NCBI GenBank assembly: GCA_963717535.1 | Contig: OY970344.1 | Span: 35,306 to 99,305, forward strand | Direction of reading: 5' to 3' | Origin: an uncultured Verrucomicrobiae bacterium | GTDB lineage: Bacteria; Acidobacteriota; Terriglobia; Terriglobales; Acidobacteriaceae | Length of the DNA: 64,000 nt | In this document: in pieces, positions 1 through 64,000 of the stretch | How positions within the stretch are numbered: the stretch's first letter is position 1 | Layout of the letters: each line of letters opens with the position of its first letter | The notes under the pieces: model-generated | The model's database searches: none | What the model saw: the letters and a program-made list of their open reading frames with translations, nothing else | Told to the model about the DNA's origin: nothing | Made by a program: the position numbers and the translations under genes

Positions 1-117
1 GGACATCATCACGACGATCAACGAGAGCGCCGAGTTGATGGGATGGTGCTGCAGCAGCAGGTTCACCGCGAACACTACAGCGAGCAGACCGAAGAGGATG
101 AAGAGAAAAAGTTCCAT
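1..117 (-). CDS. nuoJ: NADH-quinone oxidoreductase subunit J, N-terminal part (runs off window start)
   Basis: Manual translation from ATG at 117: MELFLFILFGLLAVVFAVNLLLQHHPINSALSLIVVMMS, a typical NuoJ start (hydrophobic helix then P..SAL.L). Lies directly downstream of nuoH. Confidence 0.85.
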   Translation of the reverse strand, partial: MELFLFILFGLLAVVFAVNLLLQHHPINSALSLIVVMMS

Positions 118-204
118 CGTGTGCGTTGGTACTCAGGCCTCGTCTGATGCTCGGACGGGGTGAACTTGTGGGTGCGTGTTCATTGTAAAGCGTTTGCCCG
201 CAGC

Positions 205-1266
205 TTAGCTGCGATAGGCGAGGATGAGGGCTGTGCCGAGGATGTTGAGCATGGCCACAGGCAGCAGGAACTTCCAACCGAAGCCCATGAGCTGGTCGTA
301 GCGAAAGCGGGGGAGCGTGGCCCGGACCCAGATGTAGAGCAGAAGGAACGCAAAGACCTTGAACACGAACCAGAAGACAGAGAGTAGAACCGAGATCACA
401 GGGCCGTTGAGGATGTGTGCCGTAAGCGGGCCGAAGGGCGAGCTGGCGCCGCCGAAGAAGAGCAGCGTGGCGACGCAGGCGACAGTGATCATGTTGGCGT
501 ATTCGGCCATAAAAAACATGGCGAACTTCATAGAGCTGTATTCGGTGTGGTAGCCGGCGACAAGCTCGGATTCGGCCTCGGGGAGGTCGAAGGGGGAGCG
601 GTTTGTCTCTGCGTAGGCGGCCATGAGGTAGATGAAGAAGGCGATGATCTGGAGGCCGCCGAAGATGTTCCAGCCGAGGAGTCCGTGGTGGGACTGGGAG
701 GCAACGATGTCGTGGAGGCGGAGCGAACCCGCGCGGAGAACGACGCCGACCAGCGAGAGGCCGAGGGCTAGTTCGTAGCTGATGACCTGCGCGGTCGCGC
801 GGAGCGAGCCGAAGAGCGAGAACTTGTTGTTGGAGGCCCAACCTGAGAGGGCGATGCCGTAGACGCCGATGGAGGTGACGCCGAGGATGACAAGCAGGCC
901 GACGTTCAGGTCGGCAATCTGCGTCAGGTTGACGCCCCGGTAGTACGCTGGCGCACCGAAGGGCACGACGGAGATAGAAACGAGTGCGCAGCCGAGGGCG
1001 ATCACCGGGGCAAGGACGAACAGGGGGCGCTCGACGGCGAGGGGCATCATGTCTTCCTTGAGGAAGAGCTTGATGCCGTCGGCGAGGGGCTGGAGCAGGC
1101 CGAAGGGGCCGGTGCGCGAGGGACCCCAGCGGTTCTGCATGCGGCCAAGGACCTTGCGCTCCAGCAGCACCGTGTAGGCGACGGCGGTGAGCGTGATGAC
1201 GAGCACCACGGCGATCTTGACGAGGCTGAGGAGAAGGAAAACCTGGAAGTCGGAGAGATGGCTCAT
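205..1266 (-). CDS. nuoH: NADH-quinone oxidoreductase subunit H
   Basis: ERKVLGRMQNRWGP, LLQPLADGIKLFLKE, ETNRSPFDLPEAESELVAGYHTEYS and RFRYDQLM motifs. Start trimmed to MSHLSDF at 1266. Confidence 0.97.
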   Translation of the reverse strand: MSHLSDFQVFLLLSLVKIAVVLVITLTAVAYTVLLERKVLGRMQNRWGPSRTGPFGLLQPLADGIKLFLKEDMMPLAVERPLFVLAPVIALGCALVSISVVPFGAPAYYRGVNLTQIADLNVGLLVILGVTSIGVYGIALSGWASNNKFSLFGSLRATAQVISYELALGLSLVGVVLRAGSLRLHDIVASQSHHGLLGWNIFGGLQIIAFFIYLMAAYAETNRSPFDLPEAESELVAGYHTEYSSMKFAMFFMAEYANMITVACVATLLFFGGASSPFGPLTAHILNGPVISVLLSVFWFVFKVFAFLLLYIWVRATLPRFRYDQLMGFGWKFLLPVAMLNILGTALILAYRS

Positions 1267-1462
1267 CGGTTGGGTCGGTGCAGGTCTATCGTACAGCGGG
1301 TGGAGCGTATGTGCGTGGTTCTGCCGTGTGAGGGGAGCGAGGTTGTTCGGTTTGCGGACGAGGCGGGTGGGGCCCCTCCCTTCCTCTGCCCCCTTCTGGA
1401 GGTACTTGGTAGCAGAGTCCTTGTTCCTTGATCTTTGACAAAGCTGAACGTACAACGGCCCG

Positions 1463-2545
1463 TCAGCGGTTGCCGAGGTGCTTCTCGAAGAAGTTCACGA
1501 TCTCCCCGTAGGCCTCTCTGGTCTCAGGCAGACGGTCGTCACGACCGAACTGTGCGTGTGACTGGCCCTCGTACACCTCCAACTCCGCGTCTACACCGGC
1601 TTCGCGGAGCTTGCGGTGGACTCGCACCGTGTTGCTGAGCAGTAGGTCCCGCGTGCCGGTGGTCAGAATCGCTGGCGGAAAACCTTTCATATCGCCGTAG
1701 ACCGGAGAGAGCAGCGGGTCCGCCAGGTCGTGCCCATGAGCGTAGACCTCCGTAGCCGCATCGCAGAATCCATCGCGCGAGACGAGCACATTGTCCACCA
1801 TCTCGTTGGTGTAGAAGCTGTCGCCCACCTTCGTCACATCGGACATGGGTGTGCTGGGCGCGATCGCGCCGGGCATTGCAAGGCCCAGTTGCCTGGCCCG
1901 CAGCATCATCTCCAGCACCAGGGCTCCGCCGGCCGAGGTGCCCAGGACGCCAATATTCTTCGCTTTCGTCGTCTTCAGCACATCCCGGTACACGGCAACC
2001 GAATCGTCCAATGCGGCCGGAAAGTAGGCCTCCGGCGGCATCCGGTAATCGACTGCGATCACCTTGTAGTGGCCGAAGCCTGCCATCATCACCGCCTCCT
2101 GCGTTCCCGACGCGCCGGGAAACAGGACGTAGCACCCGCCATGCACCTGCACAAGGACTTTGTCGCGATGCTCCGGCGGAATCTCATCGGGTGTAAGGAT
2201 GTTGACCCTTACCCCGTCCATGACGGCGGAGGTCATCGACACATGCAGCCGCTCTCTCAGCGCGGGAAGCTGCTTCAACGTTGCCTCTGCTTGCCGGTCC
2301 GCCGCCGCTCGCCACTCTTCTCCGGTACTCCAAAGCACGTTCCAGTCCGGATTGAGCGGGGCGGCGATGATCTTCTGCATCCCCGGACTGACATCCGATG
2401 GCACGGGCAGACTCCTCGCCGGAACAGACCTCGGCGGAAGCTGGCCCGGGCTGTTCTGCGCATGGGCAGCGCGGTATTCCGGGCTCAACATCAAGATCAG
2501 AGCGAACAACGACGTTCTACTTACGGCAGTCCGTTTCTTCAGCAA
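1463..2545 (-). CDS. Exported alpha/beta hydrolase, HSL (family IV) esterase
   Basis: HGGCY oxyanion motif, VDYRMPPE, GTSAGG nucleophile elbow, GTRDLLL Asp, QSHAQF His. Signal-peptide-like N-terminus, TTG start. Confidence 0.9.
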   Translation of the reverse strand: MLKKRTAVSRTSLFALILMLSPEYRAAHAQNSPGQLPPRSVPARSLPVPSDVSPGMQKIIAAPLNPDWNVLWSTGEEWRAAADRQAEATLKQLPALRERLHVSMTSAVMDGVRVNILTPDEIPPEHRDKVLVQVHGGCYVLFPGASGTQEAVMMAGFGHYKVIAVDYRMPPEAYFPAALDDSVAVYRDVLKTTKAKNIGVLGTSAGGALVLEMMLRARQLGLAMPGAIAPSTPMSDVTKVGDSFYTNEMVDNVLVSRDGFCDAATEVYAHGHDLADPLLSPVYGDMKGFPPAILTTGTRDLLLSNTVRVHRKLREAGVDAELEVYEGQSHAQFGRDDRLPETREAYGEIVNFFEKHLGNR

Positions 2546-2873
2546 AGGTTTCTCCGTGGTTTGAACTTTCTAATCTACGACAGGGCTCGCGTTGGTGGGT
2601 ACCCGACGGCTGGATTGGCGGCCACCCGTACTGTCGCGCCACAATTTCCGGCAAGCGCCGCTTGATCGCTCGGCAGAGCGCAGGGCTGGGCCACGGCGAG
2701 CCCTGAGGCAAGCGAACGAGTCTGATCCATGTCGTATCGTTCTGAGCCGAAAGAAGTGAACCCCAAGGCGGCATGCAGAGCAAGTGAACCCGGCTGCGGG
2801 GCAACGTCTTCCCGGACCGTCCAAGGTCCAGAGTTAGGTATCATCTGCTAACTCGTTCTCTTAAGGTGGTGAG

Positions 2874-3830
2874 ATGTCGCAGAGCACGTTGCAGGTCGGC
2901 CAACTCGTCGCGGCGCAAAGCGAGAGGCGCTACGGTGTCATTGAACTTTCAGTCGGGGGCCAACCTTACAGAGTTCCCCTCTGGTTGATCAACGGAGACG
3001 AGACGGGTCCGACCCTGGTTGTGACGGGCGGGGTACACGGCGCGGAATACGCGAGCATTGCGGCAGCGCTTGACCTTGGTCGCTCGCTGGATCCCAAGGG
3101 CCTGCGCGGAAGGGTGATCGTGGTGCCGGTGGTCAACCTGCCCGGCTTTGCGGCTCGGTCGATTTACGTCTGTCCTCTTGATGGGAAGAATCCGAATCGA
3201 GTGTTTCCTGGCGATGCAGGCGGGAGCGGCTCGGAGCAGATCGCGGACTGGGTCTTTCGCAACGTGATTTCTCAAGCGGATTACTACGTGGACTTGCACG
3301 GCGGCGATCTGATTGAGGCACTCGTCCCCTTCACCATCTTCTTCCGCTCCGGCAACGAGCAGGTAGACGCGGTCTCGCTCGAGATGGCAAAGGCCTTTGG
3401 GATCCACTACCTGGTGCGCAGTGAAACTCCGGGGTCCACCATCTCCGCCGCATCCCGCGCTGGGATCCCCTCCATCCTTACGGAGTCAGGTGGGCAGGGG
3501 GTATGGACGGCAGAACAGGTCGCCGACCATACCAACGGACTTCAACGCTTGATGAGCTATCTCAAGATGGTCCCGGATCCTGCCCCGGAGCCAACTGCGT
3601 TCACGCTCTTGGAGCAGTTTCTTTGGGGACGCAGTGAGCATGAGGGCTTGTGGTATCCGCAGGTGTCCGTGGGTGAGAGGGTTCGTTCCGGTCAGGAACT
3701 CGGATGCATCAAGGACTGGGAAGGCAATGTGCTACAGAGAAGCCTCAGTCCTGAAAACGGCACTGTGCTCTTCCTGGTGTCGTCGTTGGCGATCCATGCG
3801 GGCGAGCCTCTCTTCGCCGTGGGCGCATGA
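2874..3830 (+). CDS. Succinylglutamate desuccinylase/aspartoacylase-family (M14-like) Zn hydrolase
   Basis: GGVHGAEY, NPNRVFPG, DLHGG and ESGG motifs. C-terminal lipoyl-like hairpin (VSVGERVRSGQELG). Confidence 0.9.
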   Translation: MSQSTLQVGQLVAAQSERRYGVIELSVGGQPYRVPLWLINGDETGPTLVVTGGVHGAEYASIAAALDLGRSLDPKGLRGRVIVVPVVNLPGFAARSIYVCPLDGKNPNRVFPGDAGGSGSEQIADWVFRNVISQADYYVDLHGGDLIEALVPFTIFFRSGNEQVDAVSLEMAKAFGIHYLVRSETPGSTISAASRAGIPSILTESGGQGVWTAEQVADHTNGLQRLMSYLKMVPDPAPEPTAFTLLEQFLWGRSEHEGLWYPQVSVGERVRSGQELGCIKDWEGNVLQRSLSPENGTVLFLVSSLAIHAGEPLFAVGA

Positions 3831-3924
3831 CGACGCTAGAGCTGTTTCTCACCTGGCACTTGGCGTGTCGCGGGACGATTACGGATGGGGCTTGGATCCG
3901 GCAATTCGGGGCACACTATAGAGC

Positions 3925-5100
3925 ATGCGGAAACCGCTTCTGGCGTTGACAGCTGCTGCGTTCGGGATTGGGACGTCGGAGTTCATTATCGTCGGCCTGC
4001 TGCCTACGCTTGCTCATGACTTTTCGGTGAGCATACCGAAAGCGGGCATTCTGGTGACGGCGTATGCGCTTTCGGTGACGATTGGCTCGCCGGTGGTGGC
4101 GCTGGCGTTGGGGCGGGTGGACCGGAAGACATCGTTGCTGCTGCTGATGGGGATGTTTGCCTTAGGGAACACCCTGTGCGCGCTGGCGCCGAGCTACGGC
4201 CTGCTGATCGGCGCACGGATTCTGACGGCGCTTTGCCATGGAGCGTTTTTTGGGATTGGCAGTGTGGTGGCGGCCAATCTTGTGCCGCGGCAGGAACGGG
4301 CGCAGGCCATTGCGCTGATGTTTACCGGGCTGACACTTGCCAACATCCTGGGCGTGCCGGCGGGGACGGCGCTGGGGTTGCGGCTGGGGTGGAGGGCGGC
4401 ATTCTGGGCTTTGGTGCCGATTGGTCTGGTCGCGATCGGTCTGCTCTGGCGGCTGATTCCGCATCAGCCTGCGCAGCCGACGCCGCTGCGCGGGGAACTG
4501 CACCAGGTGCTGAAGGCGCCGGTTCTGTTGGTGCTTGGGATTAGCACGCTGTCTTCGGTTTCGTTGTTTTGCGTGTTCACGTATGTCTCGCCGATGCTGG
4601 CGGGGATCACTCATCTTTCGCCGGACGCTGTGACCTGGGCGCTGGTGGCGTTTGGGACGGGGATTACTGTGGGGAACCTGCTGGGCGGGCGGCTGGGGGA
4701 CTGGCGGCAGATGGGCACAGTGATCGGCGCGTTTACGACGCTGACCGTGGTTCTGGTGTTGCTGCCGTTGCTGTTGATTCGTCCGGCCTGGGCGATGGTT
4801 GGGGTGTTTGTTTGGGGGCTGGTTCACTTCTCCGGAGGCATACCCTTGCAGACCCGGGTGGTGGAGAAGGCTAAGGGCGCGAACCTGGCGTCCACGTTGA
4901 ATCAGAGTGCGTTCAACCTGGGGAATGCGTTGGGTGCGAGCCTGGGTGGGATCCTGCTTACCCGCGGGCTTGGCTACGGCGTGCTCCCGTATGCGTCGGC
5001 TGCGGTGGCCGTGGTGGCTACTTTGCTGAGCCTGGTCGCGCTGTGGGTGGAGCGCAAGTACCCCCACGAGAGCAGCACGGACTTTTTCCAGGCGATCTGA
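3925..5100 (+). CDS. MFS transporter (DHA1, YdhP/NepI-like)
   Basis: About 12 hydrophobic helices. GTSEFIIVGLLP start motif, GRVDRK loop, HGAFFGIG, ANILGVPAG, NQSAFNLGNALG. Confidence 0.92.
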   Translation: MRKPLLALTAAAFGIGTSEFIIVGLLPTLAHDFSVSIPKAGILVTAYALSVTIGSPVVALALGRVDRKTSLLLLMGMFALGNTLCALAPSYGLLIGARILTALCHGAFFGIGSVVAANLVPRQERAQAIALMFTGLTLANILGVPAGTALGLRLGWRAAFWALVPIGLVAIGLLWRLIPHQPAQPTPLRGELHQVLKAPVLLVLGISTLSSVSLFCVFTYVSPMLAGITHLSPDAVTWALVAFGTGITVGNLLGGRLGDWRQMGTVIGAFTTLTVVLVLLPLLLIRPAWAMVGVFVWGLVHFSGGIPLQTRVVEKAKGANLASTLNQSAFNLGNALGASLGGILLTRGLGYGVLPYASAAVAVVATLLSLVALWVERKYPHESSTDFFQAI

Positions 5101-5114
5101 GTTGGAGGAAACGG

Positions 5115-5150
5115 CAATCGCCAGACTCGGTTGTGCGAGCCTGGCGATTG
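5115..5150. terminator. Hairpin between convergent MFS and nuoG genes, likely a bidirectional terminator
   Basis: CAATCGCCAG-A-CTCG / CGAG-C-CTGGCGATTG inverted repeat around a GTTGTG loop, placed between two stop codons. Confidence 0.6.
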
Positions 5151-5176
5151 GGTCGATCAACGGTACTTTCGGGCAC

Positions 5177-7579
5177 CTAGTCCCCGAGGGTGGCTAGCTC
5201 ATCGGCGACTTCGCGCTCCTGGTGGCGGTTGATCCCCTGCAGGATGGGCGAGTGCTGGGTGAGGCTGCCGGAGGTGAAGAGGGTGTCCCGGCTGGGGAGG
5301 ATGAGGTCCTTGCGGCTGTCGTCTATTTGCACGAGGCCGCTGGCTGCGGGGGTGATGTGCTGATCGTTGCCGCTGAGGAGTTGAAGGCGCCGGAGATTGT
5401 TGTAGCCGGGGACGAGGCGTTGGATCTCGTCGAGGATGGCGAAGGGGTCAAAGGGCGAGACTTTGGGCTCGAGGTTGTTGGCCGTGAGCCAGACGGCGTG
5501 GCGATCGGCCTCGCCGGCCTGGGCGCCTCGGGACTGGCCGAGGTCGGAGCGTACGCCGGTCGTCGTGCCTCGGCCAAAGGGGACGAGGGATTTGGCGGGG
5601 TGGCCCATCTTGTCGGCTAGGCGGACGATGAGCTCGAAGTCGGTGCGGGTGCCGGGTTTGTCGGCGGCCTTTTGGATGAGCTGTAGGTCGCCATAGGAGT
5701 TGGTGACGGAGCCGGATTTCTCGTAAAGGCTGGCCGCGGGGAGGACTACGTCGGCGAGTTGGGCGGTCTCTGTGAGGAAGAGATCCTGGACGATGGTGAA
5801 GGTATTGTTGAGGGCTGCGGGGTCGATGCTGAAGCGGGCAATGGGGTTCGCGCCGACGACGTAAAGGGCCGCAAGTGAGCCGGATTGGGCGGCGTCGAAC
5901 ATGGCGAGCAGGTCGAGGCCGGGCTGTTGCGGTGTGTTGAACTCGGCGGCTACCGAGGAGCCGGTAAGGGGCTGATAGCCGGGGAGCATGTCGGGGAGGA
6001 GGCCCATGTCGCTGGCGCCGCGGGAGTTGACGTAGTCGGCGTTGAGGGCGAACTTGGCGTTGGGGAGGGTCTGGAGGAGACGTGTGAGTTCGCCGTCACG
6101 GACTTCGTTGCCGATGAGGACGACGAGGTTAGGCTCGTTGAGGACGGCTTCACGGAAGGTGGAGAGCTGGTCGGCCTGGGCGATGACTGAGGCTGCAGAG
6201 GCTTCCGCGTCGTTGCCGGCGAGGTAGCTGATGAAGCTGCCGTAGCCGAACGGCGCGACCTGGACAAAGGCTTTGGCCTGACGCCGGAGCTTGATCTCGT
6301 CGGTGTTGGCGATGTAGACCTTGGCGCGGGTGAGGCGGACGTTGGTGCGGATGTTCCAGCCCGTGAGCGGGGCTTGTTGCGTCGGGTCGCCGCCGATGAG
6401 GAGCAGGGCGGGGGCCGAGGCGACGTCTCGTTGGGAGGCGTAGCGGCCTGCGGTGCCCTGGAGTGTCGTGGCGAGGGTAACGTAATCGGCGGTGCGGTGG
6501 TGATCGATGTTGTTCGTGCCGAGGACCGTGCGGGCGAACTTCTGGAGGAGGTAGCTTTCCTCGTTGGTGGTGCGGTTGGAGCCGATAACGCCGATGCTGT
6601 TAGCGCCTCGCGTGTCGCGGATCTCGCGGAGGCGGTCGCCGGCGAAGGTGAGGGCTTCTTCCCACGAGACGGCGGTCAGGGGAGAGCTCTTGCCCCCCTT
6701 GCGAATCATAGGCTTGGTGAGGCGGTCGGGCTCGTTGTTGAAGTCGAAGGCGTAGCGGCCCTTGTTGCAGAGGAAGTCGCCGTTGATGCCCGATTTATCG
6801 CGGTTGTCGCCGCGCATGATGACGGAGCCTTCGGCGGTGGTCCGGACGCCGAGAGTGGTTTTGCAGCCGTCACCGCAGTGCGTGCAGATCGTGGAGGTGT
6901 GGTTCATCTCCCAGGGGCGAGTCTTGTAGCGATACGGGCCCGGGAGGAGCGCGCCTACGGGGCAGGCGTCGATGCACATGCCGCACTGCTCGCAGTCAAT
7001 GCGTGGAAGGTCGTCGGGGGAGAGGGACGCGGGGACGTTGGGGGCGATGACCGACGCGGAGCCGCGGTTCTGGATGCCGAGCGCGAAGACGTCCATGCCT
7101 TCGCCGCACATGCGGACGCAGCGGTAGCAGAGGATGCAGCGGGGGCGGTCGAAGAAGACGACCGGCGACCATTGCTGCTCTTCGCGGTGATTCTTGGCCT
7201 CAGCGTAGAGGCTTTCACCGGCGCCGTACTTGAAGGTCATGTCCTGCAGTTCGCATTGGCCGCCAGCATCGCACACGGGGCAGTCGAGTGGATGATTGCC
7301 GAGCAGGAGCTGGAGCGTGGACTTGCGGGCCTGGGCGATCTCGGGCGTCTCGGTCTGGACGATCATGCCCTCGGCGACCGGGGTGGTGCAGGCGGTCTGC
7401 AGCTTGGGCATCTTCTCGATGCGGACGACGCACATGCGGCAGGCAGCTTGCAGCGAGAGGCCGGGGTAGTAGCAGAAGGCGGGGATCTCGATGCCGGCGG
7501 CCTTGCAGGCGTCGATGAGCAGGGTGCCCGCAGGGGCGGTGAGCTTTTTGCCGTCTACGGTGAAGGTTACGTCGGGCAT
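5177..7579 (-). CDS. nuoG: NADH-quinone oxidoreductase subunit G
   Basis: FCY..ACRMC (N1b), HPLDCPVCDAGGQCELQD (N5), CILCYRCVRMC and CEQCGMCIDACPVGAL (N4), CTHCGDGC...LCNKGR (N7-type). Molybdopterin-oxidoreductase-like C-terminal region. Confidence 0.96.
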   Translation of the reverse strand: MPDVTFTVDGKKLTAPAGTLLIDACKAAGIEIPAFCYYPGLSLQAACRMCVVRIEKMPKLQTACTTPVAEGMIVQTETPEIAQARKSTLQLLLGNHPLDCPVCDAGGQCELQDMTFKYGAGESLYAEAKNHREEQQWSPVVFFDRPRCILCYRCVRMCGEGMDVFALGIQNRGSASVIAPNVPASLSPDDLPRIDCEQCGMCIDACPVGALLPGPYRYKTRPWEMNHTSTICTHCGDGCKTTLGVRTTAEGSVIMRGDNRDKSGINGDFLCNKGRYAFDFNNEPDRLTKPMIRKGGKSSPLTAVSWEEALTFAGDRLREIRDTRGANSIGVIGSNRTTNEESYLLQKFARTVLGTNNIDHHRTADYVTLATTLQGTAGRYASQRDVASAPALLLIGGDPTQQAPLTGWNIRTNVRLTRAKVYIANTDEIKLRRQAKAFVQVAPFGYGSFISYLAGNDAEASAASVIAQADQLSTFREAVLNEPNLVVLIGNEVRDGELTRLLQTLPNAKFALNADYVNSRGASDMGLLPDMLPGYQPLTGSSVAAEFNTPQQPGLDLLAMFDAAQSGSLAALYVVGANPIARFSIDPAALNNTFTIVQDLFLTETAQLADVVLPAASLYEKSGSVTNSYGDLQLIQKAADKPGTRTDFELIVRLADKMGHPAKSLVPFGRGTTTGVRSDLGQSRGAQAGEADRHAVWLTANNLEPKVSPFDPFAILDEIQRLVPGYNNLRRLQLLSGNDQHITPAASGLVQIDDSRKDLILPSRDTLFTSGSLTQHSPILQGINRHQEREVADELATLGD

Positions 7580-7588
7580 ACAGTAATC

Positions 7589-8083
7589 CTACTTCGAGAA
7601 GCCCTGCGGGACGCCGGGCTGGATGGAACAGAATGCGTCCGGGGGAGCGATTCCGTTGGTGCTCTGAACAACGGCCATCTGCGGCACGGTACCCGCGGCG
7701 GCCTGGCCGCGCGTCAGGACCGGAGACTGCGAATGGGCGAGCTTGGTGATGTCCGGGTCGGGGCCGGTCTGGAGAGGTTTGCCGAGGAGGTCGTCGAGGT
7801 CTGCCTGGGTCTGGGCGGCGTAGACGGGGAAGGCGATGCGGAAGCGGTCCAGGATGGCCAAGTTATGGCGTAGATCGTCGGCGGTGTAGCCCTCTTTAGC
7901 GAGTTCGGGCCAGCAGGATTGGGTGGCGGTGAGCCAGCTTTGATCGAGCAGACGGCCCGATGACGTCACGACGGGAGCACCGGTGTGTTTGGACGAACAG
8001 CCAGAGGCGAAGCAGAGCGCGACGAACACGCCAAACGCGGCCAATGGTTGGGAATTGTTTCCGCGCAGTGCCTTCAGGCGCAT
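7589..8083 (-). CDS. Hypothetical lipoprotein
   Basis: Basic N-terminus, hydrophobic stretch and FASG-C lipobox. Same strand as nuoG, 9 nt upstream of it. Confidence 0.6.
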   Translation of the reverse strand: MRLKALRGNNSQPLAAFGVFVALCFASGCSSKHTGAPVVTSSGRLLDQSWLTATQSCWPELAKEGYTADDLRHNLAILDRFRIAFPVYAAQTQADLDDLLGKPLQTGPDPDITKLAHSQSPVLTRGQAAAGTVPQMAVVQSTNGIAPPDAFCSIQPGVPQGFSK

Positions 8084-8170
8084 GGGTGTGTCGTCCCTCT
8101 TGGTGGCTGTCTTGTTGTGCCGGGCACAGTCGCGCTGTCCAGCTGCTGAAACTCGCGATACCGCGAACTC

Positions 8171-8875
8171 TTACCGTGCGTGCGTTTTGCCGGGTGACCG
8201 CGCTGGGGTGGTCCCGGCGACGGCGGCCTGCACTACGGGAGCGAGGTCTTCCGCCTTGCCGTCGATACCATTGGAGCCGGTGACTACCTGCTGCTTCGTG
8301 TTGCTGATGACGAGGATGGTGGGGGTCCAGCCGACGTTAAGCCTGTGGCTTACGTCGAGATCGGCATTGACCTGTTTTGCGAGGGAGCCGTCCGGGTCGA
8401 TGGCTGGGGGCATGGGCTTACCGTGCTGTTGCAGCCAGTTCTGAGTGAAATGTTGGAGGTCGTCAAGGCTGGAGATGGACATCTGCGCCTTGAAGAGGTC
8501 ACCGCGGAAGGTTTCGGATACTTGTGGGCCGTACTTTTGTTGGATGTAGCGTGCGTCAACTGCGCCCTGGAAGGTCCAGACGTGGCTGCGGATAGGTGAG
8601 TCGTAACGGACGATCGGGACGTGGTATTTCTTGGCGACTTCGAGTTCAATAGGGTGGGCCGCGGCGCAGTGTGGGCAGCCGAGATCTTCGAAGACGACGA
8701 TAGCGACCTTGGAGCCTGCGGGTGGCCTCAGTGTGGCGAGATCGCGAAGTTGGCCGTTGGAGGCCTGTGCTGTCGTGAACTGGGCATGGGCGAGCGTAGG
8801 TGTACTGCTCAGAGCGGCGGCGAGTAGAAGCGCAAGCAGAATGGGGCGCGCTCGGTGGTTCTTTTTCTGACTCAA
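8171..8875 (-). CDS. DsbA/thioredoxin-fold periplasmic oxidoreductase
   Basis: Signal peptide, FEDLGCPHC (CxxC) and WTPTI cis-Pro motif. Confidence 0.85.
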   Translation of the reverse strand: MSQKKNHRARPILLALLLAAALSSTPTLAHAQFTTAQASNGQLRDLATLRPPAGSKVAIVVFEDLGCPHCAAAHPIELEVAKKYHVPIVRYDSPIRSHVWTFQGAVDARYIQQKYGPQVSETFRGDLFKAQMSISSLDDLQHFTQNWLQQHGKPMPPAIDPDGSLAKQVNADLDVSHRLNVGWTPTILVISNTKQQVVTGSNGIDGKAEDLAPVVQAAVAGTTPARSPGKTHAR

Positions 8876-8935
8876 CGATTCCTCTTGGTTTGCGGCTTGT
8901 CTGTCTGCAACTCTGGACGCGAGCGCCGTATCGAG

Positions 8936-9184
8936 TTATTGAGCGCTAGATTCGGGGAAGAGTTTCAAGCGCGCTTCCTCGACGAGAGCACGGTAGTTTG
9001 GCATGAATGGCTCGACAAGGTTCTTCTCCCGTACTCCATGCAGCCTGGTAAATGCTAACCGTTCCCCGCGGCCTGGAATTTCAAGGGCAGGCTGCGCGCT
9101 GAAGTCGGCAAGCATCTCGGAGAGGAGCAGGGCTTCAGCTCGCCCAATCGACAGGGTAACGAGTTCCTCACCTTCGCCCATCAA
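8936..9184 (-). CDS. Small hypothetical protein (82 aa)
   Basis: Fills the gap after nuoF on the same strand with protein-like composition. No motif recognised. Confidence 0.55.
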   Translation of the reverse strand: MMGEGEELVTLSIGRAEALLLSEMLADFSAQPALEIPGRGERLAFTRLHGVREKNLVEPFMPNYRALVEEARLKLFPESSAQ

Positions 9185-9216
9185 TACCTCAAAGATTGTT
9201 CATCGATGACCACGAG

Positions 9217-10554
9217 TTAGTGCGCTCCGACCAACTCGTTGACTTCACCGAAGGGCTGGATCTGGATGAGCGGATTGTCGACGCGGGCGCCGGCGAGGTA
9301 TTCCTCAAACTCGGAACGAAACTTCTTGATGAAGCCGAGCGTAGGCATGGCTGCAGCGTCGCCGAGCGGGCAGAAAGTACGGCCCATCATGTTCTCAGCG
9401 AGGTACTGGATGTTGTCGATGTCCTTCTTCGTGCCCCCGCCCGCGTGAAAGCGGGTGAGGGTCTTCTTGAGCCAGTCTGTACCTTCACGGCAGGGGATGC
9501 ACCAGCCACAGCTTTCGTGCTGGTAGAACTTGATGGTTCTGAGGGCGAACTCGACGATGGAGACGGACTCGTCGAGGACCACCACGCCGGCGGAGCCGAG
9601 CATGGTGCCGGCCTTGGCCATCTGGTCGAAGTCCATACCCACGTCGATTTCATCAGCCTTGAGGACGGGGCATGAGCTGCCGCCGGGCACGACGGCTTTG
9701 AGCTTTTTGCCGTCCTTGATGCCGCCTGCGACTTCGTAGATGGCTTTGCGGAGGGAGTAGCCCATGGGAAGCTCGTAGACGCCCGGGCGCTCGACGTGGC
9801 CGCTGATACCGAAGAGGCGAGTGCCGCCGTTGCGTTCGGAGCCTAGCTTGGCGTATTCGGCGCCGCCCATGAGGAGAATGTGGGGCGCGTTGGCGATCGT
9901 CTCAGCGTTGTTGATGACCGTGGGGCCGCCGTACAGACCGACGACCGCGGGGAACGGGGGCTTGATGCGGGGGATGCCGCGCTTACCTTCGAGGGACTCC
10001 ATCAGGGCGGACTCTTCGCCGACCTCGTAGGCCCCTGCGCCGGTCTGGGTGACGATGTCGAAGTCGACGCCTTCGCGGCCGAAGATGTTCTTGCCGAGGA
10101 AGCCCTTTGCGTAGGCGTCGGCGACGGCCTTCTCCATGATCTTGAGGAGGTAACGGTACTCGCCGCGTAGGTAGATGAAGCCCATCTTTGCGCCAATGGC
10201 GAGACCCGCGATGACCGTGCCTTCAATGATCGAGTGCGGATCATGCAGGAAGATGACATGGTCTTTGCAGGTGCCGGGCTCGGATTCGTCGCCGTTAACG
10301 AGGACGTATTTTGGCTTTTCGGACTGCTTCGGGACGAAACTCCATTTCATCCCGGTGGGAAAGCCGGCGCCGCCGCGGCCGCGGAGGCCGGAGGCTTTCA
10401 TCTCGCTGATGATGCCCTCGGGGCCGAGGTCCAGGGCTTTCTGGACGGCTTTGTAGCCGTCGAGCTCGAGGTACTTCTCAATGTTAGCGGCGCCCTGGCC
10501 CCACCGGCGCTTCAGGACAATGACTTCGTCTGGGTGTGAAACCTGATTCGGCAT
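9217..10554 (-). CDS. nuoF: NADH-quinone oxidoreductase subunit F
   Basis: GLRGRGGAGFPTGMKW, NGDESEPGTCKD, GAGAYEVGEESALMESLEG, CGWCIPCREG and FCPLGD (N3). Start trimmed to MPNQVSH. Confidence 0.97.
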   Translation of the reverse strand: MPNQVSHPDEVIVLKRRWGQGAANIEKYLELDGYKAVQKALDLGPEGIISEMKASGLRGRGGAGFPTGMKWSFVPKQSEKPKYVLVNGDESEPGTCKDHVIFLHDPHSIIEGTVIAGLAIGAKMGFIYLRGEYRYLLKIMEKAVADAYAKGFLGKNIFGREGVDFDIVTQTGAGAYEVGEESALMESLEGKRGIPRIKPPFPAVVGLYGGPTVINNAETIANAPHILLMGGAEYAKLGSERNGGTRLFGISGHVERPGVYELPMGYSLRKAIYEVAGGIKDGKKLKAVVPGGSSCPVLKADEIDVGMDFDQMAKAGTMLGSAGVVVLDESVSIVEFALRTIKFYQHESCGWCIPCREGTDWLKKTLTRFHAGGGTKKDIDNIQYLAENMMGRTFCPLGDAAAMPTLGFIKKFRSEFEEYLAGARVDNPLIQIQPFGEVNELVGAH

Positions 10555-10677
10555 AAGAGGTGCGGTACCTGTCAGGTCTGAGTATACAAAGCGCGCTCGC
10601 GCGAGTACCGTTCTCGAGCCGGGCTGCACAACTTCGGGCGGAACTTTGCAGTCAGGACGAGTTTCCCGCCGGATTGC

Positions 10678-11184
10678 CTACTGGTCAGGAGACATTTTGG
10701 CCTGCATGGCCTTGATCTCTGCCTGATGGTCGCGCACAAACGCGAGGTTGGCCGGGTTCATCTGTACTTTGGCGGCGTACCGGGCATCTGGTTCATCGGC
10801 CGGCTTCATGGAAAATGCCATTGCGGCCTGTATGAGCGTCACCTCTACCAGAACGAACTCGCGCGGCGGCAGGCCGTCCTTGTTGAGAATGCTGACGAGT
10901 CCGGGCACGGAGGAGATCCGGCGCGTAATCGCATCGAGATCTTCGTGCTTCTCCGCGTCGGTCTCGATCGCCGCTTTGCTCTCGGGATGAGCTTTGACGT
11001 ACGCGCCCAAATCACTCATCACCTGGCCAAAGCGGTTGAGTTTGTCCATGGTGAGGGTGTAGCGCTCCATCTCGGCGATGTCCTTGTCGACGGCCAGAGC
11101 GGGAAGTGCGGTTAGTAAAGTGGCGGCAACCAGGAGGGAGAGGGCACGGGGGATGAGGCGAAGAAGCTTCGCGGAAGGCAGCAT
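10678..11184 (-). CDS. Hypothetical exported helical protein
   Basis: Signal peptide ending LPALA. Strong GC3 bias. Lies between nuoE and nuoF. Confidence 0.65.
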   Translation of the reverse strand: MLPSAKLLRLIPRALSLLVAATLLTALPALAVDKDIAEMERYTLTMDKLNRFGQVMSDLGAYVKAHPESKAAIETDAEKHEDLDAITRRISSVPGLVSILNKDGLPPREFVLVEVTLIQAAMAFSMKPADEPDARYAAKVQMNPANLAFVRDHQAEIKAMQAKMSPDQ

Positions 11185-11275
11185 GAAGAACCTCAAACAG
11201 ATTTCGGTGACGGCGCCATCCTACATGCAGCCGGGGTTCATGTTCGAGGTTGTTGCCAAGCGTGTCGGCTATGGA

Positions 11276-11785
11276 CTACTTCACGTCGGAACCACGGCCC
11301 TCGGCGTAGTCCGCGATGATCTGGTCCACCTTGGCCGGGGTCAGGAACTCGTGGAAGTCGTAGTTCACCTGGGCGGCAGGGGCCCAGCAGCAGGCGCCGA
11401 TGCACTCGACTTCTTCGAGCGAGAAAAGGCCATCCTTGGTGACACCCTTGTGCTCGATCCCGAGCCGGTGCTTGCAGTGGTCGAGGATCTCGTAGCCGCC
11501 CCGCAGCATGCAGGAGATGTTCGTGCAGACCTGGATGTTGTATTTGCCCGCGGGGGTGGTGCGCAGCATGGAGTAGTAGCTGAGCACGTTGCGGACGTCG
11601 AGCTCGAGGAGGTCGAGGCGCTGGGCGATCTCGGCGACGACCTCGTCGGAGACGTAGCCGACCTCGTCCTGCGCGTAGAGCAGCATGGGGATGAGGGCGG
11701 AGCGCTTGAGGGGGTAGAGCGTGACCAGGCGGTCAAAGCGCGCAGCGAGCTCGGGGGAGAAAAGGGTGTTGGCGATCGCAGCCAT
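11276..11785 (-). CDS. nuoE: NADH-quinone oxidoreductase subunit E
   Basis: SALIPML..AQ, SYYSML, VCTNISC and VECIGACCWAP (N1a ligands). Start trimmed to MAAIANT. Confidence 0.96.
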   Translation of the reverse strand: MAAIANTLFSPELAARFDRLVTLYPLKRSALIPMLLYAQDEVGYVSDEVVAEIAQRLDLLELDVRNVLSYYSMLRTTPAGKYNIQVCTNISCMLRGGYEILDHCKHRLGIEHKGVTKDGLFSLEEVECIGACCWAPAAQVNYDFHEFLTPAKVDQIIADYAEGRGSDVK

Positions 11786-11848
11786 ATCTGTGTTTGATGA
11801 TACGGCTTTTGTCGTGAGTGGCGAGGAGGCCAAGCCAGAGAGGCGTTC

Positions 11849-12178
11849 CTATTTTGGCGACAGGGAACGCACAAATGCGATGGCGGCAAAAAGCAGACGG
11901 TCCCGAAGTGCTTCATCGTCGAGGGTGCGGCCTGCAACGTTGATCCAGCCCCGCATACTTCGACCACGCATGACCATGGGCGTGATCCCTGGCAGCTCCA
12001 GAGCCCAGGCGTCGTTCCCGGCGCCCAGGCGGACCAGAATGCCCTTCTTGCGAACGGCGCAGAGGAGGTTGCCGTGAAGCAGCCAGGCCCAGCCACCAAA
12101 CATGGGTTTACCGGCCAGACCGGGAAGGTCCCCGAGCTGGTCGGCGACGAGAGCCTCAAGGCCTGGGTCGCGTGCCAT
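11849..12178 (-). CDS. TfoX/Sxy N-terminal-domain family protein
   Basis: MARDPGL...KPMFGGWAWLLHGNLLCAV...LVRLG...MRGRSMRGWI is typical of the small TfoX_N family. Confidence 0.8.
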   Translation of the reverse strand: MARDPGLEALVADQLGDLPGLAGKPMFGGWAWLLHGNLLCAVRKKGILVRLGAGNDAWALELPGITPMVMRGRSMRGWINVAGRTLDDEALRDRLLFAAIAFVRSLSPK

Positions 12179-12206
12179 GCAGCCCGTTGTACCGTACCGA
12201 ACGACG

Positions 12207-12518
12207 CTACGCCAGGGTGAAAATCTCACGGGCGAAGCGCTCAGCGGCGATGTCCATCTCCTCTTCGGGGCGGTCGGCGAGGGTGACGGTGCCGTTTTCA
12301 TTCAGGCAGAAGGCCTGAGCAGGCTGCCCGGAGCCGTCGACGGAAGTGGGGGTGAAGTGCAGCCAGTGTGGGCCGACGCGGAGGGTGATCTTGGTTGCGG
12401 AGACCTCGACCACTGCGTGCCGGGGCGCATTCAGGCCGTGCGCCGCGGCGTAGGAGCGGAGCACGGAGGCCCAGGATGTCCAGAGTTCGGTATGCAATCG
12501 GCTGGTCGGGTCGAGCAC
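12207..12518 (-). CDS. Hypothetical protein (103 aa)
   Basis: Same-strand ORF filling the gap, GC3-biased (ELWTSWASVLRSYAAAHGL). No function recognised. Confidence 0.6.
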   Translation of the reverse strand: MLDPTSRLHTELWTSWASVLRSYAAAHGLNAPRHAVVEVSATKITLRVGPHWLHFTPTSVDGSGQPAQAFCLNENGTVTLADRPEEEMDIAAERFAREIFTLA

Positions 12519-12669
12519 TTTGCTAGTTTGCCTGATCCGGCGTTGTGCACGGCGAAAAGCATGCCCTACTTCATGCCAGGGCGAATGAAAGTCCGGGGGA
12601 TAGGCTCCTTGGGCAGAGTGTAGAAGGCGAGGCCGCGGGCGCGGCCTGCTTCTGCCTGGAGCGTATTGA

Positions 12670-13254
12670 TCAGGCCGCCTTCGTTATCGCCATGCCGTGG
12701 GTTCGGAAAAGTTCCACCATGTGCTTGTTGAAGGCCGGGAGGTCCTTGGGGCTCCGGCTGGTGACGAGCCCGTCGTCTTCAACTACTTCCTTGTCAACCC
12801 AGGTCGCGCCGGCATTGCGGAGGTCGGTTTTGAGGGAAGGCCAGGAGGTCAAGGTCCGGCCATTGACGACGCCGGCTTCAATCAGTGTCCAGGCGGCGTG
12901 GCAGATCGCGGACACGGGGCGTCCGGAGGTGAAGAAGGACTTCACGAATTCCACCGCTTCGGTGTTCTGGCGAAGGAAGTCCGGGTTCATCACGCCGCCG
13001 GGAAGGTGCAGGGCGTCGTAGTCGAGGCTGCGAGCGGCGGAGAGTTTCTTGTCGGCCTTGAAGGAGTCGCCCCATTTCACCATGTTCCATGCCTTGATCT
13101 TGCCGCCGTTGGGTGTGATGAGATCAACGGTGGCGCCGGCCTGGCGCAGGGCCTTCAAAGGGCTGGTGAGCTCAATCTGCTCGACGCCCTCGGTGCAGAG
13201 GATTGCGATGTGTTTGCCTTTGAGCTTGCCTTTGTAGCGGTTAAACAATGCCAT
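12670..13254 (-). CDS. PfpI/DJ-1 family (type 1 glutamine amidotransferase-like) protein
   Basis: EGVEQIEL, YDALHLPGG.MNPD, AICHA (Cys-His) and TSRSPKDLPAF. Confidence 0.93.
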   Translation of the reverse strand: MALFNRYKGKLKGKHIAILCTEGVEQIELTSPLKALRQAGATVDLITPNGGKIKAWNMVKWGDSFKADKKLSAARSLDYDALHLPGGVMNPDFLRQNTEAVEFVKSFFTSGRPVSAICHAAWTLIEAGVVNGRTLTSWPSLKTDLRNAGATWVDKEVVEDDGLVTSRSPKDLPAFNKHMVELFRTHGMAITKAA

Positions 13255-13404
13255 TCGATTCTCCAGACGATCTTGGGGATGAGTGCGACTCCCCTGGGGG
13301 CTTAGAAACCGTCTGTTGTGTGGGCGTTGTCCCGGGGCGGCGTCGCGGGCCGTCTTCCCGGCCCCTTTCAGGGTTGCGGTGGGCCAGTCTCTCGTCAGCC
13401 TGAG

Positions 13405-13851
13405 TCAGAGACCGCAGACCTGACGCATCAGGGTTTCGACGATCTGGTCCTCCGTGGATTCCCGGTTGGTCGCCATGCCGTTATGCCCAATATGGAGATA
13501 GGTGTAGCCCGTTGCGCCATGTTGCACGGTCGAGAAGAGCGGAGAGTGACTGGGGAGCACGGTGATCTGCAGCCTGCTGTCTTCAATGGAGAACTCCAGC
13601 TGCTTGACGCCATTCAGGACGTGGGGGCCCAGCTCGTCCGCCCGCGTCAGGCTCAGGGGAGGGAGCTGGCCCGCATTTTGGTTGAAGGACTCCACCTCTT
13701 CACGGAGCCGGCCAACCAAGGATTCGAGGGCAGCTCCGTCCGATGCTTTCTGGCTGGCGATCTTTCTGGTTTCGGCCTCTTCAAGCTTTAAGCGGGCGTC
13801 CGTGCGTCCCTTGAATTCTTCTGCGAGCTTCTTGCCGATGCCGTCCTGCAT
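13405..13851 (-). CDS. Hypothetical protein (148 aa) with coiled-coil-like N-terminus
   Basis: ATG preceded by AGGAACGAGG. Same strand, downstream of nuoD. Confidence 0.65.
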   Translation of the reverse strand: MQDGIGKKLAEEFKGRTDARLKLEEAETRKIASQKASDGAALESLVGRLREEVESFNQNAGQLPPLSLTRADELGPHVLNGVKQLEFSIEDSRLQITVLPSHSPLFSTVQHGATGYTYLHIGHNGMATNRESTEDQIVETLMRQVCGL

Positions 13852-13953
13852 GTGGTGGTGCCTCGTTCCTGAACGCGTCTGTTGTGACCTTACGCTTCGG
13901 GGGCGGAGGGTAAATGTTTACGGCTCGGCTTGCCCAAGGGCGTGATGAGGTGT

Positions 13954-15321
13954 TTAGCGGTCGATCTGGCCGAGGACGATGTCAATGCTGCCGATGACGG
14001 CGACAACGTCAGCGATTTGGCGCCCTTTGCACATGGTCTCCAGAGCCTGCAGGGTGGCAAAGTCGGGGTTCCGCATGTGGACGCGATAGGGTTTGGCGGT
14101 GCCGTCGGAGACGACGTAGTAGTTCATCATGCCGTGGGGATTTTCGATCGAGCTGGTGACCTCGCCGGCGGGAACCTGGAAGCCTTCCGTCACGATCTTG
14201 AAGTGGTGGATGAGGGATTCCATCTCCGTCTTCATCTTTTCGCGATTGGGCAGGATGATCTTGGGTGCGTCAGCGACGATGGCCCCTTCGGGGAGGCCGT
14301 CCAGGGCCTGGGTGGCGATCTTGGTGGACTCGCGGAACTCCTGCATCCGGACGACGTAGCGAGCCCAGGTGTCACCGTCAGTCGAGGTGGGGACGTTGAA
14401 CTGGAATTTCTCGTAGCTGGAGTACGGCATGTCGCGGCGGACGTCGAAGTCGATGCCGGAGGCGCGCATGGGCGGGCCGGTAACGCCGAGAGCGACCGCG
14501 TTTTCGGGGGAGAGGTAGCCTACGCCCTTGAGGCGGCCCTTCCAGATGGGGTTGCCGGTGAGCAGGCCTTCGTACTCGTCAATTCGGGCGGGGAAGTCCA
14601 GGAGGAATTGGCGGATGGACTTGTAGAGGTCCAGCGGGGGCTCCATCGACAGGCCGCCCACGCGGATATAGGAGGTCATCATGCGCTGGCCGCTGAGCGC
14701 TTCGAAGATGCGGAGAAGCTGTTCGCGTTCGCGGAAGCAGTAGAGGAAGACAGTCATCGCGCCGATGTCGAGGGCGTGGGTGCCCAGCCAGACGAGGTGG
14801 GAGTTGATCCGCATGAGCTCCATGAAGAGGACGCGGAGCCACTGGGCACGGGCCGGAATCTCGAGCTGGAGCAGCTTTTCGACCGCGAGCGCGTAAGCGA
14901 GGTTGTTCGACATCGGGGAGAGGTAGTCGATGCGGTCGGTGAGGGGGACGACCTGCTGGTAGAACTTGGCCTCGCAGGTCTTCTCGATGCCCGTGTGGAG
15001 GTAGCCGATGTCTGGGGCGAGGGAGACTACGGTCTCACCGTCGATCTCGAGCACCAGGCGGAGCACGCCGTGGGTGGACGGGTGCTGCGGGCCCATATTG
15101 AGGACCATCGTCTGGTCGGAGATAGGATCTCCGCCGTGCTTGTGGTGCTCGTAGTCGGCAACTACGTCTTCTACGCCCGGGACCAGGGTGGCCGCGTTGC
15201 TCGCCCCGGGGGTGAGGAAGTCCGCGGCGGAGCGCATCGGCGCGAGGGTGGCGCCGGTGGTGAGGGTTTGTGGCTTGATCTTGGCGTCGGCGGGGCTTGT
15301 TTCCAGGTCGGCGGTCGGCAT
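13954..15321 (-). CDS. nuoD: NADH-quinone oxidoreductase subunit D
   Basis: NMGPQHPSTHGVLRL, GYLHTGIEK, DRIDYL and DVVAVIGSIDIVLGQIDR. Confidence 0.97.
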   Translation of the reverse strand: MPTADLETSPADAKIKPQTLTTGATLAPMRSAADFLTPGASNAATLVPGVEDVVADYEHHKHGGDPISDQTMVLNMGPQHPSTHGVLRLVLEIDGETVVSLAPDIGYLHTGIEKTCEAKFYQQVVPLTDRIDYLSPMSNNLAYALAVEKLLQLEIPARAQWLRVLFMELMRINSHLVWLGTHALDIGAMTVFLYCFREREQLLRIFEALSGQRMMTSYIRVGGLSMEPPLDLYKSIRQFLLDFPARIDEYEGLLTGNPIWKGRLKGVGYLSPENAVALGVTGPPMRASGIDFDVRRDMPYSSYEKFQFNVPTSTDGDTWARYVVRMQEFRESTKIATQALDGLPEGAIVADAPKIILPNREKMKTEMESLIHHFKIVTEGFQVPAGEVTSSIENPHGMMNYYVVSDGTAKPYRVHMRNPDFATLQALETMCKGRQIADVVAVIGSIDIVLGQIDR

Positions 15322-15322
15322 G

Positions 15323-15853
15323 TTAGCGGTAGCCCTCCACGGGGTAGTCCTTGCGGAGCGGGTGACCGTTCCAGTTGTCGGGCATCATGATGCGAGTGAG
15401 GCGGGGATGGCCGGCGAAGGTGATGCCGAAGAGGTCGAAGACCTCGCGTTCGTAGAAGTTGGCCGAGGGCCAGACGCCCGTGATGGAGTCGATGGTGGGG
15501 TTGTCGCCGGGGGGGCGCGCGATGATGCGGATGCGCTGCTTGAGGCGGTGCGACAGGAGGGAGTAACTGACCTGAAACCGCGGTTGGGAAGGCGTCCAGT
15601 CGACGGCCGTGAGGTCCTCGAAGAAGTTATAGCCGGCCTCTTTGGCGGCGCTCACGGCGGCGACGATGGTCTCGGGCGCGACGGTGAGGGTGAGTTCCCC
15701 GCGATCCCATTTGGCGTCGGTGGTGAAGGGGGCGAGCGCGGTGAGGGTGTCGGCGAAGACGGGGTGGCTGGCAAGGGCTTCGCGGACGGCGTCGGGGCCG
15801 AAGGCGGCTTGTTGGGTGGCGGCGGTGACGCTGGTGTCGTTGGATTCAGGCAT
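15323..15853 (-). CDS. nuoC: NADH-quinone oxidoreductase subunit C
   Basis: EREVFDLFGITFAGHPRLTRIMMPDNWNGHPLRKDYP signature. Confidence 0.96.
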   Translation of the reverse strand: MPESNDTSVTAATQQAAFGPDAVREALASHPVFADTLTALAPFTTDAKWDRGELTLTVAPETIVAAVSAAKEAGYNFFEDLTAVDWTPSQPRFQVSYSLLSHRLKQRIRIIARPPGDNPTIDSITGVWPSANFYEREVFDLFGITFAGHPRLTRIMMPDNWNGHPLRKDYPVEGYR

Positions 15854-15886
15854 GTGGTGGCCCCTTAAGGTGTGTCGCTGCGACGC

Positions 15887-15924
15887 AAAAAGCAGATCCC
15901 CTGCGGGAATGACAGACAGGAAAG
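15887..15924. repeat. Short REP-like palindromic element at the nuoA-nuoC junction
   Basis: Minus strand reads GTCATTCCC-GCA-GGGGATCTGC followed by a T-run. It resembles an intergenic repeat I recall from Acidobacteriaceae genomes. Only one copy in this window. Confidence 0.4.
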
Positions 15925-15937
15925 TAACGCGAGGACT

Positions 15938-16345
15938 TTACAGATCGGCTTTGTCGTTCACGAAGTTGAGGATGCCCTTCTTCCAGACGTAGAAGAGGCC
16001 GACGGCGACGAAGCCCAGATAGACGAGCATCTCCCAGAAGCCGAAGAGGCGGGAGCCGGTGATGGCGGGCAGGCGGCGGTAGATGACGGCCCACGGCAGC
16101 ATGAAGACGGCTTCGACGTCGAACAGGATGAAGAGCATGGCGACCATGTAGAAGCGCACGGAGAAGCGGCCGCGGGCGTCACCAATGGGCTCCATGCCGC
16201 ACTCGTACGCGCCTAGTTTGTTGCGATTGCGCCGGTGCTTGCCGATAAAGAAGGAGCCGGCGACCATGCCGCCTGCCATCCCCACGGCGATCAGGATCTG
16301 AAAGGCCAGAGGAATGTATTGCCAGAGATAGGGGTGGTTTTGCAT
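15938..16345 (-). CDS. nuoA: NADH-quinone oxidoreductase subunit A
   Basis: KLGAYECGMEP, RFSVRFYMVAMLFILFDVEAVF and YVWKKG. Confidence 0.97.
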   Translation of the reverse strand: MQNHPYLWQYIPLAFQILIAVGMAGGMVAGSFFIGKHRRNRNKLGAYECGMEPIGDARGRFSVRFYMVAMLFILFDVEAVFMLPWAVIYRRLPAITGSRLFGFWEMLVYLGFVAVGLFYVWKKGILNFVNDKADL

Positions 16346-16509
16346 GCGCCCTCAACGTTCAGGGTAGGAGGGGGTGGGTGGAGTGTCAAGGTGACAGGTG
16401 GGGGATTGTGAGTGCGGTGAAGATTGCAGATTTGCTGCTGCTCAGAAAGAAGCAAGGTCTGACGCAAAGGTCGCGGAGGTTGCACCAGGGTACGCGACGG
16501 GCGCTGTGG

Positions 16510-17445
16510 CTAGAGGAGGCCCTTGTACCAGGTGAGGAGGGCCTCACCAAGGAGAGCCGTGAGCAGGCCGCCGGCGGCGAGGAAGGTGCCGAGAGGCAGC
16601 TTCGTTGCGGCGGTCGCGCGGCCCCGGGCGAGGAGGTAGACCGCGTAGGCGGCGCAGGCGATCATGCCGAGGAAGAAGGCGAGCATGGCGTCCCAGAAGC
16701 CGAGAAAGGCGGCAATCATGCCCAGGAGCTTGGCGTCGCCAAGGCCCATGCCTTCGCGGCCGCGAAGCGCTTTGTAGAGGGCGCGGATGAGGAGCAGGAG
16801 GCCGGCGGCGGCGAGAATGGCGAGCAGGCGGCCGAGGATAAGAGCCTCAGGGCCGGTGAGGAAGACGTCGCCGCGCGCCGCGAAGGAGCCCGGGCTTTGC
16901 ATGCGCATATTGGTGTGCGGGGTGAGGTGAATGTCGGCTTCGCCCGTGGGCAGGAAGACGGCCTGCACACAGACCAGGAAGAAGCCGAGGGCGGTACCGG
17001 TGAGGGTGAGGGCGTCGGGAAGGGTGTGGGTTTGCCAGTCGATGACGGCGAGCCCGATGAGGAGGAAGCCGAGGAGGCTGGCTCCGATGCCGTCCAGAAG
17101 CAGGCGAGTGGTGTGGTCGGCCCCTGCAGCCGCGAAGTCGGCGAGGATCGCGCGGTGGGTTGCGAGAAAGGTGAGGAGAAACCAGGCGGCCGTGGCGAGT
17201 TCAACGGCGGGGTAGCGCCAGGAGATGGGCGCGTGGCAGTGCCGGCAGCGGCCGCGCAGAATCAGCCAGCTCAGGACGGGGATGTTGTCGTACCAGCGGA
17301 TGGTCGCGTTGCAATGCGGGCAGTGCGAGCGGGGGGTGGCGAGGCTTTCCCGGCGTGGAATGCGGTAAATGGCGACATTCAGAAAGCTGCCGAGGAGCAG
17401 GCCGATCAAGACGGCTGACAGCTCAAAGGGCCAGGCGTACGACAT
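16510..17445 (-). CDS. Prepilin peptidase (A24 family, PilD-like)
   Basis: GSFLNVAIYRIP, two CxxC Zn motifs (CPHC, CRHC), catalytic Asp motifs IDWQTHTLPD and GMGLGDAKL, and LPLGTFLA. Confidence 0.92.
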   Translation of the reverse strand: MSYAWPFELSAVLIGLLLGSFLNVAIYRIPRRESLATPRSHCPHCNATIRWYDNIPVLSWLILRGRCRHCHAPISWRYPAVELATAAWFLLTFLATHRAILADFAAAGADHTTRLLLDGIGASLLGFLLIGLAVIDWQTHTLPDALTLTGTALGFFLVCVQAVFLPTGEADIHLTPHTNMRMQSPGSFAARGDVFLTGPEALILGRLLAILAAAGLLLLIRALYKALRGREGMGLGDAKLLGMIAAFLGFWDAMLAFFLGMIACAAYAVYLLARGRATAATKLPLGTFLAAGGLLTALLGEALLTWYKGLL

Positions 17446-17478
17446 GATGGTGAGTGTAAATGGCGTGTTTTGATGGGC

Positions 17479-18126
17479 TCAGAAGGGCAGTAAGACCAGC
17501 GGAATCACCATGCCCGCAAGCAGCAGACCAGTGATCAGGAGCTTGTTGCGGTTGTACCGATAGGCCATGTAGACCCCGGTAAACGTGCTGGTGAACAGCC
17601 CCAAGCTTACGAGCAGGAAGAAGATCTTTAACGGGAGGTGCTGCTTCTGTTTGCTTGCGAGGGTGACTGGCGGTTTCGCCGCGGAGGCAGTCCCTGCCGT
17701 CGCAGTCGGTGGTGCGGCGCTGAACTTTGGGCTGTTCGCATCCGACCCGCGCTGCGCTGCGGCTCTCTCCCCGGGAGCGCCGTCAGGTTGGGCCAGACTG
17801 GCGGGTCGGACGGGGCTACCGCTTGCCTGGGCGGCGGCGGACTTTTCTCGATGATCCTGGGGCGCCGGGGAACGTCCGGGAGGCAGCATCCATGTCTGGT
17901 TCTTGTGAATCTGGGCCCAGACCGCGAGCACGGCCGGCGGTTTGTACGCGCTTCCAGCCGCCTCATGGAGACTCAGGGTCTGCATGGCTCCCGTGAACGC
18001 AAAGAACCACAACGCGGGTGTGATGAACAGGCCGAAGTACAGGTGGACTTGACGAAGCAGTCTGAGCGTCTCAGCGCTGGAAGCAGATCGAGCCTTGGCC
18101 GCCGTGGAGTTCGTGATGGTCGTCAT
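17479..18126 (-). CDS. PepSY-associated TM-helix membrane protein
   Basis: LRQVHLYFGLF..P...FAFTG His-containing helix, a QIHK second His, an Ala/Pro-rich linker and two C-terminal helices. Confidence 0.65.
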   Translation of the reverse strand: MTTITNSTAAKARSASSAETLRLLRQVHLYFGLFITPALWFFAFTGAMQTLSLHEAAGSAYKPPAVLAVWAQIHKNQTWMLPPGRSPAPQDHREKSAAAQASGSPVRPASLAQPDGAPGERAAAQRGSDANSPKFSAAPPTATAGTASAAKPPVTLASKQKQHLPLKIFFLLVSLGLFTSTFTGVYMAYRYNRNKLLITGLLLAGMVIPLVLLPF

Positions 18127-18234
18127 GGGAGGTTGTACGCAGATGGTACATGCCCGGGATCAGCGACAGTGAAATTGCGAGCCACATTTGAGCGGCGCAG
18201 GACGAAGACTCGGGACCCGGGGGCGGGTGCGATT

Positions 18235-19677
18235 TTAGAAGTCGATGTGGGTTCGAACGCTGAGAACGGCGACGGGACCGCGGTCAAGGTTGTAACCGGG
18301 GTGGGCGATCAGTTGCGCATCCAGGGCGGTGAACAGACCGCGCCAGTTGTGGGCGTTGTAGTAGGTCTCCAGGATGTCTTCGCGTGCGTAGTGGAGGCGG
18401 CCATCCCCGAGCAGGAAGCCCTTGCCGCCGAGGGCGAGGTAGGTCTGGTGATCGCGCTTGATGGCGTTCGTCACGCCGACAACGCCGAACTTGTCATTGG
18501 GGCGGTTCCAGCGGTGGCCGGCCATGTCGGCCCCCGCTTCGAAGGTCTGGTCGACCTCCGTATAGGCGTAGCTCTCGTGCTGGCCCTCGTTCCAGCCGAA
18601 GCGGCCGAAGGCGCGCACGTCGGAGGTAAGGTCTTGCTCGAAGTTGAGGCCGAGCCCGTACTTCACTGTGCTGGCGGCAGCATGGGCGGTGATGACTGGG
18701 ACGGCGCTCCGGTCGGCGCTGACGCGCTCGGCAAGCGCTGCGTTAATGACGTTGCGATAGACGCCCATGTTGGCGTGATTGACGAAGCCGAGAAGACGAA
18801 CAGCACCTTCCAGATCCTTCCCGCCCTTGCGTCGCATCAGGCGGGCGAAGGGGGTTCGGCGATATTCAAGTTCGTAGTTTTCGCCCCGGGCCCGGCGCAG
18901 ATTCCAATCGAGGTCGATCCCGTTAGCGACGGTGGGCATCAGGGCGAGGCCGTAGCGGGCGGACCAGTTCTTGTCGTCGTACTCGGCGATCGCGGCGTAA
19001 GTGTAGCCGCGAGTGTCGGCCGCGTAGTCGTAGGCCCCGTTGTTGTCTACGGTCCAGTTCATGAACTGCAGGTGGGAATCGGAGCCAGGGCCGTTGAGGT
19101 CGAAGACGTCAGGTAGGCCCATGCGGCCGACGCGCAGATCGAGGCGCCGTACGGGAAGCTTGGTCGGCAGTGAGAGCGTTGTGCGAGGGCTGTCTCGTTC
19201 CTCCCCGGTAAAGCCGATCACCTGGTGGAGTTCGACGCGGGCGACATAAGGCTTGGGGCCGAGGTTGGGGTTGCGCACCACGTCGAGGTTGGTGAAGCCT
19301 GCGAGGCCGAGGGCCTCTGAAATACCGCGTCCCCCGGAGGACTCCACGTCAAAGATGAAGTCGGTGGCGTAGCGTGGATTCGGATTGAGCTGGAAACCGG
19401 TGAAAAGCGTGCCAAGGAGTGACGTCTTGTATTCACCACGGGCAAGCAGGGAGTTGGTGTCCGCATACGGTGAGTGGAAGCCAGGGTGGGACTGAAAGAT
19501 GATGTTGGCCTGGCCGGAGATGAGGTAACGGGTGGACTCCGGGTGGGCAAAGACGGTGGTCTCCTGCTGCAGGGGCACCTGAGTCTGGCTCTCCCCCGCA
19601 TGCTGGGCGAGACCGGTCGCGAGAGACAGGGGAGCCAGGAGTAGCGGCGCTAACTGGCGGAGGCGGGGTAAACGCAT
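18235..19677 (-). CDS. Outer-membrane porin, OprB/carbohydrate-porin clan (MnoP-like)
   Basis: Signal peptide, GFTNLDVVR, FMNWTVDNNGAYDYAADTRGYT, GFLLGDGRLHY..E...E.YY and a terminal RTHIDF beta-signal. Confidence 0.8.
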   Translation of the reverse strand: MRLPRLRQLAPLLLAPLSLATGLAQHAGESQTQVPLQQETTVFAHPESTRYLISGQANIIFQSHPGFHSPYADTNSLLARGEYKTSLLGTLFTGFQLNPNPRYATDFIFDVESSGGRGISEALGLAGFTNLDVVRNPNLGPKPYVARVELHQVIGFTGEERDSPRTTLSLPTKLPVRRLDLRVGRMGLPDVFDLNGPGSDSHLQFMNWTVDNNGAYDYAADTRGYTYAAIAEYDDKNWSARYGLALMPTVANGIDLDWNLRRARGENYELEYRRTPFARLMRRKGGKDLEGAVRLLGFVNHANMGVYRNVINAALAERVSADRSAVPVITAHAAASTVKYGLGLNFEQDLTSDVRAFGRFGWNEGQHESYAYTEVDQTFEAGADMAGHRWNRPNDKFGVVGVTNAIKRDHQTYLALGGKGFLLGDGRLHYAREDILETYYNAHNWRGLFTALDAQLIAHPGYNLDRGPVAVLSVRTHIDF

Positions 19678-19723
19678 GCGTGACGTAATCCGGGTGAGTT
19701 TGATCAGGCGTTGTTTCGGTACG

Positions 19724-19740
19724 ATACCCCCCTATGGTAT
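19724..19740. promoter_or_regulatory. CsoR/RcnR/FrmR-type operator
   Basis: ATACCCCCCTATGGTAT: ATAC(C)/(G)GTAT inverted arms flanking a six-C tract, in the short divergent gap between the porin and repressor genes. Confidence 0.75.
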
Positions 19741-19767
19741 ACAAAGGTGCATTAAAGGGTAGTGAAG

Positions 19768-20043
19768 ATGCCGGAGCTGGACAGGGAACGCGTCAAGTTG
19801 ATCAACCGGGCAAAGCGAATCCTTGGGCAGATGGGGAGGGTAGAGCGGAGCCTGTCGGAGAAGGACGAGTGTACGGAGGTGTTGATGCTGCTGGCCGCTG
19901 TTCGCGGTGGCATCGACGCGTTGATGGCGGAGGTGCTGGAGGATCATATCCGGCTGCATCTGCTCGATCGCGGCAAGGCCAAAGCGCTGACGCCGGAACT
20001 GGGCGAAGAGCTGATCGATTTGGTGCGGGCGTACATGAAGTAG
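19768..20043 (+). CDS. CsoR/RcnR/FrmR-family metal/formaldehyde-sensing repressor
   Basis: RAKRILGQ, ECTEVL...AAVRGG..ALMAEVLEDH. Counting from ATG 19768 gives Pro2, Cys35, His60 and His64. Confidence 0.92.
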   Translation: MPELDRERVKLINRAKRILGQMGRVERSLSEKDECTEVLMLLAAVRGGIDALMAEVLEDHIRLHLLDRGKAKALTPELGEELIDLVRAYMK

Positions 20044-20149
20044 CGGGACTTGACCCCAAGCGGGCCTTCGAAATAAGATCCAAGTACACGGGAAAGGAGG
20101 ATGGTCCAGCCTATGAAATTTGATTGTTCTAGTTGTTGCTTTACTGCAC

Positions 20150-20263
20150 GTGAGGTGACTGAGGCTTAGAGCTCCGCGCTCTAGACCTGACGGTCTGTTT
20201 TGTAAGAACAGTGAAGTCCCCGTCGAGGCCCATCCGAGTCGGATGCCCTCAAGTCAATCCCAC
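20150..20263 (+). ncRNA. Candidate structured non-coding RNA (unassigned)
   Basis: By-eye fold: closing stem 20150-20164/20247-20263 enclosing hairpin TAGAGC/GCTCTA, stem CCTGACGG/CCGTCGAGG with inner CTGTTT/GAACAG, and hairpin CATCCGA/TCGGATG. AT-rich promoter-like DNA upstream and a terminator downstream. Confidence 0.45.
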
Positions 20264-20276
20264 CAGATCACCGCAT

Positions 20277-20315
20277 AACGGCTCGTCTGCTTCGGCAGGC
20301 GGGCCGTTTGTGTTT
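20277..20315 (+). terminator. Intrinsic terminator-like hairpin
   Basis: AACGGCTCGTCTGC-TTCG-GCAGGCGGGCCGTT (14 bp with two G-U pairs, UUCG loop) followed by TGTGTTT. Confidence 0.65.
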
Positions 20316-20390
20316 GTGCTTGCAGGTTGATTGCTGGGGACGGGCTCGAGACGCGATGTCCGCCCGGAATGCACGGCGTAGGATTTAAGA

Positions 20391-21213
20391 ATGAGCAATG
20401 CGGTGATGGAGCGGGCTGAAGCGGTGAGCATGACTTCGGGTGCGGATGACCTGGTGATTGCAGGACGGCGCTTCCGGTCGCGTCTGATTGTTGGGACTGG
20501 AAAGTATAAGGATGGGCCGGAGACGAAGGCTGCGATTGAGGCTTCCGGGGCCGAGATGGTCACGGTAGCGGTGCGGCGCGTGAATCTCGACCGCTCGCAG
20601 GAAAGTCTGCTGGACTTACATCGATCCGGTGCGGTACTTCCTGCTGCCCAATACAGCTGGATGCTACACGGCCGAGGAGGCAATCCGGGCCGCCAGACTG
20701 GCGCGCGAGGTCGGGCTGTCCGACTGGGTAAAGATCGAGGTCATCGGCGATCAGGCGACCCTTTACCCCGACGTGCAGGCTACCGTTGAGGCGACAAGAG
20801 TTCTTGTGAAAGAGGGATTTACTGTTCTGCCGTATACCACGGATGACATCGTGTTTGCGAAGCGGCTGATCGACGTCGGTGCGGCAGCGGTGATGCCGCT
20901 TGGCGCGCCGATCGGGACGGGGTTAGGGATTGCGAACTCATACACGCTCCGGATGATGCGGGAGCTGATCACGGAGGTCCCGCTGGTCGTCGATGCAGGG
21001 CTGGGTACCGCGAGCGATGCGGCCCTTGCGATGGAGATGGGCTTCGATGCGGTGCTGTTGAATACCGCAATGGCAGGCGCAAAGAACCCTGTGCTGATGA
21101 GTTCAGCGATGCGCAAGGGGACGGAGGCTGGGCGGGAGGCGTTCCTGGCCGGCCGGATGCCGAAGAAGCTGTATGCGACTGCGAGTTCGCCGTTGGAGGG
21201 GATCTCGCGGTAG
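20391..21213 (+). CDS. thiG: Thiazole synthase, split by a +1 frameshift at about 20616 (probable sequence error)
   Basis: Frame 1: [10 protein letters not shown]...EMVTVAVRR. Frame 2: [39 protein letters not shown]. Removing one T from GACTTAC restores [16 protein letters not shown]. Confidence 0.93.
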
Positions 21214-21222
21214 GGCTGCGCG

Positions 21223-21741
21223 CTAATCCAGGGAGGCGAAGGTCTCTGTCAGGTCGACGTGTATTGGGGTGTTCGGCACAGTGAGTTGGGTTGGATCGGC
21301 TTCATGGAGGCCCGTGGCGTTGTAGGTGAAGGCGGCTCGGTAGATGGGATCGATGAGCCAGATGTTCTCGACACCCATAGCGAGGTAATCGGCGAGAACG
21401 AGCTTGGTGCGGCTGAAGCGGTCATCCGGAGAGAGCACCTCGACACAGATGAGTGGAGGAGTGGTGGTGACGGCCTCGCGGGGTGCGTCCGCACGGAGGA
21501 TGGCTACGTCACAGACGCGGACCTGGTTGGGGCGAACGCGGATGCGTTGTTCTACGACGGGGTCGGTGGCCCACTGCTTCGCATTCAGGGTGAAGATGTG
21601 GAAGAGCCAGCCTTGGATCTTGCCGTGTTCGTAGGTGCCCACGTTTCGCGCCTCGAGTCCCCCGTCCACGAAGTCGAGATCCGGCTTGTAACTGGTGTGA
21701 AGGTACTGGTCAATGGAAAGCGGGAGGGGAGCGGTCGCCAT
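21223..21741 (-). CDS. Uma2/DUF820 family restriction-endonuclease-like protein
   Basis: YKPDLDFVDG.LE, DVAIL...PLICVEVLSPDD and YLAMGVENIWLIDP. Confidence 0.88.
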   Translation of the reverse strand: MATAPLPLSIDQYLHTSYKPDLDFVDGGLEARNVGTYEHGKIQGWLFHIFTLNAKQWATDPVVEQRIRVRPNQVRVCDVAILRADAPREAVTTTPPLICVEVLSPDDRFSRTKLVLADYLAMGVENIWLIDPIYRAAFTYNATGLHEADPTQLTVPNTPIHVDLTETFASLD

Positions 21742-21783
21742 GGGTGCACCTCAGGGCCAGTGTAGACGGAGCGCGCTGTAGAA

Positions 21784-23265
21784 CTAAGCCACAACACCCG
21801 CGAGACTCGATCGGAGTGGGGCGAGGCGCGTCTGTTCGAGGTCGTCGCGGTAGAAGAGGTTGTAGGTGTCGAAGGGGATGAGGCGCTGGGCGTCGGGGTG
21901 GGCGATGTGGATGCAGGTCTTGCGGATGGAGCGCAGGTCGAAGCTGTCGGCGTCGATGAACTGAACGATGAGGATGCGGAAGAGGTTTTGGTACGAGAGG
22001 TTTTTGGGACTCAGGACCTGTGGCAGGCAGCATAGGAGATCGCGAAGGGTGCTGGCCTGGGACTGCGGCGAGTGATTGGTGGAAAAGAGCTTGAAGAGCC
22101 CTTCTTTCACCGGGTTTGCGGCGGCTTTGGCGAGCAACTCCGGGTTCCGGGCGAGGTGCGCGCGGATGCCGCTGTCCTGTTCATAGATGATGGTGTTGGC
22201 CGCGCCGTTGATGAGTACCTCGGGCGGAATGAGGCTGGTGAGTGGGGTGACGTTGCCTGCGAGTTTCAGGGCGTAGCCCATGGCGAGCGAGTCGGGGTGG
22301 CACGGAACGGGGATGATGTCTTCGGGCTTGAAGACGGAGGTCTGCTCGAGGATGCGACGCCGGACTTCGGTGAGGGTGAGTCGGTGCTGGGCGGGGTCGT
22401 AGCCGCCGAGGCGCCCGGCCTGTTGAACCGGCTGAAAGGTGACGCCCCGGATGCAGGGCTGTGTGAGAGCGAAGTCGACTATGGCGCCGAGTTCGGTGTC
22501 GTTGACGCCGCGCTCGACGGTGACGACGAGGGTCGTGGAGATGCCGAGTTCGTTGAGGCGGGCGAGGGCACGTTCGCGGATGCTCCGCAGGTCGGCGCCG
22601 CGGAGCTGCATCAGCGGATCGCGTTTGAGAGAGTCGAACTGGAGGTAGAGTTCGAAGCGGGGCATGTACGTGGCGAGGCGCTGGGCAAAGGCCGCGTCGG
22701 TGGCGATACGGATGCCGTTGGTGTTGACCATCAGGTGCTTGATGGGGCGCTGTTTGGCGGCGTCGAGGACCTCGAAGAACTGCGGATGGATGGTGGGTTC
22801 GCCGCCGGAGATCTGGACGATGTCAGGCTCCATCTCGTTGCGGACGATGGTGTCGAGCATGCGTTCGATCTGCTCGAGTGAACGATGCGTGGTGCGATGG
22901 GTGCCGCTTGAGGCGTAGCAGATGGGGCAGTCGAGGTTGCAGACGTCGGTGATCTCCAGCAGCGTGAGGCAGGAGTGCTGCTCGTGGTCGGGGCAGAGGC
23001 CGCAGTCGTAGGGGCAGCCGTATTTCACGGGTGTGTTGAAGTGCTGCGGCATCTCGGGTGGCTTGAGGAAGACTTCGCGGCAGCGGCGGTAGTAGTCGAC
23101 GTCGTCGGCCATGAGGATGCGCTGGAAGCCGTGGGTGGGGCAGCGCTTGAGCATGTAGACGTGATTGTCTTCGAAGACGATCTTGGCATCGACGCGGCGG
23201 AAGCAGGTCGCGCAAAGGGAGACCGCGGTGTCGTAGAAGAGGTAGGGGCGGGTGGGTGCGGTCAT
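21784..23265 (-). CDS. Radical SAM enzyme of the tetraether synthase (Tes/GDGT-MAS, MJ0619)-like family
   Basis: From ATG 23265: rubredoxin-like C18xxC21...C42PTH45, auxiliary GC84PYDC88GLC91PDH, radical SAM C109NLDC113PIC116, SGGEPT, NTNG, YLQFD, and C-terminal KTCIHIAHPD..LIPFDTYN. Confidence 0.85.
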   Translation of the reverse strand: MTAPTRPYLFYDTAVSLCATCFRRVDAKIVFEDNHVYMLKRCPTHGFQRILMADDVDYYRRCREVFLKPPEMPQHFNTPVKYGCPYDCGLCPDHEQHSCLTLLEITDVCNLDCPICYASSGTHRTTHRSLEQIERMLDTIVRNEMEPDIVQISGGEPTIHPQFFEVLDAAKQRPIKHLMVNTNGIRIATDAAFAQRLATYMPRFELYLQFDSLKRDPLMQLRGADLRSIRERALARLNELGISTTLVVTVERGVNDTELGAIVDFALTQPCIRGVTFQPVQQAGRLGGYDPAQHRLTLTEVRRRILEQTSVFKPEDIIPVPCHPDSLAMGYALKLAGNVTPLTSLIPPEVLINGAANTIIYEQDSGIRAHLARNPELLAKAAANPVKEGLFKLFSTNHSPQSQASTLRDLLCCLPQVLSPKNLSYQNLFRILIVQFIDADSFDLRSIRKTCIHIAHPDAQRLIPFDTYNLFYRDDLEQTRLAPLRSSLAGVVA

Positions 23266-23501
23266 TTGCGTAATCGGCCCAAGATGAGTCGGGCAATAGA
23301 GAGCAGGCCGATGATGAGCATGCCGAGAAGGCTGCTCCAGAAGAGGAAGGCACCAGTTTCGATGACGATTGGGGATACGCGCTCGTTGCCGATCAGGACA
23401 CCGATGCCACATGTGCCCACGCCAATACCCGCACCAATGCTGCAAAGCACAAGCGCTTTGGTGAAGTCGACGGCATCACTCTTCGCGAACTGCTCGAACA
23501 T
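23262..23501 (-). CDS. Small two-helix membrane protein with G-T-C-G-I box (79 aa)
   Basis: Its TGA overlaps the radical SAM ATG (ATGA at 23262-23265). Two hydrophobic segments. Aligns with the 23564-23860 protein. Confidence 0.75.
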   Translation of the reverse strand: MFEQFAKSDAVDFTKALVLCSIGAGIGVGTCGIGVLIGNERVSPIVIETGAFLFWSSLLGMLIIGLLSIARLILGRLRK

Positions 23502-23563
23502 GGGTCAGCGTGGGCCTGGGGAGTTTGGTTGAGTATACGGACAGGAGGCGCCTAGGGTGTGAG

Positions 23564-23860
23564 TCATGGCTTGCCGGACTTGAATCTGTCGAGCAGGACT
23601 GCGGTCAGCAGGCCCAACAGCGAGAAGCAAAGGCCCAACGCACCGACAAGCATTCCAAGAAGCTCGAGCGCACCCAGTGCGACCAGCACCACGCCTGCCG
23701 TGTTCCTGGCGGGGCTCGAGGAGGTGCCTCCGCGGGCGAGCCCGAACAAGTTGAAGCTGACGTAGTTGATGCCGCAAAGGCCAGCGGAGATCAGGAGAGC
23801 GACACCGAACAGAGTCGTGGCGCGGAACCAGACGTCGCGGTCGGTCCTGGAGCTAGACAT
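23564..23860 (-). CDS. Small two-helix membrane protein with G-L-C-G-I box (98 aa)
   Basis: Its ATG overlaps the Lgt-like stop (ATGTCTAG). Two hydrophobic segments. Paralogous to the 23262-23501 protein. Confidence 0.78.
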   Translation of the reverse strand: MSSSRTDRDVWFRATTLFGVALLISAGLCGINYVSFNLFGLARGGTSSSPARNTAGVVLVALGALELLGMLVGALGLCFSLLGLLTAVLLDRFKSGKP

Positions 23861-24608
23861 GCTCCAGTCCTTGCTCGGCGACCGCAGCGCCCTCAGGGCG
23901 ACGATCCGAGACCGCGTTGAACGCGACGAAGAAGAGGCCGAGCAGGCAGCCCCATTGAATCAGGTTCATGCCAAGGACCGTGGGTTGAGGCTTCAGAAAA
24001 TCGATCAGCAGGCGCCAGGTAAGGTAGGCGGCCATGAAGAGGCGAAACGTCGAGCCGTTGGTGTGGGAACGGCGGCTCTGCCAGTGGAGAAGGCCAGCGA
24101 GTGTCGTGAGGAAGACAATCTCATAAAGCTGGGTGGGGTGTCGGGGGATGCCGTCACCGAAGTCGACAGCCCACGGGAGCGTGGTGGGTTTGCCGAACGT
24201 ATCGTCCGCCAAGCCGGCGAGAAAGCAGCCGATGCGGCCGACGGCCACGCCGATGCAGAGAGGGAGGGCGAAGAGGTCGCCCGTGCGGGTGCGGATGTTC
24301 TGGATCTTTTTGGTGAACTCGACGACCAGCCAGCCGCCAAGCAGGCCACCGACGATGGTCTTGCCACCGCCGGGCAGCAGGGCTTGCGTCCAGGTGATGT
24401 GAATGCGGGGTGCCTGCTCCAGTAGACCGAGCAGACGGCTGCCGAGGAGTGCGCCTACTGTTGCTGCGGCGATGATGCTCCAGCGCTGCTGCTGGCTGAG
24501 CACGTCGCCGGCGCTACGGCGTCGACGTTTGTAGGTCGCGAAGCCAAGTACGTAGCCCAGCGTCTCAAAAAGAGGGTGAAGCGCGGGAAGGGGGTGCAGG
24601 TGAAGCAC
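23853..24608 (-). CDS. Prolipoprotein diacylglyceryl transferase-like protein (divergent Lgt paralog)
   Basis: GRIGCF, FGKPTTLPWAVDF, RHPTQLYE and Y..WR..IDF. The SFHGG motif is replaced by KTIVGG. Confidence 0.88.
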   Translation of the reverse strand: MLHLHPLPALHPLFETLGYVLGFATYKRRRRSAGDVLSQQQRWSIIAAATVGALLGSRLLGLLEQAPRIHITWTQALLPGGGKTIVGGLLGGWLVVEFTKKIQNIRTRTGDLFALPLCIGVAVGRIGCFLAGLADDTFGKPTTLPWAVDFGDGIPRHPTQLYEIVFLTTLAGLLHWQSRRSHTNGSTFRLFMAAYLTWRLLIDFLKPQPTVLGMNLIQWGCLLGLFFVAFNAVSDRRPEGAAVAEQGLEHV

Positions 24609-24645
24609 ACTGAGGAGTTTAGCGCGCCGTGTCGACGCCGGTGGC

Positions 24646-26127
24646 TTACTCCAGCGCGTACATGGCGAGGCCGCTCAGGAGCTTGGGGTAGAAGTCGGTG
24701 GACTTCTGGGGCATGACTTCGAGGTTGAGGGAAATATCCCTCATCTGGTCGAGGGTCACTGGCTTGATTAAGAACGCAACATCGGCATTGCCGGAGCCAA
24801 CTTGTTGGAGAGCGTCGTGCGCTTCCCGGACGTAGCGGACATGGTTGCCGCCGCGAACAGTGTCCTCGTTGAGATGAAGGAGCTGTTCGAGGGCGAGTTT
24901 GTGTAGCTGGACGACGTTGAGCTGCTGCTGACGGGGGCTCAGGCCGGCGGTGAACTGGGCGACCGCGTCGGGCTTCGGCGTGAGCAGGAAGTCGCCGTCG
25001 CGGGTGGCCGCGATGAAAGCTACGCCGGCAGCCGCGTTCAGACGGTTGAGCAAGGTGCTTTCCCCGGGGAAGTGACCGTCGGGGGTCGAGGGGATCTCTT
25101 CGACTGTGAAAAGGCGCTCGGCTTGCTCCGCGAAGTGCCGCCCATTGAAGTGGGGCAGGCCGAAGACGACGCGGTGGGTGGGGAGGATGGTGATGCCGGG
25201 CGCGTCCATATTGACGAAGGTCATCATCATGGCTGCTTCAGGAAAGGGCGGTTGGGGCAGGCTTGTGCCTTCCTTGCCGGGGATCCCGGATTCACCACGC
25301 GGGCTCCGGGACGCAGTTCCCACCTCGTTGTTTAGCTCCGGTCGAGAGGACACATCCGAAAACGTGTCCGACAGCGGGGCGTCCTTGGGAGCAGGTGCGG
25401 GCTCGAAGCCTAGCTGTTGGGCTCGTTCGTGCATGTAGGAGACGGAGGTCTCATAGCGGTGGTGGCCGTCAGCAATGATGAGCGATTTGTCGCTCATGGT
25501 TTCAAGGATTTTGCCGATAAGGTCTGAGTCCGTCAATTTCCAGACGCGATGAACGACGTTATATTCGTCGATGATCTCGAGGTCGGCGGGCCGGGGCTGG
25601 CCTGTGGGGGAATCGAAGATGAGGTGTTCCGCAGTGAAGGAGGGGTCGGAGTAGAGCATGTAGATCTGTTCCGGATAGGCACGAATCGCTTTGAAGAGAG
25701 CGAGGCGGTCGGATTTGTGCTTGGGGAAGGTCTGCTCGTGGCGATAGACGACGTGTTCGGCGTAGTCATAGAGATGGCCCAAAGCGATGAAGCCGCGACG
25801 TTCGCGCACCTCGTCGGTGCCGGGCACGGTGTAGGTCTGCGAGTAACCGTAGAGCGCAGGCTCTGACTCTTCGCGAAGGATGCCTTCACTGCGCCAGGCG
25901 GCGAAGGTTGCCGCCGCGCGGGTGTAGACGTTTTTCTGATCATTGTCGGCGGGCTCACGCTTGCCCAGGACGACGCGGATGAGGTTGTAAGGGCTCTTCG
26001 CGTAGTAGTTCGCCTGCATTTCCGGCGAGATCTTGTCGTAGGGCTGAGTGACCACATCAGCCATGTTGACGCGGGCGGTGTCATAACGGAGGGCGCGGAA
26101 GGGATACAGGCGAGCCATTGATGTCAT
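24646..26127 (-). CDS. DUF1015 family protein
   Basis: PFRALRY, PYD.IS, RHEQT, IADGHHRYET, ILPTHR and MPQKSTDFYPKLLSGL. Confidence 0.88.
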   Translation of the reverse strand: MTSMARLYPFRALRYDTARVNMADVVTQPYDKISPEMQANYYAKSPYNLIRVVLGKREPADNDQKNVYTRAAATFAAWRSEGILREESEPALYGYSQTYTVPGTDEVRERRGFIALGHLYDYAEHVVYRHEQTFPKHKSDRLALFKAIRAYPEQIYMLYSDPSFTAEHLIFDSPTGQPRPADLEIIDEYNVVHRVWKLTDSDLIGKILETMSDKSLIIADGHHRYETSVSYMHERAQQLGFEPAPAPKDAPLSDTFSDVSSRPELNNEVGTASRSPRGESGIPGKEGTSLPQPPFPEAAMMMTFVNMDAPGITILPTHRVVFGLPHFNGRHFAEQAERLFTVEEIPSTPDGHFPGESTLLNRLNAAAGVAFIAATRDGDFLLTPKPDAVAQFTAGLSPRQQQLNVVQLHKLALEQLLHLNEDTVRGGNHVRYVREAHDALQQVGSGNADVAFLIKPVTLDQMRDISLNLEVMPQKSTDFYPKLLSGLAMYALE

Positions 26128-26409
26128 TGTACGGACGAGATCCCTGGACGGAGTTCCAGAAGACAGTTGGCTGTTGATGTTGAGGAAGGATCACCGCTTC
26201 TCCCGAACCCTTGGGGCGTCGGCTGGGACGAATGCCCGCATGTCACGATGTCGGCGAAGTGTCAGCGCGATCCCTCGAAGAAAGGCGGAGAGTCATTGCG
26301 GGTAGTGAACAGAGCGATCTCTGGGGAATAGACGGCGAAGACGTTTCGGATTAGTCTAGGCGCACGCAAGTTGAAGGCGACCGCCACGTCAGGGGTGAGT
26401 GGAGGCAGG

Positions 26410-27447
26410 ATGCGGGTTCGGGCTAGGTTTGAGGGAGCATGGCGCAGCATCCTGTTCTGCGGGGTGTTCGCGTTTTGCTGTTCGGGATTGCAAGCGCAGG
26501 AGAACCCACTGGACTCGGTCCATACGGCTGCTCCGGCGCCCGTTCCCCCGAAAGACGCCCCGCCCGTACTGAAGGGCGATGATGTTGCGGCGAAAGCAAC
26601 GTCTACCAAGGGGAGGGCCATTCAGGTGAATGCGGACCTGGTGCTGGTCCCGGTCACGGTAACCGATCCGCAGAATCGGCTGGTGACAGGCCTGGAACGG
26701 AGCAATTTTCAGTTGTTCGACAGCAACACGGCGCAGACGATCAAAAGTTTCGCTACGGAAGATGCCCCGCTTTCTATTGGGATTGTCTTTGACCTGAGCG
26801 GGAGTATGCAGTCCAAGTTTGTGCGGTCGCGCAAGGCTCTCAGCGAATTCCTGCATACGTGCAATCCTCAGGATGAATTTTTCGTCATTGGTTTTAACGA
26901 TCGGCCTGCGGTGCTAGTGGATTACACCTCCGACGTGGAAGACGTAGAAGCGCGCATGGTGATGTTGCGGCCAGAGAACCGAACGGCTTTGATCGACGCA
27001 CTGTACCTGGGGGTCAACAAGCTTCGCGATGCCAAGTATGCGCGGAAGGCGCTGCTCGTGGTCTCGGACGGTGGAGACAACCGGAGCCGGTACACGCAGG
27101 GCGAACTGATGCGTGCCGTGCGTGAGAGCGAGGTGCAGATTTACTCCGTTGGCATCTTCGACGCGTACGCGCCGACTGTGGAGGAACAGAACGGGCCGCA
27201 GCTGTTGCACGAGATGTCGGAGGCAACTGGTGGACGGCTGTTCGTGGTGCGGGATGTTCAGGATCTGAGCGATATTGCGCAACGGATCAGCGAGGAACTG
27301 CGCAACGAGTACGTGATTGGGTACACGCCCACGGATCGCCGCCGCAACGGCAGTTGGCGTAAATTGAACGTGCGATTGGTGCCGCCTCCCGGGCTTCCGG
27401 AGCTGACGGTGCATAATCGCGAGGGGTACTATGCGCCGTCGCAGTAA
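26410..27447 (+). CDS. Acidobacterial VWA-domain protein
   Basis: GGAGG SD and signal peptide. DLVLVPVTVTD, MIDAS DLSGSM, TALIDA, SDGGDNRS, ELRNEYVIGY and REGYYA. Confidence 0.9.
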   Translation: MRVRARFEGAWRSILFCGVFAFCCSGLQAQENPLDSVHTAAPAPVPPKDAPPVLKGDDVAAKATSTKGRAIQVNADLVLVPVTVTDPQNRLVTGLERSNFQLFDSNTAQTIKSFATEDAPLSIGIVFDLSGSMQSKFVRSRKALSEFLHTCNPQDEFFVIGFNDRPAVLVDYTSDVEDVEARMVMLRPENRTALIDALYLGVNKLRDAKYARKALLVVSDGGDNRSRYTQGELMRAVRESEVQIYSVGIFDAYAPTVEEQNGPQLLHEMSEATGGRLFVVRDVQDLSDIAQRISEELRNEYVIGYTPTDRRRNGSWRKLNVRLVPPPGLPELTVHNREGYYAPSQ

Positions 27448-28607
27448 AGGATTTTGGGCCAGAGTCACGGCGGCATTTGTTTGTTGTCTTCTATTCGTGC
27501 AGAGCGAGGTACGTGCGACCGGGCAAAGCAGCGCGGTCCCGTCGCAACAATCGCCGGGGACGGTGCCCGGCGGAAATCCGCAGGTCCCGCCTCCTTTGGA
27601 CAGCGATCCCGTGCCCTCACCTGACCCTGCCACGCCGCTGCCAAAACCTGGAGCGCCCGCAGGCGAGGCCCAAGCCGGGCAAACCGGAGCGGCAGCCGCC
27701 GGCGTCGTGCAGCAGGAGGGCGGCCGTTACACCCTAAGGGCCGAAGCTTATGAAGTGCGGCTGAATGCTTCGGTGATCGACGGTTCCGGGCGTGAGGTGG
27801 AGGATCTGCCGAAGGATGCCTTCCATGTGTATGAAGACGGCGTACCGCAGACGATTCTGGGCTTCCGGCATGAAGATCTGCCCGTTTCACTGGGCATACT
27901 GATCGACAGTTCGGGGTCAATGTACGACAAGCGGGCGGCCGTGGATGCGGCGTCGCTGGACCTGGTGCGCTTGTCCAACCGGCAGGATGAAGCGTTCCTG
28001 GTGGACTTCAGTTCAGAAGCCTACATCGACCAGGACTTTACTGCCGACATCAATAAGCTGCAGCAGGGTCTGAGCTATATCAAGTCGAGTGGCGGGACAG
28101 CGCTGTATGACGCCGTCATCGCGTCGGCGGATTACCTTGCCAAGAACGCGAAGCGTCCGAAGCAGGTGCTGCTCGTGGTCACCGACGGCGACGACAATGC
28201 GTCGAGCGCAACGCTGGAGCAGACGATCCGTCGGGTGCAGGAGTTGGACGGGCCGGTGATCTACTGCATCGGTTTGCTGTTCGGGGAAGATACGAGCCGG
28301 AGCGAGTCGCGGCACTCCAGGCAGGTGCTCTCCGAGCTTTCCGAGCAGACGGGCGGCCAGGCGTACTTCCCGCACTCGCTCAAGGACGTGGACGGAATCA
28401 CACGTGAGGTCGCCGCAGGACATTCGGCAGCAGTACACGATCGAATACCGCAGCACGAAGCCGCCGTCGCAGGGAGGATATCGGCAGGTGCACGTGGAGG
28501 CGAAGGGGAAAGGCTTTGGAAAGCTGCAGGTGAGGACGCGGGCGGGGTATTATCCGCGAACTACCGCGGCCGGAAGTGCAGGGAAAGCCGGGTCGCCGGG
28601 GCGGTAG
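27431..28607 (+). CDS. Second acidobacterial VWA-domain protein, +1 frameshift at about 28413 (probable sequence error)
   Basis: MIDAS DSSGSM, TALYDA, TDGDDNAS. The conserved tail DIRQQYTIEY...RTRAGYYP is in the next frame (28404-28607). Removing one C from GTCGCCGCAG restores VAQDIRQQ. Confidence 0.88.
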
Positions 28608-28724
28608 GGTCGGGCTAACCTGCTATATCGCTTGAAGAAGCATGGGCCTACGGCGAAGATTTGCATCCAAAACCGTGAGCACGCAAGGGCCTGCGCAGCA
28701 GGACGAACTTGAGTTAGGAGCACG

Positions 28725-30503
28725 ATGCTGGAGCTTTCAACGCTGAATGATGTGTTTGCGCGCGTGGCGGCGCGAGGCGACGAGACCGTCGCCCAGTACA
28801 AAGACGGGGGCGAATGGAAGCCCATCACCTCCAAACAGATGTACGGCCGCGTCCGTGCCGTGGCGGAGCAATTGCAGAGCTGGGGCATTCAGCGCGGTGA
28901 TCGCGTGGCCCTGGTGGGCGAAAATCGCTGGGAGTGGCCGGTGGTGGACTTTGCCGTCCTGGCCATCGGAGCAGCGGATGTGCCCCTGTACCAGACCCTG
29001 ACTCCGGATCAGATGGCCTTCATCCTGAATGATTCAGGGGCAAAGGTGATCTTCATGTCGAACAAGGATCAGTTCGACAAGCTGATGAAAGTTGCGGACA
29101 AGGTCAAGACGATTGAACACGTCGTGGTGTGGGATGAGGGTGAGTACACGGGCGCCGAGAGCTTCAAAACTATCTTGAAGAACGCGCCCGAGTTGGAGAC
29201 GCAGGACCAGGGCTTCGATGCGCTGCTGCGTTCTGCGAAGCCGGAAGAACTGGCGTCGATCATCTATACGTCGGGCACCACGGGCGATCCGAAGGGCGTC
29301 GCGCTGACACACAACAATATGGCGTCCAACCTGCAGCATTCCACGGATGACTTGAACATCGGGAAAGGCGATACCTCGATCTCCTTTTTGCCGTTGAGTC
29401 ATGCGCTGGCGAGGCATCTTGACTATGCGATCTATGCGCATGAGGGAACGATCGCCTACCTGCCGAAGTTCGACGACCTGCCAAACGCGATGAAGGCAGT
29501 GCGGCCGACGATCTTCCTCGCGGTGCCGCGGGTGTACGAGAAGATACGGCAGGCTGTGCAAGGGCGGGCAAAGGGCTTCCAGAAGAAGGTCCTCCACTGG
29601 GCTTTGGGACAGGGCGGAAAGCACAAGGAGCACGTCGCGGCAGGGCGAACTCCAGGTTCTCCCGCGTGGAAAATTGCAAACTACCTGGTCTTTGGCAAAG
29701 TGAAGGAGGCGTTTGGCGGCAACGTCAAGCTTTACGTTTCCGGCGGCGCCCCGTTGGGCAAGGAAACGACTGACTGGTTCCTGAGCGCGGGCATTCGAAT
29801 TGTGGAAGGTTATGGAATGACAGAGGTCTCGCCAGTCATCGCGCGCAGTACCTTTGCGGCGTTCCGTCCCAATTCGGTAGGGAAGGTGATTCCGAACCTG
29901 GAAGCCCGGTTAGCGGCAGACGGCGAGTTGGAAGTACGGGGATCTTCGGTCTTTCAGGGCTACTGGAACAACGAAGAAGCGACCAGGAAGGAATACACAG
30001 AGGACGGCTGGTTCAAGACGGGCGACATCGGGAAGTTTGAGGATGGATTCCTGATGATCACCGATCGCAAGAAGGAGCTGATGAAGACCTCTGGCGGCAA
30101 ATACATTGCGCCGCAGCCGGTGGAAAGCAAGTTGAAGAGTGATGGGCTGGTGGAGCACGCTGCCCTCATCGGGGACAATCGCAAGTTTGTCAGTGTGCTG
30201 ATTTCTCCGAACTTCAAGGCACTGGAGAGCTGGGCCAAGCAGAACGGGGTAGCGGTCAGTGGCCGGCCGGAGCTGGTGAAGGATCCCAGGGTGCAGAAGC
30301 TATACCAGGGCATCGCTGAGAAGGTGAACGGCGGGCTCGCGCACTTCGAGACCATCAAGAAGGTGACCGTCGTGCCGGACGAGTGGAGCGTGGAAGAAGG
30401 AGAACTAACGCCGAGCCTCAAGCTGAAGCGCCGTGTACTCACCGAGAAGTACAAGGACCAGATTGAGGCAATGTACGGGGGCGGAGAGGGCAAAGAAGGG
30501 TGA
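28725..30503 (+). CDS. Long-chain fatty acid-CoA ligase (AMP-dependent synthetase)
   Basis: YTSGTTGDPKG, SFLPLSH, EGYGMTE, WFKTGDIG, DRKKELMKTSGGKYIAP and LTPSLKLKR. Confidence 0.93.
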   Translation: MLELSTLNDVFARVAARGDETVAQYKDGGEWKPITSKQMYGRVRAVAEQLQSWGIQRGDRVALVGENRWEWPVVDFAVLAIGAADVPLYQTLTPDQMAFILNDSGAKVIFMSNKDQFDKLMKVADKVKTIEHVVVWDEGEYTGAESFKTILKNAPELETQDQGFDALLRSAKPEELASIIYTSGTTGDPKGVALTHNNMASNLQHSTDDLNIGKGDTSISFLPLSHALARHLDYAIYAHEGTIAYLPKFDDLPNAMKAVRPTIFLAVPRVYEKIRQAVQGRAKGFQKKVLHWALGQGGKHKEHVAAGRTPGSPAWKIANYLVFGKVKEAFGGNVKLYVSGGAPLGKETTDWFLSAGIRIVEGYGMTEVSPVIARSTFAAFRPNSVGKVIPNLEARLAADGELEVRGSSVFQGYWNNEEATRKEYTEDGWFKTGDIGKFEDGFLMITDRKKELMKTSGGKYIAPQPVESKLKSDGLVEHAALIGDNRKFVSVLISPNFKALESWAKQNGVAVSGRPELVKDPRVQKLYQGIAEKVNGGLAHFETIKKVTVVPDEWSVEEGELTPSLKLKRRVLTEKYKDQIEAMYGGGEGKEG

Positions 30504-31342
30504 AGCTGCATCTCGTTGCATGTGTGTGTTGGATGGTGGGGGTCCTGGCGTTTGCCCAGGCCCCCACGGTGCCAAAAGACCACTATGGACCGCCGGTTTG
30601 TCCTGGCATGCATGCGACCCCGCACCGCGCGACCGCTGACGCGGCGAGGGCTGAACAGGAGCAGGGTGCGCAGCTTGACCATGCGCTGCTGGCCGCAGAG
30701 CCGATGGAGAACTTTGAGCTCGAGCGTTACCGGCTTAGGGACTATGCCGACTGCGTAGGCGCCGGCGGGTGCTACTGGGCCGATCTGGATGCGCAGTACC
30801 GGCGCGCCGAGCTGGCGCTGGCCGCGGAGCTGGCGCAGAGCAAGGGCGGCGACAGGCTGGCAGTGGTCATGGACATCGACGAGACCACACTTTCAAGCTA
30901 CTGCGAGATGCAGCGGGAAGATTTCGGGTACATTGGGCCGCTTTTCAATGCGTGGGTCGTGAGCCCGGATGCGGCGGTCGCGATTCCCGGCGCTGTTCGT
31001 TTGTTTAACAAGGCGAAGGCTTCAGGCGTTGCTGTGTTTTTCATCACGGGGCGGCCCGGTGTGCCGGATGCTTCTTCGACCTCACATGGCTCCGATCAAA
31101 CCGGGGCCACCGCTCGCAACCTGCAGGCCGCGGGCTTTCACGGCTGGACGGGTTTACAGTTGCGCAATGGGCCGGAGAATGGGATCGAGACGATCCCGTA
31201 CAAGTCCGGTGAGCGGCAGCGGATCGTAGATCGCGGGTACAAAATTCTGCTGAGTGTGGGAGACCAGTGGAGCGATCTGCTGGGAGCGCCCCAAGCTGAA
31301 GTGAATGTGAAGCTGCCGAATCCGTTCTATTTCCTGCCCTAA
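30500..31342 (+). CDS. Exported HAD class B acid phosphatase
   Basis: Signal peptide, DIDET, FFITGR, VGDQWSDL and KLPNPFY. 4-nt overlap with the ligase stop. Confidence 0.88.
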   Translation: MKLHLVACVCWMVGVLAFAQAPTVPKDHYGPPVCPGMHATPHRATADAARAEQEQGAQLDHALLAAEPMENFELERYRLRDYADCVGAGGCYWADLDAQYRRAELALAAELAQSKGGDRLAVVMDIDETTLSSYCEMQREDFGYIGPLFNAWVVSPDAAVAIPGAVRLFNKAKASGVAVFFITGRPGVPDASSTSHGSDQTGATARNLQAAGFHGWTGLQLRNGPENGIETIPYKSGERQRIVDRGYKILLSVGDQWSDLLGAPQAEVNVKLPNPFYFLP

Positions 31343-31390
31343 GCAGTGGCGGCCAAAGGCAACCCGCCACCGCTCCCAGGCTGGCATGAG

Positions 31391-31810
31391 CTACGAGGTG
31401 ATGACGGCCGCACCGGCTTCTGCGACGGCGTGATCCTGTTCGCCGCTGCCGCCGGAGACGCCGATTGCGCCAATGACCTTGTCTCCCTTCTTGATGGGCA
31501 GACCGCCTGCGAAGATCATCACCTTACCGTCGTTCGAGGTGTTGATGCCGAAGAACTGATCCCCGGACTGGGAGTTCTTTCCAAGGTCCTGCGTGGTGAT
31601 GTTGAAGGCGCGCGAAGTCCAGGCCTTTTTCTGGGCGATGTCGACCGAGCCGAGCCAGGCGTTGGCCATGCGCTCGAAGGCAAGCAGGTAGCCGCCTGCA
31701 CAGACAACGGCAATGTTCATTGGCTGGCCGAGGGCGACGGCTTTCTGGGTGGCGGCGGCGATGATGCGGCGGGCGTCTTCGAGGTCGAGAGATTCGTGCG
31801 TGGTGCTCAT
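31391..31810 (-). CDS. GlcG/HbpS family heme-binding protein
   Basis: MNIAVV..GGYLLAFERM, DIAQKKAWTS, FAGGLPI, IGAIGVSGGS.EQDH. AAGGAG SD before ATG 31810. Confidence 0.9.
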   Translation of the reverse strand: MSTTHESLDLEDARRIIAAATQKAVALGQPMNIAVVCAGGYLLAFERMANAWLGSVDIAQKKAWTSRAFNITTQDLGKNSQSGDQFFGINTSNDGKVMIFAGGLPIKKGDKVIGAIGVSGGSGEQDHAVAEAGAAVITS

Positions 31811-31862
31811 GGTGCTCCTTTGTGGCTGTGCCGAGGTGTTGGATGCGCGTTCGGCGTGTGGG

Positions 31863-33674
31863 TCAGGTGATCTGCAGATAGGTGGAGTACGGCGCGTCGC
31901 CAACCGCGAAGAACGGGTGGAAAGATAGGTGGCCGTCGCGTGTGCGCCACTCCGTATCGCTGACCCGGTGGAGTTGGGAGAGGGAGTCGCGGCGGATAGT
32001 GCTGAAGCGTTCCGGCATCAGCACCAGCGGACCCCAGCAAACGGCGACCAGTGACGACTCTGCGGACCCGTCCCCGGGAAAGGGTTCCAGGCGAAGCTGG
32101 GCGGGCAGATGCAGCTCGACGCGGTCACCGTTCTTCCAGATGCGAGATGTTGTGGCGAAGCCCGCGTTCGAGCGCACCGGGTGGGGCTGTCCGTTGATGC
32201 GCAATCCAGGTCGCGCGCACCACGTTGGAATGCGGAGGTGCAGGGAAAATGCCGTGGTGCGGTCGGTCTCGAGGACTAGCGTGACCTGCTCACCAAGCGG
32301 ATAGCTGCCCTGCTGGCTGAGGTGGCACTTCGTGTTCGCGGCCTCCCACGTGATGGTGGATGGCAGATACAGGTTGACCCAGAGGCCGGGGGAGGGCTCC
32401 GGGTCTAGCAGGTACGTGTTGATGCCGTAGTCGGCGGCGACCTGCGGGTAGGTGCCTGCGCAACAGGGCCAGCGGTGGGCGGAGTAGACGCGTCTGGCGT
32501 TCTGATTGAGGTCGGCGTAGTAGAAGGTACGGCCATCTGGCTGGAGCGGCAGCGCGCCGAACATGCTGTTGAAGAGGATGCGCTCCATCCCGTCGCCGTA
32601 GCGCCCGTCCCGCGTCAATTGGAGCAGGTAGCGGGACAGTTTGAGGAAGGCGTAGGTGCCGCAGGGCGTCTCGAAGCTGTTGTGGGTAGAGGTCAGGCTC
32701 GCGAGGAACTTGCCGGAGCCAGGTTTCTCGAACATCTCGTCGGGGGCCCAGCCGCCCGTGGCGTAACTTTGTGCCGCGATCATGCGATAGCCGTTGACGG
32801 CGGCCTGGAGATAGAGGCGGTTGCCTCCGGCGAGAAAGGCCTGGATTGCGGAGCAGAGCGCGTTGACGTGGCTGTAGCCGTGCAGGCCGCCGAGAACGTT
32901 CTGATCCCGCGCGAGGGGCTCGAACAGCGAATCAAGCGTGTAGGCGCGGGCCATGGCCGCATAGGAGCTGCCGGCGCCGGCTTCGTAAAGCAGATACAAG
33001 TTTTCGGGAAGCGTATAGCTCTCGTCCCAGCCCCAGGATGCGTCGCGATCTTTACGCCACGAGGAGTGGTTCTCGCGATCCTGCGCCGAGGGCGGGAGGC
33101 TGGGCAAGGCACATTGCCGTACCTTGTTGGCGATCGCAAGGGCATCGGGGGAGCTGAGTAGCGTGTGCGCGTCGAGAAGACCGCAGTTCAGTTTGTCGAG
33201 CGTGTAGGCGGGGAAGCGGGTTTTGTCGAAGAACTGCGGTGTGATGGCGGCCGCCAGCAAATCGTTCAGATGGAGAATGCGATTTCGGGCCTGCGCGTCC
33301 CCTTGTCCCGCGGCGAAGCGGGCCATGGCGGAGGTCCACTGGCCGAAGCTGTGACCCGGCGCAAACCCCGCATCGCCGGTGCGCCAGTTGTACTCCGGCA
33401 GGTACCCGTACCAGCCGCCGAGGTCGCGGCCGGGAGCGTCGACGCCGGCCATGGCTCGGAAAGGCTTGAGCAGTGCATCGTCGTCGAAGGTGCCGAGAAT
33501 CGCCTGGGAGTTCCCCTGCTGTTCTTTGGCGATGCCAGATGTGATCGCAACCTGGTCGTAGCGCGGCATTCGCAGCAGGCCACCCGGCGCTTGCCGCACG
33601 GATTGCGCAGGCAAGTGTGAGGCCACGGCGGCGGCCGCAGACATTTCGAGGAAGCGGCGGCGATCGAGCGACAT
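31863..33674 (-). CDS. Tat-exported GH127/GH146-like beta-L-arabinofuranosidase-domain protein
   Basis: SLDRRRFL Tat motif, GHSFGQWTSAMAR, HGYSHVN, ETPCGTY..LKLSR, YGDGMERILFN and WPCCAGT. Confidence 0.85.
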   Translation of the reverse strand: MSLDRRRFLEMSAAAAVASHLPAQSVRQAPGGLLRMPRYDQVAITSGIAKEQQGNSQAILGTFDDDALLKPFRAMAGVDAPGRDLGGWYGYLPEYNWRTGDAGFAPGHSFGQWTSAMARFAAGQGDAQARNRILHLNDLLAAAITPQFFDKTRFPAYTLDKLNCGLLDAHTLLSSPDALAIANKVRQCALPSLPPSAQDRENHSSWRKDRDASWGWDESYTLPENLYLLYEAGAGSSYAAMARAYTLDSLFEPLARDQNVLGGLHGYSHVNALCSAIQAFLAGGNRLYLQAAVNGYRMIAAQSYATGGWAPDEMFEKPGSGKFLASLTSTHNSFETPCGTYAFLKLSRYLLQLTRDGRYGDGMERILFNSMFGALPLQPDGRTFYYADLNQNARRVYSAHRWPCCAGTYPQVAADYGINTYLLDPEPSPGLWVNLYLPSTITWEAANTKCHLSQQGSYPLGEQVTLVLETDRTTAFSLHLRIPTWCARPGLRINGQPHPVRSNAGFATTSRIWKNGDRVELHLPAQLRLEPFPGDGSAESSLVAVCWGPLVLMPERFSTIRRDSLSQLHRVSDTEWRTRDGHLSFHPFFAVGDAPYSTYLQIT

Positions 33675-33841
33675 GCTTCGCAAGCCTACCGCTGACCGCC
33701 TGGACTGTCCATGCACGTCTGGAATGAATAAACCTTGCTCAGCGTCACGGGAGGAAGCGCATCCAAAGATGTGGGCCAAGTGGCACAAACTTGCCGTTGA
33801 TCCTCCACGGCGAGGATGATCGTCCTGCTGGGGTTCCCTGG

Positions 33842-35147
33842 ATGCATGTCTTGCTCTTCGTGGTGTCGCTACCCACAGGCCTGGTGGTTGTTGGCTGCGC
33901 TGGCGGTGCTGTTTGTGACTGCGATCTTCCTGGCGGGGATCTTTGGCCCGGTTCCGCGGTACGCCATCCGGTCCGGGGAAGGGCTGGCGGGGAACGATTC
34001 AGAGGAGTTTCTTAACGTCCTTGAAGCTCTCACCGATGCCAAGGTCAACCGGAGGGGCACGGTGTCCGTGCTCACCAATGGCCCAAGTTTCTACCCGGCG
34101 GCTTTGGAAGCTCTCCGTTTGGCGAAGCGAAGCATCTGCCTCGAAGCCTACATTTTTCAGCGAAGCGAAATCGGCGGCCTGTACCTGGACGCCCTGACGG
34201 AGCGAGCGCGAGCAGGCGTGCGCGTCACGGTGGTGCTGGATGCATTCGGTAGCTTCCGGGCAGGCGACGACTACTTCAAGCCGCTGGTGAACGCCGGCGG
34301 CAAGGTGGCGAGGTATAACCGCCCACGTTGGTACAGTCTGTCCCGCATCGACAACCGTACACACCGCGAGCTGCTTGTCGTGGATGGGCGCGTGGGTTTC
34401 ATCGGTGGAGCGGGGGTGGCAGATCAGTGGTTCAAGGGCGTCGGCAAGAGCCCGCGATGGCGCGACACGGTGGTGCGCGTAGAGGGGGAGGCCGTGCCGA
34501 ACCTGCAGGCCACGTTCGCCGAGAACTGGCTGGCTTCGTGTGGCGAGCTATTGGTGGGCGAGGAATATTTTCCGTCGGTCCGCTGCGAACAGAGCGTCAT
34601 CGCGATGGTGGTGAACAGTACGCCCACCCCGGGCGGATCAACGCGCGCCCGGGTGTTGTTCCAGATGCTGCTCGCTTCAGCGCAGCGCAGCATCTCTATC
34701 ACCACGCCGTACTTCTTACCGGATAAGGGGCTGGTGGGTGAGCTTTGCCACGCCGTAAAGCGCGGTGTGCGAGTGCGCATCCTGGTGCCGGGGCGGAAGG
34801 CGGACCATGTGCTCACGCGAAGCACCAGCCGCGGAGGCTATGGGCCGCTGCTGAAGGCCGGCGCTGAGGTGTTCGAGTATCAGCCCGCGATGATCCATGC
34901 CAAGGTGCTGGTTGTCGATGGGCTATGGTCGGTGGTGGGGTCCACGAACTTCGACAACCGGTCGTTCGGGATCAATGATGAGGTGAACCTGGCAGTGCGG
35001 GACGAAGCCGTGGCCAGGCGGCTGGAGAACGACATGATCCACGACCTCGCGGAGAGCCGGCCGGTGTCTTTGAAGGAATGGGAGCACCGGCCCATCACTG
35101 AGCGCGCTCCGGAGATGTTGGGGTGGATCTTTGAGCGGCAGCAGTGA
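33842..35147 (+). CDS. Phospholipase D family cardiolipin-synthase-like protein (ClsB-like), N-terminus probably frameshifted at about 33888
   Basis: THRELLVVDG (HxE variant) and IHAKVLVVD, TPYF, GSTNFDNRSF. The hydrophobic start MHVLLFVVSLPTGLVV joins the main frame if one T is removed. Alternative in-frame start at 33816. Confidence 0.88.
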
Positions 35148-35163
35148 GATGGAGTGACACGTT

Positions 35164-35901
35164 GTGGGTGAGTCGGAACGGTTGAGGGTCGCGACCTACA
35201 ACATCCATAAGTGCCAGGGATTCGACCGGCGAACCGTGCCGGAACGGGTGATCGCCGTGCTGCGAGAGCTGGATGCGGACGTGCTCTGCCTGCAGGAGGT
35301 GGTGAACGCGCCGGGCGGGTCGCGGCTCTTCGACCAGGCGGGCGAGATCGCGCGGGCCCTGGGAGAGTACGAATGGTATTTTGGGGCGAATCGACCGCTT
35401 CGGGGTGGGACATACGGCAACATGACACTGTGCCGCCTGCCTGTGCTGAATTGGAAAAACATAGACATCACGCAGAAGCGGGAGCCGCGGGGTGTGTTGC
35501 AGACGGACATCCGGCTCGGCGAGTCCCGCTTGCTCCACCTGTTCAACGTGCATCTGGGCACGGGGTTTATGGAACGGCGCTCTCAGGCGTCGCGGCTGAT
35601 GAGTGATGACGTCCTGGCACAGCCCGGGTTGAAGGGGCATCGCTTGGTGATTGGAGATTTCAACGAGTGGACGCGAGGGCTGACCACGCGGCTGATGCGC
35701 GACAGCTTCCAAACGTTCCAGCCAAAACATGCCCTGCGCTTCCCGAAGACGTTCCCGGGAATGTTGCCCTTGATGACGCTGGACCATTGTTACTACGAGG
35801 CGCCTTTGGAGTTGGTGCGCACGGAAGTCTGGCGAAGCCGGACCGCGCTGGTCGCTTCGGATCATCTGCCGTTAGTGGCAGAGTTCCGGACTGGGGTGTG
35901 A
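35164..35901 (+). CDS. Endonuclease/exonuclease/phosphatase family protein (YbhP-like)
   Basis: ATYNIHK, DVLCLQEV, YGNMTL, NVHLG, GDFNEW, LDHCY and ASDHLP. Confidence 0.9.
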   Translation: MGESERLRVATYNIHKCQGFDRRTVPERVIAVLRELDADVLCLQEVVNAPGGSRLFDQAGEIARALGEYEWYFGANRPLRGGTYGNMTLCRLPVLNWKNIDITQKREPRGVLQTDIRLGESRLLHLFNVHLGTGFMERRSQASRLMSDDVLAQPGLKGHRLVIGDFNEWTRGLTTRLMRDSFQTFQPKHALRFPKTFPGMLPLMTLDHCYYEAPLELVRTEVWRSRTALVASDHLPLVAEFRTGV

Positions 35902-36026
35902 CAACCAGAAGTCAGTTGACTTCCCGCGGAGAGTGGCACAGAGTGGTGGCATTCCGCAATCAAGAGCGGGACGGGCCCTCAAGTCGACCAGAACATCCTG
36001 AGGTACCGAGAACCCGGAGAAACTAC

Positions 36027-36161
36027 ATGCCAAATTCCAAGACCCAGAAAGCCTCGCCCTCATCCCAGAAGCCCTCCACCGGGAACAGCAAGGCAGGTGG
36101 CTCTAAGCCCGGCCCGAAGCCGATGGGCGCTGTTCAGAACTTGGACCAACCGGTCAAGTAG
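36027..36161 (+). CDS. Small basic low-complexity protein (44 aa)
   Basis: GGAGA SD 6 nt before the ATG. MPNSKTQKASPSSQKPSTGNSKAGGSKPGPKPMGAVQNLDQPVK. TTGACT-17-CAGAGT promoter-like sequence upstream. Confidence 0.5.
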   Translation: MPNSKTQKASPSSQKPSTGNSKAGGSKPGPKPMGAVQNLDQPVK

Positions 36162-36227
36162 CCGGTTCGCGCACCACGGCTGCGGCGAAGATCGAATCAC
36201 TCCTGTCCAGGCTGCCAGGTGCTTAGC

Positions 36228-37058
36228 CTAGCGCCTGAAGAAGTCCTTAACCTGCTGCACGAAAACATCGCGGCCGATGTCGCTGATGGCCTCGGTGAGT
36301 GGAAGCTGTTTGGGGCAGGCCTGGACGCAGTTCTGCGCAAAGCTGCACTCCTGGACCCCGCCATCGCCCGCGAGGGCGCGGAGGCGTTCGTCCTTCAGCA
36401 CGGAGCCCGCAGGGTCCATGTTGAACAGCTTGGCTTGCGCGATGGTCGCGGCACCGACGAAGTTGGTGACGTCGTTGAACTGCGGGCAGACCTCCATGCA
36501 GATGGTGCAGGAGATGCAATTGGACAGCGGGTAGCGCTGCTCCTGAATCTGCGGCGCCTGCCGGGGACCGGGGCCGAGGTCGTAGCTGCCGTCGATCGGC
36601 ACCCAGGCTTTGACCCTCTTCAGGTTCTCGAACAGGACGGACCGGTCAACGGCAAGGTCACGAACGACGGGAAACTTGCTTAACGGGGCAAGGGTGATGG
36701 TGTTGTCTGCGCCGAGGAGCTTGTCCACCAGCGCTGAGCAGGCCATCATCGCTTTGCCGTTGATGCGCATGGCACAGGAGCCACAGATCTCTTCGAGGCA
36801 GTTTGCGTCGTAGGCGATGGCGGTGGATTGCTGGCCATCGGCGGTGACGGGGTTGAGCGCGATCTCGCCCAGCACCGAGGTGATGTTCATGTTCGGGCGG
36901 TAGGGAATCGCAAACGCTTCTGTGCGCGCCGGGGCGTCGGGTGTGGCCTGCCGCGTCACCTTCACGGTGAAGGTGCGGGAGGAAGCTGGATGGCCAGGGG
37001 AGGTGACCTCTGCCTTGGGGGTGGTGTTCGGGCCGACTTCAACCGCGCTTGCTGCCAT
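36228..37058 (-). CDS. sdhB: Succinate dehydrogenase iron-sulfur subunit
   Basis: NCLEEICGSC...MACSAL, CISCTICMEVCP and CSFAQNCVQACPK. Start trimmed to MAASAVE. Confidence 0.95.
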   Translation of the reverse strand: MAASAVEVGPNTTPKAEVTSPGHPASSRTFTVKVTRQATPDAPARTEAFAIPYRPNMNITSVLGEIALNPVTADGQQSTAIAYDANCLEEICGSCAMRINGKAMMACSALVDKLLGADNTITLAPLSKFPVVRDLAVDRSVLFENLKRVKAWVPIDGSYDLGPGPRQAPQIQEQRYPLSNCISCTICMEVCPQFNDVTNFVGAATIAQAKLFNMDPAGSVLKDERLRALAGDGGVQECSFAQNCVQACPKQLPLTEAISDIGRDVFVQQVKDFFRR

Positions 37059-37215
37059 CTTGCTCTTCCTCCTGCTCGGGTAGGCTTCCACGGCCGTTAT
37101 CAGGCCGCATGCTCCATCTGCCGTACAGCAGAATGGCGCCGTAGAACAAAGCACCCGACACGGTCAGGAGGATGGTAAGCGCGGTGAGACTGAGGTGCGG
37201 GCCGGCCATAAATCC

Positions 37216-37425
37216 TTATCGGTGGTGCTGCTGTTTGTCATGCTTCATGGCTTCCTGTGCTTCCAGGATTCCGGCTTCTTTGCTGGCTGCGGCGTGACCG
37301 CCTTCGATCTGGTGTTCGCGAGTCTTGGAGCGCCTGTTGTACAGGACCATGTAGCTGATGATCCCGATGAAGATGAGTGCGAGGAGCGCGAGATAGAGAG
37401 GCGAGTGTGGATGTCCTTCGAGCAT
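37216..37425 (-). CDS. Small single-helix membrane protein (69 aa) between sdhA and sdhB
   Basis: One TM segment (LYLALLALIFIGIISYMVL) and a charged, His-rich tail. Same strand as the operon. Confidence 0.55.
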   Translation of the reverse strand: MLEGHPHSPLYLALLALIFIGIISYMVLYNRRSKTREHQIEGGHAAASKEAGILEAQEAMKHDKQQHHR

Positions 37426-37464
37426 GCTTTGTCAGATGCCCCCTTTCGCGCCGAAGTGTACTCC

Positions 37465-39237
37465 TCAGGCTGCGGCGTCGTATCTCCTTGGCCGTGGCGT
37501 GATGAATTGGGTGTCGACCTCTTCGTACTCGATCTTGGGTGCGCCGTCGACGAAGGTCGCCTTCGTGGTCTTGAGGAACTGGTCGTCGTTGCGATCGGGG
37601 AAGTCGGGCTTGTAGTGCGCGCCGCGGCTCTCATCGCGCATAGCGGCACCCTGCACGACGACGCGGCTGAGGTGGAGCATGTTCCAGAGCTGGCGGGCGA
37701 AGGCGAAGCTGGTGTTGGCCCACTGGCTCTTGTCGGAGAGGTTGATGTTGCGGAAGCGGTCCTGCAGTTCGACAATTTTGGCGTCGGCTTCAGCGAGGCC
37801 GCTGTTGTAGCGAATGATGGTGGCGTGGCGGGTCATGGTGTCGCCGAGCTCGCGCCAGATGCGGAACGGGTTTTCCGTCCCCTGGTTGTTGAGAAGGCCG
37901 TCGTTCAACTCCCGTTGGCGCTGAATCTCCGCAGCGTGGCCACCGTCACCGGCTTGCGGCGCGAGGGACTTGGCGTATTCGAGGGCGCAGGGGCCTGCGA
38001 CGAAGCCGCCGTAGATGCAGCTCAGGAGCGAGTTCGCGCCGAGGCGATTGGCGCCGTGAATGCTGTAGTCGGCTTCGCCGGCGGCGAAGATGCCGGGGAC
38101 GTTGGTCATCTGGTTGAAGTCCACCCAGACGCCGCCCATGGTGTAGTGCATGCCGGGGAAGATCTTCATGGGGACCTTGCGGGGGTCGTCGCCTACGAAC
38201 TTCTCGTAGATCTCGAGGATGCCTTCGAGCTTGTGCTGGCGCGCCGCCGGCAGGTGCGAGACGTCGAGATAGACCATGGGCTGGCCGTCGATGCCGAGGT
38301 TTTCCTGGTAGACGATGCGGTGGATCGCGCGGGTCGCGATGTCCCGCGGGACAAGGTTGCCGTACTTGGGGTACCACTCCTCGAGGAAGTAGAAACGCTC
38401 GGGCTCGGGGATGGACTGCGCGGCGCGCTTGTCGTGGGGGTCGCGGGGGACCCACACGCGGCCGCCTTCGCCGCGGGCTGATTCCGACATCAGGCGGAGC
38501 TTGTCTTCGCCCGGGATGGCAGTGGGGTGGACCTGGATGAACTCGCCGTTGGCGTACGCCACGCCCTGCTGGTAGACGGCGCTCTGGGCGGAGCCGGTGC
38601 ACACGACAGAGTTGGTGGACTTGCCAAAGATCGCACCGATGCCGCCAGTGCAGAGGATGATCGCGTCAGCGGGGAAGGTGCGGACCTCCATCGAGCGCAG
38701 ATCCATAGCGCAGATGCCGCGGGCGGCGCCGTTGTCGTCGAGCACGGAGCTGAGGAACTCCCAGCCCTCGTACTTGGTGACCTTGCCTTCAGATTCGTAG
38801 CGGCGGACCTGCTCGTCCAGCGCGTAGAGAAGCTGCTGGCCGGTGGTGGCGCCCGCAAATGCCGTACGGTGATACAACGTGCCGCCGAAGCGGCGGAAGT
38901 CGAGCAGGCCTTCAGGGGTACGGTTGAAGGGAACGCCCATGCGGTCGAGCAGGTCGATGATGGCGGGACCCTGCGCGGTCATCCCCTTGACGGGGGTCTG
39001 ATTGGCGAGGAAGTCGCCGCCATAGATGGTGTCGTCGAAGTGCTTGAGGACGTCGTCGCCCTCGCCCTTGAGGTTCTTGGCGGCGTTAATGCCGCCCTGG
39101 GCGCAGACGGAGTGCGAGCGCTTGACCGGGACGATGGAGAAGAGGTCGACGGTGCCGCCGGCTTCGGCGATCTTGATGACGGCGGAGAGACCGGCGAGGC
39201 CTCCGCCGACGACGATGATGCGTGGTGTTGCTGCCAT
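37465..39237 (-). CDS. sdhA: Succinate dehydrogenase flavoprotein subunit
   Basis: VGGGLAG, RSHSVCAQGGIN (FAD His), FIQVHPT, SESARGEGG, HYTMGG, HGANRLGANSL and ESRGAHY. Confidence 0.97.
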   Translation of the reverse strand: MAATPRIIVVGGGLAGLSAVIKIAEAGGTVDLFSIVPVKRSHSVCAQGGINAAKNLKGEGDDVLKHFDDTIYGGDFLANQTPVKGMTAQGPAIIDLLDRMGVPFNRTPEGLLDFRRFGGTLYHRTAFAGATTGQQLLYALDEQVRRYESEGKVTKYEGWEFLSSVLDDNGAARGICAMDLRSMEVRTFPADAIILCTGGIGAIFGKSTNSVVCTGSAQSAVYQQGVAYANGEFIQVHPTAIPGEDKLRLMSESARGEGGRVWVPRDPHDKRAAQSIPEPERFYFLEEWYPKYGNLVPRDIATRAIHRIVYQENLGIDGQPMVYLDVSHLPAARQHKLEGILEIYEKFVGDDPRKVPMKIFPGMHYTMGGVWVDFNQMTNVPGIFAAGEADYSIHGANRLGANSLLSCIYGGFVAGPCALEYAKSLAPQAGDGGHAAEIQRQRELNDGLLNNQGTENPFRIWRELGDTMTRHATIIRYNSGLAEADAKIVELQDRFRNINLSDKSQWANTSFAFARQLWNMLHLSRVVVQGAAMRDESRGAHYKPDFPDRNDDQFLKTTKATFVDGAPKIEYEEVDTQFITPRPRRYDAAA

Positions 39238-39248
39238 TGGCTTACAAA

Positions 39249-39307
39249 CCTCAGGGGCTGAAGCCCTGTCGTGATCTTGCTGCTATCGGCACGCTGAAGC
39301 CGTGCCC
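39249..39307. repeat. REP/REPIN-like hairpin doublet
   Basis: CCTCAGGGGC-TGAA-GCCCT and CGGCACGC-TGAA-GCCGTGCCC: two short palindromes sharing a GCTGAAGC core, about 20 nt apart, intergenic. Confidence 0.55.
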
Positions 39308-39334
39308 ATCCAACATCGCTACACTTACCAGCGG

Positions 39335-39664
39335 CTAACGCTTCAGACGAACGATCAAAATGCAGATCGTAACGACCCATGCCACGGTGCTGATCAAACC
39401 AGTTGTTGCGCTCACGCCTGCGAGCTGATTGATTCTGTAAAGCTTCGAGTCAGGCTCTGCCTTGCGATAGGAGCTGAGCACCTTTTCAGCCTGCACGCCG
39501 CTGATCCAGAAACGAGAGTATGCACTCGCTTTCCTCGCCCTTGGAACGCCCACTCTCCACGACATCTTGAGGAAGGTCCATCTCGTCATCGCGGTACCTG
39601 CTGCAATCAAGGCCAAACTTCCGTATCCCCAGAACGCGAGTACATGCGTCCAGGTGTTGCTCAT
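39335..39664 (-). CDS. Small membrane protein (109 aa) between sdhC and sdhA
   Basis: ATG immediately follows the sdhC TAA. Two hydrophobic segments. Codon usage is visibly less GC-biased than the sdh genes. Confidence 0.65.
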   Translation of the reverse strand: MSNTWTHVLAFWGYGSLALIAAGTAMTRWTFLKMSWRVGVPRARKASAYSRFWISGVQAEKVLSSYRKAEPDSKLYRINQLAGVSATTGLISTVAWVVTICILIVRLKR

Positions 39665-40477
39665 TTACCGGACCACACCGGGCTGCGTTGGATTGGTTGC
39701 ATTCGGCGGCGCAGTAGCCGGGGCGGGCAGGATGACTCCGGCCGGCTGTTCGGGCATAACGTCTGCCGGGGCGTTGGGGTACTTCCAGACAGCGGCGTAC
39801 ATGCTGATGAAGCCCATGACGCAGAGCGCGGCGCCAAGGCCTCCCCAGGCGTAGCCGGATTTGCGGCGGGCCTTGACGCCGGGGGTGATGCCCCACTTGG
39901 CGCAGAAGAGCCAGCCGCCGTAGCTGAAGTGCCAGCAGGTGGCGATCATCGCGATGGCGTAGATGGCGAACATCCAGGGGTTGGAGAGCTCGTGCTGCAC
40001 CTTGGCGAAGGCCGCGCCGGGGTGCTCGGGGAGCGAGACGCCCGAGAAGCGTTGCCGCCACACGTGCTGGATGATGTAGGCGAGGGCGATGAGGCCGGTG
40101 ATGCGCTGGGCGTAGTAGGCCCAGTTGCCGGCCCAGGGATAGACGTTGACGTTGGTGCGTCCGCGCAGCCAGATGAAGACGCCATAGCCGGCGTGGTAGG
40201 CGAGCGGGATGAAGATGAACGCCCACTCCAGGATGCGGACGAGGGGGAGGCCGTTGAGGAACTTGACCTGCTGCGCGTAGGCGAGGGGGCCGTTCCACAT
40301 CTCGAAGTTGGAGATGATGTGCTCGATGAGAAAGGCGCCGATGGGGATGATGCCGGTGAGCGAGTGGAGCTTGCGCCAGAAGAAGCTGTGGCCTTCGCCG
40401 GCGCGGAGCGGCTGGACGCCTCGGCGCTTGCCTTGCTGGGCGTTATCGGGCGGCGCCATTGGGGCAGCTGCGGCCAT
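39665..40477 (-). CDS. sdhC: Succinate dehydrogenase diheme cytochrome b subunit (type B)
   Basis: RKLHSLTGIIPIG.FL..H, with four candidate His ligands (LHS, YHA, QHV, WHF), as in Bacillus SdhC. Confidence 0.92.
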   Translation of the reverse strand: MAAAAPMAPPDNAQQGKRRGVQPLRAGEGHSFFWRKLHSLTGIIPIGAFLIEHIISNFEMWNGPLAYAQQVKFLNGLPLVRILEWAFIFIPLAYHAGYGVFIWLRGRTNVNVYPWAGNWAYYAQRITGLIALAYIIQHVWRQRFSGVSLPEHPGAAFAKVQHELSNPWMFAIYAIAMIATCWHFSYGGWLFCAKWGITPGVKARRKSGYAWGGLGAALCVMGFISMYAAVWKYPNAPADVMPEQPAGVILPAPATAPPNATNPTQPGVVR

Positions 40478-40781
40478 CGGTGGGAGCTCCTTGGAATGCC
40501 TGGGCGCCTGGCTCAGCGGACGAGCCTTATTGCCGGGCAGCTTGATTCTTCCACCGTCAAAAAACAGCCGTCAAGGAAACCCAAGTGGGATTGGCCGATA
40601 TTCGGGGTCTTTGTGCGATTCCTGCGTCTCGTCCAAAGTTGTGGGGTAGAGGCAAGCTCGTGCCGTGTGCCCCGCGTCCAGTCCGGCCCGTTCAATGTTG
40701 GCTGCCCTCCTCTGCGTAGACTGAGTTGGGAAGCACACGTCGGAGCAGGGGAGAGGTTCTCAGAACCGATCAGGATGTAAT

Positions 40782-41453
40782 TCAACTGCGCACCGTGACG
40801 CTTTTAGAAGGGCCAGCCGATGCAAGGCTCCGGAGTTGCCCAAGCAGGTCGCGGAACGCGTTACCCCGGTGGCTGATGGCCCACTTCTGCGCGGGGGGCA
40901 ACTCAGCAAAGGTGAGGCCTCGGCCGGGAAGGCTGAACAGGGGATCGTAGCCGAAGCCGTTGCTGCCCCGCGGAGTGTCGAGGAGTTCGCCTTCGACCTT
41001 ACCGTACGAGCGCAGCAGGACGTGGCCATCGCGCGCCAGCGAAAGGGCGCAGACAAAGCGAGCGGAGCGACTGCCTTTTCCCGCGCCCGCGCGTTCCTGG
41101 TCGTGAACCAGGGAGAGCAGGCACCGATTATTCCGTTCATCTTTGGGGCGGCCAGCGCCGGGCTCGAAGTTCAAGCTGTCCGCGAAGCGGGCCGAGAGCA
41201 CCCCGGGCCGACCTCCGAGGGCGTCGACCTCCAGGCCGGAGTCGTCGGCGAGTATGAGCAGCCCGGGCGAGGCCCTGGAGTAGAAGACCGCCTTGAGATC
41301 GGCGTTCCCTGCGAACGTGTGCGCATCTTCGCCCGGTTCCGGAAGGTGCTGCAGTCCCGGAAGAGCAAAAACCTCTACATTCTCTGAGGCCGCCGCCTGA
41401 GCGAACTCGCGGAGCTTTCCATGATTGGTGGTTGCAGCGAACAGGGTGATCAC
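40782..41453 (-). CDS. rdgB: Non-canonical purine NTP pyrophosphatase (RdgB/HAM1)
   Basis: ATTNHGKLREF, ADDSGLEVDALGGRPGVLSARF, GFGYDPLF and SHRGNA. GTG start assumed. Confidence 0.92.
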   Translation of the reverse strand: MITLFAATTNHGKLREFAQAAASENVEVFALPGLQHLPEPGEDAHTFAGNADLKAVFYSRASPGLLILADDSGLEVDALGGRPGVLSARFADSLNFEPGAGRPKDERNNRCLLSLVHDQERAGAGKGSRSARFVCALSLARDGHVLLRSYGKVEGELLDTPRGSNGFGYDPLFSLPGRGLTFAELPPAQKWAISHRGNAFRDLLGQLRSLASAGPSKSVTVRS

Positions 41454-41581
41454 AAGTCGTTGGATGAGTTGTCGGTCGCCTTCGATGGGCGAAGATGACG
41501 CGCCGGTCACCACAAAATGAACCAAAGAGGATGGACTGAACGTCTGACTGGAACAAGGATTTAGAAGCGGAAGGCGGTTTC

Positions 41582-42457
41582 TTGGGCAATCGGATTGGGA
41601 TTTTCCGACGTTTGGGCGTGAGTGCGTTCATCGTGGCGGGCTTTGGGCTGGCAGTTGGGTCGGCAAATGGGGCGTGGGCACAAGACACGGCAAGAACAGA
41701 CCTGCTAGATGCTCCGTCTACGCAGGCGAGCGCCCTTGCACCGGTGTCTCGGCCTGTAGGGCAGACCGCCGACGCCAAGCCCCGACAGCCCGAGGAGCCA
41801 GCTGTCTCCCAGGAGATCCCATCCACCCCAGAACCGCGGCAGATACGGCAGCAACAGGGCCGGATTTTCGGCGTTGTACCGAACTTTGCGACGGTCTCCG
41901 GCGGAACTGCTGCCAAGCCTGCAGGGTGGAAGACGGATTGGGGTACAGCCAACCGGCAGGCGCTCGATTACTCCTCCTTCGCCTACCTGTTCCTGAGCTC
42001 GGGCACCGCCTGGGCCGAGGACTCGCATCCGTCGTTGGACACCTACCATGGCGGAAATGCGCCCTTCTGGGGATACCTGTGGCGCGGCTTTCTGGACAAA
42101 ACGGACGGGACCTACCAGGGTGCCTTCCTCTTCCCGGCCTTGCTGCACGAGGACACCCGCTACTACGCGATGGGCGAGGGGCGGATCTGGAAGCGGACCC
42201 TGCACGCGACGGGGTCGGTGGTGATTGCGCGCACGTACTCAGGACGGTCGATCCCGAACGTGGCAGGCATCGCGGGCAAGGTTGGCACGCAGGCGGTTTC
42301 GACGGTGTACTATCCCCCGGGGTCAGAGGGCTTTGCCGAATTGGCCGAGAAGTTCACCTACTCGTGTCTGCGGCAAGCGGGAATCTCGGTCTTGCGAGAG
42401 TTCTCGCCTGACCTGAACGCTCTGGTGCACCACCACCGGCACAGTGCGGGGACTTAA
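41582..42457 (+). CDS. Exported hypothetical protein (acidobacterial type)
   Basis: Signal peptide and Pro-rich linker, RIFGVVPNF, LFPALLHEDTRYY...WKR..HA and YYP motifs. Confidence 0.7.
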   Translation: MGNRIGIFRRLGVSAFIVAGFGLAVGSANGAWAQDTARTDLLDAPSTQASALAPVSRPVGQTADAKPRQPEEPAVSQEIPSTPEPRQIRQQQGRIFGVVPNFATVSGGTAAKPAGWKTDWGTANRQALDYSSFAYLFLSSGTAWAEDSHPSLDTYHGGNAPFWGYLWRGFLDKTDGTYQGAFLFPALLHEDTRYYAMGEGRIWKRTLHATGSVVIARTYSGRSIPNVAGIAGKVGTQAVSTVYYPPGSEGFAELAEKFTYSCLRQAGISVLREFSPDLNALVHHHRHSAGT

Positions 42458-42459
42458 AT

Positions 42460-43179
42460 CTACTTGCTGATGTTGTGGCCGAAGTGGAAGGCCGGGCCCA
42501 CGGAGTAGCGGTACGTGAAGCTGCCGTGGTCAAGGATGTTGTTGAACGGGTGATTCCACCCGGCGTCGAACTGCACACGGGCCCCAAGATGCCGCATAAG
42601 GGGGAACTCCACCCCGCCACCGGCGCCGTACGCCCCGTACCAGTCAGTGAGGTAGCCCTGCGGTGCGAGTTGGGCGGCCACCAGGGTATTGACTGGATCA
42701 TTCGGGCGCGGGGTGCCGCGGATGTGGAAGGCAGCCAGGACGGGACGAACGAAGATTGTCGCCGCGCGGTAGTGACGAATCACGAGCTGGCCGCCCGCCG
42801 TAAAGGTCTGGATGGTGACATCGACGGGAAGATTCAGAGCGTAGCCAGGCGGGAGTTCGGCGCCGAGTTGCTGACGCAGGGCCGTGGTGGCAATGGCGGG
42901 GGTGAGATGCGTAGCGCCGTTCTGAATGCTGTAATCGAAGCCATAGGAAGACCAGCGGTTTGCGTTGAAACCGGTCTGCAGGTGGAAGCCGACCTGATTA
43001 ATGTTGTTCAGCCCTGGGGTGTTCAGGTCGCTGAATCCGGTGTAGATGTCCCAACGTCCGACATAGGCCTGTTGGGCGCGGCCTGGCAAGCTACCCAGCG
43101 TGACGGCGAGCAGGAGGCAGACTCGGAAGATTGTGATGGCAAAGCGCAAGGTGATGCTCCGTTGTGGCCGTTGAACCAA
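42460..43179 (-). CDS. Small outer-membrane beta-barrel-like protein
   Basis: Signal peptide ending RAQ, alternating aromatic strands and a C-terminal YRYSVGPAFHFG. Confidence 0.65.
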   Translation of the reverse strand: MVQRPQRSITLRFAITIFRVCLLLAVTLGSLPGRAQQAYVGRWDIYTGFSDLNTPGLNNINQVGFHLQTGFNANRWSSYGFDYSIQNGATHLTPAIATTALRQQLGAELPPGYALNLPVDVTIQTFTAGGQLVIRHYRAATIFVRPVLAAFHIRGTPRPNDPVNTLVAAQLAPQGYLTDWYGAYGAGGGVEFPLMRHLGARVQFDAGWNHPFNNILDHGSFTYRYSVGPAFHFGHNISK

Positions 43180-43283
43180 TTGCGACAGGGACAGATCGAC
43201 TGGGATGCTGTCAGGGATCGCTGATCATTGAACGCCGTACCAGGCTGCCGGGCAAGCTCTTTCTTTGCATGGTCGTTCATTGA

Positions 43284-44417
43284 CTACGGCGCGACGCTTT
43301 GCACGATCCCTTTCGCGCGGAGGCCGGCTTCGATCTCGGCGAAGTAGTCTTTGACCGTGCCCTGGGTGCGGATCCATTGAACGTAGCGGCCAATGCCTTC
43401 CTCGATGCTGACCGAAGGCTCATACCCGACCGTGCGGATGCGGCTGATATCGGAGATCAGGGAGCGAATCTCGCCGGGCCGGAACTCGCCGCGGGCAAGT
43501 GGCGCCAGGTCGATGCCTAGCTGGCTGGCGATGATGCTGGCAAGGTCTCGCACGCTGGTCGCACGGCCGGAGCCGACGTTGACGGGCAGACCGTCAAGCT
43601 TGTCGGACTCCATGACGAGGAGGTTGGCACGCGCGATGTCCTCGACGAAGCAGAGATCGCGCGTCTGCCCGCCGTCTTCGTACATCACGGGTTGTTGGTG
43701 ATTCAGGAGCCGGGTGCAGAAGATGGCGATGACGCCAGTGTAGGGGTTGAAAAGCGATTGACGAGGGCCGTAGGTACAGCTGTAGCGCAACGAGACGGTG
43801 GGAATGCCAGTCTGCTTGCCCCAGAGGAGCACGAGGCGTTCCTGGTCGACCTTGGTCAGGGCGTAGACCGTCTCGCCGCCGCCGGGGGTGGACTCGGGCG
43901 TGGGGATCGAGGTCGTCGGCTTGCCGCATAAGGGGCAGTGAACGGCGAAGTCGCCGGCGCGGAGTTGGTCGACTGGGCGAATTGCTGGGACGACATGGCC
44001 GTGCTCGGGGCAGAGCGCCGCGCCTTCGCTGTAAACGGCTTGTGAGCTGGCCACGACGAACTTGCGGATGGGCAGCTTATCGTCCCGGATGATCTCCAGC
44101 ATCTGGGCCGTGCCGAAGCTGTTGACGAGGACGTACTTGGCGATCTCGGGCATATAACCGCCGTAGGCTGCCTCGTGGAAGACGACGTCGATGTCCTGGA
44201 GCGCGGCGCGGATCGTCGCCGCGTCCTGCACTTCGCCCTGCACGAACTCGGCTCCCGGGTTCACCCACGCGGGCTTGCCCTGCTTGTGGGTGTTGGGCTC
44301 GAGATTGTCAAGAATGCGGACGGTGTAGCCGTTCGCGAGGAGGAGGTCGGTGATGTGAGAGCCGATGAGGCCCGCGCCTCCGGTAACGAGGGCGCGCTTC
44401 TGGTGTGTAGGCATCAC
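43284..44417 (-). CDS. NAD-dependent epimerase/dehydratase (extended SDR)
   Basis: TGGAGLIG, ASSQAVY, YALTK (YxxxK), LRYSCTYGP and RDLCFVED. Confidence 0.93.
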   Translation of the reverse strand: MMPTHQKRALVTGGAGLIGSHITDLLLANGYTVRILDNLEPNTHKQGKPAWVNPGAEFVQGEVQDAATIRAALQDIDVVFHEAAYGGYMPEIAKYVLVNSFGTAQMLEIIRDDKLPIRKFVVASSQAVYSEGAALCPEHGHVVPAIRPVDQLRAGDFAVHCPLCGKPTTSIPTPESTPGGGETVYALTKVDQERLVLLWGKQTGIPTVSLRYSCTYGPRQSLFNPYTGVIAIFCTRLLNHQQPVMYEDGGQTRDLCFVEDIARANLLVMESDKLDGLPVNVGSGRATSVRDLASIIASQLGIDLAPLARGEFRPGEIRSLISDISRIRTVGYEPSVSIEEGIGRYVQWIRTQGTVKDYFAEIEAGLRAKGIVQSVAP

Positions 44418-44559
44418 GGGTGATGGTACTGGATACGGTGAGGTGACTCATCCTGGGGCAGAAATGACCTGTCGCCCGGGAAGATGGTGACGGACAGGGA
44501 GTATCGCCCGACCAAGGTGGCATGGAGATTGGTGGTGGGGGTTCCTAGAATCAGACCCG

Positions 44560-45729
44560 ATGCGACTTTTTGTTTTATTTGCACTACTTTGCGCAGCCCC
44601 TTTCGCTGCGCCGGCCCAATGGGAGGTCCAGCGATCCGGAACGGACGCGGACCTTCATGCCGTTTCTGCAGTTTCGGATATGTCGGCATGGGCCAGTGGA
44701 GCGAAAGGCACGGTGTTGCGAACGACGGACGGCGGCGCCACCTGGCTGCAGTGCGCTGCGCCACCGGACGCACAGAGCCTGGACCTGCGGGCGGTCCAGG
44801 GCTTTGACTCGACAACCGCCGTCGTCATGTCGAGCGGCAAAGGGGAGTTGTCGCGCGTCTTCAAAACCACCGACGGCTGCAAGACGTGGGAATTGGTGTT
44901 GCAGAACCCCGATCCGGAAGGCATGTGGGACAGCCTGCAGTTTCAATTTCGCCCGGGCAAAGGGACGGAGAAGGGCTACTTCGCGTTTGGGGTTCTGATC
45001 GGGCACCCGGTGGGTGGGGAATTTGTAATCTTCACCTCCAAGGATTACGGCAGCACTTGGAAGACGCTCCGGGAAGATGAGTCCTTTGCGCCAGGACCCT
45101 CGGCGATGGCGAAGCCGGGCGAGTTTCCGTTTGCATACAGCAACTCCGCACTCAGCCCCGTGGCGGACGGTAACAGCTTTGCCTTTGTCACCGGGGGCGA
45201 GGGCGGGGGACGGCTGCTGTTTCCCTCAGGCGACACCTATGACTTCAGCTACACAGCCATGAGGTACACGTTTTCACAGGTGCAACTGCCGCTCGCGACG
45301 GGGATGACCGCGGGTGCGTTCTCCGTGGCGGCGCGGCGTGCTTCCTCTGACCGCGTAGACCTGATGGTTGTGGGTGGGGATGCGAGCAAGCCGGATGTGG
45401 GCAGCGCCGTGTTCGTCCGGCATGGCGGACCGGCCCTGAAAAAACTACTGGCGCCAAGGGCAGTCGCGGCAGCACAGCCTCCCAGCGGGTTTCGGAGCGC
45501 GGTGGCCTACAACACGGCCTCGGACAGTTGGATCACGGTTGGTCCTAACGGGACCGACGTGTCGCACGATGATGGGAGAACATGGAATCGACTCAGTCCC
45601 TCGGCAGATGAGCGGGCGGACGCAGACAGGAATTGGCAGGCGCTGGCTTTGCCCTTCGTTGTCGGGCCTGACGGACGCATCGGGAAGCTGCATGAGAGAG
45701 CAAGCGCGCCGATGGTCGCGGGCAGGTAG
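44560..45729 (+). CDS. Exported BNR/YCF48-like beta-propeller protein
   Basis: Signal peptide and Asp-box repeats RTTDGGATW, KTTDGCKTW, TSKDYGSTW and VSHDDGRTW. Confidence 0.82.
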   Translation: MRLFVLFALLCAAPFAAPAQWEVQRSGTDADLHAVSAVSDMSAWASGAKGTVLRTTDGGATWLQCAAPPDAQSLDLRAVQGFDSTTAVVMSSGKGELSRVFKTTDGCKTWELVLQNPDPEGMWDSLQFQFRPGKGTEKGYFAFGVLIGHPVGGEFVIFTSKDYGSTWKTLREDESFAPGPSAMAKPGEFPFAYSNSALSPVADGNSFAFVTGGEGGGRLLFPSGDTYDFSYTAMRYTFSQVQLPLATGMTAGAFSVAARRASSDRVDLMVVGGDASKPDVGSAVFVRHGGPALKKLLAPRAVAAAQPPSGFRSAVAYNTASDSWITVGPNGTDVSHDDGRTWNRLSPSADERADADRNWQALALPFVVGPDGRIGKLHERASAPMVAGR

Positions 45730-45861
45730 CACCACGGTGGCGGCGCTATAAGTACCACGAGACCGTGGAAGACAAGGCAAACCTTGCGCCGGGAGCCCCG
45801 ACTGCTGTTTAGTTCTATCCGGGGGTGCGATAGCATCTCAGGAGAAGAACGAGGAGACACG

Positions 45862-46092
45862 ATGTTGTTTCATGATTCAAAGGATGAGTCGGCCTGGGGA
45901 CTGGCCCTGGTTGGGTTTCTAGCAGTGGTGATGGCGGCCTTCCTTGGCCACGTAACGGGTGAGGTGCAGCCCAAGGCTCCGGTGCAGATCTCTCATCCGG
46001 ATACCTCATCACCCGACCTGCGTGAGCATGTGGATGCGCCGAATCCGCATGGAAGCTCGTCCTCCCCGTACCCGCAACCTCCAGTGAAGTAG
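45862..46092 (+). CDS. Small single-TM protein with Pro-rich tail
   Basis: GAGGAG SD. MLFHDSKDESAWGLALVGFLAVVMAAFLG. Confidence 0.55.
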   Translation: MLFHDSKDESAWGLALVGFLAVVMAAFLGHVTGEVQPKAPVQISHPDTSSPDLREHVDAPNPHGSSSSPYPQPPVK

Positions 46093-46100
46093 GCCGTCAG

Positions 46101-46271
46101 TCAGCGATGTGCCGAAGCGAGGTTGCGTCCCGCGGCTGATTTCTTCGGTCTGTCGTAAAACCGTGGGTACGCCCGTATGCCGCGTGCCGTGAAGTAGGCC
46201 AGCACGGAAAGATTCAGCAGCGCGCCCGCACTGATCAGAGATACGATACCGGCGACTGCAAGGACGCGCAT
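46101..46271 (-). CDS. Possible small membrane protein (56 aa)
   Basis: MRVLAVAGIVSLISAGALLNLSVLAYF hydrophobic helix and a basic tail. No strong SD. Confidence 0.35.
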   Translation of the reverse strand: MRVLAVAGIVSLISAGALLNLSVLAYFTARGIRAYPRFYDRPKKSAAGRNLASAHR

Positions 46272-46363
46272 TGATGCATCCTGACAGCGTGTGCGCACAG
46301 GGTGCAATCCCACTCTCGGCATGCCCTCGTGTGACGAACGTGGATTACTGACGGTGGACGACT

Positions 46364-48202
46364 CTAAACAGCCTGGAGGATCTCTTCTTCCAGGCTTTGC
46401 TTCGTGACCAGGTCCGCATAGTACCCACCGCGCTCCACAAGTTCGTCGTGGGTACCCAGTTCCGCGATGCGGCCATCGATGAGCACCGCGATGCGATCAG
46501 CGTTGCGCGCCGTGCTCGCGCGGTGAGCGATCAGAAGCGTCGTGCGGTCCTGCATCGCGGTGCGCAGACCGCTCAGGATCTGCTCCTCCGTGTAGGTGTC
46601 CACAGAGGCGAGAGCGTCGTCCAGGATCAGGATGCGCGGCTCGCGGATGAGGGCGCGGGCGATGGCGCTGCGCTGCTTCTGTCCGCCTGAAAGCGTGACG
46701 CCCCGTTCCCCCACGATGGTCCTGAAGCCATGCGGGAATTCCAGTATTTCTTTGCCGATATGCGCGGTTTGCGCGGCTTCCAGGACCTCGTCGTACGTGG
46801 CGTCAGGGCGGCCGAACGCGATGTTGTCCTGAACGGTGGTGGAGAAGAGGAAGGTCTCCTGCGGCACAAAACCAATGTTTTGTCGCAGCTTCGCCAAGGT
46901 GTACTCGCGAATGGGCTGGCCATCAATGAAGACCTGCCCGGGCTCCGCGTCGAAGAGGCGGGGAATCAGGGAGACGAGGGTGGATTTACCGCTGCCTGTC
47001 GGGCCGACAACAGCCAGTGAGGTGCCAGCAGGGATTCGGAGCGAGACGTTGTGGAGGATCTCGGGGCCGGTGTCGTAGCGGAAGGTGAGGTGGCGGAACT
47101 CGATCTCACCCCTGAGGTCGGTCTGGGAGGAGGTTCCGTTCAGTGGTGCATCCAGATGCTGGAAATGCTGAGTGCCTGCGGAGTCGCTGTTGAAATGTCG
47201 GATCTGAGACTTTGAGGTTTCAACGACAGCCTCGCGGTCATCGATGGCCGGCTTTTCCGTAAGCAGCGCGTCGATCCGGGTGACACTCGCGGCGCCGCGC
47301 TGAACAAGGTTCACCACCCAGCCAATCGCGATCATAGGCCAGGTGAGCTGGACCATGTAGACGTTATAGCTGGTGAACTGGCCGACTGTGAGGCGGTGCT
47401 GAACCACCTCGCGGCCGCCGACCAGGAGCGTCAACATGAGGCTGACGCCAAGCACCAGCTCCAGGGTGGGCCATAGCATCGCCATCAGCCGGGCGAGCAG
47501 CAGACTGCGGCGGATGTACTCGCGGTTGGAGTCCTCGAATGCGGCAATCTGGGCTTCTTCCTGGGCGAACGCTCGGATCAGCCGTGCGCCAGAGAAGTTC
47601 TCCTCTGCCTGCGCCGATATGTCCGAAAACATGGCCTGAATGCGCTCAAAGCGCGTGTGGATCCGGGCTCCGAAGTACTGCACAAGGACTGACGCGAAAG
47701 GCAGCGGCAGGAAGGCGATGATAGTAAGCCGGGGGCTCATGCGAATCATGAACGGCAGCGCCGCCGCGGTGAAGACCACCGTGTTGGCGGAGTACATAAT
47801 CGCCGGGCCGAGCAGCTGGCGAACGGCGCTCAGATCGTTCGTAGAGCGCGCCATGATGTCGCCGGTCCGGTTGCGATGAAAAAAGGAGGGCGGCTGCCGT
47901 TCGAGGTGGGCGAAGAGGTCGTTGCGGAGATCAAATTCGATCTCACGGGACGCGCCAATGATGATCTGCCGCGTGAGATAGAGGCAGATGGCCGAAACAA
48001 CGGCCACGCCGAGGAGCTCAAGCGCGTGCTGCCAGACAGCCGCGGCGTGGATATTCCGGCGCATATCGTCCACAGCGGTGCCGACCAGGAGTGGAATCGT
48101 AGCCTTGGCGCAGTTATAGACGACCAGCGCCAAACCGCCCAGCGCGAACTGCCGCCAGTACCGGCGCAAATAGGGGAAGAGCGGGCTTAGGCGATTGAAC
48201 AT
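46364..48202 (-). CDS. ABC exporter, fused permease/ATPase (MdlA/YheI-like)
   Basis: Six-TM domain, GPTGSGKS, LSGGQKQR, ILILDDA and IAHR. Start trimmed to MFNRLSP. Confidence 0.93.
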   Translation of the reverse strand: MFNRLSPLFPYLRRYWRQFALGGLALVVYNCAKATIPLLVGTAVDDMRRNIHAAAVWQHALELLGVAVVSAICLYLTRQIIIGASREIEFDLRNDLFAHLERQPPSFFHRNRTGDIMARSTNDLSAVRQLLGPAIMYSANTVVFTAAALPFMIRMSPRLTIIAFLPLPFASVLVQYFGARIHTRFERIQAMFSDISAQAEENFSGARLIRAFAQEEAQIAAFEDSNREYIRRSLLLARLMAMLWPTLELVLGVSLMLTLLVGGREVVQHRLTVGQFTSYNVYMVQLTWPMIAIGWVVNLVQRGAASVTRIDALLTEKPAIDDREAVVETSKSQIRHFNSDSAGTQHFQHLDAPLNGTSSQTDLRGEIEFRHLTFRYDTGPEILHNVSLRIPAGTSLAVVGPTGSGKSTLVSLIPRLFDAEPGQVFIDGQPIREYTLAKLRQNIGFVPQETFLFSTTVQDNIAFGRPDATYDEVLEAAQTAHIGKEILEFPHGFRTIVGERGVTLSGGQKQRSAIARALIREPRILILDDALASVDTYTEEQILSGLRTAMQDRTTLLIAHRASTARNADRIAVLIDGRIAELGTHDELVERGGYYADLVTKQSLEEEILQAV

Positions 48203-48325
48203 CGGTCTGTGGTTTGATTCTCCGGAGACGACCGGTGCTTCAGGATTTATCCGTCCTCCGAGAGGGCTGGTGCCCCGTTCCCCCAAAGAAGAGCAGAGGA
48301 AGAACGGAGCACCGGACGGGACGGC

Positions 48326-49156
48326 CTACTGGGGTGGCTTTGCCGGTGCACCCGGGGTGGAGGGCGCCGTCTGGGGCTGGGTCGCAGCTGGAGGCGAAGG
48401 TGCGGCCCCAGGGCTAGGAGGCGGCGCGCCCGCGCCCGGCTCGGCGGGTTGGCCCGGAGCACCTGCTGGGGGCGCCGGGGGAGTAGGCGGCGTCGGTGCC
48501 TTGTCGCTTTGGCCTACGAGCTCCATGTCAAAGACGAGCATGGACTTGGCCGGGATCTTCGGGGGCTGACCGGCGGCGCCGTACGCGAACTGGTACGGGA
48601 TGTAGAGCCGGCGCTTGCCACCGATGTGCATGCCTTCAAAGCCGAGATCCCAGCCGGCGATCACGCGGTGCGCGCCGTAGGGGAAGGTCAGACCGCCCTT
48701 GGTTTCCTCGTGGTCTTCGGAACTGTCGAACTTGTTGCCGTCCGTGGTCCAGCCCGTGTACTTCACCGTGTAGTACTGCTGCGGTTTGGCGAGTTCGCCC
48801 GTACCGGGTGCGATGTCGGCGTAGTCCAGCGAGATGACGACGGGAAGTTCGTTGAAAAGAGTTGTGCGGAAACGCTGGGCGATGGGCGCCAGGTAATCCA
48901 GACGATCCGACACAGTGAACAGCGGCTTCGGGCATCCCGCGCTGGCCGGAAGCGCGGGGATCTTGTCGGAGATGGGGGGAAGGGTCGCGCAGACCGGCGT
49001 GGCTGAGGTCTTGGCTGCACTCGTGGCTGCAGCGGTGTGATGGGCGGTTGAAGAAGCCGTGTGGTGTGTCGTGGTCGCCGGGTGGCTGGCGGTCTGTGCG
49101 AGGGCTAGGGGGCCGGTGAGGGCCAGGCTTGCTAGGAGCAGGGGCGAACGGTGCAT
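48326..49156 (-). CDS. Exported FKBP-type peptidyl-prolyl isomerase
   Basis: YTVKYTGWTTDGNKFDSS, VIAGWD.G..GM.IGGKRRLYIP..AYG and IPAKSMLVFDMEL. Pro/Ala-rich tail. Confidence 0.93.
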   Translation of the reverse strand: MHRSPLLLASLALTGPLALAQTASHPATTTHHTASSTAHHTAAATSAAKTSATPVCATLPPISDKIPALPASAGCPKPLFTVSDRLDYLAPIAQRFRTTLFNELPVVISLDYADIAPGTGELAKPQQYYTVKYTGWTTDGNKFDSSEDHEETKGGLTFPYGAHRVIAGWDLGFEGMHIGGKRRLYIPYQFAYGAAGQPPKIPAKSMLVFDMELVGQSDKAPTPPTPPAPPAGAPGQPAEPGAGAPPPSPGAAPSPPAATQPQTAPSTPGAPAKPPQ

Positions 49157-49290
49157 GTCGTGTCTAGTGTAAGCGAGCGCCCGCGATGCGGAGATTGCGA
49201 AAGGGCAAGCACGTCCCCGGAGATCCAAGCGTTACCGGCAAAAGCCAGGCTCCGGAATACTGCCGGAGCCTGGCTCGCGAGACCTGGACC

Positions 49291-50991
49291 TTACTGGACG
49301 GCGGAGCAGAAGGTGCTGTCGTTCACCTGGGTCAGGACAAGGTTGTTGGCCGCCAAATTGCGGAAGTAGCAGCCAAAGTTAGCGTCTTTGCCGCCGAAGG
49401 TGGAATGGGCAGCGTTGTTGTCGTGATAAACCAGGGCTCCGGCGGCGTTGTAGTGCAGAGTGTCGCTGGCTTCCACGGTCTCGTGCGTCACGGTTGGGTT
49501 GGGGCTGCTGCCCCCCTGGGGCGATTGGAACTCCTCTACCTTTTGCTGATGGACATAGGTGGTCTGGTAGGCTCCGCCGTCGTTATTGTCGTTGGGGGCA
49601 TAAGTGTAGTCGAGTTCGAGCGGATAGCTGATGGTGTGCACCGTCTCCGTTGTACCTGACGGCGAAGTTGAGGTAGTCACCTCCTGCTGATCGGCCTGCT
49701 GGCTTACATTTTGCTGGAAGCGCGTGTTCGAGACATCGTTGGATTGCAGGTTGTGGAAGCTGTTCGTGGCGGTGATGGTGATGTCCGTGCGGCCCGCGGC
49801 TGTGACTACGTAGCCAGAGATCTGCCACGCGCGGAAGCTTTGCACGTTTACGGGACCCGAGACAGTGCCATCCGCGGCGGTGCCAATGTAGGTCTCGATA
49901 GAGGGCGAGGGCTCCGGGGCGAGTGTGTCCTGCGTGAGGCCGCCCGTGACAACGAGGCTGTTCGGGTCAGTGTAGAGCAGCAAATTTGCTGCCTCGGAGA
50001 AGCCCTGCGAGGCGTTGTAGACGGAGACGGCTACCGTGTGCGGCTTACCGTCCGAGAGGACGCCGGCGAACGGGGTGAGGTCGACGCGATAGGGCTTCAG
50101 GTTGAGGGTTTCGATGCCGGTGACCGGCTCCCAGAGATACGGATCGATGCCGCCGGTGTAGATCCAGGGGTACACGGGCGCGACCCCGGCTGGCGTGCCA
50201 TCGATGGTCACCTCGGTCTCGCGAAAGCCCGTGTTGCCGCAGTTCTGAAGCGCCGTTGCAACCGAGTTGGGGACGCAGGTGTACCAGAACTCATCGCTGC
50301 TCTGGGACTGTGAGATGACGTCGAGGTATGCACGGGTGACGTTGCGTGGCAGCGTGAAGGTCGCACTTTGCCGGTCCGTTGTGGAGTTCAAGAAGGTGGT
50401 CTGGTTATAGGCGAGAGGAAGGACCACGGAGGGCACCACCGGGGCTTTGTTCTCCGGATCGGCGGGGTAGAAGAGCAGCTTCGCGCTGGCGTAGATGATG
50501 CCGGTATAGGTGGAGTTCACGGTGTTGCCGATGTTGGCGATTCCGAACTCAGAGTGGGTGAGCAGGGTGCTGTAGTCGGTGAGGTCGCGCTCCACGTGCC
50601 AGGAGGGCGAGAGCGCGCTACGCGGCTCCGCAGTTGTGCCAAAGAAGATGTTTGCGCCCCCGAGAAAGAACGTTGCCGTGCGATCGTATTGGCGGCCAGC
50701 AGAGACAGTGAAGTCGGCAGTGAGCACGACGCGGGCCCATGGACCCGGGCAGGCCGGCGGTGGGGCGTACTGGAAGACCTTACCGCTATAGTCCGCGAAG
50801 GCGAGGTTGCTGAAGAGCGTAACGGCGCACGGCGTGGTGCTTGGTCGCGGCACGTTGGGCTCGGGCGATACCGGGTTAGAAGACCCCACCTGCGGTACGA
50901 GCGGCGCGGGAACAACTTGTCCGGGCAGAGTTAGTGGAAGAGCAAGAACGGCGGCGGCGGCGCTCAAAAAGCATGGCTTCCGGAGGGGCAT
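49291..50991 (-). CDS. Peptide-N-glycosidase A / acidobacterial PNGase H+-like amidase
   Basis: GRQYDRT...FFGTTAEP, WHVERDLTDY, SQSSDEFWY, GFRETEVTIDG..AG..PVYPWIYTGGIDPYLW.P and YRVDLTPFAG. Confidence 0.88.
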   Translation of the reverse strand: MPLRKPCFLSAAAAVLALPLTLPGQVVPAPLVPQVGSSNPVSPEPNVPRPSTTPCAVTLFSNLAFADYSGKVFQYAPPPACPGPWARVVLTADFTVSAGRQYDRTATFFLGGANIFFGTTAEPRSALSPSWHVERDLTDYSTLLTHSEFGIANIGNTVNSTYTGIIYASAKLLFYPADPENKAPVVPSVVLPLAYNQTTFLNSTTDRQSATFTLPRNVTRAYLDVISQSQSSDEFWYTCVPNSVATALQNCGNTGFRETEVTIDGTPAGVAPVYPWIYTGGIDPYLWEPVTGIETLNLKPYRVDLTPFAGVLSDGKPHTVAVSVYNASQGFSEAANLLLYTDPNSLVVTGGLTQDTLAPEPSPSIETYIGTAADGTVSGPVNVQSFRAWQISGYVVTAAGRTDITITATNSFHNLQSNDVSNTRFQQNVSQQADQQEVTTSTSPSGTTETVHTISYPLELDYTYAPNDNNDGGAYQTTYVHQQKVEEFQSPQGGSSPNPTVTHETVEASDTLHYNAAGALVYHDNNAAHSTFGGKDANFGCYFRNLAANNLVLTQVNDSTFCSAVQ

Positions 50992-51434
50992 TGGGGCTCC
51001 TGGCTTGTTGCGGAGGATGTGTCCCTTGAGCATAGCGGAACCGACCGCGCCGATAGCGGGCCGTGCACAGCCATTGCGTGCCCAATGTGAAAGGCGCGTT
51101 CAGAGCCATGTCCACGGCGTGTACTTCGTTCTCTGACGACAAATGACACGGATCCCTTGAGTCCTCTGTTTGGCTGGCGTAGGTTGGGACTCGCACCTTC
51201 TGCGAAGCCTGCAGTCCACCGTTGGGTGGCGGGCCTCAAGGGCCGGAGGCCGGCGTAGAGGTACTGCTTTCACCGCACCCGTTTTCCTCGTGCACCGCTT
51301 GCGTGATAGTTCAGGCATGCCCCACGAGGAGCTTGAGTCGGGGCAAGGCTTCATCTGGCTGACGTGGGTTGGGCGACTTCTTCAGCCATTAGGTTCCTGT
51401 CTGCCGGGCCTCAATTCAGCTCAGGAGAAATCAC

Positions 51435-52196
51435 ATGATCAGCAAGACAAGTTTTCGCCTCGCTCTCGCGGGAGTTTTCTTTTTTGCGTCGCCCTTTGTC
51501 CGTCCGGCTAGTGCAGGTCCCATCACGATGTCGGTCGACTACTACACGGTTGTGAACGGCGATCCAGACGTCGAAAAGACCATCGATGGGCCCTTCAACA
51601 ATGAGGTCCAGGGAAGCCTCGGACCGAATGGTCTTCCCGTGCTGAACACGAGCTACGGGGGCAACACCATCAACGACGTGAACGGCAGCGGCGAACTTAC
51701 GTACTGGAGCCCAGGCTTCAATCCAAACGTCACTCACACAGGGTCCGGTACGGTGTCAGTTCCCATCAGTGACACCAACCTGTTCCCGCCGAATGGAACA
51801 GGAACTCTTGACGGAGGAAACGGATTCCAATCCGCATGGTTCCATACGGGCATCAATGTGCCGGTGTCGGAGACGCTCAACTTTACCATTGGCGCAGACG
51901 ATGACGCCTTCGTTTACCTGGACGGTTCTGTGGTTTGCGATATCGGCGGCGTCCACCCGAATGTGCAGGGCAGCTGCACTACACCTACGGTCACCGCAGG
52001 CAATCACACACTCGGAATCTACTATGCGGATCTGCACACAGTCGCTGCGTCGCTGGACTTCTCCGTGAACACGGCCAATATCACCAACGCGGTACCTACT
52101 CCCGAGCCATCGTCCTTGCTGCTGCTGTCCACGGGCCTGCTCGGCGCGGGAGCTCTCTTGAAAAGAAAGATCCCATCAGGCAAGTTCTTGGGTTGA
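51435..52196 (+). CDS. PEP-CTERM protein with fibro-slime/PA14-like domain
   Basis: AGGAG SD and signal peptide. ADDDAFVYLDG...DIGGVH. C-terminal PTPEPSSLLLLSTGLLGAGALLKRK sorting signal. Confidence 0.88.
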   Translation: MISKTSFRLALAGVFFFASPFVRPASAGPITMSVDYYTVVNGDPDVEKTIDGPFNNEVQGSLGPNGLPVLNTSYGGNTINDVNGSGELTYWSPGFNPNVTHTGSGTVSVPISDTNLFPPNGTGTLDGGNGFQSAWFHTGINVPVSETLNFTIGADDDAFVYLDGSVVCDIGGVHPNVQGSCTTPTVTAGNHTLGIYYADLHTVAASLDFSVNTANITNAVPTPEPSSLLLLSTGLLGAGALLKRKIPSGKFLG

Positions 52197-52220
52197 TGCC
52201 TGCGGTTGATGTCGCTCACA

Positions 52221-52255
52221 CTGTGCGCTGCTCCCCGGCGCACAGCTTTTGTTTT
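52221..52255 (+). terminator. Intrinsic terminator after the PEP-CTERM gene
   Basis: CTGTGCGCTG-CTCCC-CGGCGCACAG followed by CTTTTGTTTT. Confidence 0.7.
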
Positions 52256-52286
52256 GGCCTGAAGTGCGTGTCCGTCTCCGCATTGC

Positions 52287-54668
52287 TTATGTAGGCGTGC
52301 GCAGCAGCAGGTAGCTGCCGAGCATGGCAAATAACAGGTCCGGCGACCACGCCGCCAGCAAGGCCGGCAGCGACGCAACGTCGCCCAGGTTCTCAAAGAT
52401 ATTCGCCACAACGTAGTACGCAATGGCGACACCGATCGCGGTGCCAAGACCCGCGATGTTACCGCGTTTGCCCGTGCTGAGCGCGAAGGGAACCGCGACG
52501 ATGGCCATCACCAGCGTCACCAGCGGGTAGGCAAGCTTGCGGTTGAGCTGGACACGCAGGCGAGTAGTGTCGAAGCCGGATTGTTGCAGGTCGTTAATAT
52601 AGCGCGTGAGCTCGTCGTAGCTCATCTCCTGCGACGGGCGCTCTTCCTTCTTGAAGTAGGCAGGCTGCTCGCGGATCTCGGGAAAGGTGGCGACGCTAAA
52701 GGTGGAGAAGGCGGACACCGTGTCGGCCTGGAAGGTGCGCTCCCAGCCGTCTGCGAGCACCCAGCGGGAGGTCTGCGGATCCCAGTGCGCTGAGGAGGCA
52801 AACAGCCGCCGTGTCAGCCCAAAGGTGCCGGGTTGAAACTCAAAGACGGTAAGGTTCGCGAAGACGTCCTTGTCGGGGTCGAAGAACTGGTAGTAAAAGA
52901 TGCGGGTGGGGTCGTTGGAGCCGGCGGTCTGGCCGGAGATCCACTTGCGGTCAGGACGCAAAAAGGTCTGCGCGGGCTTGCCCTTGATCTCGGAGAGAAG
53001 CGCTTCCTGACGCCGATTCGCCTGCGGCAAATACAGCTCGTCAAAGGCGAAGAGAGAGATGGCAAGCACGGCGGCGATCACCAGGATCGGCGCAACGACG
53101 CGGTACAAACTAACACCCGTGGCCTTCATCGCGGTGAGCTCGGATGTGCGACTTAGCGCGCCAAAGGTGATCAGCACGGCAACCAGTGAGCAGAGCGGCG
53201 TCATGTTGTACAGCACGAATGGAATCAGGTTGATCAGGTAGTCGCCGACCGTGACCAGCGGTGTGCGGTAGCGGACAATGTCGCCAATCAGCTCGAAGAA
53301 CGTGAAGATCAGAAACAGGACGGTAATGCAGAGGAGGACCAGGGCGAAGTTGCGCAGAAAGCTGCCCATAACGTACTCGTCCAGAATCAGCGGGAACCGC
53401 GCGTGCAGCGCCCGGCGCAGGCGTTGCATCGGGCCCGTGGAGCGGCCATACCCATCAGCGTTCACCACGCCCGCTGCCGGGGAGAGCTCCTGCGACCGAG
53501 TGGGCCGGCGGATGGCTGCGCCGAGAGAGGCGATGCCTGCGAGCGCTGCGCTTCCCGTAGACATCTGCCGAACGAGCAGCATACCGGCCAGGCTAAAGAG
53601 AACGTTGGCGGCCCACACACCGGCCAGGGCAGGCACTTTGCCGTCGCGCGCAAGCGCGATCCCCATCGACGATGCGAAGTAATACAGGAACACAAGAAGC
53701 AGCGTGAGGACGAATGCCGCACCCTTGCCGCCGCGCTTCGAGCTGAGACCCAGCGGAACGCCCACCAGCATGAGCACAAGGCAGGCCGTCGGCGTCGCCA
53801 GGCGGCGCTGCAGCTCGATCTTGTACGTCTGGGCACGCGTAGGATTCGGGTCGTGTGCGCGACGGCGAACCTCGGACGTCGTCATCGCCTGCAGCGGCGT
53901 GTCGCGGCGCGTGAGGTGCTGCGCCTCCTCCTGCTGCCCGGTCTGGACAGGGAGGTCGGTAGACGCGAAGGTGGACAGGTCGTACTGGTCCGGGTGCGCG
54001 GCCGAAGTATCGTGGCGTCCCCCGTCCGAAAGCTCGAGATGCAGCGTCTGGCCACTGCCTAGAACTACGGCATCCTTGGCCGTGATGATGTGGGGGCTTG
54101 CTGGCGTGGAAAGGTCCGCGAGAAAGACATTCTTCCAAAGCGCCGTCCCGTTTGTGCCGGGCATAACGTCCTGCACGTAGAGAACATAGTTCTTGAGGTC
54201 TTCGTAGAAGACGCGGGGCTGGATCTCAATGCTGGCCTGGGTTGTCTTGGCCTGCTCCTCGTACCGAAGCAACGCCTGTGTCGCGCGGGGGGCGATCACC
54301 AAGGCGTTGTAGAGGCCTAGCACCCAGCAGGCCGTCGCAAGGAGGCTCACGATGCGAAGAAAACTCATCACCCCCATGCCCGAGGCGCGCATCGCCGTGA
54401 TTTCACTGTCTGCCGCCAAACGGCTCAGGCCCAGCAGAATGCCAATCAGCACGGCCATGGGCAGCGTCAACGTAAGAAAATTGGGCAACAGATAGCTGAA
54501 CAGCCGAAGCAGATCGAGCGGAGAGGCGATGCCGCGAACAAAGAGCTCAAGCAGCGGCAGCAGATAACGCAGCAGAAGAATGAAGGTGAAGAGCAGCCCG
54601 CCAAGCAGTGCGTAGCCGATGATCTCGCGCAGGATGTAGCGGGTCAGGATGCGAGGGCGGATCTGCAT
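52287..54668 (-). CDS. Fused LptF-LptG LPS export permease
   Basis: Two tandem YjgP/YjgQ modules. First: ILTRYILRE...SEITAMRASG. Second: ILDEYV...SELTAMKATG...AAWSPDLLF. Confidence 0.88.
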   Translation of the reverse strand: MQIRPRILTRYILREIIGYALLGGLLFTFILLLRYLLPLLELFVRGIASPLDLLRLFSYLLPNFLTLTLPMAVLIGILLGLSRLAADSEITAMRASGMGVMSFLRIVSLLATACWVLGLYNALVIAPRATQALLRYEEQAKTTQASIEIQPRVFYEDLKNYVLYVQDVMPGTNGTALWKNVFLADLSTPASPHIITAKDAVVLGSGQTLHLELSDGGRHDTSAAHPDQYDLSTFASTDLPVQTGQQEEAQHLTRRDTPLQAMTTSEVRRRAHDPNPTRAQTYKIELQRRLATPTACLVLMLVGVPLGLSSKRGGKGAAFVLTLLLVFLYYFASSMGIALARDGKVPALAGVWAANVLFSLAGMLLVRQMSTGSAALAGIASLGAAIRRPTRSQELSPAAGVVNADGYGRSTGPMQRLRRALHARFPLILDEYVMGSFLRNFALVLLCITVLFLIFTFFELIGDIVRYRTPLVTVGDYLINLIPFVLYNMTPLCSLVAVLITFGALSRTSELTAMKATGVSLYRVVAPILVIAAVLAISLFAFDELYLPQANRRQEALLSEIKGKPAQTFLRPDRKWISGQTAGSNDPTRIFYYQFFDPDKDVFANLTVFEFQPGTFGLTRRLFASSAHWDPQTSRWVLADGWERTFQADTVSAFSTFSVATFPEIREQPAYFKKEERPSQEMSYDELTRYINDLQQSGFDTTRLRVQLNRKLAYPLVTLVMAIVAVPFALSTGKRGNIAGLGTAIGVAIAYYVVANIFENLGDVASLPALLAAWSPDLLFAMLGSYLLLRTPT

Positions 54669-54818
54669 GCGCGGCGGCTACCGAGAGTTTACCGTGCCGG
54701 GGCCGTGATCTGTGTTTCGGCTTCGCTGCGGCATCTCCTGCGCGCTCGGTCCGCTTCAAGCAAGGTGAGCGCGAGAGAACCAGGGACGCCGCCGGGGGGA
54801 CGGCATCCCTGATGCCTG

Positions 54819-55979
54819 CTAATTGTCGTTTCCGAACACATTCTCCACGGCAGTGATGGTGCCGAACAGCCCATTGGCCTCGTCATCGATCCCCGCCGTG
54901 AAGTACAGGCTGGTTGCCGGACCTGCCGCGGCATCATTGCCAAAAGCCAACGCCCACAGCCCGGAGATGACGATCGGCTGGTTGGACGCGCTCATGAGCA
55001 TGCCCTTGAAGTGGCCGGTGACTGGATCGAACGACGCGACCTGCCCACTGCCGAACTGACCGACGAGGATGTCATGGCTGTACACGCCAAAGTCAGTGGG
55101 CGCTAGGGCGAGTCCCCAGGGGGCGTTAAACCAGGCCCCATGCTCGAGCCGGAGGAGGAGCGTGCCCGTTGGCGAGAACACATCCACATAGCCCAGCCCG
55201 GCTCCGTGGACCTCATCTGCGCCGCCGCCCTGTTTCGCGAACGCCACGTAGAGGTTGCCGCCGATATTTTGCACGTTGAACGGAGCGTAGCCTCCCGGCA
55301 AGCGCTCATCGGTGAAGGGGCGGTGTCCCTCCTCGTCGTCGCCGCGACCCTCGCGTTCGGACCCGCGGGGGAGGCTGACGCTCTTGAAGCTGGAATCAAA
55401 GACATCGACCCGGCCACGTTTGAAGTCGGCCGCGTAGAGCAGCGTCTGCGATACCCCGTATAGCTGGGCCGTCGCGGAAGTGAGCCCCTTGAAGACGGAC
55501 TTGCCTTTCTGGTTGACGGCAATGACGGCTGCGCTGCTCACCCCGGGGTTCCAGCCGGAGATGGTTCCATCTTCCGTGGCGAACAAAAAGATGGCGGCCT
55601 TTCCCGGCGCGATCTGGAACGCGGTAGGGTCGCCGTTGAAGATGGTGCCGGTGGGATTTCCAGTTGTGCTGCTGGTATCTGCGGGCGGCACCGTGACCAC
55701 GAGGGATTGCGTCTTCCCCGTGCCGTCGTAGAGGGTGGACAGGCCGGTCCCGTTGTCAGCGATCCACCATGGGCCCTTTGAGCTTCTGGACACGCCCCAC
55801 GGATTGACCAGGTTTGCATCGCGGGTGGGCGCGGCCGAGGCCAGGTTAGAAGTCAGGGGTGTCACGGTGTAGTGCTGCGCGGTTTGTGCCTGGACGCCGG
55901 CTGCCATACTGCCGAGCAGAACGGTGAGGCAGAGGCGGGGGAAACGGTGCGTGTTGTCGGTAGGGTTCCAAAAGCGCAT
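54819..55979 (-). CDS. TIGR03118-family exported protein
   Basis: LVNPWG, WIADNGTG, PTGTIFN, FATEDGTISGW, YAPFNVQ, NAPWG, GLWALAFGN and YFTAGI..EANGLFG. Confidence 0.85.
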   Translation of the reverse strand: MRFWNPTDNTHRFPRLCLTVLLGSMAAGVQAQTAQHYTVTPLTSNLASAAPTRDANLVNPWGVSRSSKGPWWIADNGTGLSTLYDGTGKTQSLVVTVPPADTSSTTGNPTGTIFNGDPTAFQIAPGKAAIFLFATEDGTISGWNPGVSSAAVIAVNQKGKSVFKGLTSATAQLYGVSQTLLYAADFKRGRVDVFDSSFKSVSLPRGSEREGRGDDEEGHRPFTDERLPGGYAPFNVQNIGGNLYVAFAKQGGGADEVHGAGLGYVDVFSPTGTLLLRLEHGAWFNAPWGLALAPTDFGVYSHDILVGQFGSGQVASFDPVTGHFKGMLMSASNQPIVISGLWALAFGNDAAAGPATSLYFTAGIDDEANGLFGTITAVENVFGNDN

Positions 55980-56056
55980 AAGCCTTCTCCTTGGTTGAGA
56001 GAAGACGGGAACTCTTCCTCTCTCCGGGATGGAGGCTAGGCCTGAGGGCGAGCCCG

Positions 56057-56086
56057 ATTGTCACGAAATCGTCAGCGCAGTGTCAA
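56057..56086 (-). promoter_or_regulatory. Sigma70-like promoter overlapped by three 11-bp-period direct repeats
   Basis: Minus strand TTGACA-ctgcg-CTGACG-atttc-GTGACAAT: a perfect -35, an 18-nt spacer and a GACAAT -10, upstream of the TIGR03118 gene. Confidence 0.5.
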
Positions 56087-56847
56087 GATGTCGGCTCTAC
56101 CGCAGGATCGACGAAACGGTAGCCCACGCCGCGTACGGTGAGAAGGTAGAGGGGGTTGGTAGGGTCCGGTTCGAGGTACCGGCGCAGGCGAACGATGAAG
56201 TTGTCGATGGGCCTGGTGTCGGTGTCACTTTGTACGTGCCACACCTCGCCCAGGATCTCCTTGCGGGAGACGACTCGTCCGGGGTGGGTGAGCAGGTAGC
56301 GCAGGAGGTCGGCTTCCATGACCGTGAGGTGGACAAGGAAGCCATCCCCGCGGATCTCCAGCCTGTCGAAGTCGACGGTGCGCTTGCCCACCGTGATCTG
56401 GCCTTGAGGTGGCGTGATTGTGGCTGTCCCAGGCGACACTTCGGCGACGGCGGGCTGCGGCGATCGTGGCCATGAGGTGCGCCGGAGCAGAGCCTGCAAC
56501 CGAGCGAGAAGCACGTTTAGGTCGAAGGGTTTGGGAAGGTAGTCGTCCGCGCCCGCCGCGAAGCCTTCAAGGATGTCTTCACTGCGGCCCCGCGCGGTCA
56601 GGAGCAGGATCGGGGTGTACCGCTCGGCCTGGCGCAGTGTACGGGTGATAGTGAAGCCGTCCGGGCCGGGCAGCATGACGTCGAGGATAACGGCAGCAGG
56701 GCTATTGGCCGGGTCGAGGAGGTAGGCGAGGGCGGAGTCGCCGTCGAGTTCGTGGTGGGTCCGGTAGCCCTCGGCTTCCAGGTTGAAGAGGAGGCCCTGG
56801 GCGAGGTGTTCTTCGTCCTCGATGATGGCAATGAGCGGTTGAGACAT
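56083..56847 (-). CDS. OmpR/PhoB family response regulator
   Basis: IEDE, ILDVMLPG.DG, LTAR, ADDYLPKPF and winged helix IDNFIVRLRRYLE.DP..P..LLTVRGVGYRF. Confidence 0.95.
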   Translation of the reverse strand: MSQPLIAIIEDEEHLAQGLLFNLEAEGYRTHHELDGDSALAYLLDPANSPAAVILDVMLPGPDGFTITRTLRQAERYTPILLLTARGRSEDILEGFAAGADDYLPKPFDLNVLLARLQALLRRTSWPRSPQPAVAEVSPGTATITPPQGQITVGKRTVDFDRLEIRGDGFLVHLTVMEADLLRYLLTHPGRVVSRKEILGEVWHVQSDTDTRPIDNFIVRLRRYLEPDPTNPLYLLTVRGVGYRFVDPAVEPTS

Positions 56848-56890
56848 GGAGGTTCTTGCCCTGGGTCCCTTCTACGACGTCGACAGAGAG

Positions 56891-58827
56891 CTAGGGGACG
56901 ACCGGGAGTTCGATGAAGCTTGCTCTGGCGGGGTTGTGGAAGATGGTTTGCGTGGCTTTCTGGTAGTCGACGGGGTGGGCGAAGAAGATGTTGGGGACGA
57001 AGGTTTGAGGGTTGCGGTCGTACAGCGGGAACCAGCTTGACTGGACCTGCACCATGACCTTGTGGCCGGGCAGAAAGACGTGGTTGGCGTTGGGCAGGGC
57101 AATCTTGTAGGCGAGAGGCTTGCCTGCGGCGAGCGCCTTTGGGTCGCTCAGGCTTTCGCGGTAGCGGCCGCGGAAGATGTCCATCGAGACCGGTAGCTGA
57201 TAGCCGCCCATCTCGGGTTGTCCCGGGTATTCGTCCGGGTAGACGTCGATGAGTTTGACGACCCAGTCGCTGTCTGTGCCTGTCGTCGAGGCGATGAGGT
57301 TCGCGATCGGCTCTCCGCTTACCGTCAGTGGGGCGGTGAGGACGTCGGTGGTGAAGGTGAGCACGTCCGGGCGGCCGGAGAACTCGCGCTGATCGTCCAC
57401 GAGCCAGCGGACCCACGACAGGTTTTCGGTATAGCCGACTGGCTGACTCGGCCGAGCGCGGAAGGGAACCGGCTTGGCGGGGTCGGAGACGTAGGCGTCT
57501 GAGCCTTCATTGGCCGTGGGCTCCGTGAAGCTGAGCTTGCCATTCGCGTGAAGATAGAGCGGCTTGGCGCTGGGCGTATCTGTTGACCTGTGGCCGAGGG
57601 CCAGGTCTGCAGCTGCTCCCACTTGTTGACGCCGGTTTCGAAGGCGTTCACCGGGGCGACGTTCATGGCGGGTGCGCTGTCCTGCAGGTAGTGCGCGAGG
57701 AACGGCGCGAGGATCTCTTCGCGGAAGTAGAGACCCGTGTCGCTGCGGAACTTGATCGGACCGAGCGAATCAGCGTTTTCGATCTCCTGCCCATGGTGCC
57801 AGGGGCCCATGACGAGGAAGAGGTTCTCTTTCGCTTCGGGCTTGTCTTTGAGCGCCTTGTAGACGGCCATGGCGCCGTAGATGTCCTCCTGGTCCCAGAG
57901 GCTGTCGACGAGCATGGTGGGCACGGTGAGGGGCTGGGCCGCTAGTAGTTTGTCCATGGCCTGACCGCTCCAGAAGCTGTCGTAGCTGGGGTGCGCGGTG
58001 ATCTTCTTCCAGAAGCCGATCTGGTCCATGTTGCGCTGCTTGCCAAGCTCCCCGGCCGAGCCTGCGTTCATGTACGTGACGTAGTCGTCAAAGTTGGAGC
58101 TCAGCCAGCGGATCTCGTTGGAGCGCGTCGCAGTCTGCTCGAAGATGTACGGCATGTTCTGCTCGCGGAAGGCGCCGTTGTGGAACCAGTCATCGCCCAT
58201 CCAGCCGTCGACCATGGGATTCATCGGCACCACGCATTTCAGCGCCGGATGTGGATGAACGAGCGGCGTGAGCGAGAGGAAGCCGTCGTAGCTGATGCCG
58301 AGAATACCGACTTTGCCGTTGGTCTCGGGGACGTGCTTGACCAGCCAGTCGATGGTGTCGTAGGTGTCAGTGGACTCGTCGACCGGTGTGGGGTTCAGCG
58401 GACCGTGGAAGGGGCGATTCATGACGTAGTCGCCTTCGCTGCCATACTTGCCGCGGATGTCCTGAACGACGCGGATGTAGCCGCCGCTGAGGATAGTCTC
58501 GACAGCGTTGTCGTAGCCCCACAGGCTCGTGCCGAGGTGCACGCTGGGTGTGTTGGTGGTGAGCAGGACGGCGTTGTAGGGCGTGCGAGTCATGAGGATG
58601 CCGGCGTGCTGCGCGCCTTTAGGCACCAGGATGACCGTGTGAAGCTTGACCTTGTCGCGCATGGGGATCATGACGTCACGGCGTTCGAAGTCCATGCCGG
58701 CTGTGGGCTGCTGGAAGGCTTGTGGAGTCTCACTGGGGTAGTTGGGGTATAACGGCGCTTGCTGCGCGAGGGCACTTGCGGCACTACACAAGGACAAACC
58801 AACCAACAGCTGCGATACGCGCGTCAC
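56891..58827 (-). CDS. CocE/NonD family hydrolase (alpha-amino acid ester hydrolase-like), frameshifted at about 57575-57605
   Basis: RTPYN, QDIRGKYGSEG, GISYDG nucleophile, DGWMGDDWFHNG and GPWHHG. The C-terminal PepX_C domain is in another frame (56891-57622). Confidence 0.9.
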
Positions 58828-58909
58828 GAGCACCTCTGACCAACAGGGATAACCGCAACGTATCACGCCGGAGCAGACGGAGGCCTGCATTCAATGGCGG
58901 TCCGGTGCC

Positions 58910-59860
58910 TTACTCCGGAACGGCAGCGTGAAAGCGCTCCGGATCAATGCCGAGGGTGCCGGTTTTGGGGTCCTGGATGTACTGGTCGGCGTACCGCGCG
59001 CCCCAGACGAACTCCTCTGCGGTATACGAAACGCGGGCGTAAATAGGCTGGGAGCTGTTCTGGTCGATGCCGCGAATTTGCAGCATGAGTTCGCCGAAGG
59101 TCTCGCGGAAGCTCCGCTCGGTCATCCCGTGGAACGGGCTTTCCGGCGTGATGAAGTGGGCGACGGTCCAACTCAGGGGCAGAAAGGTGATCCTGCTCCT
59201 CTCGATGGGCAGGACGTGAAAGCGCCGCGCTTTGTGATCGCCGGGGTCGCGGAACCAGGCGATCATGGTGGCTTCAACCTCCAGAACCTCGTTGCGCGTG
59301 AGGTTGCGGAGACGCATCAGGACAGCCGGTTTGTTGTTAAGCCGGACCACGCCGCGTTCGCTGAACTCGATGCGAACATTGGGTTTGCTGAAGCGGGCGA
59401 AGACCAGGCCGGTGACCAGCGCCGCATTCAGCAGGGCTGCCACGGCTTGCACAGCGACCAGCGTATTGGCCGCGAGGCCAACGGGCACGACGTTTCCGTA
59501 GCCGATGGTGGCGAAGGTATGCACGCTGAAGAAGAAGGCCTGCGATAGCCGGCCAACTTCCAGTGAAGGACCCGCGGTGACCAGCGCTCCCCGGCCGCAG
59601 AGCAGGTACCCGGCGCCGAAGAGCACGTTCGCCGCCGCGAAGATGGTGATCACCAGGCAGAAGAATGCTGGCCAACTGATGTTCAGCAGCGTGCCGTAGC
59701 TGAGGTGATCCAACAGCGTCTTGCGGTTGCGCTGAACGTTGAAGGAGCCATCGCGGTTGATGAGACGCTCGCCGCGCTGGCCGGCCATGACCGTGCCAAA
59801 GCCCAGGTCATCGGCCGCTTTGTCCTGAGATTGGGCTAGTTGATCGTTCGCGTCGGGCAC
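58910..59860 (-). CDS. KirBac inward-rectifier potassium channel
   Basis: GERLINRDGSFNV, FFFSVHTFATIGYG filter, GLVFARFSKP, LSWTVAHFITPESP and SY...E..WGARY. Confidence 0.92.
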   Translation of the reverse strand: MPDANDQLAQSQDKAADDLGFGTVMAGQRGERLINRDGSFNVQRNRKTLLDHLSYGTLLNISWPAFFCLVITIFAAANVLFGAGYLLCGRGALVTAGPSLEVGRLSQAFFFSVHTFATIGYGNVVPVGLAANTLVAVQAVAALLNAALVTGLVFARFSKPNVRIEFSERGVVRLNNKPAVLMRLRNLTRNEVLEVEATMIAWFRDPGDHKARRFHVLPIERSRITFLPLSWTVAHFITPESPFHGMTERSFRETFGELMLQIRGIDQNSSQPIYARVSYTAEEFVWGARYADQYIQDPKTGTLGIDPERFHAAVPE

Positions 59861-59896
59861 GCGTCCATAGTAGTTGAGCAGTTGGCCCGACCCTAT

Positions 59897-60800
59897 TTAG
59901 CTGAGAGCCAGGGGAACTTTCAGGAGCATGGTGGTGCCTTGGCCAAGCCCTGGGCTTTGGGCACGGATGTCCCCGCCGTGCTGGCGGGCTATGGTGCGGA
60001 CCAGGAACAGGCCCAGCCCTGTGCCTTTGATTTTCACGCGGTCCGTGCTGTTGGCCCGGTAAAAGCGTTTAAAGATGCGCTTCAGCTCGGTGGCAGGGAT
60101 GCCGAGGCCTTGATCGGTGATGGAAACCAGCGCATAGATGTACTTTTCGATCGAAAGACGGCATGAAATGTGAACGCCGCCGGGGGAGTATTTCACGGCG
60201 TTGTCGAGCAGGTTGAGAAGCGCGGTGCGGAGGTCTTCGGGGATGCCCCACGCGTAGAGGCGGACCTCGCCCGGCAGGTCCTCGACGGTGATTGCTTCGG
60301 GGGGAAGGTTGTGGCGATCGCGGGTCGTGGCGGTGGTTTCGAGCAGGAGTTGGTGTAAGTCCACGCGAGTGCGGTTGGCGGCGGTGCGGGTGCCCAGTTC
60401 GCCAGCTTTCAGGACCTGCTCGACCGTAGCCAAGGAGGCGGTCGGTGTCGGCCCGCATGGTGCGGTAGAACTTCTGCCGTTGCTCTTCGGGGAGCGGGCG
60501 GCGCTCGAGGGTGTCGAGATACAGCCGCAACGAGGCGATGGGCGTTTTGAGTTCGTGGGTGACGGCGTTGAGGAAGCTGTCCTGGCGCTCGTTGCGGCGG
60601 ATTTCGCGGAGCAGGAAGACGGTGTTGAGCACGACGCCCGCGATCAGGATCCCGAACAGGATCACGCCCAGCACCACCCAGGCGACGCGGCTCGTATTGT
60701 GCCGGATCCACGTGATGTTGAGGGTGATCGCGAGCCCGGTGAGGAGGATGCCGAGAGTGAGAAAGAAGGCCTTGGAGGCTCGGCGGCGGGTGAGATTCAT
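59897..60800 (-). CDS. Two-TM sensor histidine kinase, +1 frameshift at about 60432 (probable sequence error)
   Basis: VTHELKTP H-box in one frame. [22 protein letters not shown] and GTGLGL in the next. Removing one T from CTCCTTGGCT restores [10 protein letters not shown]. Confidence 0.9.
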
Positions 60801-60838
60801 GGCTTGGGTGGAAGTATAAAGCGGGTGTTGCCGAAATG

Positions 60839-60870
60839 CAGAGAAGCCGCCCGAGTGGGCGGCTTCTCTG
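60839..60870. terminator. Perfect 14-bp hairpin after the desaturase gene
   Basis: CAGAGAAGCCGCCC-GAGT-GGGCGGCTTCTCTG. The U-tract is weak, so it may be a stability or processing hairpin. Confidence 0.55.
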
Positions 60871-60892
60871 AGCGACGGTGAAGGGTGCCGAG

Positions 60893-61888
60893 CTACGCCA
60901 TGTAGGCGCCTGCGGGTTTGGGGTTCTCGACGTCGAACTTGGCGATCTGAACCTTCTTGGCGAGGCCGACCTTCTCCAGCAACCAGATGCCGTAGTAGTT
61001 GATGTCGAACTCGTACCAGGCAAGACCGTGGCGCGCGCTGACCGGGTGGGCGTGGTGGTTGTTGTGCCAGCCTTCGCCGCCGGTCAGCAGGGCAACCCAC
61101 CAGCTGTTGCGCGAGTCGTCCTTGGTTTCAAAGCGGCGCGAGCCCCAGAGGTGGGTGGCCGAGTTGACCAGCCAGGTGGCGTGCAGGCCGAGCGTGGTGC
61201 GAAGGAAGGTTCCCCAGAGCATCATGCTGACCGCGCCAATGATGTGGTGGCCGGTGGGCGCAACAGCCGCGCCGATGACGACCTGCAGGACGCCGCAGAT
61301 CGTCATCGGCAGCCAATGGTACTGGGACAGCCAGACCTGGCCGCGATCGCGGGTAAGGTCAGGGGCGTAGCGACCCAGCAGGGCGGTCTCCGAGTGCAGA
61401 GCGCGGCCGGAGAGGATCCAGCCGGCGTGCGCCCACCAGGTGCCGTCATGCGGGGTGTGCGGATCGCCTTCGTGATCAGAGTTCTGGTGATGAACGCGGT
61501 GCGTGGCCACCCAGAAGATCGGTCCGCCCTCAAGCGCCATGGTGCCGCAGGCAGTGAGGAAGTACTCCAGCCACTTGGGAACGCGGTAGCCGCGGTGCGT
61601 GAGCAGGCGGTGGTAGCACATGCCGATGCCGACGTTGATGGCGAGGAAGTACATGATCACGCCGGCGGCAAGGTTCTTCCACGAGAAGAAGAACAGCGCG
61701 GCAATGGCGCCGACATGGAAAAGGCCCATGAAGATGCTGGTGATCCAGTTGATGCGGCCTTCCTGGTGCTCGCGGCCCATGCGCAGATCCTGTTTGATCT
61801 TCAGGGCGGCGAGTTGGGCAGAGGTCATGCTGGCAGCGGTGTCGGCGTCTGCTGTCAGGGTTGGATCTGGAAGGGTGCTGGAACTCAT
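60893..61888 (-). CDS. Acyl-lipid/acyl-CoA delta-9-type fatty acid desaturase
   Basis: His boxes YHRLLTH, HRVHH and [13 protein letters not shown] and NSATHLWG. Confidence 0.93.
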
Positions 61889-61939
61889 ACTGGGTGAATC
61901 TCCTCACTTTCTAGAGTAGTGAGGAGCGCCCGCCCTGTG

Positions 61940-61956
61940 TGTAAGAGTTCTGTAAG
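61940..61956 (-). promoter_or_regulatory. Direct repeat upstream of the desaturase, candidate OmpR-family site
   Basis: Coding strand CTTACA-gaact-CTTACA (11-bp period), 52-68 nt upstream of the ATG. Confidence 0.4.
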
Positions 61957-61994
61957 CTGCCCGGAAGGTTGTAGCCAGGCCTTGGACGAGCACT

Positions 61995-63413
61995 TCAGAC
62001 GAGCGCGTTTTCCCGCTCGGCCACGATGGCCGGGGTGTCCGTAAGCTGTTGCCTTGGCTCGCTTTTCCGCTGCCGGCGGAGATTGGCGGTGCCGAACAGG
62101 CCGATTGCCACAAGCAGAATCACGACAGGCTCGACCGGCTGGCGGTAATCCATGGAGCTGTGCGTCAGGTAATACGGCAGCGGAAAGACCAGGAGGGCGA
62201 CCGCGTAGGGAAGCGCAGCCTGTTTGTCCGTTCGCCACCAGCGCCGGAGGCCGACAAAGGTGAAGAAGGAAAGCACGCAGCAGAACGGGACATTGGGCAG
62301 ATCGAACGGCTCGTATTTAAGGTAGGTCGGGTTCAAAGACCAATAGCCGGTCCAGAAGCGAACCACCCGGCGAGCAGTCGCAACGGCGAAAAACCCGGGG
62401 TGTTGCTTGACGAAGTTGACCGACAGGGTACGCTTTTCGGCCATGTAGCGGACTTCACCCTGCTGCTGGTACCGCTGCATTTCAACGGGGTTGCTGGCCG
62501 GGTGCGCAAAGGCAGAGTTGGACTCGTGCGTATCACCGTTGTTGCCGGCGTGGAACTCTAGCCAGAAGCCGTCGCGAATGAAGAAGTTGGCGTGCATGAC
62601 GCGGTGGTTGCGGATCTGCCACGGCGCGCAGACCGCGAGGAACGCCAGCGAGGCGAGAACCGCTCCGCGGAGCCAGTGAAGGTGGGAGCGCTGGGCCTTC
62701 CATGCCCGGTACATGGCAATCAGCAGGAGACAGGGCAGGAGCGAGGCGACGGACGGATTCGACAGCACCGTCAGGCCATACAGGGCGCCGAAACCCAGCC
62801 AGGCGAAGGGCGTACGCCGGTGTAGCGTTTGCGCAACCAGGAGGCAGCAGGTGAACAGCAGGGAGGTGAGGGCGTAATCCCACACGCGGGTGGCCGAGAA
62901 GTAGATGGCGAAGGGATAAAGAGCCCATCCCAGCGCAGCCAACGCCGCAATACGGCTGTTCACCGCTCGCCGCGCCAGAAAGAAGAGCGGAAGGCAGGTA
63001 AGCGCGGAAAAAAGGCTGTTCAGGCTGAGAACAGCGAACGCAACCTTGATGGTGTTCAGGCCGAAAAAGTGAAACCCGGCGGCAAGGAGGTACGGGTAGA
63101 GAGGCGGCACCAGCGCCGTGGGCCCGGAGAGCGGCAGGAACGGCGAACTGAAACCCTGGCCGAGGAAGAGGCTCCGGGCCGTCCAGCCCATCTCCCAGCT
63201 CTCCCAACCGAAGTCGTTGTAGTCAATGGTGTGATTCGGCGCGTGGCTGAGCAGGCCGGCGACCACTGTAATTCGCAGAAGAAACGCAAACAGAACGATG
63301 CCCGGAAGAAAGAGGCGGCTGGCGGTAATGCGGTCCCATTGGAGGAAGACCCGGTCACGGCGGGTGCGGGGCGGCGCAACATTCCAGGTAGGGCTGTGCG
63401 GGGCGATGAGAAT
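61995..63413 (-). CDS. GT-C fold (GT39/PMT/ArnT-like) membrane glycosyltransferase, true start uncertain
   Basis: GWESWEMGWTARSL..G.GFSSP, PTA.VPPLYP and many TM helices. The frame stays open upstream of the GTG at 63266 through a first TM helix to ATT 63413/ATC 63419, just behind an AAGGGAAG SD. Confidence 0.8.
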   Translation of the reverse strand: MLIAPHSPTWNVAPPRTRRDRVFLQWDRITASRLFLPGIVLFAFLLRITVVAGLLSHAPNHTIDYNDFGWESWEMGWTARSLFLGQGFSSPFLPLSGPTALVPPLYPYLLAAGFHFFGLNTIKVAFAVLSLNSLFSALTCLPLFFLARRAVNSRIAALAALGWALYPFAIYFSATRVWDYALTSLLFTCCLLVAQTLHRRTPFAWLGFGALYGLTVLSNPSVASLLPCLLLIAMYRAWKAQRSHLHWLRGAVLASLAFLAVCAPWQIRNHRVMHANFFIRDGFWLEFHAGNNGDTHESNSAFAHPASNPVEMQRYQQQGEVRYMAEKRTLSVNFVKQHPGFFAVATARRVVRFWTGYWSLNPTYLKYEPFDLPNVPFCCVLSFFTFVGLRRWWRTDKQAALPYAVALLVFPLPYYLTHSSMDYRQPVEPVVILLVAIGLFGTANLRRQRKSEPRQQLTDTPAIVAERENALV

Positions 63414-63597
63414 GGCGATAGCTTCCCTTAAAACAGTAGAACTGTTGCCCTAGTTTACGCGAAGAGGTAGGCGGAACGGGTGATCAGGGTGGTCCTGAGA
63501 TGGCTCCCCGCGAGGGATGAACCCGGTTGCCGCCGCGAACTCCGGGCCGGTGTTGGGGTAGGATCATGGGAGTGATCTGGCGCGCGGGCTGGAGTTG

Positions 63598-64000
63598 ATG
63601 CGATTCGATTCAGACGCGAAATCAACCAGGGTCGCGGCGCTTCTTTGGTCTGCAGTCCTCCTCAGCCTTGTAATCTGGGCTTCTCTCCCCTCCTTTGTCG
63701 GGGGTTGGGATGTGCGTGTTTACAGGGCGGCGATGGATTCTCTGCGGGCGGGGCGTGATCCCTACGCGGATGCCATGACGGTTCAGCAAGCCTATTACGC
63801 TCACCTCGCCCAGCATCAGGGTGACCCCTTGCCGTTCAGCTACATCTATTCGCCGATCACACTGCCCGTTTTGCGCGGGATCGCGGCGGTTCCGTATCGC
63901 ATCAGCGCGGGCATCTACTGGCCCTTGTACGGGGCCTGCGCGTGGATGATCCTGCAGTTCGGACTTTGGGCGTCCGGACCCGGCGAGCGACGCATTCTGT
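63598..64000 (+). CDS. GT87/DUF2029-like membrane glycosyltransferase, N-terminal part (runs off window end)
   Basis: Manual translation: MRFDSDAK...WDVRVYRAAMDSLRAGRDPY...PFSYIYSP. GGAG SD. Confidence 0.75.
   Translation, partial: MRFDSDAKSTRVAALLWSAVLLSLVIWASLPSFVGGWDVRVYRAAMDSLRAGRDPYADAMTVQQAYYAHLAQHQGDPLPFSYIYSPITLPVLRGIAAVPYRISAGIYWPLYGACAWMILQFGLWASGPGERRIL

Follow-up and report, generated by a model that had tools for sequence, protein, structure and literature searches.

An Lgt-family paralog, small membrane proteins with an invariant cysteine and a radical SAM (rSAM) enzyme related to Tes/GDGT-MAS make up a gene module that spans many bacterial phyla and is apparently undescribed so far; no literature description was found of an Lgt paralog paired with a Tes-like rSAM enzyme. 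That the three parts act together is well supported. The four-gene cassette of the window (the whole 64-kb stretch of DNA analysed) is best explained as the Acidobacteriaceae version of this self-contained, horizontally mobile, three-component membrane module. The favored account of its function, given a probability of roughly 0.4, is that the paralog S-lipidates an intramembrane cysteine and the rSAM enzyme remodels the lipid tails, a proposal drawn from homology and known family chemistry.

Cassette architecture and linkage across genomes

The cassette consists of four same-strand ORFs spanning 21784-24608 (Table 1). Their presence, claimed in an earlier note on this DNA, is borne out by an ORF check and Pfam, as are the two gene overlaps that the note described. 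The stretch ATGTCTAG at 23853-23860 holds the stop codon of the Lgt-like gene (TAG, 23855-23853) and the start codon of microprotein 1 (ATG, 23860-23858), an overlap of 8 nt, while in the ATGA at 23262-23265 the stop codon of microprotein 2 (TGA, 23264-23262) overlaps the start codon of the rSAM gene (ATG, 23265-23263). The rSAM start is taken as the ATG at 23265, which is backed by homologs; the mechanical ORF list runs on to a TTG at 23445.

Table 1. Genes of the cassette, in the order Lgt-family paralog to rSAM.
Feature	Coordinates	Strand	Properties
Lgt-family paralog	23853..24608	-	251 aa, GTG start, 7 predicted TM helices; PF01790 E 8.7e-29
Microprotein 1	23564..23860	-	98 aa, two TM helices, Cys29; microprotein profile E 1.3e-16
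Microprotein 2	23262..23501	-	79 aa, two TM helices, Cys31; microprotein profile E 2.9e-15
Tes/GDGT-MAS-like rSAM	21784..23265	-	493 aa; Zn_ribbon_HMPTM (PF23545) and Radical_SAM (PF04055)

The order LGT, microprotein, microprotein, rSAM is found in 8/8 independent contexts (contigs) with differing flanks, and a 4-nt LGT/microprotein overlap also recurs in independent contigs with unrelated flanks. Because order and overlap recur amid unrelated flanks, and the microproteins are confined to the space between the enzymes, the four-gene cassette is beyond chance. When all ORFs at the 80 loci were clustered, the paralog and the small proteins were the only conserved neighbors; the window cassette is flanked by DUF1015 and Uma2, neither of which is a conserved partner at these loci. 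An Rfam scan of the window gave no matches, and a promoter and terminator scan gave counts within shuffle expectation. DNA/metagenome runs alone contain cassette sequence, with none found among the RNA runs.

Conserved linkage, whose lack the earlier note had named as grounds for dropping its proposal, was found in multiple phyla. Of 80 species genomes retrieved by rSAM alone (Acidobacteriota, Bacillota, Planctomycetota, Myxococcota, Pseudomonadota and others), 57 carry the Lgt paralog just upstream of the rSAM gene on the same strand, and in 34 of these the two genes abut or overlap. Six further genomes have the paralog nearby (three downstream of the rSAM gene, three on the opposite strand), and the paralog is absent at eight rSAM loci that have full flanks. 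A metagenome set was used for small-protein analysis only; since its query contained both enzymes, it was left out as evidence for pair adjacency. Identity across phyla is 57-88% for the rSAM enzyme and, in same-strand pairs, 31-69% for the paralog. The module also occurs in Bacillales, Rhodanobacter, Planctomycetota and Bacteroidota, and in Chondrinema litorale an annotated triad is plasmid-borne. One apparent natural LGT-rSAM fusion (P0195) was noted, which could instead be a frameshift or gene-calling artefact; metagenome contigs sought with P0195 as seed carry separate adjoining genes only, and the fusion is thus one sequence.

The four-gene unit proposed in the earlier note holds as to its dedicated, conserved linkage, but the conserved core is a set of three components and not the four-gene order of the window. 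Most phyla have the two enzyme genes side by side, with a different small cysteine protein encoded after the rSAM gene.

The Lgt paralog and the Tes-like radical SAM enzyme

Lgt moves diacylglyceryl from phosphatidylglycerol onto a cysteine thiol. The Lgt-family protein of the window matches PF01790 over residues 14-230 with 101 bits (gathering cut-off 24.9), and its AF2 model (pLDDT 83) has Lgt (5AZB) as the only significant PDB match (E 1e-8, probability 1.0, TM 0.66). Its scores fall below the Lgt equivalog cut-offs in 6/6 NCBIfam models (e.g., TIGR00544, 56.9 vs 118.9; NF000778, 64.7 vs 334). The Paenibacillus paralog is likewise under these cut-offs, and the Chondrinema paralog has no NCBIfam model match at E <= 1e-10. 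The residues absolutely required in Escherichia coli Lgt are Y26, H103, R143, N146, G154 and R239 (PMC13251419). By HMMER alignment to 5AZB, R143 and R239 are kept, whereas Y26, H103 and N146 are replaced by H11, V86 and C128, respectively; the equivalent of G154 is ambiguous in this alignment owing to a 3-residue length difference. Cys128 (codon 24227-24225) takes the place of N146 within the catalytic signature GRIGCF and, like R125 and R199, is at least 90% conserved across the paralog family. Since Y26, H103 and N146 are essential in E. coli Lgt, the chemistry of the paralog may differ. The low equivalog scores, the Y26H/H103V/N146C substitutions and the plasmid-borne copy in one species support the claim that this protein is a divergent paralog and not the canonical enzyme. 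Public annotations label it 'prolipoprotein diacylglyceryl transferase', and no other Lgt-family gene is present within the 64-kb window.

The paralog shares with E. coli Lgt (5AZB/5AZC) the LGT domain, the seven-TM fold, the predicted N-out/C-in topology and the residues G142, R143, G145, H196-PxQLYE, Y235 and R239, with E243 present as Asp. A further likeness is a partner protein in which a membrane-embedded cysteine lies behind a positive flank and a hydrophobic run. By contrast, the paralog has N149 changed to Ala in addition to the three substitutions above, carries a much smaller periplasmic head domain, and has the genes for its putative substrates and for an rSAM enzyme beside its own. 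MSMEG_5408, the second Lgt homolog of Mycolicibacterium smegmatis, combines Y26H with N146C and is not the main Lgt of that species (PMC13251419); it has the substitution pair of the paralog (H11 and C128 here), a likeness of two residues taken from a paper. Other 'distant' Lgt proteins share N146C.

The rSAM enzyme, described earlier as Tes-like, proves to be a true GDGT-MAS/Tes homolog, with E 2.4e-66 to GDGT-MAS (PDB 7TOL) over residues 14-322 and 423-485. An N-terminal Cys/His zinc ribbon is followed by the auxiliary-cluster motif GCPYDCGLCP and the radical SAM motif CNLDCPIC (22918-22941). Invariant in the family are C18, C21, C42, H45, C84, C88, C91, C99, C109, C113, C116 and C451, all of which except C99 align to identical residues of 7TOL; C322 aligns to a Ser. 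The Cys/His ribbon, GCPYDCGLCP, CxxxCxxC and a C-terminal CIH motif are thus common to the window enzyme and Tes/GDGT-MAS (MJ0619). The window enzyme likely works on inert lipid-tail carbons. In contrast to archaeal Tes, the window enzyme has an unaligned middle region (323-422), is bacterial, and has an Lgt paralog and small cysteine proteins coupled to it. The match to the NCBIfam Tes model (NF045702) scores 262 bits (cut-off 450) and spans residues 15-323 only, while the best-scoring model is TrsS (NF045646), at 308 bits against 490; relatives in other phyla reach 312-341 bits with TrsS, also under cut-off. Haft and Tolstoy reportedly described TrsS in 2025 as a radical SAM (seleno)protein. 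TrsS and the window enzyme belong to a common Tes-related clade; the latter differs from TrsS in having no selenocysteine and in its sub-threshold score. The AF2 model of the enzyme (pLDDT 48.5, from a shallow alignment) is too poor for inspection of a lipid pocket. To our knowledge, no tetraether or membrane-spanning lipid is tied to an rSAM enzyme of the window type.

Small membrane proteins with a conserved cysteine

Both microproteins of the window carry a G-x-C-G motif, which reads SAGLCG in microprotein 1 (Cys29 codon 23776-23774) and VGTCG in its paralog, microprotein 2 (Cys31 codon 23411-23409). In the family alignment, the G and C are invariant, a K/R flank is present, the consensus is [SF][LF]-G-L-C-G, and the cysteine resides in the first helix, with about 60 residues and a second helix after it. 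The microprotein profile matches 45 ORFs in 80 related loci and the window, all between the two enzymes, with 1-4 copies per locus in Acidobacteriaceae-type cassettes. Public annotations call both window genes (microprotein 1 as P0127 and microprotein 2 as P0183), while neither the small proteins nor the larger gap proteins have a curated model in Pfam or NCBIfam. A reading of the microproteins as spurious ORFs is out, given the conservation of the family, its annotation as genes elsewhere and its restriction to one position.

A stretch of about 15-20 uncharged residues separates the invariant cysteine from a cytoplasmic Lys/Arg, similarly to the cysteine of a lipobox, and the K/R flank and hydrophobic run of the microproteins resemble those of lipoproteins. 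Where a lipobox at the end of a signal peptide reads [LVI][ASTVI][GAS]C, microproteins 1 and 2 read A-G-L-C and V-G-T-C. G-L-C-G is not a canonical lipobox, as Leu at -1 argues against LspA cleavage, and, unlike in Lgt substrates, the helix probably stays. The microprotein cysteine is probably the site that receives the lipid.

A second family of small proteins is encoded directly after the rSAM gene, often in tandem copies, and has a 100% conserved cysteine in the last helix (…LLNAACFG). Just 4-13 residues follow this cysteine, which has small residues at -1 and -2, like that of a cleavable lipobox; in other phyla the residues up to and including the cysteine are A-A-C, A-G-C or S-A-C. Homology between the two small-protein families is unsupported (hhalign probability 0.9%). 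The best local hhalign alignment of the two superposes their cysteine helices. A generic Cys-helix motif occurs in 106/520 adjacent small ORFs compared to 18/3452 distant ones (Fisher p 3e-78), and a small cysteine protein is present at 50/57 loci with the paralog compared to 1/8 without it (p 3.5e-5).

Candidate mechanism, alternatives and lipid context

In the favored account, S-lipidation followed by tail remodeling, 1-4 small membrane proteins would insert N-terminus-in, each with its one invariant cysteine, as read from the sequences, placed towards the outer leaflet by the 15-20 uncharged residues that separate it from the cytoplasmic Lys/Arg. The Lgt paralog, with equivalents of the phosphate/glycerol-binding R143, R239 and Y235, would bind a glycerophospholipid and move a (diacyl)glyceryl group onto the cysteine as a thioether, in keeping with the only known chemistry of its family; the helix would probably be left uncleaved, as Leu precedes the cysteine. 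The rSAM enzyme, predicted to act on the cytoplasmic face next to the cytoplasmic C-terminus of the paralog, may act through a 5'-deoxyadenosyl radical and auxiliary Fe-S clusters, functionalizing inert terminal acyl carbons, as its homology to GDGT-MAS suggests. It would join the attached acyl chains with one another or with a second lipid, or functionalize them otherwise. Such a pathway would yield a small membrane protein with a covalently bound remodeled lipid, possibly macrocyclic or membrane-spanning. As the active site of the paralog faces the outer leaflet and the rSAM enzyme is cytoplasmic, special geometry would be needed for the two to act on one lipid. The fully specified outcome, a new protein lipidation in which a cysteine is S-glycerolipidated by a specialized Lgt and the tails are C-C coupled by the rSAM enzyme into a protein-bound macrocyclic or membrane-spanning lipid, is improbable as worded.

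The clear homology of the rSAM enzyme to GDGT-MAS, the loss of Y26, H103 and N146 from the paralog, and the conserved outer-side cysteine found in the paralog and in the small proteins alike would also suit a route to free lipids. Here, the paralog would bind or extract a phospholipid and hand it to the rSAM enzyme to give tail-to-tail coupled lipids (iso-diabolic-acid-type or macrocyclic), with the small cysteine proteins serving as accessory or scaffold, e.g., through a disulfide to Cys128, rather than as acceptors. The absence of Mss from Acidobacteria is in line with such a route. Tandem arrays of 1-4 fast-diverging copies, or two unrelated families with only the K/R-helix-Cys geometry in common, would however be unexpected for an accessory subunit, and such lipids are unreported in the Bacillales, Rhodanobacter, Planctomycetota and Bacteroidota that carry the module; this route is conceivable but doubtful.

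Precursor-like genes of variable copy number that are translationally coupled to an rSAM gene, together with a downstream family in which 4-13 residues follow the cysteine and small residues occupy -1 and -2, recall a RiPP-like pathway. The rSAM enzyme would then modify the small protein (a thioether or C-C link, on the Cys helix or lipid tail), the paralog would supply or position the lipid, and a peptidase might free a short C-terminal lipopeptide from the …NAAC-FG… family. This pathway is unlikely, however, as the rSAM enzyme is nearest to lipid-tail-coupling enzymes, with just 30-60 bits for SPASM peptide maturases and weak matches of 29-43 bits to peptide maturase models, the 80 loci share no conserved peptidase or transporter gene nearby, and the window small proteins are polytopic, with ~60 residues and a second helix after the cysteine.

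A housekeeping lgt beside spurious or unrelated small ORFs, adjacent to an rSAM gene by chance, would fit the public name and the lack of another lgt in the 64-kb window but is rejected as most improbable, given the linkage kept across phyla amid differing flanks, the scores under all Lgt equivalog cut-offs with three essential residues substituted, the plasmid-borne Chondrinema module, and a microprotein family that is conserved, annotated elsewhere and position-specific.

The iso-diabolic acid lipids of Acidobacteria are not solvent-extractable and are freed by hydrolysis of cells only (PMC5462960, PMC13274423). Mss of Thermotoga and Clostridia, an rSAM enzyme that couples acyl-chain tails, is a possible counterpart for the step that forms iso-diabolic acid; it differs from the window enzyme in belonging to another rSAM family, remotely related to Tes and set apart here by description, and no Lgt paralog or small cysteine protein is reported alongside it. 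Because Mss is absent from Acidobacteria (PMC13159169), their coupling enzyme is still missing, and, should the protein-bound lipid coupling described above hold, the module could be part of this missing route. The non-acidobacterial groups listed above also carry the module, which weakens any link to iso-diabolic acid or brGDGT.

Bacterial Tes homologs, none of them characterized, are repeatedly put forward as candidate synthases of brGDGT or membrane-spanning lipids (PMC8941075, PMC11868695, PMC13459092). One large and very conserved bacterial Tes subfamily is now seen not to be stand-alone, being nearly always located beside an Lgt paralog and small cysteine proteins, the latter of which are concrete substrate candidates. 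The module also offers a rationale for the unexplained 'second Lgt' class with N146C, and its cultured hosts include Paenibacillus, Brevibacillus, Aeribacillus, Neobacillus, Granulicella, Paracidobacterium and Chondrinema. If lipidation coupled to tail remodeling is true, the module would represent a new post-translational modification, and caution would be called for in the use of metagenomic Tes homolog counts as a proxy for brGDGT producers.

A four-gene cassette and its enzyme pair across phyla

The window carries four consecutive same-strand ORFs, which encode a divergent Lgt-family protein (Lgt paralog), two microproteins (mp1 and mp2) and a Tes/GDGT-MAS-like radical SAM enzyme (rSAM), the last with its length counted from the ATG that agrees with homolog N-termini. 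The Lgt-like stop codon lies within ATGTCTAG, the ATG of which starts mp1, and the mp2 stop overlaps the rSAM start in ATGA, as described in the earlier note; mp1 and mp2 are separated by 62 nt. Neither microprotein matches a Pfam or NCBIfam model. The flanking genes (DUF1015 upstream and a Uma2 endonuclease-like gene downstream) are not conserved beside the cassette in other loci. Elsewhere in the window, a thiG-like gene is divided between two reading frames, with its N-terminal part in the frame of 20391 and the remainder in the next one. The pattern suggests that the frame shifts near 20610-20640, through sequencing error or because the gene is a pseudogene.

Features of the window and of retrieved loci (L-numbers)
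Feature	Location	Strand	Length	Remarks
Lgt-family gene	window 23853-24608	minus	251 aa	Pfam LGT, E 8.7e-29
mp1	window 23564-23860	minus	98 aa	ORF
mp2	window 23262-23501	minus	79 aa	ORF
rSAM	window 21784-23265	minus	493 aa	Pfam Zn_ribbon_HMPTM and Radical_SAM
thiG-like gene	window 20391-21213	plus		thiazole synthase
Polytopic gap proteins (Terriglobia)	L018:730-1659, L020:4569-5708, L029:4857-5723, L032:3874-4818		288-379 aa	no Pfam family matched
Terracidiphilus-type extra protein	L012:5435-6004, L014:1501-2067, L015:5395-5985, L016:5374-5922		182-196 aa	no Pfam domain
Chondrinema litorale triad	L169:2774-5094			plasmid NZ_CP111057, 163 kb
Cassette of MAG labelled Rhodanobacteraceae	L007:1692-5221			
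Distant Tes/TrsS-like rSAM, Mycolicibacterium vanbaalenii	L170:3471-5054			plasmid NZ_CP126902

An alignment of rSAM alone, run against one genome for each GTDB species, yields 587 confirmed relatives; the 80 best (57-88% identity) were retained. These are from: (i) Acidobacteriota (Acidobacteriaceae, Granulicella, Paracidobacterium, Terracidiphilus, Bryobacterales, Vicinamibacteria and Holophagae), (ii) Bacillota (seven Paenibacillus, together with Brevibacillus, Neobacillus, Niallia, Ectobacillus and Aeribacillus), and (iii) Planctomycetota, Myxococcota, Rhodanobacter/Dyella, Burkholderiaceae, Longimicrobium, Methylacidiphilales and Elusimicrobiota. The Lgt paralog is encoded upstream of rSAM on the same strand in 57 of the 80 loci, and in 34 of those 57 it abuts or overlaps rSAM (gap ≤60 nt); the linkage supposed in the earlier note is thus conserved in several phyla. 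In the remaining loci, the paralog is directly downstream (three), on the opposite strand (three), absent from full flanks (eight) or undeterminable, the contig being too short or truncated (nine). Clustering of every ORF in the 80 loci reveals no further widely shared neighbour. The same arrangement occurs in cultured Chondrinema litorale (Bacteroidota), where genes annotated 'prolipoprotein diacylglyceryl transferase family protein' and then 'radical SAM protein' form a triad with that of a 64-aa hypothetical protein ending in …KKSKPKAAKVLFIIAGIYFVIGAGVCGSFF. The location of this triad on a plasmid indicates that the module is accessory and mobile.

Small cysteine proteins of the cassette

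Acidobacteriaceae-type loci have 184-1400 nt between the two enzymes, with one to four same-strand small ORFs of 64-119 aa. The encoded microproteins are all built alike: a polar N-terminal stretch closes with Lys/Arg and leads into a hydrophobic helix, which has [SF][LF]-G-L-C-G at its end; a short loop connects this to a second helix, and the C-terminus is basic. Gly and Cys are the sole invariant residues (alignment by position, not motif; mean identity 24%). A profile of the microproteins matches 45 ORFs in the 80 loci and the window, including mp1 (E 1e-16) and mp2 (E 3e-15), and all 45 are between paralog and rSAM; thus, the microproteins are a real, position-specific family. Against 5.8 billion proteins, the profile finds 71 clusters, every one annotated as hypothetical. 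Tracing three of these clusters to genomic context leads to eight places, and in all eight LGT, a microprotein (4-nt overlap), a second microprotein and rSAM follow in this order amid mutually unrelated flanks, which indicates that the cassette travels as a unit. While the four-gene arrangement of the earlier note is thus recurrent, loci outside the Acidobacteriaceae type encode another small Cys protein instead.

Where the enzymes abut, this different protein (64-145 aa) begins right at the rSAM stop or overlaps it. Of its roughly three TM helices, the last comes after a basic loop and ends in …ITFLLN-A-A-C-F-G, with only 4-13 residues beyond. The Cys is its sole 100% conserved column (25-sequence alignment), and its gene is frequently duplicated in tandem, with up to three copies. 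Some Terriglobia have polytopic proteins in the gap instead, and the N-terminal helix of these likewise carries a Cys after a K/R flank. Terracidiphilus-type cassettes encode an extra protein between microprotein and rSAM that has a classical-looking lipoprotein signal peptide (…GILACGACF…) and may be a further cargo of the same, itself proposed, lipidation system. In the MAG labelled Rhodanobacteraceae (L007), the cassette is of the Acidobacteriaceae type, the microprotein being present in four copies and the rSAM sharing 73% identity with that of the window, whereas true Rhodanobacter/Dyella loci are of the downstream small-protein type; this difference suggests a binning error or recent transfer.

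Homology between the two small-protein families is not demonstrable by hhalign (probability 0.9%), and their best local alignment superposes the Cys helices. The uncharged run has a median of 15 or 19 residues before the Cys, with Lys/Arg ahead, and of 10 or 8 residues after it; in both families, the Cys is thus placed as a lipobox cysteine would be, where an N-in helix reaches its outer end. A family-independent Cys-helix motif (K/R, 11-24 uncharged mostly hydrophobic residues, Cys and at least 5 uncharged residues) is found in 106 of 520 small ORFs adjoining the enzyme pair compared to 18 of 3452 at distances of over 1.5 kb (odds ratio 49, p 3e-78). At least 87 of 119 loci have such an ORF, with more found among the misses by manual inspection. 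In the unbiased genome set from the rSAM-only search, 50 of the 57 loci that have the paralog upstream also show a small Cys protein, versus 1 of 8 full-flank loci without a paralog (p 3.5e-5). The small proteins, which present one invariant Cys at a lipobox-like membrane position, track the Lgt paralog. All three components are inherited together, with coupled translation, and move as one unit.

The two enzymes

The Lgt paralog (model pLDDT 83) has E. coli Lgt (5AZB, TM 0.66) as its sole significant PDB match and, like the Paenibacillus and Chondrinema members, is below every NCBIfam Lgt cut-off. When mapped onto E. coli Lgt and compared with the residue analysis of PMC13251419, the paralog: (i) keeps G142, R143, G145, the PRHPxQLYE motif, Y235 and R239, (ii) has Asp for E243 and Lys for R246, and (iii) replaces Y26, H103, N146 and N149 with His11, Val86, Cys128 and Ala. 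The head domain is much shorter. Of the six residues indispensable to E. coli Lgt (PMC13251419), three (Y26, H103 and N146) are thus replaced, and the Lgt paralog of the earlier note is borne out as a divergent protein rather than the canonical enzyme. Cys128 (motif GRIGCF) is at least 90% conserved in the paralog family in all phyla. 'Distant' Lgt proteins carry N146C, and MSMEG_5408, a second, minor Lgt homolog of M. smegmatis, has Y26H and N146C (PMC13251419); it has the same signature as the paralog family (H11, C128), a likeness that consists of these two reported residues. From the positive-inside loop pattern, we read the paralog topology as canonical N-out/C-in, with all conserved motifs on the outer side. 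No curated model covers the paralog subfamily or the small proteins.

The rSAM is homologous to GDGT-MAS, the archaeal tetraether synthase (7TOL, E 2.4e-66), over residues 14-322 and 423-485 and retains its ribbon, auxiliary cluster and radical SAM cysteines. The Tes-like label of the earlier note holds to this extent, but the NCBIfam score is 262 against a Tes cut-off of 450 and, for the related TrsS, 308 against 490. Relatives in other phyla are also below both cut-offs; thus, these enzymes are a separate bacterial subfamily within the Tes clade. The subfamily is so unusually conserved across phyla that clustering at 50% leaves essentially one full-length representative. The M. vanbaalenii plasmid encodes a more distant rSAM (38% identity, below both cut-offs) beside a methyltransferase, CcdA, a protein disulfide oxidoreductase and a second rSAM, without an Lgt paralog, which is a different gene context for the Tes/TrsS clade.

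One protein from the representatives search (P0195, 733 aa) has an LGT domain (4-236), an HMPTM zinc ribbon and an rSAM domain in a single chain, with the paralog motif GRVGCF and 49% identity to the window rSAM. Its domain orientation fits the cytoplasmic C-terminus of Lgt. This single case could be a natural fusion or a frameshift or gene-calling artefact; the 80 metagenome loci, retrieved with both enzymes as query, have separate genes only.

Proposed chemistry and alternatives

The paralog is proposed to alkylate the small-protein Cys with a glyceryl-lipid moiety of a phospholipid, after which the Tes-like rSAM, docked at the cytoplasmic face, would couple or functionalise the terminal carbons of the lipid tails. 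This full model is given a probability of about 0.4. Leu at -1 in the microprotein family of the window makes signal peptidase II cleavage unlikely; thus, the modified helix would probably stay. A geometric difficulty is that the two enzymes face opposite sides of the membrane, the paralog with its active site outside and the rSAM in the cytoplasm. The Cys is 15-20 residues, roughly 22-30 Å, from the cytoplasmic flank, and it may be speculated that a C15-C16 acyl chain attached to it could come near the inner face. A pathway that makes lipids only, in which the small proteins are subunits, is somewhat unlikely, and RiPP-like action of the rSAM on the small protein itself is improbable. Coincidence or a housekeeping lgt is essentially excluded.

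Bacterial Tes homologs are still without experimental test (PMC8941075, PMC11868695, PMC13459092), and Acidobacteria are without Mss, the bacterial membrane-spanning lipid synthase, their coupling enzyme being unknown (PMC13159169). Acidobacterial iso-diabolic acid lipids are released only by hydrolysing cells or the extraction residue (PMC5462960, PMC13274423). As a protein-bound coupled lipid would be non-extractable, a link to the module is tempting; however, it is improbable, as the module is accessory, patchy in distribution and present in many taxa with no membrane-spanning lipids reported. Iso-diabolic acid, moreover, is 20-40% of fatty acids, which is too much for stoichiometric attachment to microproteins.

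Apart from the paper defining TrsS, in which a related neighbourhood may be described, literature searches found no account of an Lgt paralog encoded together with a Tes-like rSAM, nor of the small proteins. Each enzyme family is already known; what is new is their combination, along with the dedicated Cys proteins and the predicted chemistry. The module is of high interest, being widespread and sharply delimited and open to direct test in cultured bacteria.

Follow-up and report, generated by a model that had tools for sequence, protein, structure and literature searches.

Conserved association of an Lgt paralog with Cys-bearing small membrane proteins and a Tes-like radical SAM enzyme in Acidobacteria

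Introduction

Palaeotemperature and pH proxies in wide use are built on iso-diabolic acid and brGDGT lipids. In Acidobacteria, the main candidates for making them are the ‘bacterial Tes homologs’, for which a role in the synthesis of brGDGTs or iso-diabolic acid has been proposed (Zeng 2022, PMC8941075; Lloyd 2022, PMC9433317), and one study has argued for an alternative pathway. The reference enzyme, tetraether synthase (Tes / GDGT-MAS) (PDB code: 7TOL), is a radical SAM (rSAM) enzyme of lipid C-C coupling with a CX3CX2C motif, a rubredoxin-type CX2CX20CX2H motif, and an N-terminal auxiliary Cys3 + His site (PMC9433317). No pairing of Tes with an Lgt paralog and Cys-bearing microproteins is reported in the literature that was found.

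Lipoprotein precursors, the substrates of Lgt and LspA, place their Cys behind a basic residue and an apolar stretch (about 7-22 residues to the Cys) in a lipobox of the form [LVI]-[ASTVI]-[GAS]-C, with the Cys at the hydrophobic end and as residue +1 of an exported mature domain. E. coli Lgt is inactive when H103, Y26, or E151 is substituted, N146 is part of the hydrogen-bond network of its cavity, and the HGGL motif has been proposed as the lipobox-binding site (Mao 2016, PMC4728403). Lipidation of an invariant Cys next to a TM helix, away from the canonical lipobox context, has also been proposed for MYXO-CTERM and related sorting tags, which are C-terminal on large secreted proteins, have the inverted topology, are removed by a dedicated protease, and have no known dedicated transferase gene (PMC11980579).

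Here, a locus that resembles each of these systems in part is described from the window, i.e. the whole stretch of 64,000 nucleotides that was analysed. It encodes a divergent Lgt paralog, two microproteins (sA and sB), and a Tes-like rSAM enzyme. Overall, the locus and its relatives point to an undescribed three-part membrane system in Acidobacteria, and a literature search found no paper describing a module of an Lgt paralog, microproteins, and an rSAM enzyme.

Organization of the locus

The features of the locus are listed in Table 1. Two tandem open reading frames had been proposed in the first-pass annotation, and both are present on the minus strand. Cys29 of sA is encoded by TGC (23774-23776) and Cys31 of sB by TGT (23409-23411); the other marked residues are R13 (position -16 relative to the Cys), G27, G30, N32, and E66 in sA, and K15 (-16) and G29 in sB. 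The overlap between sB and the rSAM gene suggests translational coupling of the two, and the same 4-nt overlap with the rSAM gene occurs at a related locus (L083).

Table 1. Coordinates of the genes, motif segments, and overlaps in the window.
Feature	Position	Strand	Description
Lgt paralog	23853..24608	-	251 aa, PF01790; Cys128 codon 24225-24227
8-nt overlap, Lgt paralog stop / sA ATG	23853..23860	-	Read from sequence
sA	23564..23860	-	98-aa microprotein, A-type subfamily; ORF
sA motif segment R13...C29-G-I	23768..23824	-	Basic residue, 15 apolar/small residues, Cys
sB	23262..23501	-	79-aa microprotein, B-type subfamily (G-F/V-G-T-C-G); ORF
sB motif segment K15...C31-G-I	23403..23459	-	sA register in MAFFT and hhalign alignments
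ATGA overlap, sB stop / rSAM start	23262..23265	-	Read from sequence
Radical SAM enzyme	21784..23265	-	493 aa, homologous to tetraether synthase (Tes / GDGT-MAS)

Of 81 related loci, 70 have an Lgt paralog immediately upstream of the rSAM gene, and 66 of these 70 contain one to three Cys-bearing membrane ORFs, either between both genes or just downstream of the rSAM gene (39 vs 17 by an automatic rule) and never in both slots. The same motif is found in 1.5% of background ORFs. The four loci without a Cys-bearing ORF are L059, L064, L069, and L073, the last of which has no downstream sequence. Look-ups starting from the microproteins landed between PF01790 and rSAM genes in six of six cases, so that the proposed tie between the microproteins and the Lgt paralog is borne out in both search directions. 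The conserved module thus has three components, namely the Lgt paralog, the Tes/GDGT-MAS-like rSAM enzyme, and, as the variable one, between one and three small membrane proteins bearing a Cys. No other conserved neighbours, including a protease or an exporter, were found around the related loci, and the DUF1015 gene upstream in the window was ruled out as a member, being absent from 81 of 81 loci.

The downstream slot holds a second family of small proteins, in which the Cys is likewise invariant and is preceded at a distance of 16 residues by K/R in most cases and by Q or T in some. Homology between the microproteins and this 3-TM family found no support, as the hhalign probability was 0.3-2.5%, no better than that of a reversed control.

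Conservation of the small genes

GC-rich DNA such as that of this locus yields many long spurious ORFs on both strands, no clear Shine-Dalgarno sequence is seen before sB, and a search for RNA runs containing this sequence found none that would give evidence of expression. These points would be in keeping with sA and sB as chance open frames and not genes, an explanation that is effectively refuted by several lines of evidence. The GC3 of sA (0.81) and sB (0.70) is like that of coding genes (0.77-0.86 in the neighbours, 0.62 in the whole window). HMMs built without the window score 61.5 bits on sA (A-type) and 33.4 bits on sB (B-type), far above shuffled sequences, since neither score was reached by any of 2000 shuffles. 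Homologues are predicted by independent gene callers, and 449 homologous clusters share the invariant Cys and the conserved hairpin architecture. Both sA, at its start codon, and sB, at its stop codon, overlap a flanking gene. Orthologues of sA are 43-47% identical to it, and an orthologue of sB (P0015; 43% identity) occupies the same slot and likewise overlaps the rSAM gene by ATGA. The slot is kept although the nucleotide sequence is saturated.

The substitution pattern is similar in its message. For the microproteins, pN (0.365) is below pS (0.653), and dN/dS, for which a value near 1 had been named beforehand as a finding that would speak against the two genes, is about 0.33, a figure that is unreliable since dS is saturated (at least 1.5). 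Protein-level evolution is about six times as fast in the microproteins as in the enzymes. Overall, sA and sB are genuine, fast-evolving paralogous microproteins.

Relationship between sA and sB

The first-pass annotation had aligned sA and sB by eye without gaps (offset 2) and regarded them as unrecognised paralogs. The alignment is reproducible, with 8 of 25 identities and a BLOSUM62 score of 31; however, the pairwise similarity by itself is not beyond chance. BLASTP between the two gives E = 0.9, and the score of the best 25-residue segment was matched by 89 of 1000 shuffles that preserved the hydrophobic segments (p about 0.09). Therefore, the pairwise data are unable to establish homology. 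Among shuffles of sA, 3.2% contain the pattern [KR]-x13-G-x-C-G, as do 1.9% of those of sB, and the A-type HMM alone does not detect sB (0.2 bits).

Only profile-profile comparison and the shared register reveal the relationship. When the sA-type profile was compared with the sB-type profile by hhalign, the probability was 95.9% (E = 6e-9, score 49.3) with C29 paired with C31, compared to scores of 12.8 for the reversed profile and a mean of 13.8 and a maximum of 26.7 for 200 block-preserving column shuffles. At the level of the family, the paralogy is therefore upheld, and the two subfamilies are homologous parts of one unannotated family. Database searches with single sequences retrieved one homologue for sA and none for sB; the wider family was reached only with an alignment as the query. 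A new microprotein family is thereby defined, which comprises 449 clusters at 50% identity, is annotated throughout as hypothetical proteins, and has no Pfam model.

The pentapeptide LLGML, which had been pointed out in the second helix of both proteins, is indeed present in each (residues 67-71 in sA and 58-62 in sB). However, 4% of shuffles also yield a shared 5-mer, and neither the MAFFT nor the hhalign alignment places the two copies in register; therefore, it is probably a coincidence and was rejected as shared evidence.

The conserved Cys and the predicted topology

The Cys motif is the defining and the sole near-invariant feature of the microprotein family. In sA and sB it takes the form [K/R]-x13-G-x-C-G with the Cys at residue 29 and 31, respectively. 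G27 and C29 are the only invariant columns among 26 Acidobacteriaceae relatives, and about 25 of the 27 copies from Acidobacteriaceae have K/R exactly 16 residues ahead of the Cys. The Cys, whose conservation had been singled out for checking, is kept in 140 of 141 further cluster representatives; those 140 have K/R at -16 in 124 cases, Gly at -2 in 129, Leu at -1 in 118, and G/A/S at -1 in only 5. The last two counts agree with the earlier remark that the motif departs from the canonical lipobox.

The structure of sA modelled by AF2 is a helical hairpin with helices at residues 8-43 and 52-95 (pLDDT 72.6), the first of which continues past the Cys. Beyond the Cys come about 8.6 apolar residues, a loop, and a second TM helix. 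On average the N-terminus has 3.0 K + R, the loop 1.1, and the C-terminus 3.3, and in 170 of 170 sequences the loop has fewer K + R than both termini combined. The microproteins are thus predicted to be two-helix membrane hairpins with an N-in/C-in topology. In such a hairpin, a Cys 16 residues past the cytoplasmic basic residue would be positioned in the outer leaflet, which is the side of the Lgt active site (Mao 2016, PMC4728403).

In several respects the microproteins resemble lipoprotein precursors. They have the basic residue, about 15 apolar residues, and the invariant Cys (R13-15-C29 in sA and K15-15-C31 in sB, within the range of known n- and h-regions), the Cys is predicted on the periplasmic-leaflet side, and the gene of a PF01790 enzyme is directly upstream. 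They differ in that the residue at -1 of their [FL]-G-L-C motif is bulky (A-G-L-C in sA and V-G-T-C in sB, neither of which fits the lipobox), in that the Cys is inside a continuing helix of a two-TM hairpin, and in that the partner enzyme is a divergent paralog. Since the Cys is within this continuing helix and not at its end, cleavage is not expected. The likeness to a type II signal peptide therefore stands for the layout of basic residue, apolar stretch, and Cys, but not beyond the Cys, where the helix continues and a second TM helix follows.

It is highly improbable that the microproteins are ordinary lipoproteins, to which the housekeeping Lgt adds a lipid and from which LspA removes residues 1-28 (sA) or 1-30 (sB), with the paralog being unrelated to them. 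The basic n-region, the 15-residue apolar stretch, and the position of the Cys would suit such precursors, but the Leu at -1, the helix beyond the Cys, and the second TM helix would not. In addition, the synteny of the microproteins with the Lgt paralog is strict and reciprocal, and in other lineages it is the last helix of 3-TM proteins that holds the equivalent Cys, a long way from the N-terminus.

The microproteins share with the MYXO-CTERM tags an invariant Cys by a TM helix outside the canonical lipobox. Unlike in those tags, the whole protein is a hairpin, and its gene adjoins that of a transferase candidate.

The radical SAM enzyme

The presence of a Tes/GDGT-MAS-like rSAM enzyme in the conserved module had been overlooked in the first-pass annotation. 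The enzyme matches the Pfam models Zn_ribbon_HMPTM, Radical_SAM, and, weakly, Fer4_12, and is similar to PDB 7TOL with E = 2.4e-66. It shares with Tes the CX3CX2C motif (C109/C113/C116), the CX2CX20CX2H motif (C18/C21/C42/H45), and the auxiliary cluster (C84/C88/C91 with H94/H97), all of which are invariant in 81 sequences. It differs in being paired with an Lgt paralog and Cys microproteins. Its NCBIfam scores are 308 for TrsS (NF045646; cut-off 490) and 262 for Tes (NF045702; cut-off 450); TrsS was reportedly defined by Haft and Tolstoy in 2025. As both scores are below the cut-offs, the enzyme belongs to a separate clade. No TM segment was found in it, and it appears to be soluble.

The short, tandem, and hypervariable small genes (one to three per locus), with one invariant Cys and translational coupling to an adjoining rSAM gene, resemble the precursors of RiPPs that are processed by rSAM maturases. 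If the microproteins were substrates of this kind, the rSAM enzyme would modify the Cys (e.g. to a thioether) and the Lgt-like protein would be auxiliary. This appears quite improbable, as the enzyme is of the lineage that couples lipids and shares its cofactor motifs, searches with Pfam and NCBIfam revealed no SPASM, twitch, or RRE domain in it, and neither a protease nor an exporter is conserved nearby. Furthermore, the microproteins differ from RiPP precursors in being integral membrane hairpins, with the Cys predicted in the outer leaflet, away from the cytoplasmic enzyme.

The Lgt paralog and the possible function of the module

The Lgt paralog matches Pfam PF01790 over residues 14-230 with 101 bits (cut-off 24.9), but is below every NCBIfam Lgt cut-off (TIGR00544 and PRK00052 models: 56.9 vs 118.9 and 64.7 vs 334). 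Among 64 paralogs, the equivalents of R143, R239, H196, Y201, and Y235 are invariant and that of E202 is kept in 63, whereas N146 is replaced by Cys in all 64, H103 by Val in 61, and Y26 by His in 60. Of the retained residues, R143, R239, E202, and Y235, with H196 in addition, belong to the donor pocket. The E151 region is remodelled and the HGGL motif is changed. Since H103, Y26, and N146 are absent, canonical Lgt chemistry is not to be assumed for the paralog, which may catalyse something else or nothing. The absence of these three residues had escaped notice in the first reading of the sequence. Covariation of paralog residues with the motif type of the partner was also considered and set aside, as it is confounded by phylogeny.

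The reading that we prefer, with a probability of roughly 0.45, is that the microproteins serve the Lgt paralog as dedicated acceptors or partners and are not cleaved; we infer lipidation and every chemical step from the genes. The most likely scheme is as follows. The paralog would keep the diacylglycerol/phosphatidylglycerol pocket with a remodelled acceptor-binding region, read [IVL]-[SA]-[FL]-G-L-C-G in the membrane, and move a diacylglyceryl group (or a related lipid) to the Cys thiol. Because the signal peptide would not be cleaved, the product would be an internally S-lipidated TM protein. Subsequently, the soluble rSAM enzyme, putatively coupled in translation to sB, might act on the hydrocarbon tails of the tethered or neighbouring lipids. 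Several observations fit poorly with this scheme: it is not obvious how a cytoplasmic rSAM enzyme would reach a lipid tethered by a thioether in the outer leaflet, the paralog has lost H103, Y26, and N146 and its E151 region is remodelled, and four loci have no Cys-bearing ORF at all. The roughly sixfold faster evolution of the microproteins fits a loosely constrained adaptor equally well as a substrate.

Such adaptors, which would dock the paralog, tether the rSAM enzyme, or do both while the Cys stays unlipidated, are a possible but less likely explanation. The microprotein Cys could then pair with the invariant Cys128 of the paralog instead, as a disulfide or thiol relay, or have another structural or redox role. 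Cys128 occupies the N146 position of the catalytic cavity in every one of the 64 paralogs, two residues essential in E. coli Lgt (H103 and Y26) are replaced, and the microproteins evolve fast except at few positions, all of which would be consistent with this explanation, as would an rSAM enzyme that has no TM segment and whose start overlaps the sB stop. However, the basic residue, the 15 apolar residues, and the Cys with small residues before it have the look of an Lgt-type acceptor, two accessory families unrelated in sequence converge on the same Cys placement, and one to three copies per locus would be unusual in a stoichiometric subunit. If the microproteins are acceptors, as we prefer to read them, the module suggests an extension of lipoprotein biology to a dedicated enzyme of the Lgt type, which would have an acceptor motif of its own and use an internal Cys of a TM protein, with no cleavage of a signal peptide.

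Relation to membrane-spanning lipids

A further step would make the microprotein a covalent lipid carrier, on which the paralog loads diacylglyceryl at the Cys and the rSAM enzyme couples the tails tail-to-tail, leading to chains of the iso-diabolic-acid type. This is rather doubtful at present; if true, it would provide a missing acidobacterial route to brGDGT precursors or, alternatively, proteins of a new class whose anchor is a membrane-spanning or macrocyclic lipid. The module is, in any case, a concrete three-gene unit for the question of membrane-spanning lipids, since a large clade of Tes homologs is almost always paired with a remodelled Lgt paralog and with small membrane proteins that have a Cys predicted in the outer leaflet. 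This clade of rSAM homologs comprises 579 confirmed hits among GTDB species genomes. According to the locus titles it is found in classes of Acidobacteriota, several of which we take to correspond to subdivisions in which the making of membrane-spanning lipids has been reported.

The conserved gene slot

The microproteins sA and sB lie between a paralog of Lgt and a radical SAM (rSAM) gene in a tight arrangement, in which 8 nt are common to the Lgt paralog stop and the sA start codon region, and the stop of sB and the start of the rSAM gene share an ATGA. GTDB species genomes were searched with the rSAM protein, which gave 579 confirmed relatives, and the loci of the best 80, mostly from Acidobacteriota, were analysed. 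The rSAM gene is directly preceded by an Lgt paralog in 70 of the loci, and the two genes are the sole conserved neighbours. The spacer between them is either ~50 bp or filled by one to three same-strand membrane ORFs, in nearly all of which a Cys ends the first apolar helix. When the spacer is empty, another family, of 90-120 aa with three transmembrane (3-TM) segments, follows the rSAM gene in one to three tandem copies. An automatic rule placed ORFs 'between' in 39 loci, 'downstream' in 17, and both in none, against a background of 1.5% of other ORFs with the motif; ten of the 14 apparent negatives were recovered by eye, so that an accessory Cys ORF is present in 66/70 loci. The other four are two from Elusimicrobiota, one on a short contig, and one on a contig ending at the rSAM gene. 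In a reverse look-up, 6/6 microprotein homologues from the protein database sit between PF01790 and Zn_ribbon_HMPTM/Radical_SAM genes, usually with 2-3 small genes in tandem. These counts bear out the tie to the Lgt paralog proposed in the first-pass annotation, which overlooked the rSAM enzyme, the key partner in the module.

A search for DUF1015 genes found none in any related locus, and a Uma2-like gene was not recovered as conserved by neighbour clustering of these loci; therefore, both look like lineage-specific neighbours. Several long shadow ORFs, antisense or out of frame, overlap rSAM, sB, and sA; relatives show equivalents of them solely through conservation of the real genes. A TTG-started rSAM reading that runs over sB finds no support in homology, which begins at the ATG at 23265. 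The ThiG ORF either lacks ~60 N-terminal residues in this frame, perhaps by frameshift or truncation, or truly starts in another reading.

Features of the window and of related GTDB loci (L numbers) around rSAM relatives
Feature	Sequence	Coordinates	Strand	Remarks
DUF1015 gene	window	24646-26127	-	493 aa; directly upstream of Lgt paralog, outside module
Lgt paralog	window	23853-24608	-	251 aa; Pfam PF01790, 101 bits
Cys128 codon	window	24225-24227	-	in GRIGCF
sA	window	23564-23860	-	98 aa
sB	window	23262-23501	-	79 aa
rSAM gene	window	21784-23265	-	493 aa; Zn_ribbon_HMPTM + Radical_SAM
TTG-extended rSAM reading	window	21784-23445	-	553 aa; unsupported by homology
Uma2-family gene	window	21223-21741	-	172 aa; putative endonuclease; directly downstream of rSAM gene
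ThiG ORF	window	20629-21213	+	profile match limited to positions 62-247 of 247
Shadow ORFs	window	22072-22881, 22975-23532, 23510-23920	+	
Downstream 3-TM family	L013	6412-6720, 6669-7040		
Downstream 3-TM family	L025	1597-1917, 1964-2302		
Downstream 3-TM family	L038	6453-7432		three copies
Third accessory kind	L049; L057	6398-6883; 6431-6982		
Third accessory kind	L035; L055	~3440-3900; ~6400-6900		
270-400-aa proteins	L041; L071; L072	4137-4949; 4158-4991; 4118-4951		
270-400-aa proteins	L056	2874-3818, 3867-4847		
270-400-aa proteins	L030	~3560-4800		
Truncated A-type copy	L012	4446-4691		
Divergent Lgt paralogs	L059, L064	~4310-5008		

Microprotein family

The Cys is residue 29 of sA, within G-L-C-G-I, and residue 31 of sB, within G-T-C-G-I; a basic residue (R13 and K15, respectively) sits 16 residues earlier in each. 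The by-eye alignment that had suggested paralogy was reproduced (8/25 identities) and, taken alone, is weak, with a BLASTP E of 0.9 and 89/1000 segment-preserving shuffles matching or beating it. The LLGML string offered as shared evidence is noise, with a chance expectation of 4% and copies out of register. Among 26 Acidobacteriaceae relatives from syntenic loci, G27 and C29 are the sole invariant columns. With the window sequences left out of the HMMs, sA scores 61.5 bits against the A-type and sB 33.4 bits against the B-type, values reached by 0/2000 shuffles each. Aligned by hhalign, the two subfamily profiles match across 70 columns and pair C29 with C31 (probability 95.9%, E = 6e-9, score 49.3), compared with a score of 12.8 for reversed profiles and 13.8 +/- 2.7 (maximum 26.7) for 200 block-preserving column shuffles. 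Together, the invariant columns, the subfamily HMMs, and the profile-profile alignment establish the paralogy of sA and sB and the register first proposed for it.

When 1.84 billion cluster representatives were searched with a profile, 449 clusters were found at E <= 1e-3; none of the members is informatively named or carries a Pfam domain. The Cys is retained in 140/141 new representatives, the exception being a degenerate fused duplicate. K/R stands at exactly -16 in 124 of the 140 Cys-bearing representatives, Gly at -2 in 129/140, Leu at -1 in 118/140, and Gly at +1 in 85/140; the motif is thus non-canonical, as annotated. Mean K+R counts of 3.0 (N-terminus), 1.1 (loop), and 3.3 (C-terminus) follow the positive-inside rule, and the two termini together exceed the loop in 170/170 sequences. 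AlphaFold2 gives two long helices (8-43 and 52-95; pLDDT 72.6). This charge distribution and these helices point to N-in/C-in hairpins, with the Cys predicted to lie in the outer leaflet, ~two-thirds of the way along helix 1, and to be followed by ~9 apolar residues. Overall, the first-pass observation is confirmed and generalised; its interpretation holds for the paralogy, the Cys motif, and the Lgt link, but not for the type II signal peptide-like layout, which is inaccurate since there are two long helices and the apolar run continues past the Cys. It appears very improbable that the housekeeping pathway processes them as ordinary lipoproteins.

Coding status of sA and sB is supported by GC3 (0.81 and 0.70, typical of local genes), by homologues predicted by independent gene callers, and by pN < pS against the nearest orthologue, where dN/dS, with dS saturated, is ~0.33 for sB rather than near 1, compared with 0.05 for the rSAM gene. 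That the ORFs are spurious is hardly credible. The microproteins are 38-47% identical to their orthologues and the adjoining rSAM enzyme 87%; apart from a few fixed positions, they evolve fast. Copy number turns over within the family: the homologues P0005 (155 aa), P0068 (163 aa), and P0187 (115 aa) and the L012 locus provide fused two-unit proteins, a degenerate duplicate (Cys to Phe), and, in L012, an A-type copy in which helix 2 is lost downstream of the Cys motif, apparently by frameshift or truncation.

Lgt paralog and radical SAM enzyme

When E. coli Lgt was compared with 64 paralog sequences, equivalents of R143, R239, H196, Y201, and Y235 were invariant and that of E202 was kept in 63/64. 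N146 is replaced by Cys in 64/64, H103 of the HGGL motif by Val in 61/64, and Y26 by His in 60/64; the E151/head region is shortened and remodelled. The family signature is G-K-T-x-V-G-G ... G-R-I-G-C-F, and the paralog falls under all NCBIfam Lgt cut-offs. In E. coli Lgt, H103, Y26, R143, and E151 mutants are inactive, and HGGL is the proposed lipobox-peptide binding site (PMC4728403). These residues and scores suggest that the paralog keeps the diacylglycerol/PG pocket and differs on the acceptor side, which fits a different acceptor, yet leaves room for different chemistry. It is conceivable, if unlikely, that the microproteins serve as adaptor subunits and are not lipidated, their Cys pairing with the invariant Cys128 of the paralog. 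The Lgt paralogs of L059 and L064 (Elusimicrobiota MAGs), the sole well-flanked loci without a Cys-bearing accessory ORF, are the most divergent (37-40% identity), with Leu at the H103 position and additional Cys residues past the GC motif.

The rSAM enzyme matches GDGT-MAS/Tes (PDB 7TOL; E = 2.4e-66). Its rubredoxin-type CX2CX20CX2H, N-terminal auxiliary cluster, and radical SAM motifs are all invariant, and no transmembrane segment was found in it. Scores under the Tes and TrsS cut-offs place it in a separate clade of the 'bacterial Tes homologs', for which synthesis of brGDGT or iso-diabolic acid lipids has been put forward but never demonstrated (PMC8941075; PMC9433317). Small genes beside an rSAM gene might also encode its RiPP-like substrates, which seems quite unlikely for an enzyme of this kinship.

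From the observed genes, homology, invariance, topology signal, synteny, and residue patterns, we infer the entire chemistry: as the best explanation, sA and sB may be dedicated acceptors of the Lgt paralog that remain uncleaved, to which we give a probability of roughly 0.45. Lying 16 residues from the cytoplasmic boundary, the Cys would be held at a constant depth and on the side of the membrane on which active sites of the Lgt type operate. As an acceptor motif, [FL]-G-L-C is unlike the canonical lipobox, and the acceptor-binding region of the paralog is unlike that of Lgt; the rSAM partner would subsequently act on lipid tails. No mention of an Lgt paralog or microproteins beside bacterial Tes homologs was found in the literature searched, and the module is, as far as found, undescribed; it bears on possible bacterial routes to membrane-spanning lipids and on the range of Lgt-type protein lipidation.

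Other accessory proteins

The downstream 3-TM family (K-G-[LI]-x-I...LL[NS]-x-x-C, also written K-G-[LI]-x-I...FLLN-A-x-C) has no detectable homology with sA/sB (hhalign probability ~0.3-2.5%), and the two families never share a locus. Its Cys is placed as in sA/sB, usually with K/R at -16, and it looks as if a functional requirement has led the two families to converge on such placement. A third kind, of ~160-185 aa, combines a hydrophobic segment at the N-terminus with a soluble domain and a C-terminal helix, the end of which resembles a lipobox of near-canonical form (L-A-S-C, A-A-A-C, or I-G-A-C). In some Acidobacteriota the slot holds proteins of 270-400 aa with 6-7 TM helices and no Pfam match, the first helix of which ends in L-[SA]-[LM]-C, e.g. 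MERWAANTLRTLGIILTAG...LLLSLCAA.

Follow-up and report, generated by a model that had tools for sequence, protein, structure and literature searches.

The archaeal radical SAM enzyme Tes (GDGT-MAS) carries a C-terminal auxiliary cluster which is ligated by three cysteines and Met439 and holds the lipid intermediate (Lloyd et al. 2022, PMC9433317; 2026 review, PMC13459092). The initial annotation of the locus described here had described such a Cys/Met-ligated, intermediate-holding cluster, in agreement with both sources. Tes was crystallised with bacterial phosphatidic acid in its tunnels (PMC9433317). Widely used proxies for past temperature and pH rest on the brGDGTs, for which no biosynthetic enzymes have been established in Acidobacteria, and bacterial Tes homologs have so far been pooled as candidates for this role.

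Fold and N-terminal metal motifs of the radical SAM protein

The analysed window, a stretch of 64,000 nucleotides from a relative of the Acidobacteriaceae, contains on its minus strand (21784..23265) an open reading frame whose translation of 493 aa is a radical SAM protein with Tes fold, assigned to an Lgt-linked subfamily termed class L. Its ATG at 23265 shares the sequence ATGA with the stop codon of a preceding predicted membrane ORF (79 aa, uncertain gene status; 23262..23501, minus strand) and is favoured as the start because close homologs measure 490–495 aa. A 553-aa ORF with a TTG start was rejected, as the 79-aa ORF occupies its N-terminal extension in a different frame and the homologs begin at the ATG.

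The Pfam matches of the protein are Radical_SAM and Zn_ribbon_HMPTM, the superfamily profile PF04055 scoring 77.7 bits (gathering cut-off 29.5) with C109, C113 and C116 in place. In a Foldseek search the AF2 model (mean pLDDT 89.8) superimposes over its full length and in its four-domain fold on one structure only, that of Tes (pdb-code: 7TOL; TM 0.76, E 1.7e-38), the next best match reaching TM 0.37; the match to 7tol_A has an E-value of 2.4e-66. The proposed identity as a Tes-like radical SAM protein is thereby confirmed, and the best hits do not lie in an unrelated radical SAM subgroup. The NCBIfam model for Tes (NF045702) gives 262.4 bits against a cut-off of 450, with only residues 15–323 and a short C-terminal stretch aligned. 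The aligned ortholog set consists of 85 sequences from about ten phyla among the matches listed; all taxa named below are likewise those among the matches listed, and a missing taxon is no sign of gene absence.

For residue-wise comparison the MJ0619 sequence was rebuilt, its numbering agreeing with the published positions C9/C12/C33/H36, C73/C77/C80 and M439 (PMC9433317). All three N-terminal metal motifs map one to one onto MJ0619 in the alignment, and the residues named for them by the initial annotation were found in the translation. The rubredoxin-like zinc-ribbon domain (residues 10–53; 23107..23238, minus strand; PF23545, E 1.5e-16) contributes C18, C21, C42 and H45, aligned with C9/C12/C33/H36 and thus predicted to form the Cys3His site of Tes; they are present in every ortholog of the set that covers the domain, with H45 exchanged for Cys in three. 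The motif CPYDCGLCPDHEQHSC (22969..23016, minus strand), delineated by alignment with MJ0619, contains C84, C88 and C91 followed by H94, matching C73/C77/C80 and the subsequent His, and would accordingly be the counterpart of the N-terminal [4Fe-4S] cluster with Cys3+His ligation. It further contains H97 and C99, which MJ0619 lacks, and all six residues are invariant across the 85 orthologs, as is the radical SAM CX3CX2C motif (C109, C113, C116; 22918..22941, minus strand).

C-terminal cysteines and the Tes cluster site

The C-terminal domain of MJ0619 contains five cysteines in all. The text of the structure paper speaks of three Cys ligands without naming them. Met-type relatives invariably carry Cys at the columns of C338, C455 and C470, while columns 322 and 451 (numbering of the window protein) vary; from this column conservation, not from structure coordinates, we infer that C338, C455 and C470 are the cluster ligands together with Met439. 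In the window protein, C338, M439, C455 and C470 align with S326, V434, T450 and D466, all four deduced ligands are thus replaced, and a Cys3-Met cluster of the Tes type would not be expected to assemble. The previous description of the C-terminal ligands as altered rather than conserved is correct in substance and too weak in wording. The respective columns read S/C/A/T, V/M, S/T and D/E among the orthologs, and those which retain Cys at 326 (24/85) or Met at 434 (41/85) may preserve some residual binding at the old site.

C322 is the invariant cysteine of the segment PVPCHPDS (residues 319–326; 22288..22311, minus strand), which indeed has a single Cys, as had been noted; however, this residue corresponds to S334 of MJ0619, and the archaeal cysteine falls four residues later, at S326. 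C451, the counterpart of MJ0619 C456, belongs to the C-terminal strand region (residues 433–469; 21859..21969, minus strand), which comprises V434, T450, H453 and D466 as well and ends with the sequence IPFDTYN at 463–469, found as previously reported in place of the archaeal motif. A conserved and presumably mobile loop, FSTNHSP...LLCCLP (residues 394–415; 22021..22086, minus strand), corresponds by homology to a loop with CxxC in related proteins and adds the pair C412-C413; its pLDDT is only 32–42 although the loop is conserved. The "extra" LLCCLP of the initial annotation is therefore real (residues 410–415), not as an oddity of one sequence but as a signature of the whole subfamily.

C322 and C451 occur in every covering sequence of the ortholog set, and 83 of the 85 orthologs have C412, as many have C413; these features are thus not due to chance. 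In the 57 fusion proteins described below, each residue of the CC pair is found in 56, and C322, C412, C413, C451, H453 and D/E466 are near-invariant over both collections. Across the wider family the gain or loss of C322 goes along with that of C451 (55 sequences with both, 9 with neither and 9 with one of the two; p about 1e-5 in a Fisher test, phylogeny ignored), and a C-x(0-2)-C motif in the loop accompanies them, being present in 35/55 sequences with both cysteines compared to 2/18 of the others, again with phylogeny disregarded. Because the four cysteines co-vary in this way, the alignments suggest that C322, C412-C413 and C451 constitute a second site without counterpart in the archaeal enzyme.

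These replacements bear directly on the role for which bacterial Tes homologs have been considered, namely that of a tetraether or membrane-spanning-lipid synthase which links two iso-C15 chains at their tails, as Tes does with phytanyl chains, and so yields iso-diabolic acid or brGDGT precursors, the new Cys site replacing the cluster. Such a synthase is wanted in Acidobacteria, where iso-diabolic acid is produced by subdivisions 1, 3, 4 and 6 without an Mss homolog or a known synthase, and bacterial Tes homologs have been suggested by Zeng et al. to fill the brGDGT or iso-diabolic-acid role. The Tes fold and the acidobacterial source of the window conform to this idea, as do orthologs in Bryobacterales, Vicinamibacteria and Thermoanaerobaculia and the single Tes homolog of Edaphobacter aggregans (32% identity, E 4e-61), which is consistent with class L. 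However, the cluster at which the C-S intermediate of Tes is formed has lost all four deduced ligands, any Tes homolog is found in only 3/14 acidobacteria that produce iso-diabolic acid, the Koribacter and Solibacter homologs (40–42% identity) are better candidates, and a Tes homolog of Thermoanaerobacter ethanolicus expressed in E. coli yielded no membrane-spanning lipid. Moreover, Paenibacillus, Brevibacillus, Massilia, Rhodanobacter, Sulfuricurvum and Gracilibacteria, for which, to our knowledge, membrane-spanning lipids have not been reported, possess orthologs that are about 60% identical and accompanied by the same partner gene. We consider a synthase with exchanged cysteine site improbable, and the distribution over Paenibacillus, Massilia, Rhodanobacter, Sulfuricurvum and Gracilibacteria makes it unlikely that the protein is no more than the brGDGT or iso-diabolic-acid synthase of Acidobacteria.

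The Lgt-like partner protein

The radical SAM gene has a conserved partner, which encodes an Lgt-like integral membrane protein of 251 aa (23853..24608, minus strand), which matches Pfam LGT with an E-value of 8.7e-29 over profile positions 17–233 of 240. Of the 77 informative loci, i.e. those with adequate flank, 70 contain an Lgt-like gene in the flanking sequence retrieved, mostly directly upstream and in about ten phyla. As a control, Lgt-like ORFs were found in 6/80 loci of relatives with Tes-type cysteines, among the matches listed. The two components are also found joined, as LGT-Zn ribbon-rSAM fusions in 57 protein clusters, with the Lgt domain N-terminal in all of them and a linker that contains another conserved CC motif. 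All cysteines are retained in a small sister group which has the pattern CCRCCC and is Lgt-linked as well, and therefore the partnership is not strictly tied to the loss of the Tes site. A literature search for a pairing of Lgt with a radical SAM protein gave no relevant match.

Besides the Lgt-like gene, no conserved neighbours emerged across the informative loci; DUF1015 and Uma2 neighbours were rejected as parts of the system since they are not conserved beside the module elsewhere. Between the two partner genes resides a 98-aa predicted membrane ORF with hydrophobic segments (23564..23860, minus strand), which has its first 8 bases in common with the end of the Lgt-like gene. Homologous ORFs were detected in 14 loci, with tblastn matches in L001, L007, L010 and L014, and because it is missing from most loci this ORF is outside the core module. 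A single weak homolog of the 79-aa ORF was found, in L001. A search for RNA-seq runs covering the locus yielded none.

The nearest relative of the partner is Lgt of E. coli (pdb-codes: 5AZB and 5AZC), in which Y26, H103, R143, N146, E151, G154, R239 and E243 are deemed critical. Likeness extends over the whole Pfam profile and includes the invariant residues R125, R199 and D111 and an RHP motif, equivalent to R143, R239, D129 and the PRHPSQLYE motif of E. coli Lgt, which gives the partner the look of a functional protein. In contrast, members of the partner family are shorter (about 210–250 aa), always have a radical SAM protein as companion or fusion partner and carry V, C and L instead of H103, N146 and E151, and D or E at E243, so that the complete critical set is not retained; the cysteine replacing N146, C128, is itself invariant. 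Correspondingly, the score against the Lgt equivalog TIGR00544 is 56.9 bits compared to 118.9, and the protein stays below the NCBIfam lgt cut-offs. Because the two arginines and the aspartate for phosphatidylglycerol are kept, the partner probably binds or presents a diacylglycerol-type lipid. The hand-over of such a lipid is puzzling, since the catalytic site of E. coli Lgt lies toward the periplasmic leaflet and radical SAM enzymes are necessarily cytoplasmic.

The kinship to Lgt also admits a protein-bound substrate. The partner might S-diacylglycerylate a cysteine, be it of a lipoprotein, of a small ORF product, its own C128 or one in the lipobox-like LLCC loop, and the radical SAM protein would then modify the tethered lipid or the thioether; if the system loaded itself, the covalent Cys tether would substitute for the cluster-sulfur tether of Tes. 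The retained phosphate-binding arginines of this Lgt family member, the invariant Cys at the N146 position, the invariant flexible L-L-C-C-L-P loop and the CC motif in the fusion linker are compatible with such a route. The same applies to the presence of the module in Gracilibacteria, whose genomes are strongly reduced and which are not known to synthesise fatty acids. On the other hand, the loci examined show no lipoprotein or peptide gene conserved beside the pair, the small ORFs are missing from most of them, the partner has lost H103, N146 and E151 of the E. coli protein, LLCC is atypical as a lipobox and the periplasmic-side chemistry of Lgt creates an awkward topology. We rate this route as rather unlikely.

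A different alternative would assign a non-lipid substrate to the radical SAM protein, for instance a cofactor or an organometallic compound as suspected for TrsS-type relatives, and reduce the Lgt-like protein to a mere membrane anchor. The best NCBIfam match is in fact not Tes but TrsS (NF045646), aligned over the full length (residues 14–472), and fusions of some relatives with an NTP-transferase and an HD domain imply a functionally diverse family. Yet the TrsS score of 307.8 bits is far under the cut-off of 490, and the CCHCCC pattern of TrsS-like relatives, C-C-[HQK]-C-C-C at columns 322/326/434/450/451/466, reads C-S-V-T-C-D in the window protein. In addition, the conserved active-site residues of the partner exceed the needs of a plain anchor, and the sole characterized family member, whose fold is kept end to end, acts on lipids. 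A non-lipid function thus appears doubtful to us, with a low probability.

Proposed reaction and comparison with known enzymes

On the basis of these data the Lgt-like/Tes-like pair marks a widespread, probably lipid-modifying system. Our preferred proposal, for which we see about equal chances of being right or wrong, is a two-part, sometimes fused membrane-lipid radical enzyme with a chemistry unlike that of Tes. The radical SAM protein would represent its soluble catalytic half, fused to the other half in some lineages, and the Lgt-like partner would hold or present a diacylglycerol-type lipid. The rubredoxin-like site and the N-terminal cluster might feed electrons to the radical SAM cluster, generating a 5'-deoxyadenosyl radical which abstracts hydrogen from an unactivated lipid carbon. 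In Tes the first lipid radical parks on the Cys3-Met cluster as a C-S adduct; in class L, where this cluster is presumably absent, the substrate radical would be resolved at the other site formed by C322, C451 and the mobile C412-C413 loop, acting either as a re-ligated Fe-S cluster or as redox or H-donor thiols. Because the Cys3-Met cluster is apparently gone and the radical would be resolved elsewhere, we do not expect a Tes-type coupling through a cluster-sulfur adduct. In this scheme the fold, the motifs kept and lost, the four conserved cysteines and the association with the Lgt-like protein are observed; the lipid substrate, the role of the partner, the nature of the four-Cys site and the product are what we infer. 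A more specific version would let the pair perform lipid-tail radical chemistry with the substrate on a protein thiol or a re-ligated C322/C412/C413/C451 cluster instead of the Tes cluster sulfur, possibly after loading by the Lgt-like protein, and provide in Acidobacteria the missing iso-diabolic-acid-type (brGDGT-precursor) route; we grant it only a small likelihood.

A chemistry or substrate different from archaeal GDGT synthesis had already been suggested from the window sequence. The subthreshold Tes score supports this view, and it is strengthened by the conserved and sometimes fused Lgt-like partner, by orthologs in taxa not known for membrane-spanning lipids and by the different set of four conserved cysteines. 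The pool of tetraether candidates would consequently be split, with a large multi-phylum clade that apparently lacks the Tes catalytic cluster and has its own four-Cys signature and an Lgt-like partner. Surveys which score any Tes homolog as tetraether potential therefore over-call. The gene pair also offers a clean, tractable two-gene entry to an uncharacterised membrane radical SAM reaction, and a divergent family of Lgt paralogs gains its first functional context.

Among known enzymes, the SPASM/twitch proteins (SuiB, SkfB, anSME) likewise contain one or two C-terminal auxiliary Cys sites which can be lost independently; their C-terminal domain has a different fold, and the TM of about 0.35 to the window model reflects the radical SAM core alone. 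Mss of Thermotoga and Thermoanaerobacter, likened here by description, belongs to a different radical SAM lineage and modifies the tails of glycerolipids in bacteria. A Tes-like use of an auxiliary cluster has been postulated for it (PMC13459092), and no mss homologs have been reported in Acidobacteria. The TrsS/CCHCCC bacterial relatives share C322, C451, C99 and a Cys-containing loop with the window protein, but retain C326, C450 and C466 with His, Gln or Lys at the Met position, and have the Lgt-like gene in only the 6/80 loci mentioned above. The closest system remains Tes (MJ0619, pdb-codes: 7TOL and 7TOM, NF045702), with which the window protein shares the four-domain fold, the rubredoxin-like Cys3His motif, the N-terminal Cys3(+His) motif, the radical SAM motif and recognisable C-terminal β-strand motifs F-x-D, H-x-x-x-P and P-F-x-x-Y-N. 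It deviates from Tes by the exchanges C338 to S, M439 to V, C455 to T and C470 to D, by C322 and the CC loop, which are absent from MJ0619, and by a middle region (residues 323–422) that is unalignable by sequence; class L as a whole is bacterial, spread over many phyla and linked to the Lgt-like partner. Since Tes has kept one site and class L the other, the two enzymes provide a natural experiment on the auxiliary sites of their common fold.

Gene, fold and family placement

The gene of the Tes-like radical SAM enzyme (21784..23265, minus strand; 493 aa, N-terminus MTAPTRPYLFYD) begins with an ATG that overlaps, as ATGA, with the stop codon terminating a hydrophobic ORF of 79 aa upstream, and its nearest homologs have lengths of 490–495 aa. 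The start at 23265 chosen in the initial annotation is therefore correct; a longer, TTG-initiated ORF of 553 aa was rejected on the same grounds. [quoted passage not shown] With NCBIfam scores of 307.8 bits for the relative TrsS (cut-off 490) and 262.4 bits for Tes (cut-off 450), the protein falls between the two curated families and belongs to neither. Its sole strong PDB sequence match is GDGT-MAS/Tes (7TOL/7TOM; E = 2.4e-66), with the alignment confined to residues 14–322 and 423–485. The AlphaFold2 model derived from 85 sequences (mean pLDDT 89.8; residues 385–419 not confident) was aligned by Foldseek with 7TOL from end to end (TM 0.76), the runners-up reaching TM values of only about 0.37 restricted to the radical SAM core. 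One family representative (P0269, 861 aa) carries both a DVU_1551-type NTP transferase and an HD domain as fusion partners; the family has therefore been recruited into quite different contexts.

Metal sites compared with Tes

The MJ0619 sequence was reassembled from HMMER alignments, and its numbering agrees with the published C9/C12/C33/H36, C73/C77/C80 and M439 (PMC9433317). The three N-terminal metal motifs correspond one-to-one to those of the window protein, where C18/C21/C42/H45, C84/C88/C91 and C109/C113/C116 were each found as initially annotated, and, except for H45 (Cys in 3), are invariant in its orthologs. In the window protein and most bacterial relatives, H97 and C99 extend the N-terminal cluster motif to C-x3-C-x2-C-x2-H-x2-H-x-C (22969..23016, minus strand). 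As neither the second His nor the fourth Cys occurs in MJ0619, the bacterial cluster may be ligated differently.

The C-terminal cluster of Tes, the carrier of the C-S lipid intermediate, is ligated by three Cys and the labile Met439 (PMC9433317, PMC13459092). Since the text of PMC9433317 leaves the three Cys unnamed, we inferred them from conservation. The C-terminal domain of MJ0619 contains just five cysteines (C338, C438, C455, C456 and C470), and six columns (322/326/434/450/451/466, window-protein numbering) were read in 76 full-length family representatives. Met-type, Tes-like sequences display x-C-M-C-x-C without exception, which suggests C338, C455, C470 and M439 as Tes ligands. In the window protein their columns read S326, T450, D466 and V434. 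The altered C-terminal ligands claimed beforehand are thus borne out, as are the underlying motifs PVPCHPDS (319–326), LLCCLP (410–415) and IPFDTYN (463–469).

Besides the Tes type, two further patterns occur family-wide at these columns: C-C-[HQK]-C-C-C in a large bacterial group including TrsS-like proteins, and C-[SACT]-[VM]-[ST]-C-[DE] in the present class, the Lgt-linked subfamily of the window protein. Among its 85 orthologs, C322 and C451 are found in all whose sequence spans them, C412 and C413 in 83 each and H453 in 81; an acidic residue, Asp or Glu, occupies position 466 in 82. From Acidobacteria to Paenibacillus the loop FSTNHSP...L[RK][DE]LLCCLP is kept; it was modelled at pLDDT 32–42. 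C322 and C451 are coupled in their presence and absence (both in 55 sequences, neither in 9, discordant in 9; Fisher p about 1e-5, uncorrected for phylogeny), and a C-x(0-2)-C loop is present in 35 of the 55 sequences with both residues versus 2 of 18 otherwise (p about 1e-4, likewise uncorrected). In the simplest reading of these alignments, the family ancestrally possessed two C-terminal cysteine sites, site A for the Tes cluster and a putative site B formed by C322, C451 and the loop pair. MJ0619 would have retained site A and be devoid of most of site B, its only remnant being C456 (equivalent to C451), and the present class would have retained site B and lost site A.

The Lgt-like partner and its genomic linkage

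Three ORFs lie upstream of the radical SAM gene on the same strand, namely that of an Lgt-family membrane protein (23853..24608, minus strand; Pfam LGT, E = 8.7e-29) and, between the partner genes and with overlapping stop and start codons, hydrophobic ORFs of 98 aa (23564..23860, minus strand) and 79 aa (23262..23501, minus strand). The Lgt-like protein is alignable to E. coli Lgt (5AZB), with counterparts of R143, R239, D129 and the PRHPxQLYE motif retained, whereas Val takes the place of H103, and C128, invariant among separately encoded partners, that of N146 within the signature motif (G-R-I-G-C-F). Because of this mixture of kept and replaced residues and a score below the curated lgt cut-offs of NCBIfam, the partner is classed as a divergent Lgt paralog, one that probably still binds a phosphoglycerolipid. 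C128 and the loss of H103 may reflect altered chemistry or an enzyme thiol serving as nucleophile. A protein-tethered lipid as substrate, including the variant that the partner itself loads the LLCC loop, is regarded as doubtful, and a non-lipid substrate of the module as improbable.

The Lgt-like gene accompanies the radical SAM gene although the flanking genes vary from genome to genome. It was detected inside the fetched flanks of 70 of the 85 loci, mostly directly upstream on the same strand, and as the upstream sequence available for 8 of the remaining 15 is shorter than about 1.1 kb, this amounts to 70 of 77 informative loci; the two genes abut in most phyla and most loci. All-against-all clustering of the flanking ORFs of the 85 loci revealed no other conserved neighbour. 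The 98-aa ORF family occurs in just 14 loci, and neither the DUF1015 gene 37 bp upstream of the module (24646..26127, minus strand) nor the Uma2-family endonuclease gene 42 bp downstream (21223..21741, minus strand) was found beside it in other genomes. The nearby thiG (thiazole synthase; 20391..21213, plus strand) consists of two overlapping ORFs (20391..20789 and 20629..21213) owing to a frameshift near 20613–20616, where a single extra T in ctggacTtacatc changes the frame after ...ESLLD; the split gene represents a pseudogene unless the extra T is a sequencing error. Within the whole 64-kb window (1..64000) no Rfam family matched at gathering threshold, hence no TPP riboswitch near thiG, and no tRNA gene was found; GC skew is positive throughout.

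Natural fusions also link the two components. A search with the LGT-Zn ribbon-radical SAM protein P0124 (733 aa) retrieved 57 fusion clusters at identities as low as 48%, the few bearing names belonging to Tepidisphaerales and Verrucomicrobiota; in all 57 the Lgt domain is N-terminal and the class signature with its cysteine pattern is kept. The linkers of seven fusion proteins (among P0124 and P0392–P0447) contain, after the Lgt part, a conserved ND[TQ]CCG[RKL] with another Cys pair, a motif missing in the separate Lgt-like protein of the window. As a control, 80 metagenomic loci of relatives with all site-A cysteines were inspected, and only 6 carry an Lgt-like ORF, 5 of them in a single subgroup characterised by C-C-R-C-C-C. 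In these loci (L117, L120, L136, L147 and L151) the ORF precedes the radical SAM gene by about 300 bp. With its full cysteine complement and homologous LWSSS...CxxC loop, the subgroup appears to be a sister group whose link to the partner would predate the loss of site A.

In a genome scan, orthologs with 58–88% identity were found, among the matches listed, in Acidobacteriota (Acidobacteriaceae, Paracidobacterium, Bryobacterales, Thermoanaerobaculia, Vicinamibacteria), Bacillota (Paenibacillus, Brevibacillus, Neobacillus, Niallia, Heyndrickxia), Beta- and Gammaproteobacteria (Massilia, Pseudoduganella, Rhodoferax, Rhodanobacter, Dyella, Oleiagrimonas), Planctomycetota, Myxococcota, Longimicrobium, Flavobacteriales, Chloroflexota and Eisenbacteria. 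A remoter branch, about 40% identical and accompanied by the same partner, is present in Sulfuricurvum and Gracilibacteria. This patchy distribution, yet high sequence conservation, is suggestive of an accessory function disseminated by horizontal transfer. A 66%-identity ortholog with adjacent Lgt-like gene (L030, contig CAZXUC010000008.1) stems from a MAG labelled Halobacteriales archaeon, so that either a bacterial contig was mis-binned or the locus was transferred into an archaeon.

Functional implications and relation to Tes

Bacterial Tes homologs were put forward as brGDGT synthases by Zeng et al., who reported a single homolog of 32% identity in Edaphobacter aggregans and closer ones, of 40–42%, in Koribacter and Solibacter. 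In the study by Sahonero-Canavesi et al., just 3 of 14 acidobacteria producing iso-diabolic acid had Tes homologs and none had Mss homologs; neither a paper from 2026 nor a review of that year (PMC13459092) names a characterised bacterial Tes homolog. That the present class is the acidobacterial synthase, a true coupling enzyme, is possible but unlikely, because it lacks the inferred Tes catalytic site and is common to many taxa without reported membrane-spanning lipids.

The window protein combines the Tes fold and intact modules for taking up electrons and generating the radical with replacement of the inferred site-A ligands, an alternative set of four conserved Cys and an apparently obligate Lgt-like membrane partner, at times fused. 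We propose that the partner delivers or places a diacylglycerol-type lipid, from which the 5'-deoxyadenosyl radical would abstract a hydrogen at an acyl-chain carbon inside the tunnel inherited from Tes. The lipid radical would then be resolved at putative site B instead of on a cluster sulfur, for which reason the product would be unlike that of Tes-type coupling. These findings support and sharpen the earlier suggestion of a chemistry or substrate different from archaeal GDGT synthesis. The present class constitutes a distinct, widespread and uncharacterised subfamily of Tes-like radical SAM enzymes, distinguished by the loss of the Tes cluster ligands, the C322/CC-loop/C451 signature and the Lgt-like partner.
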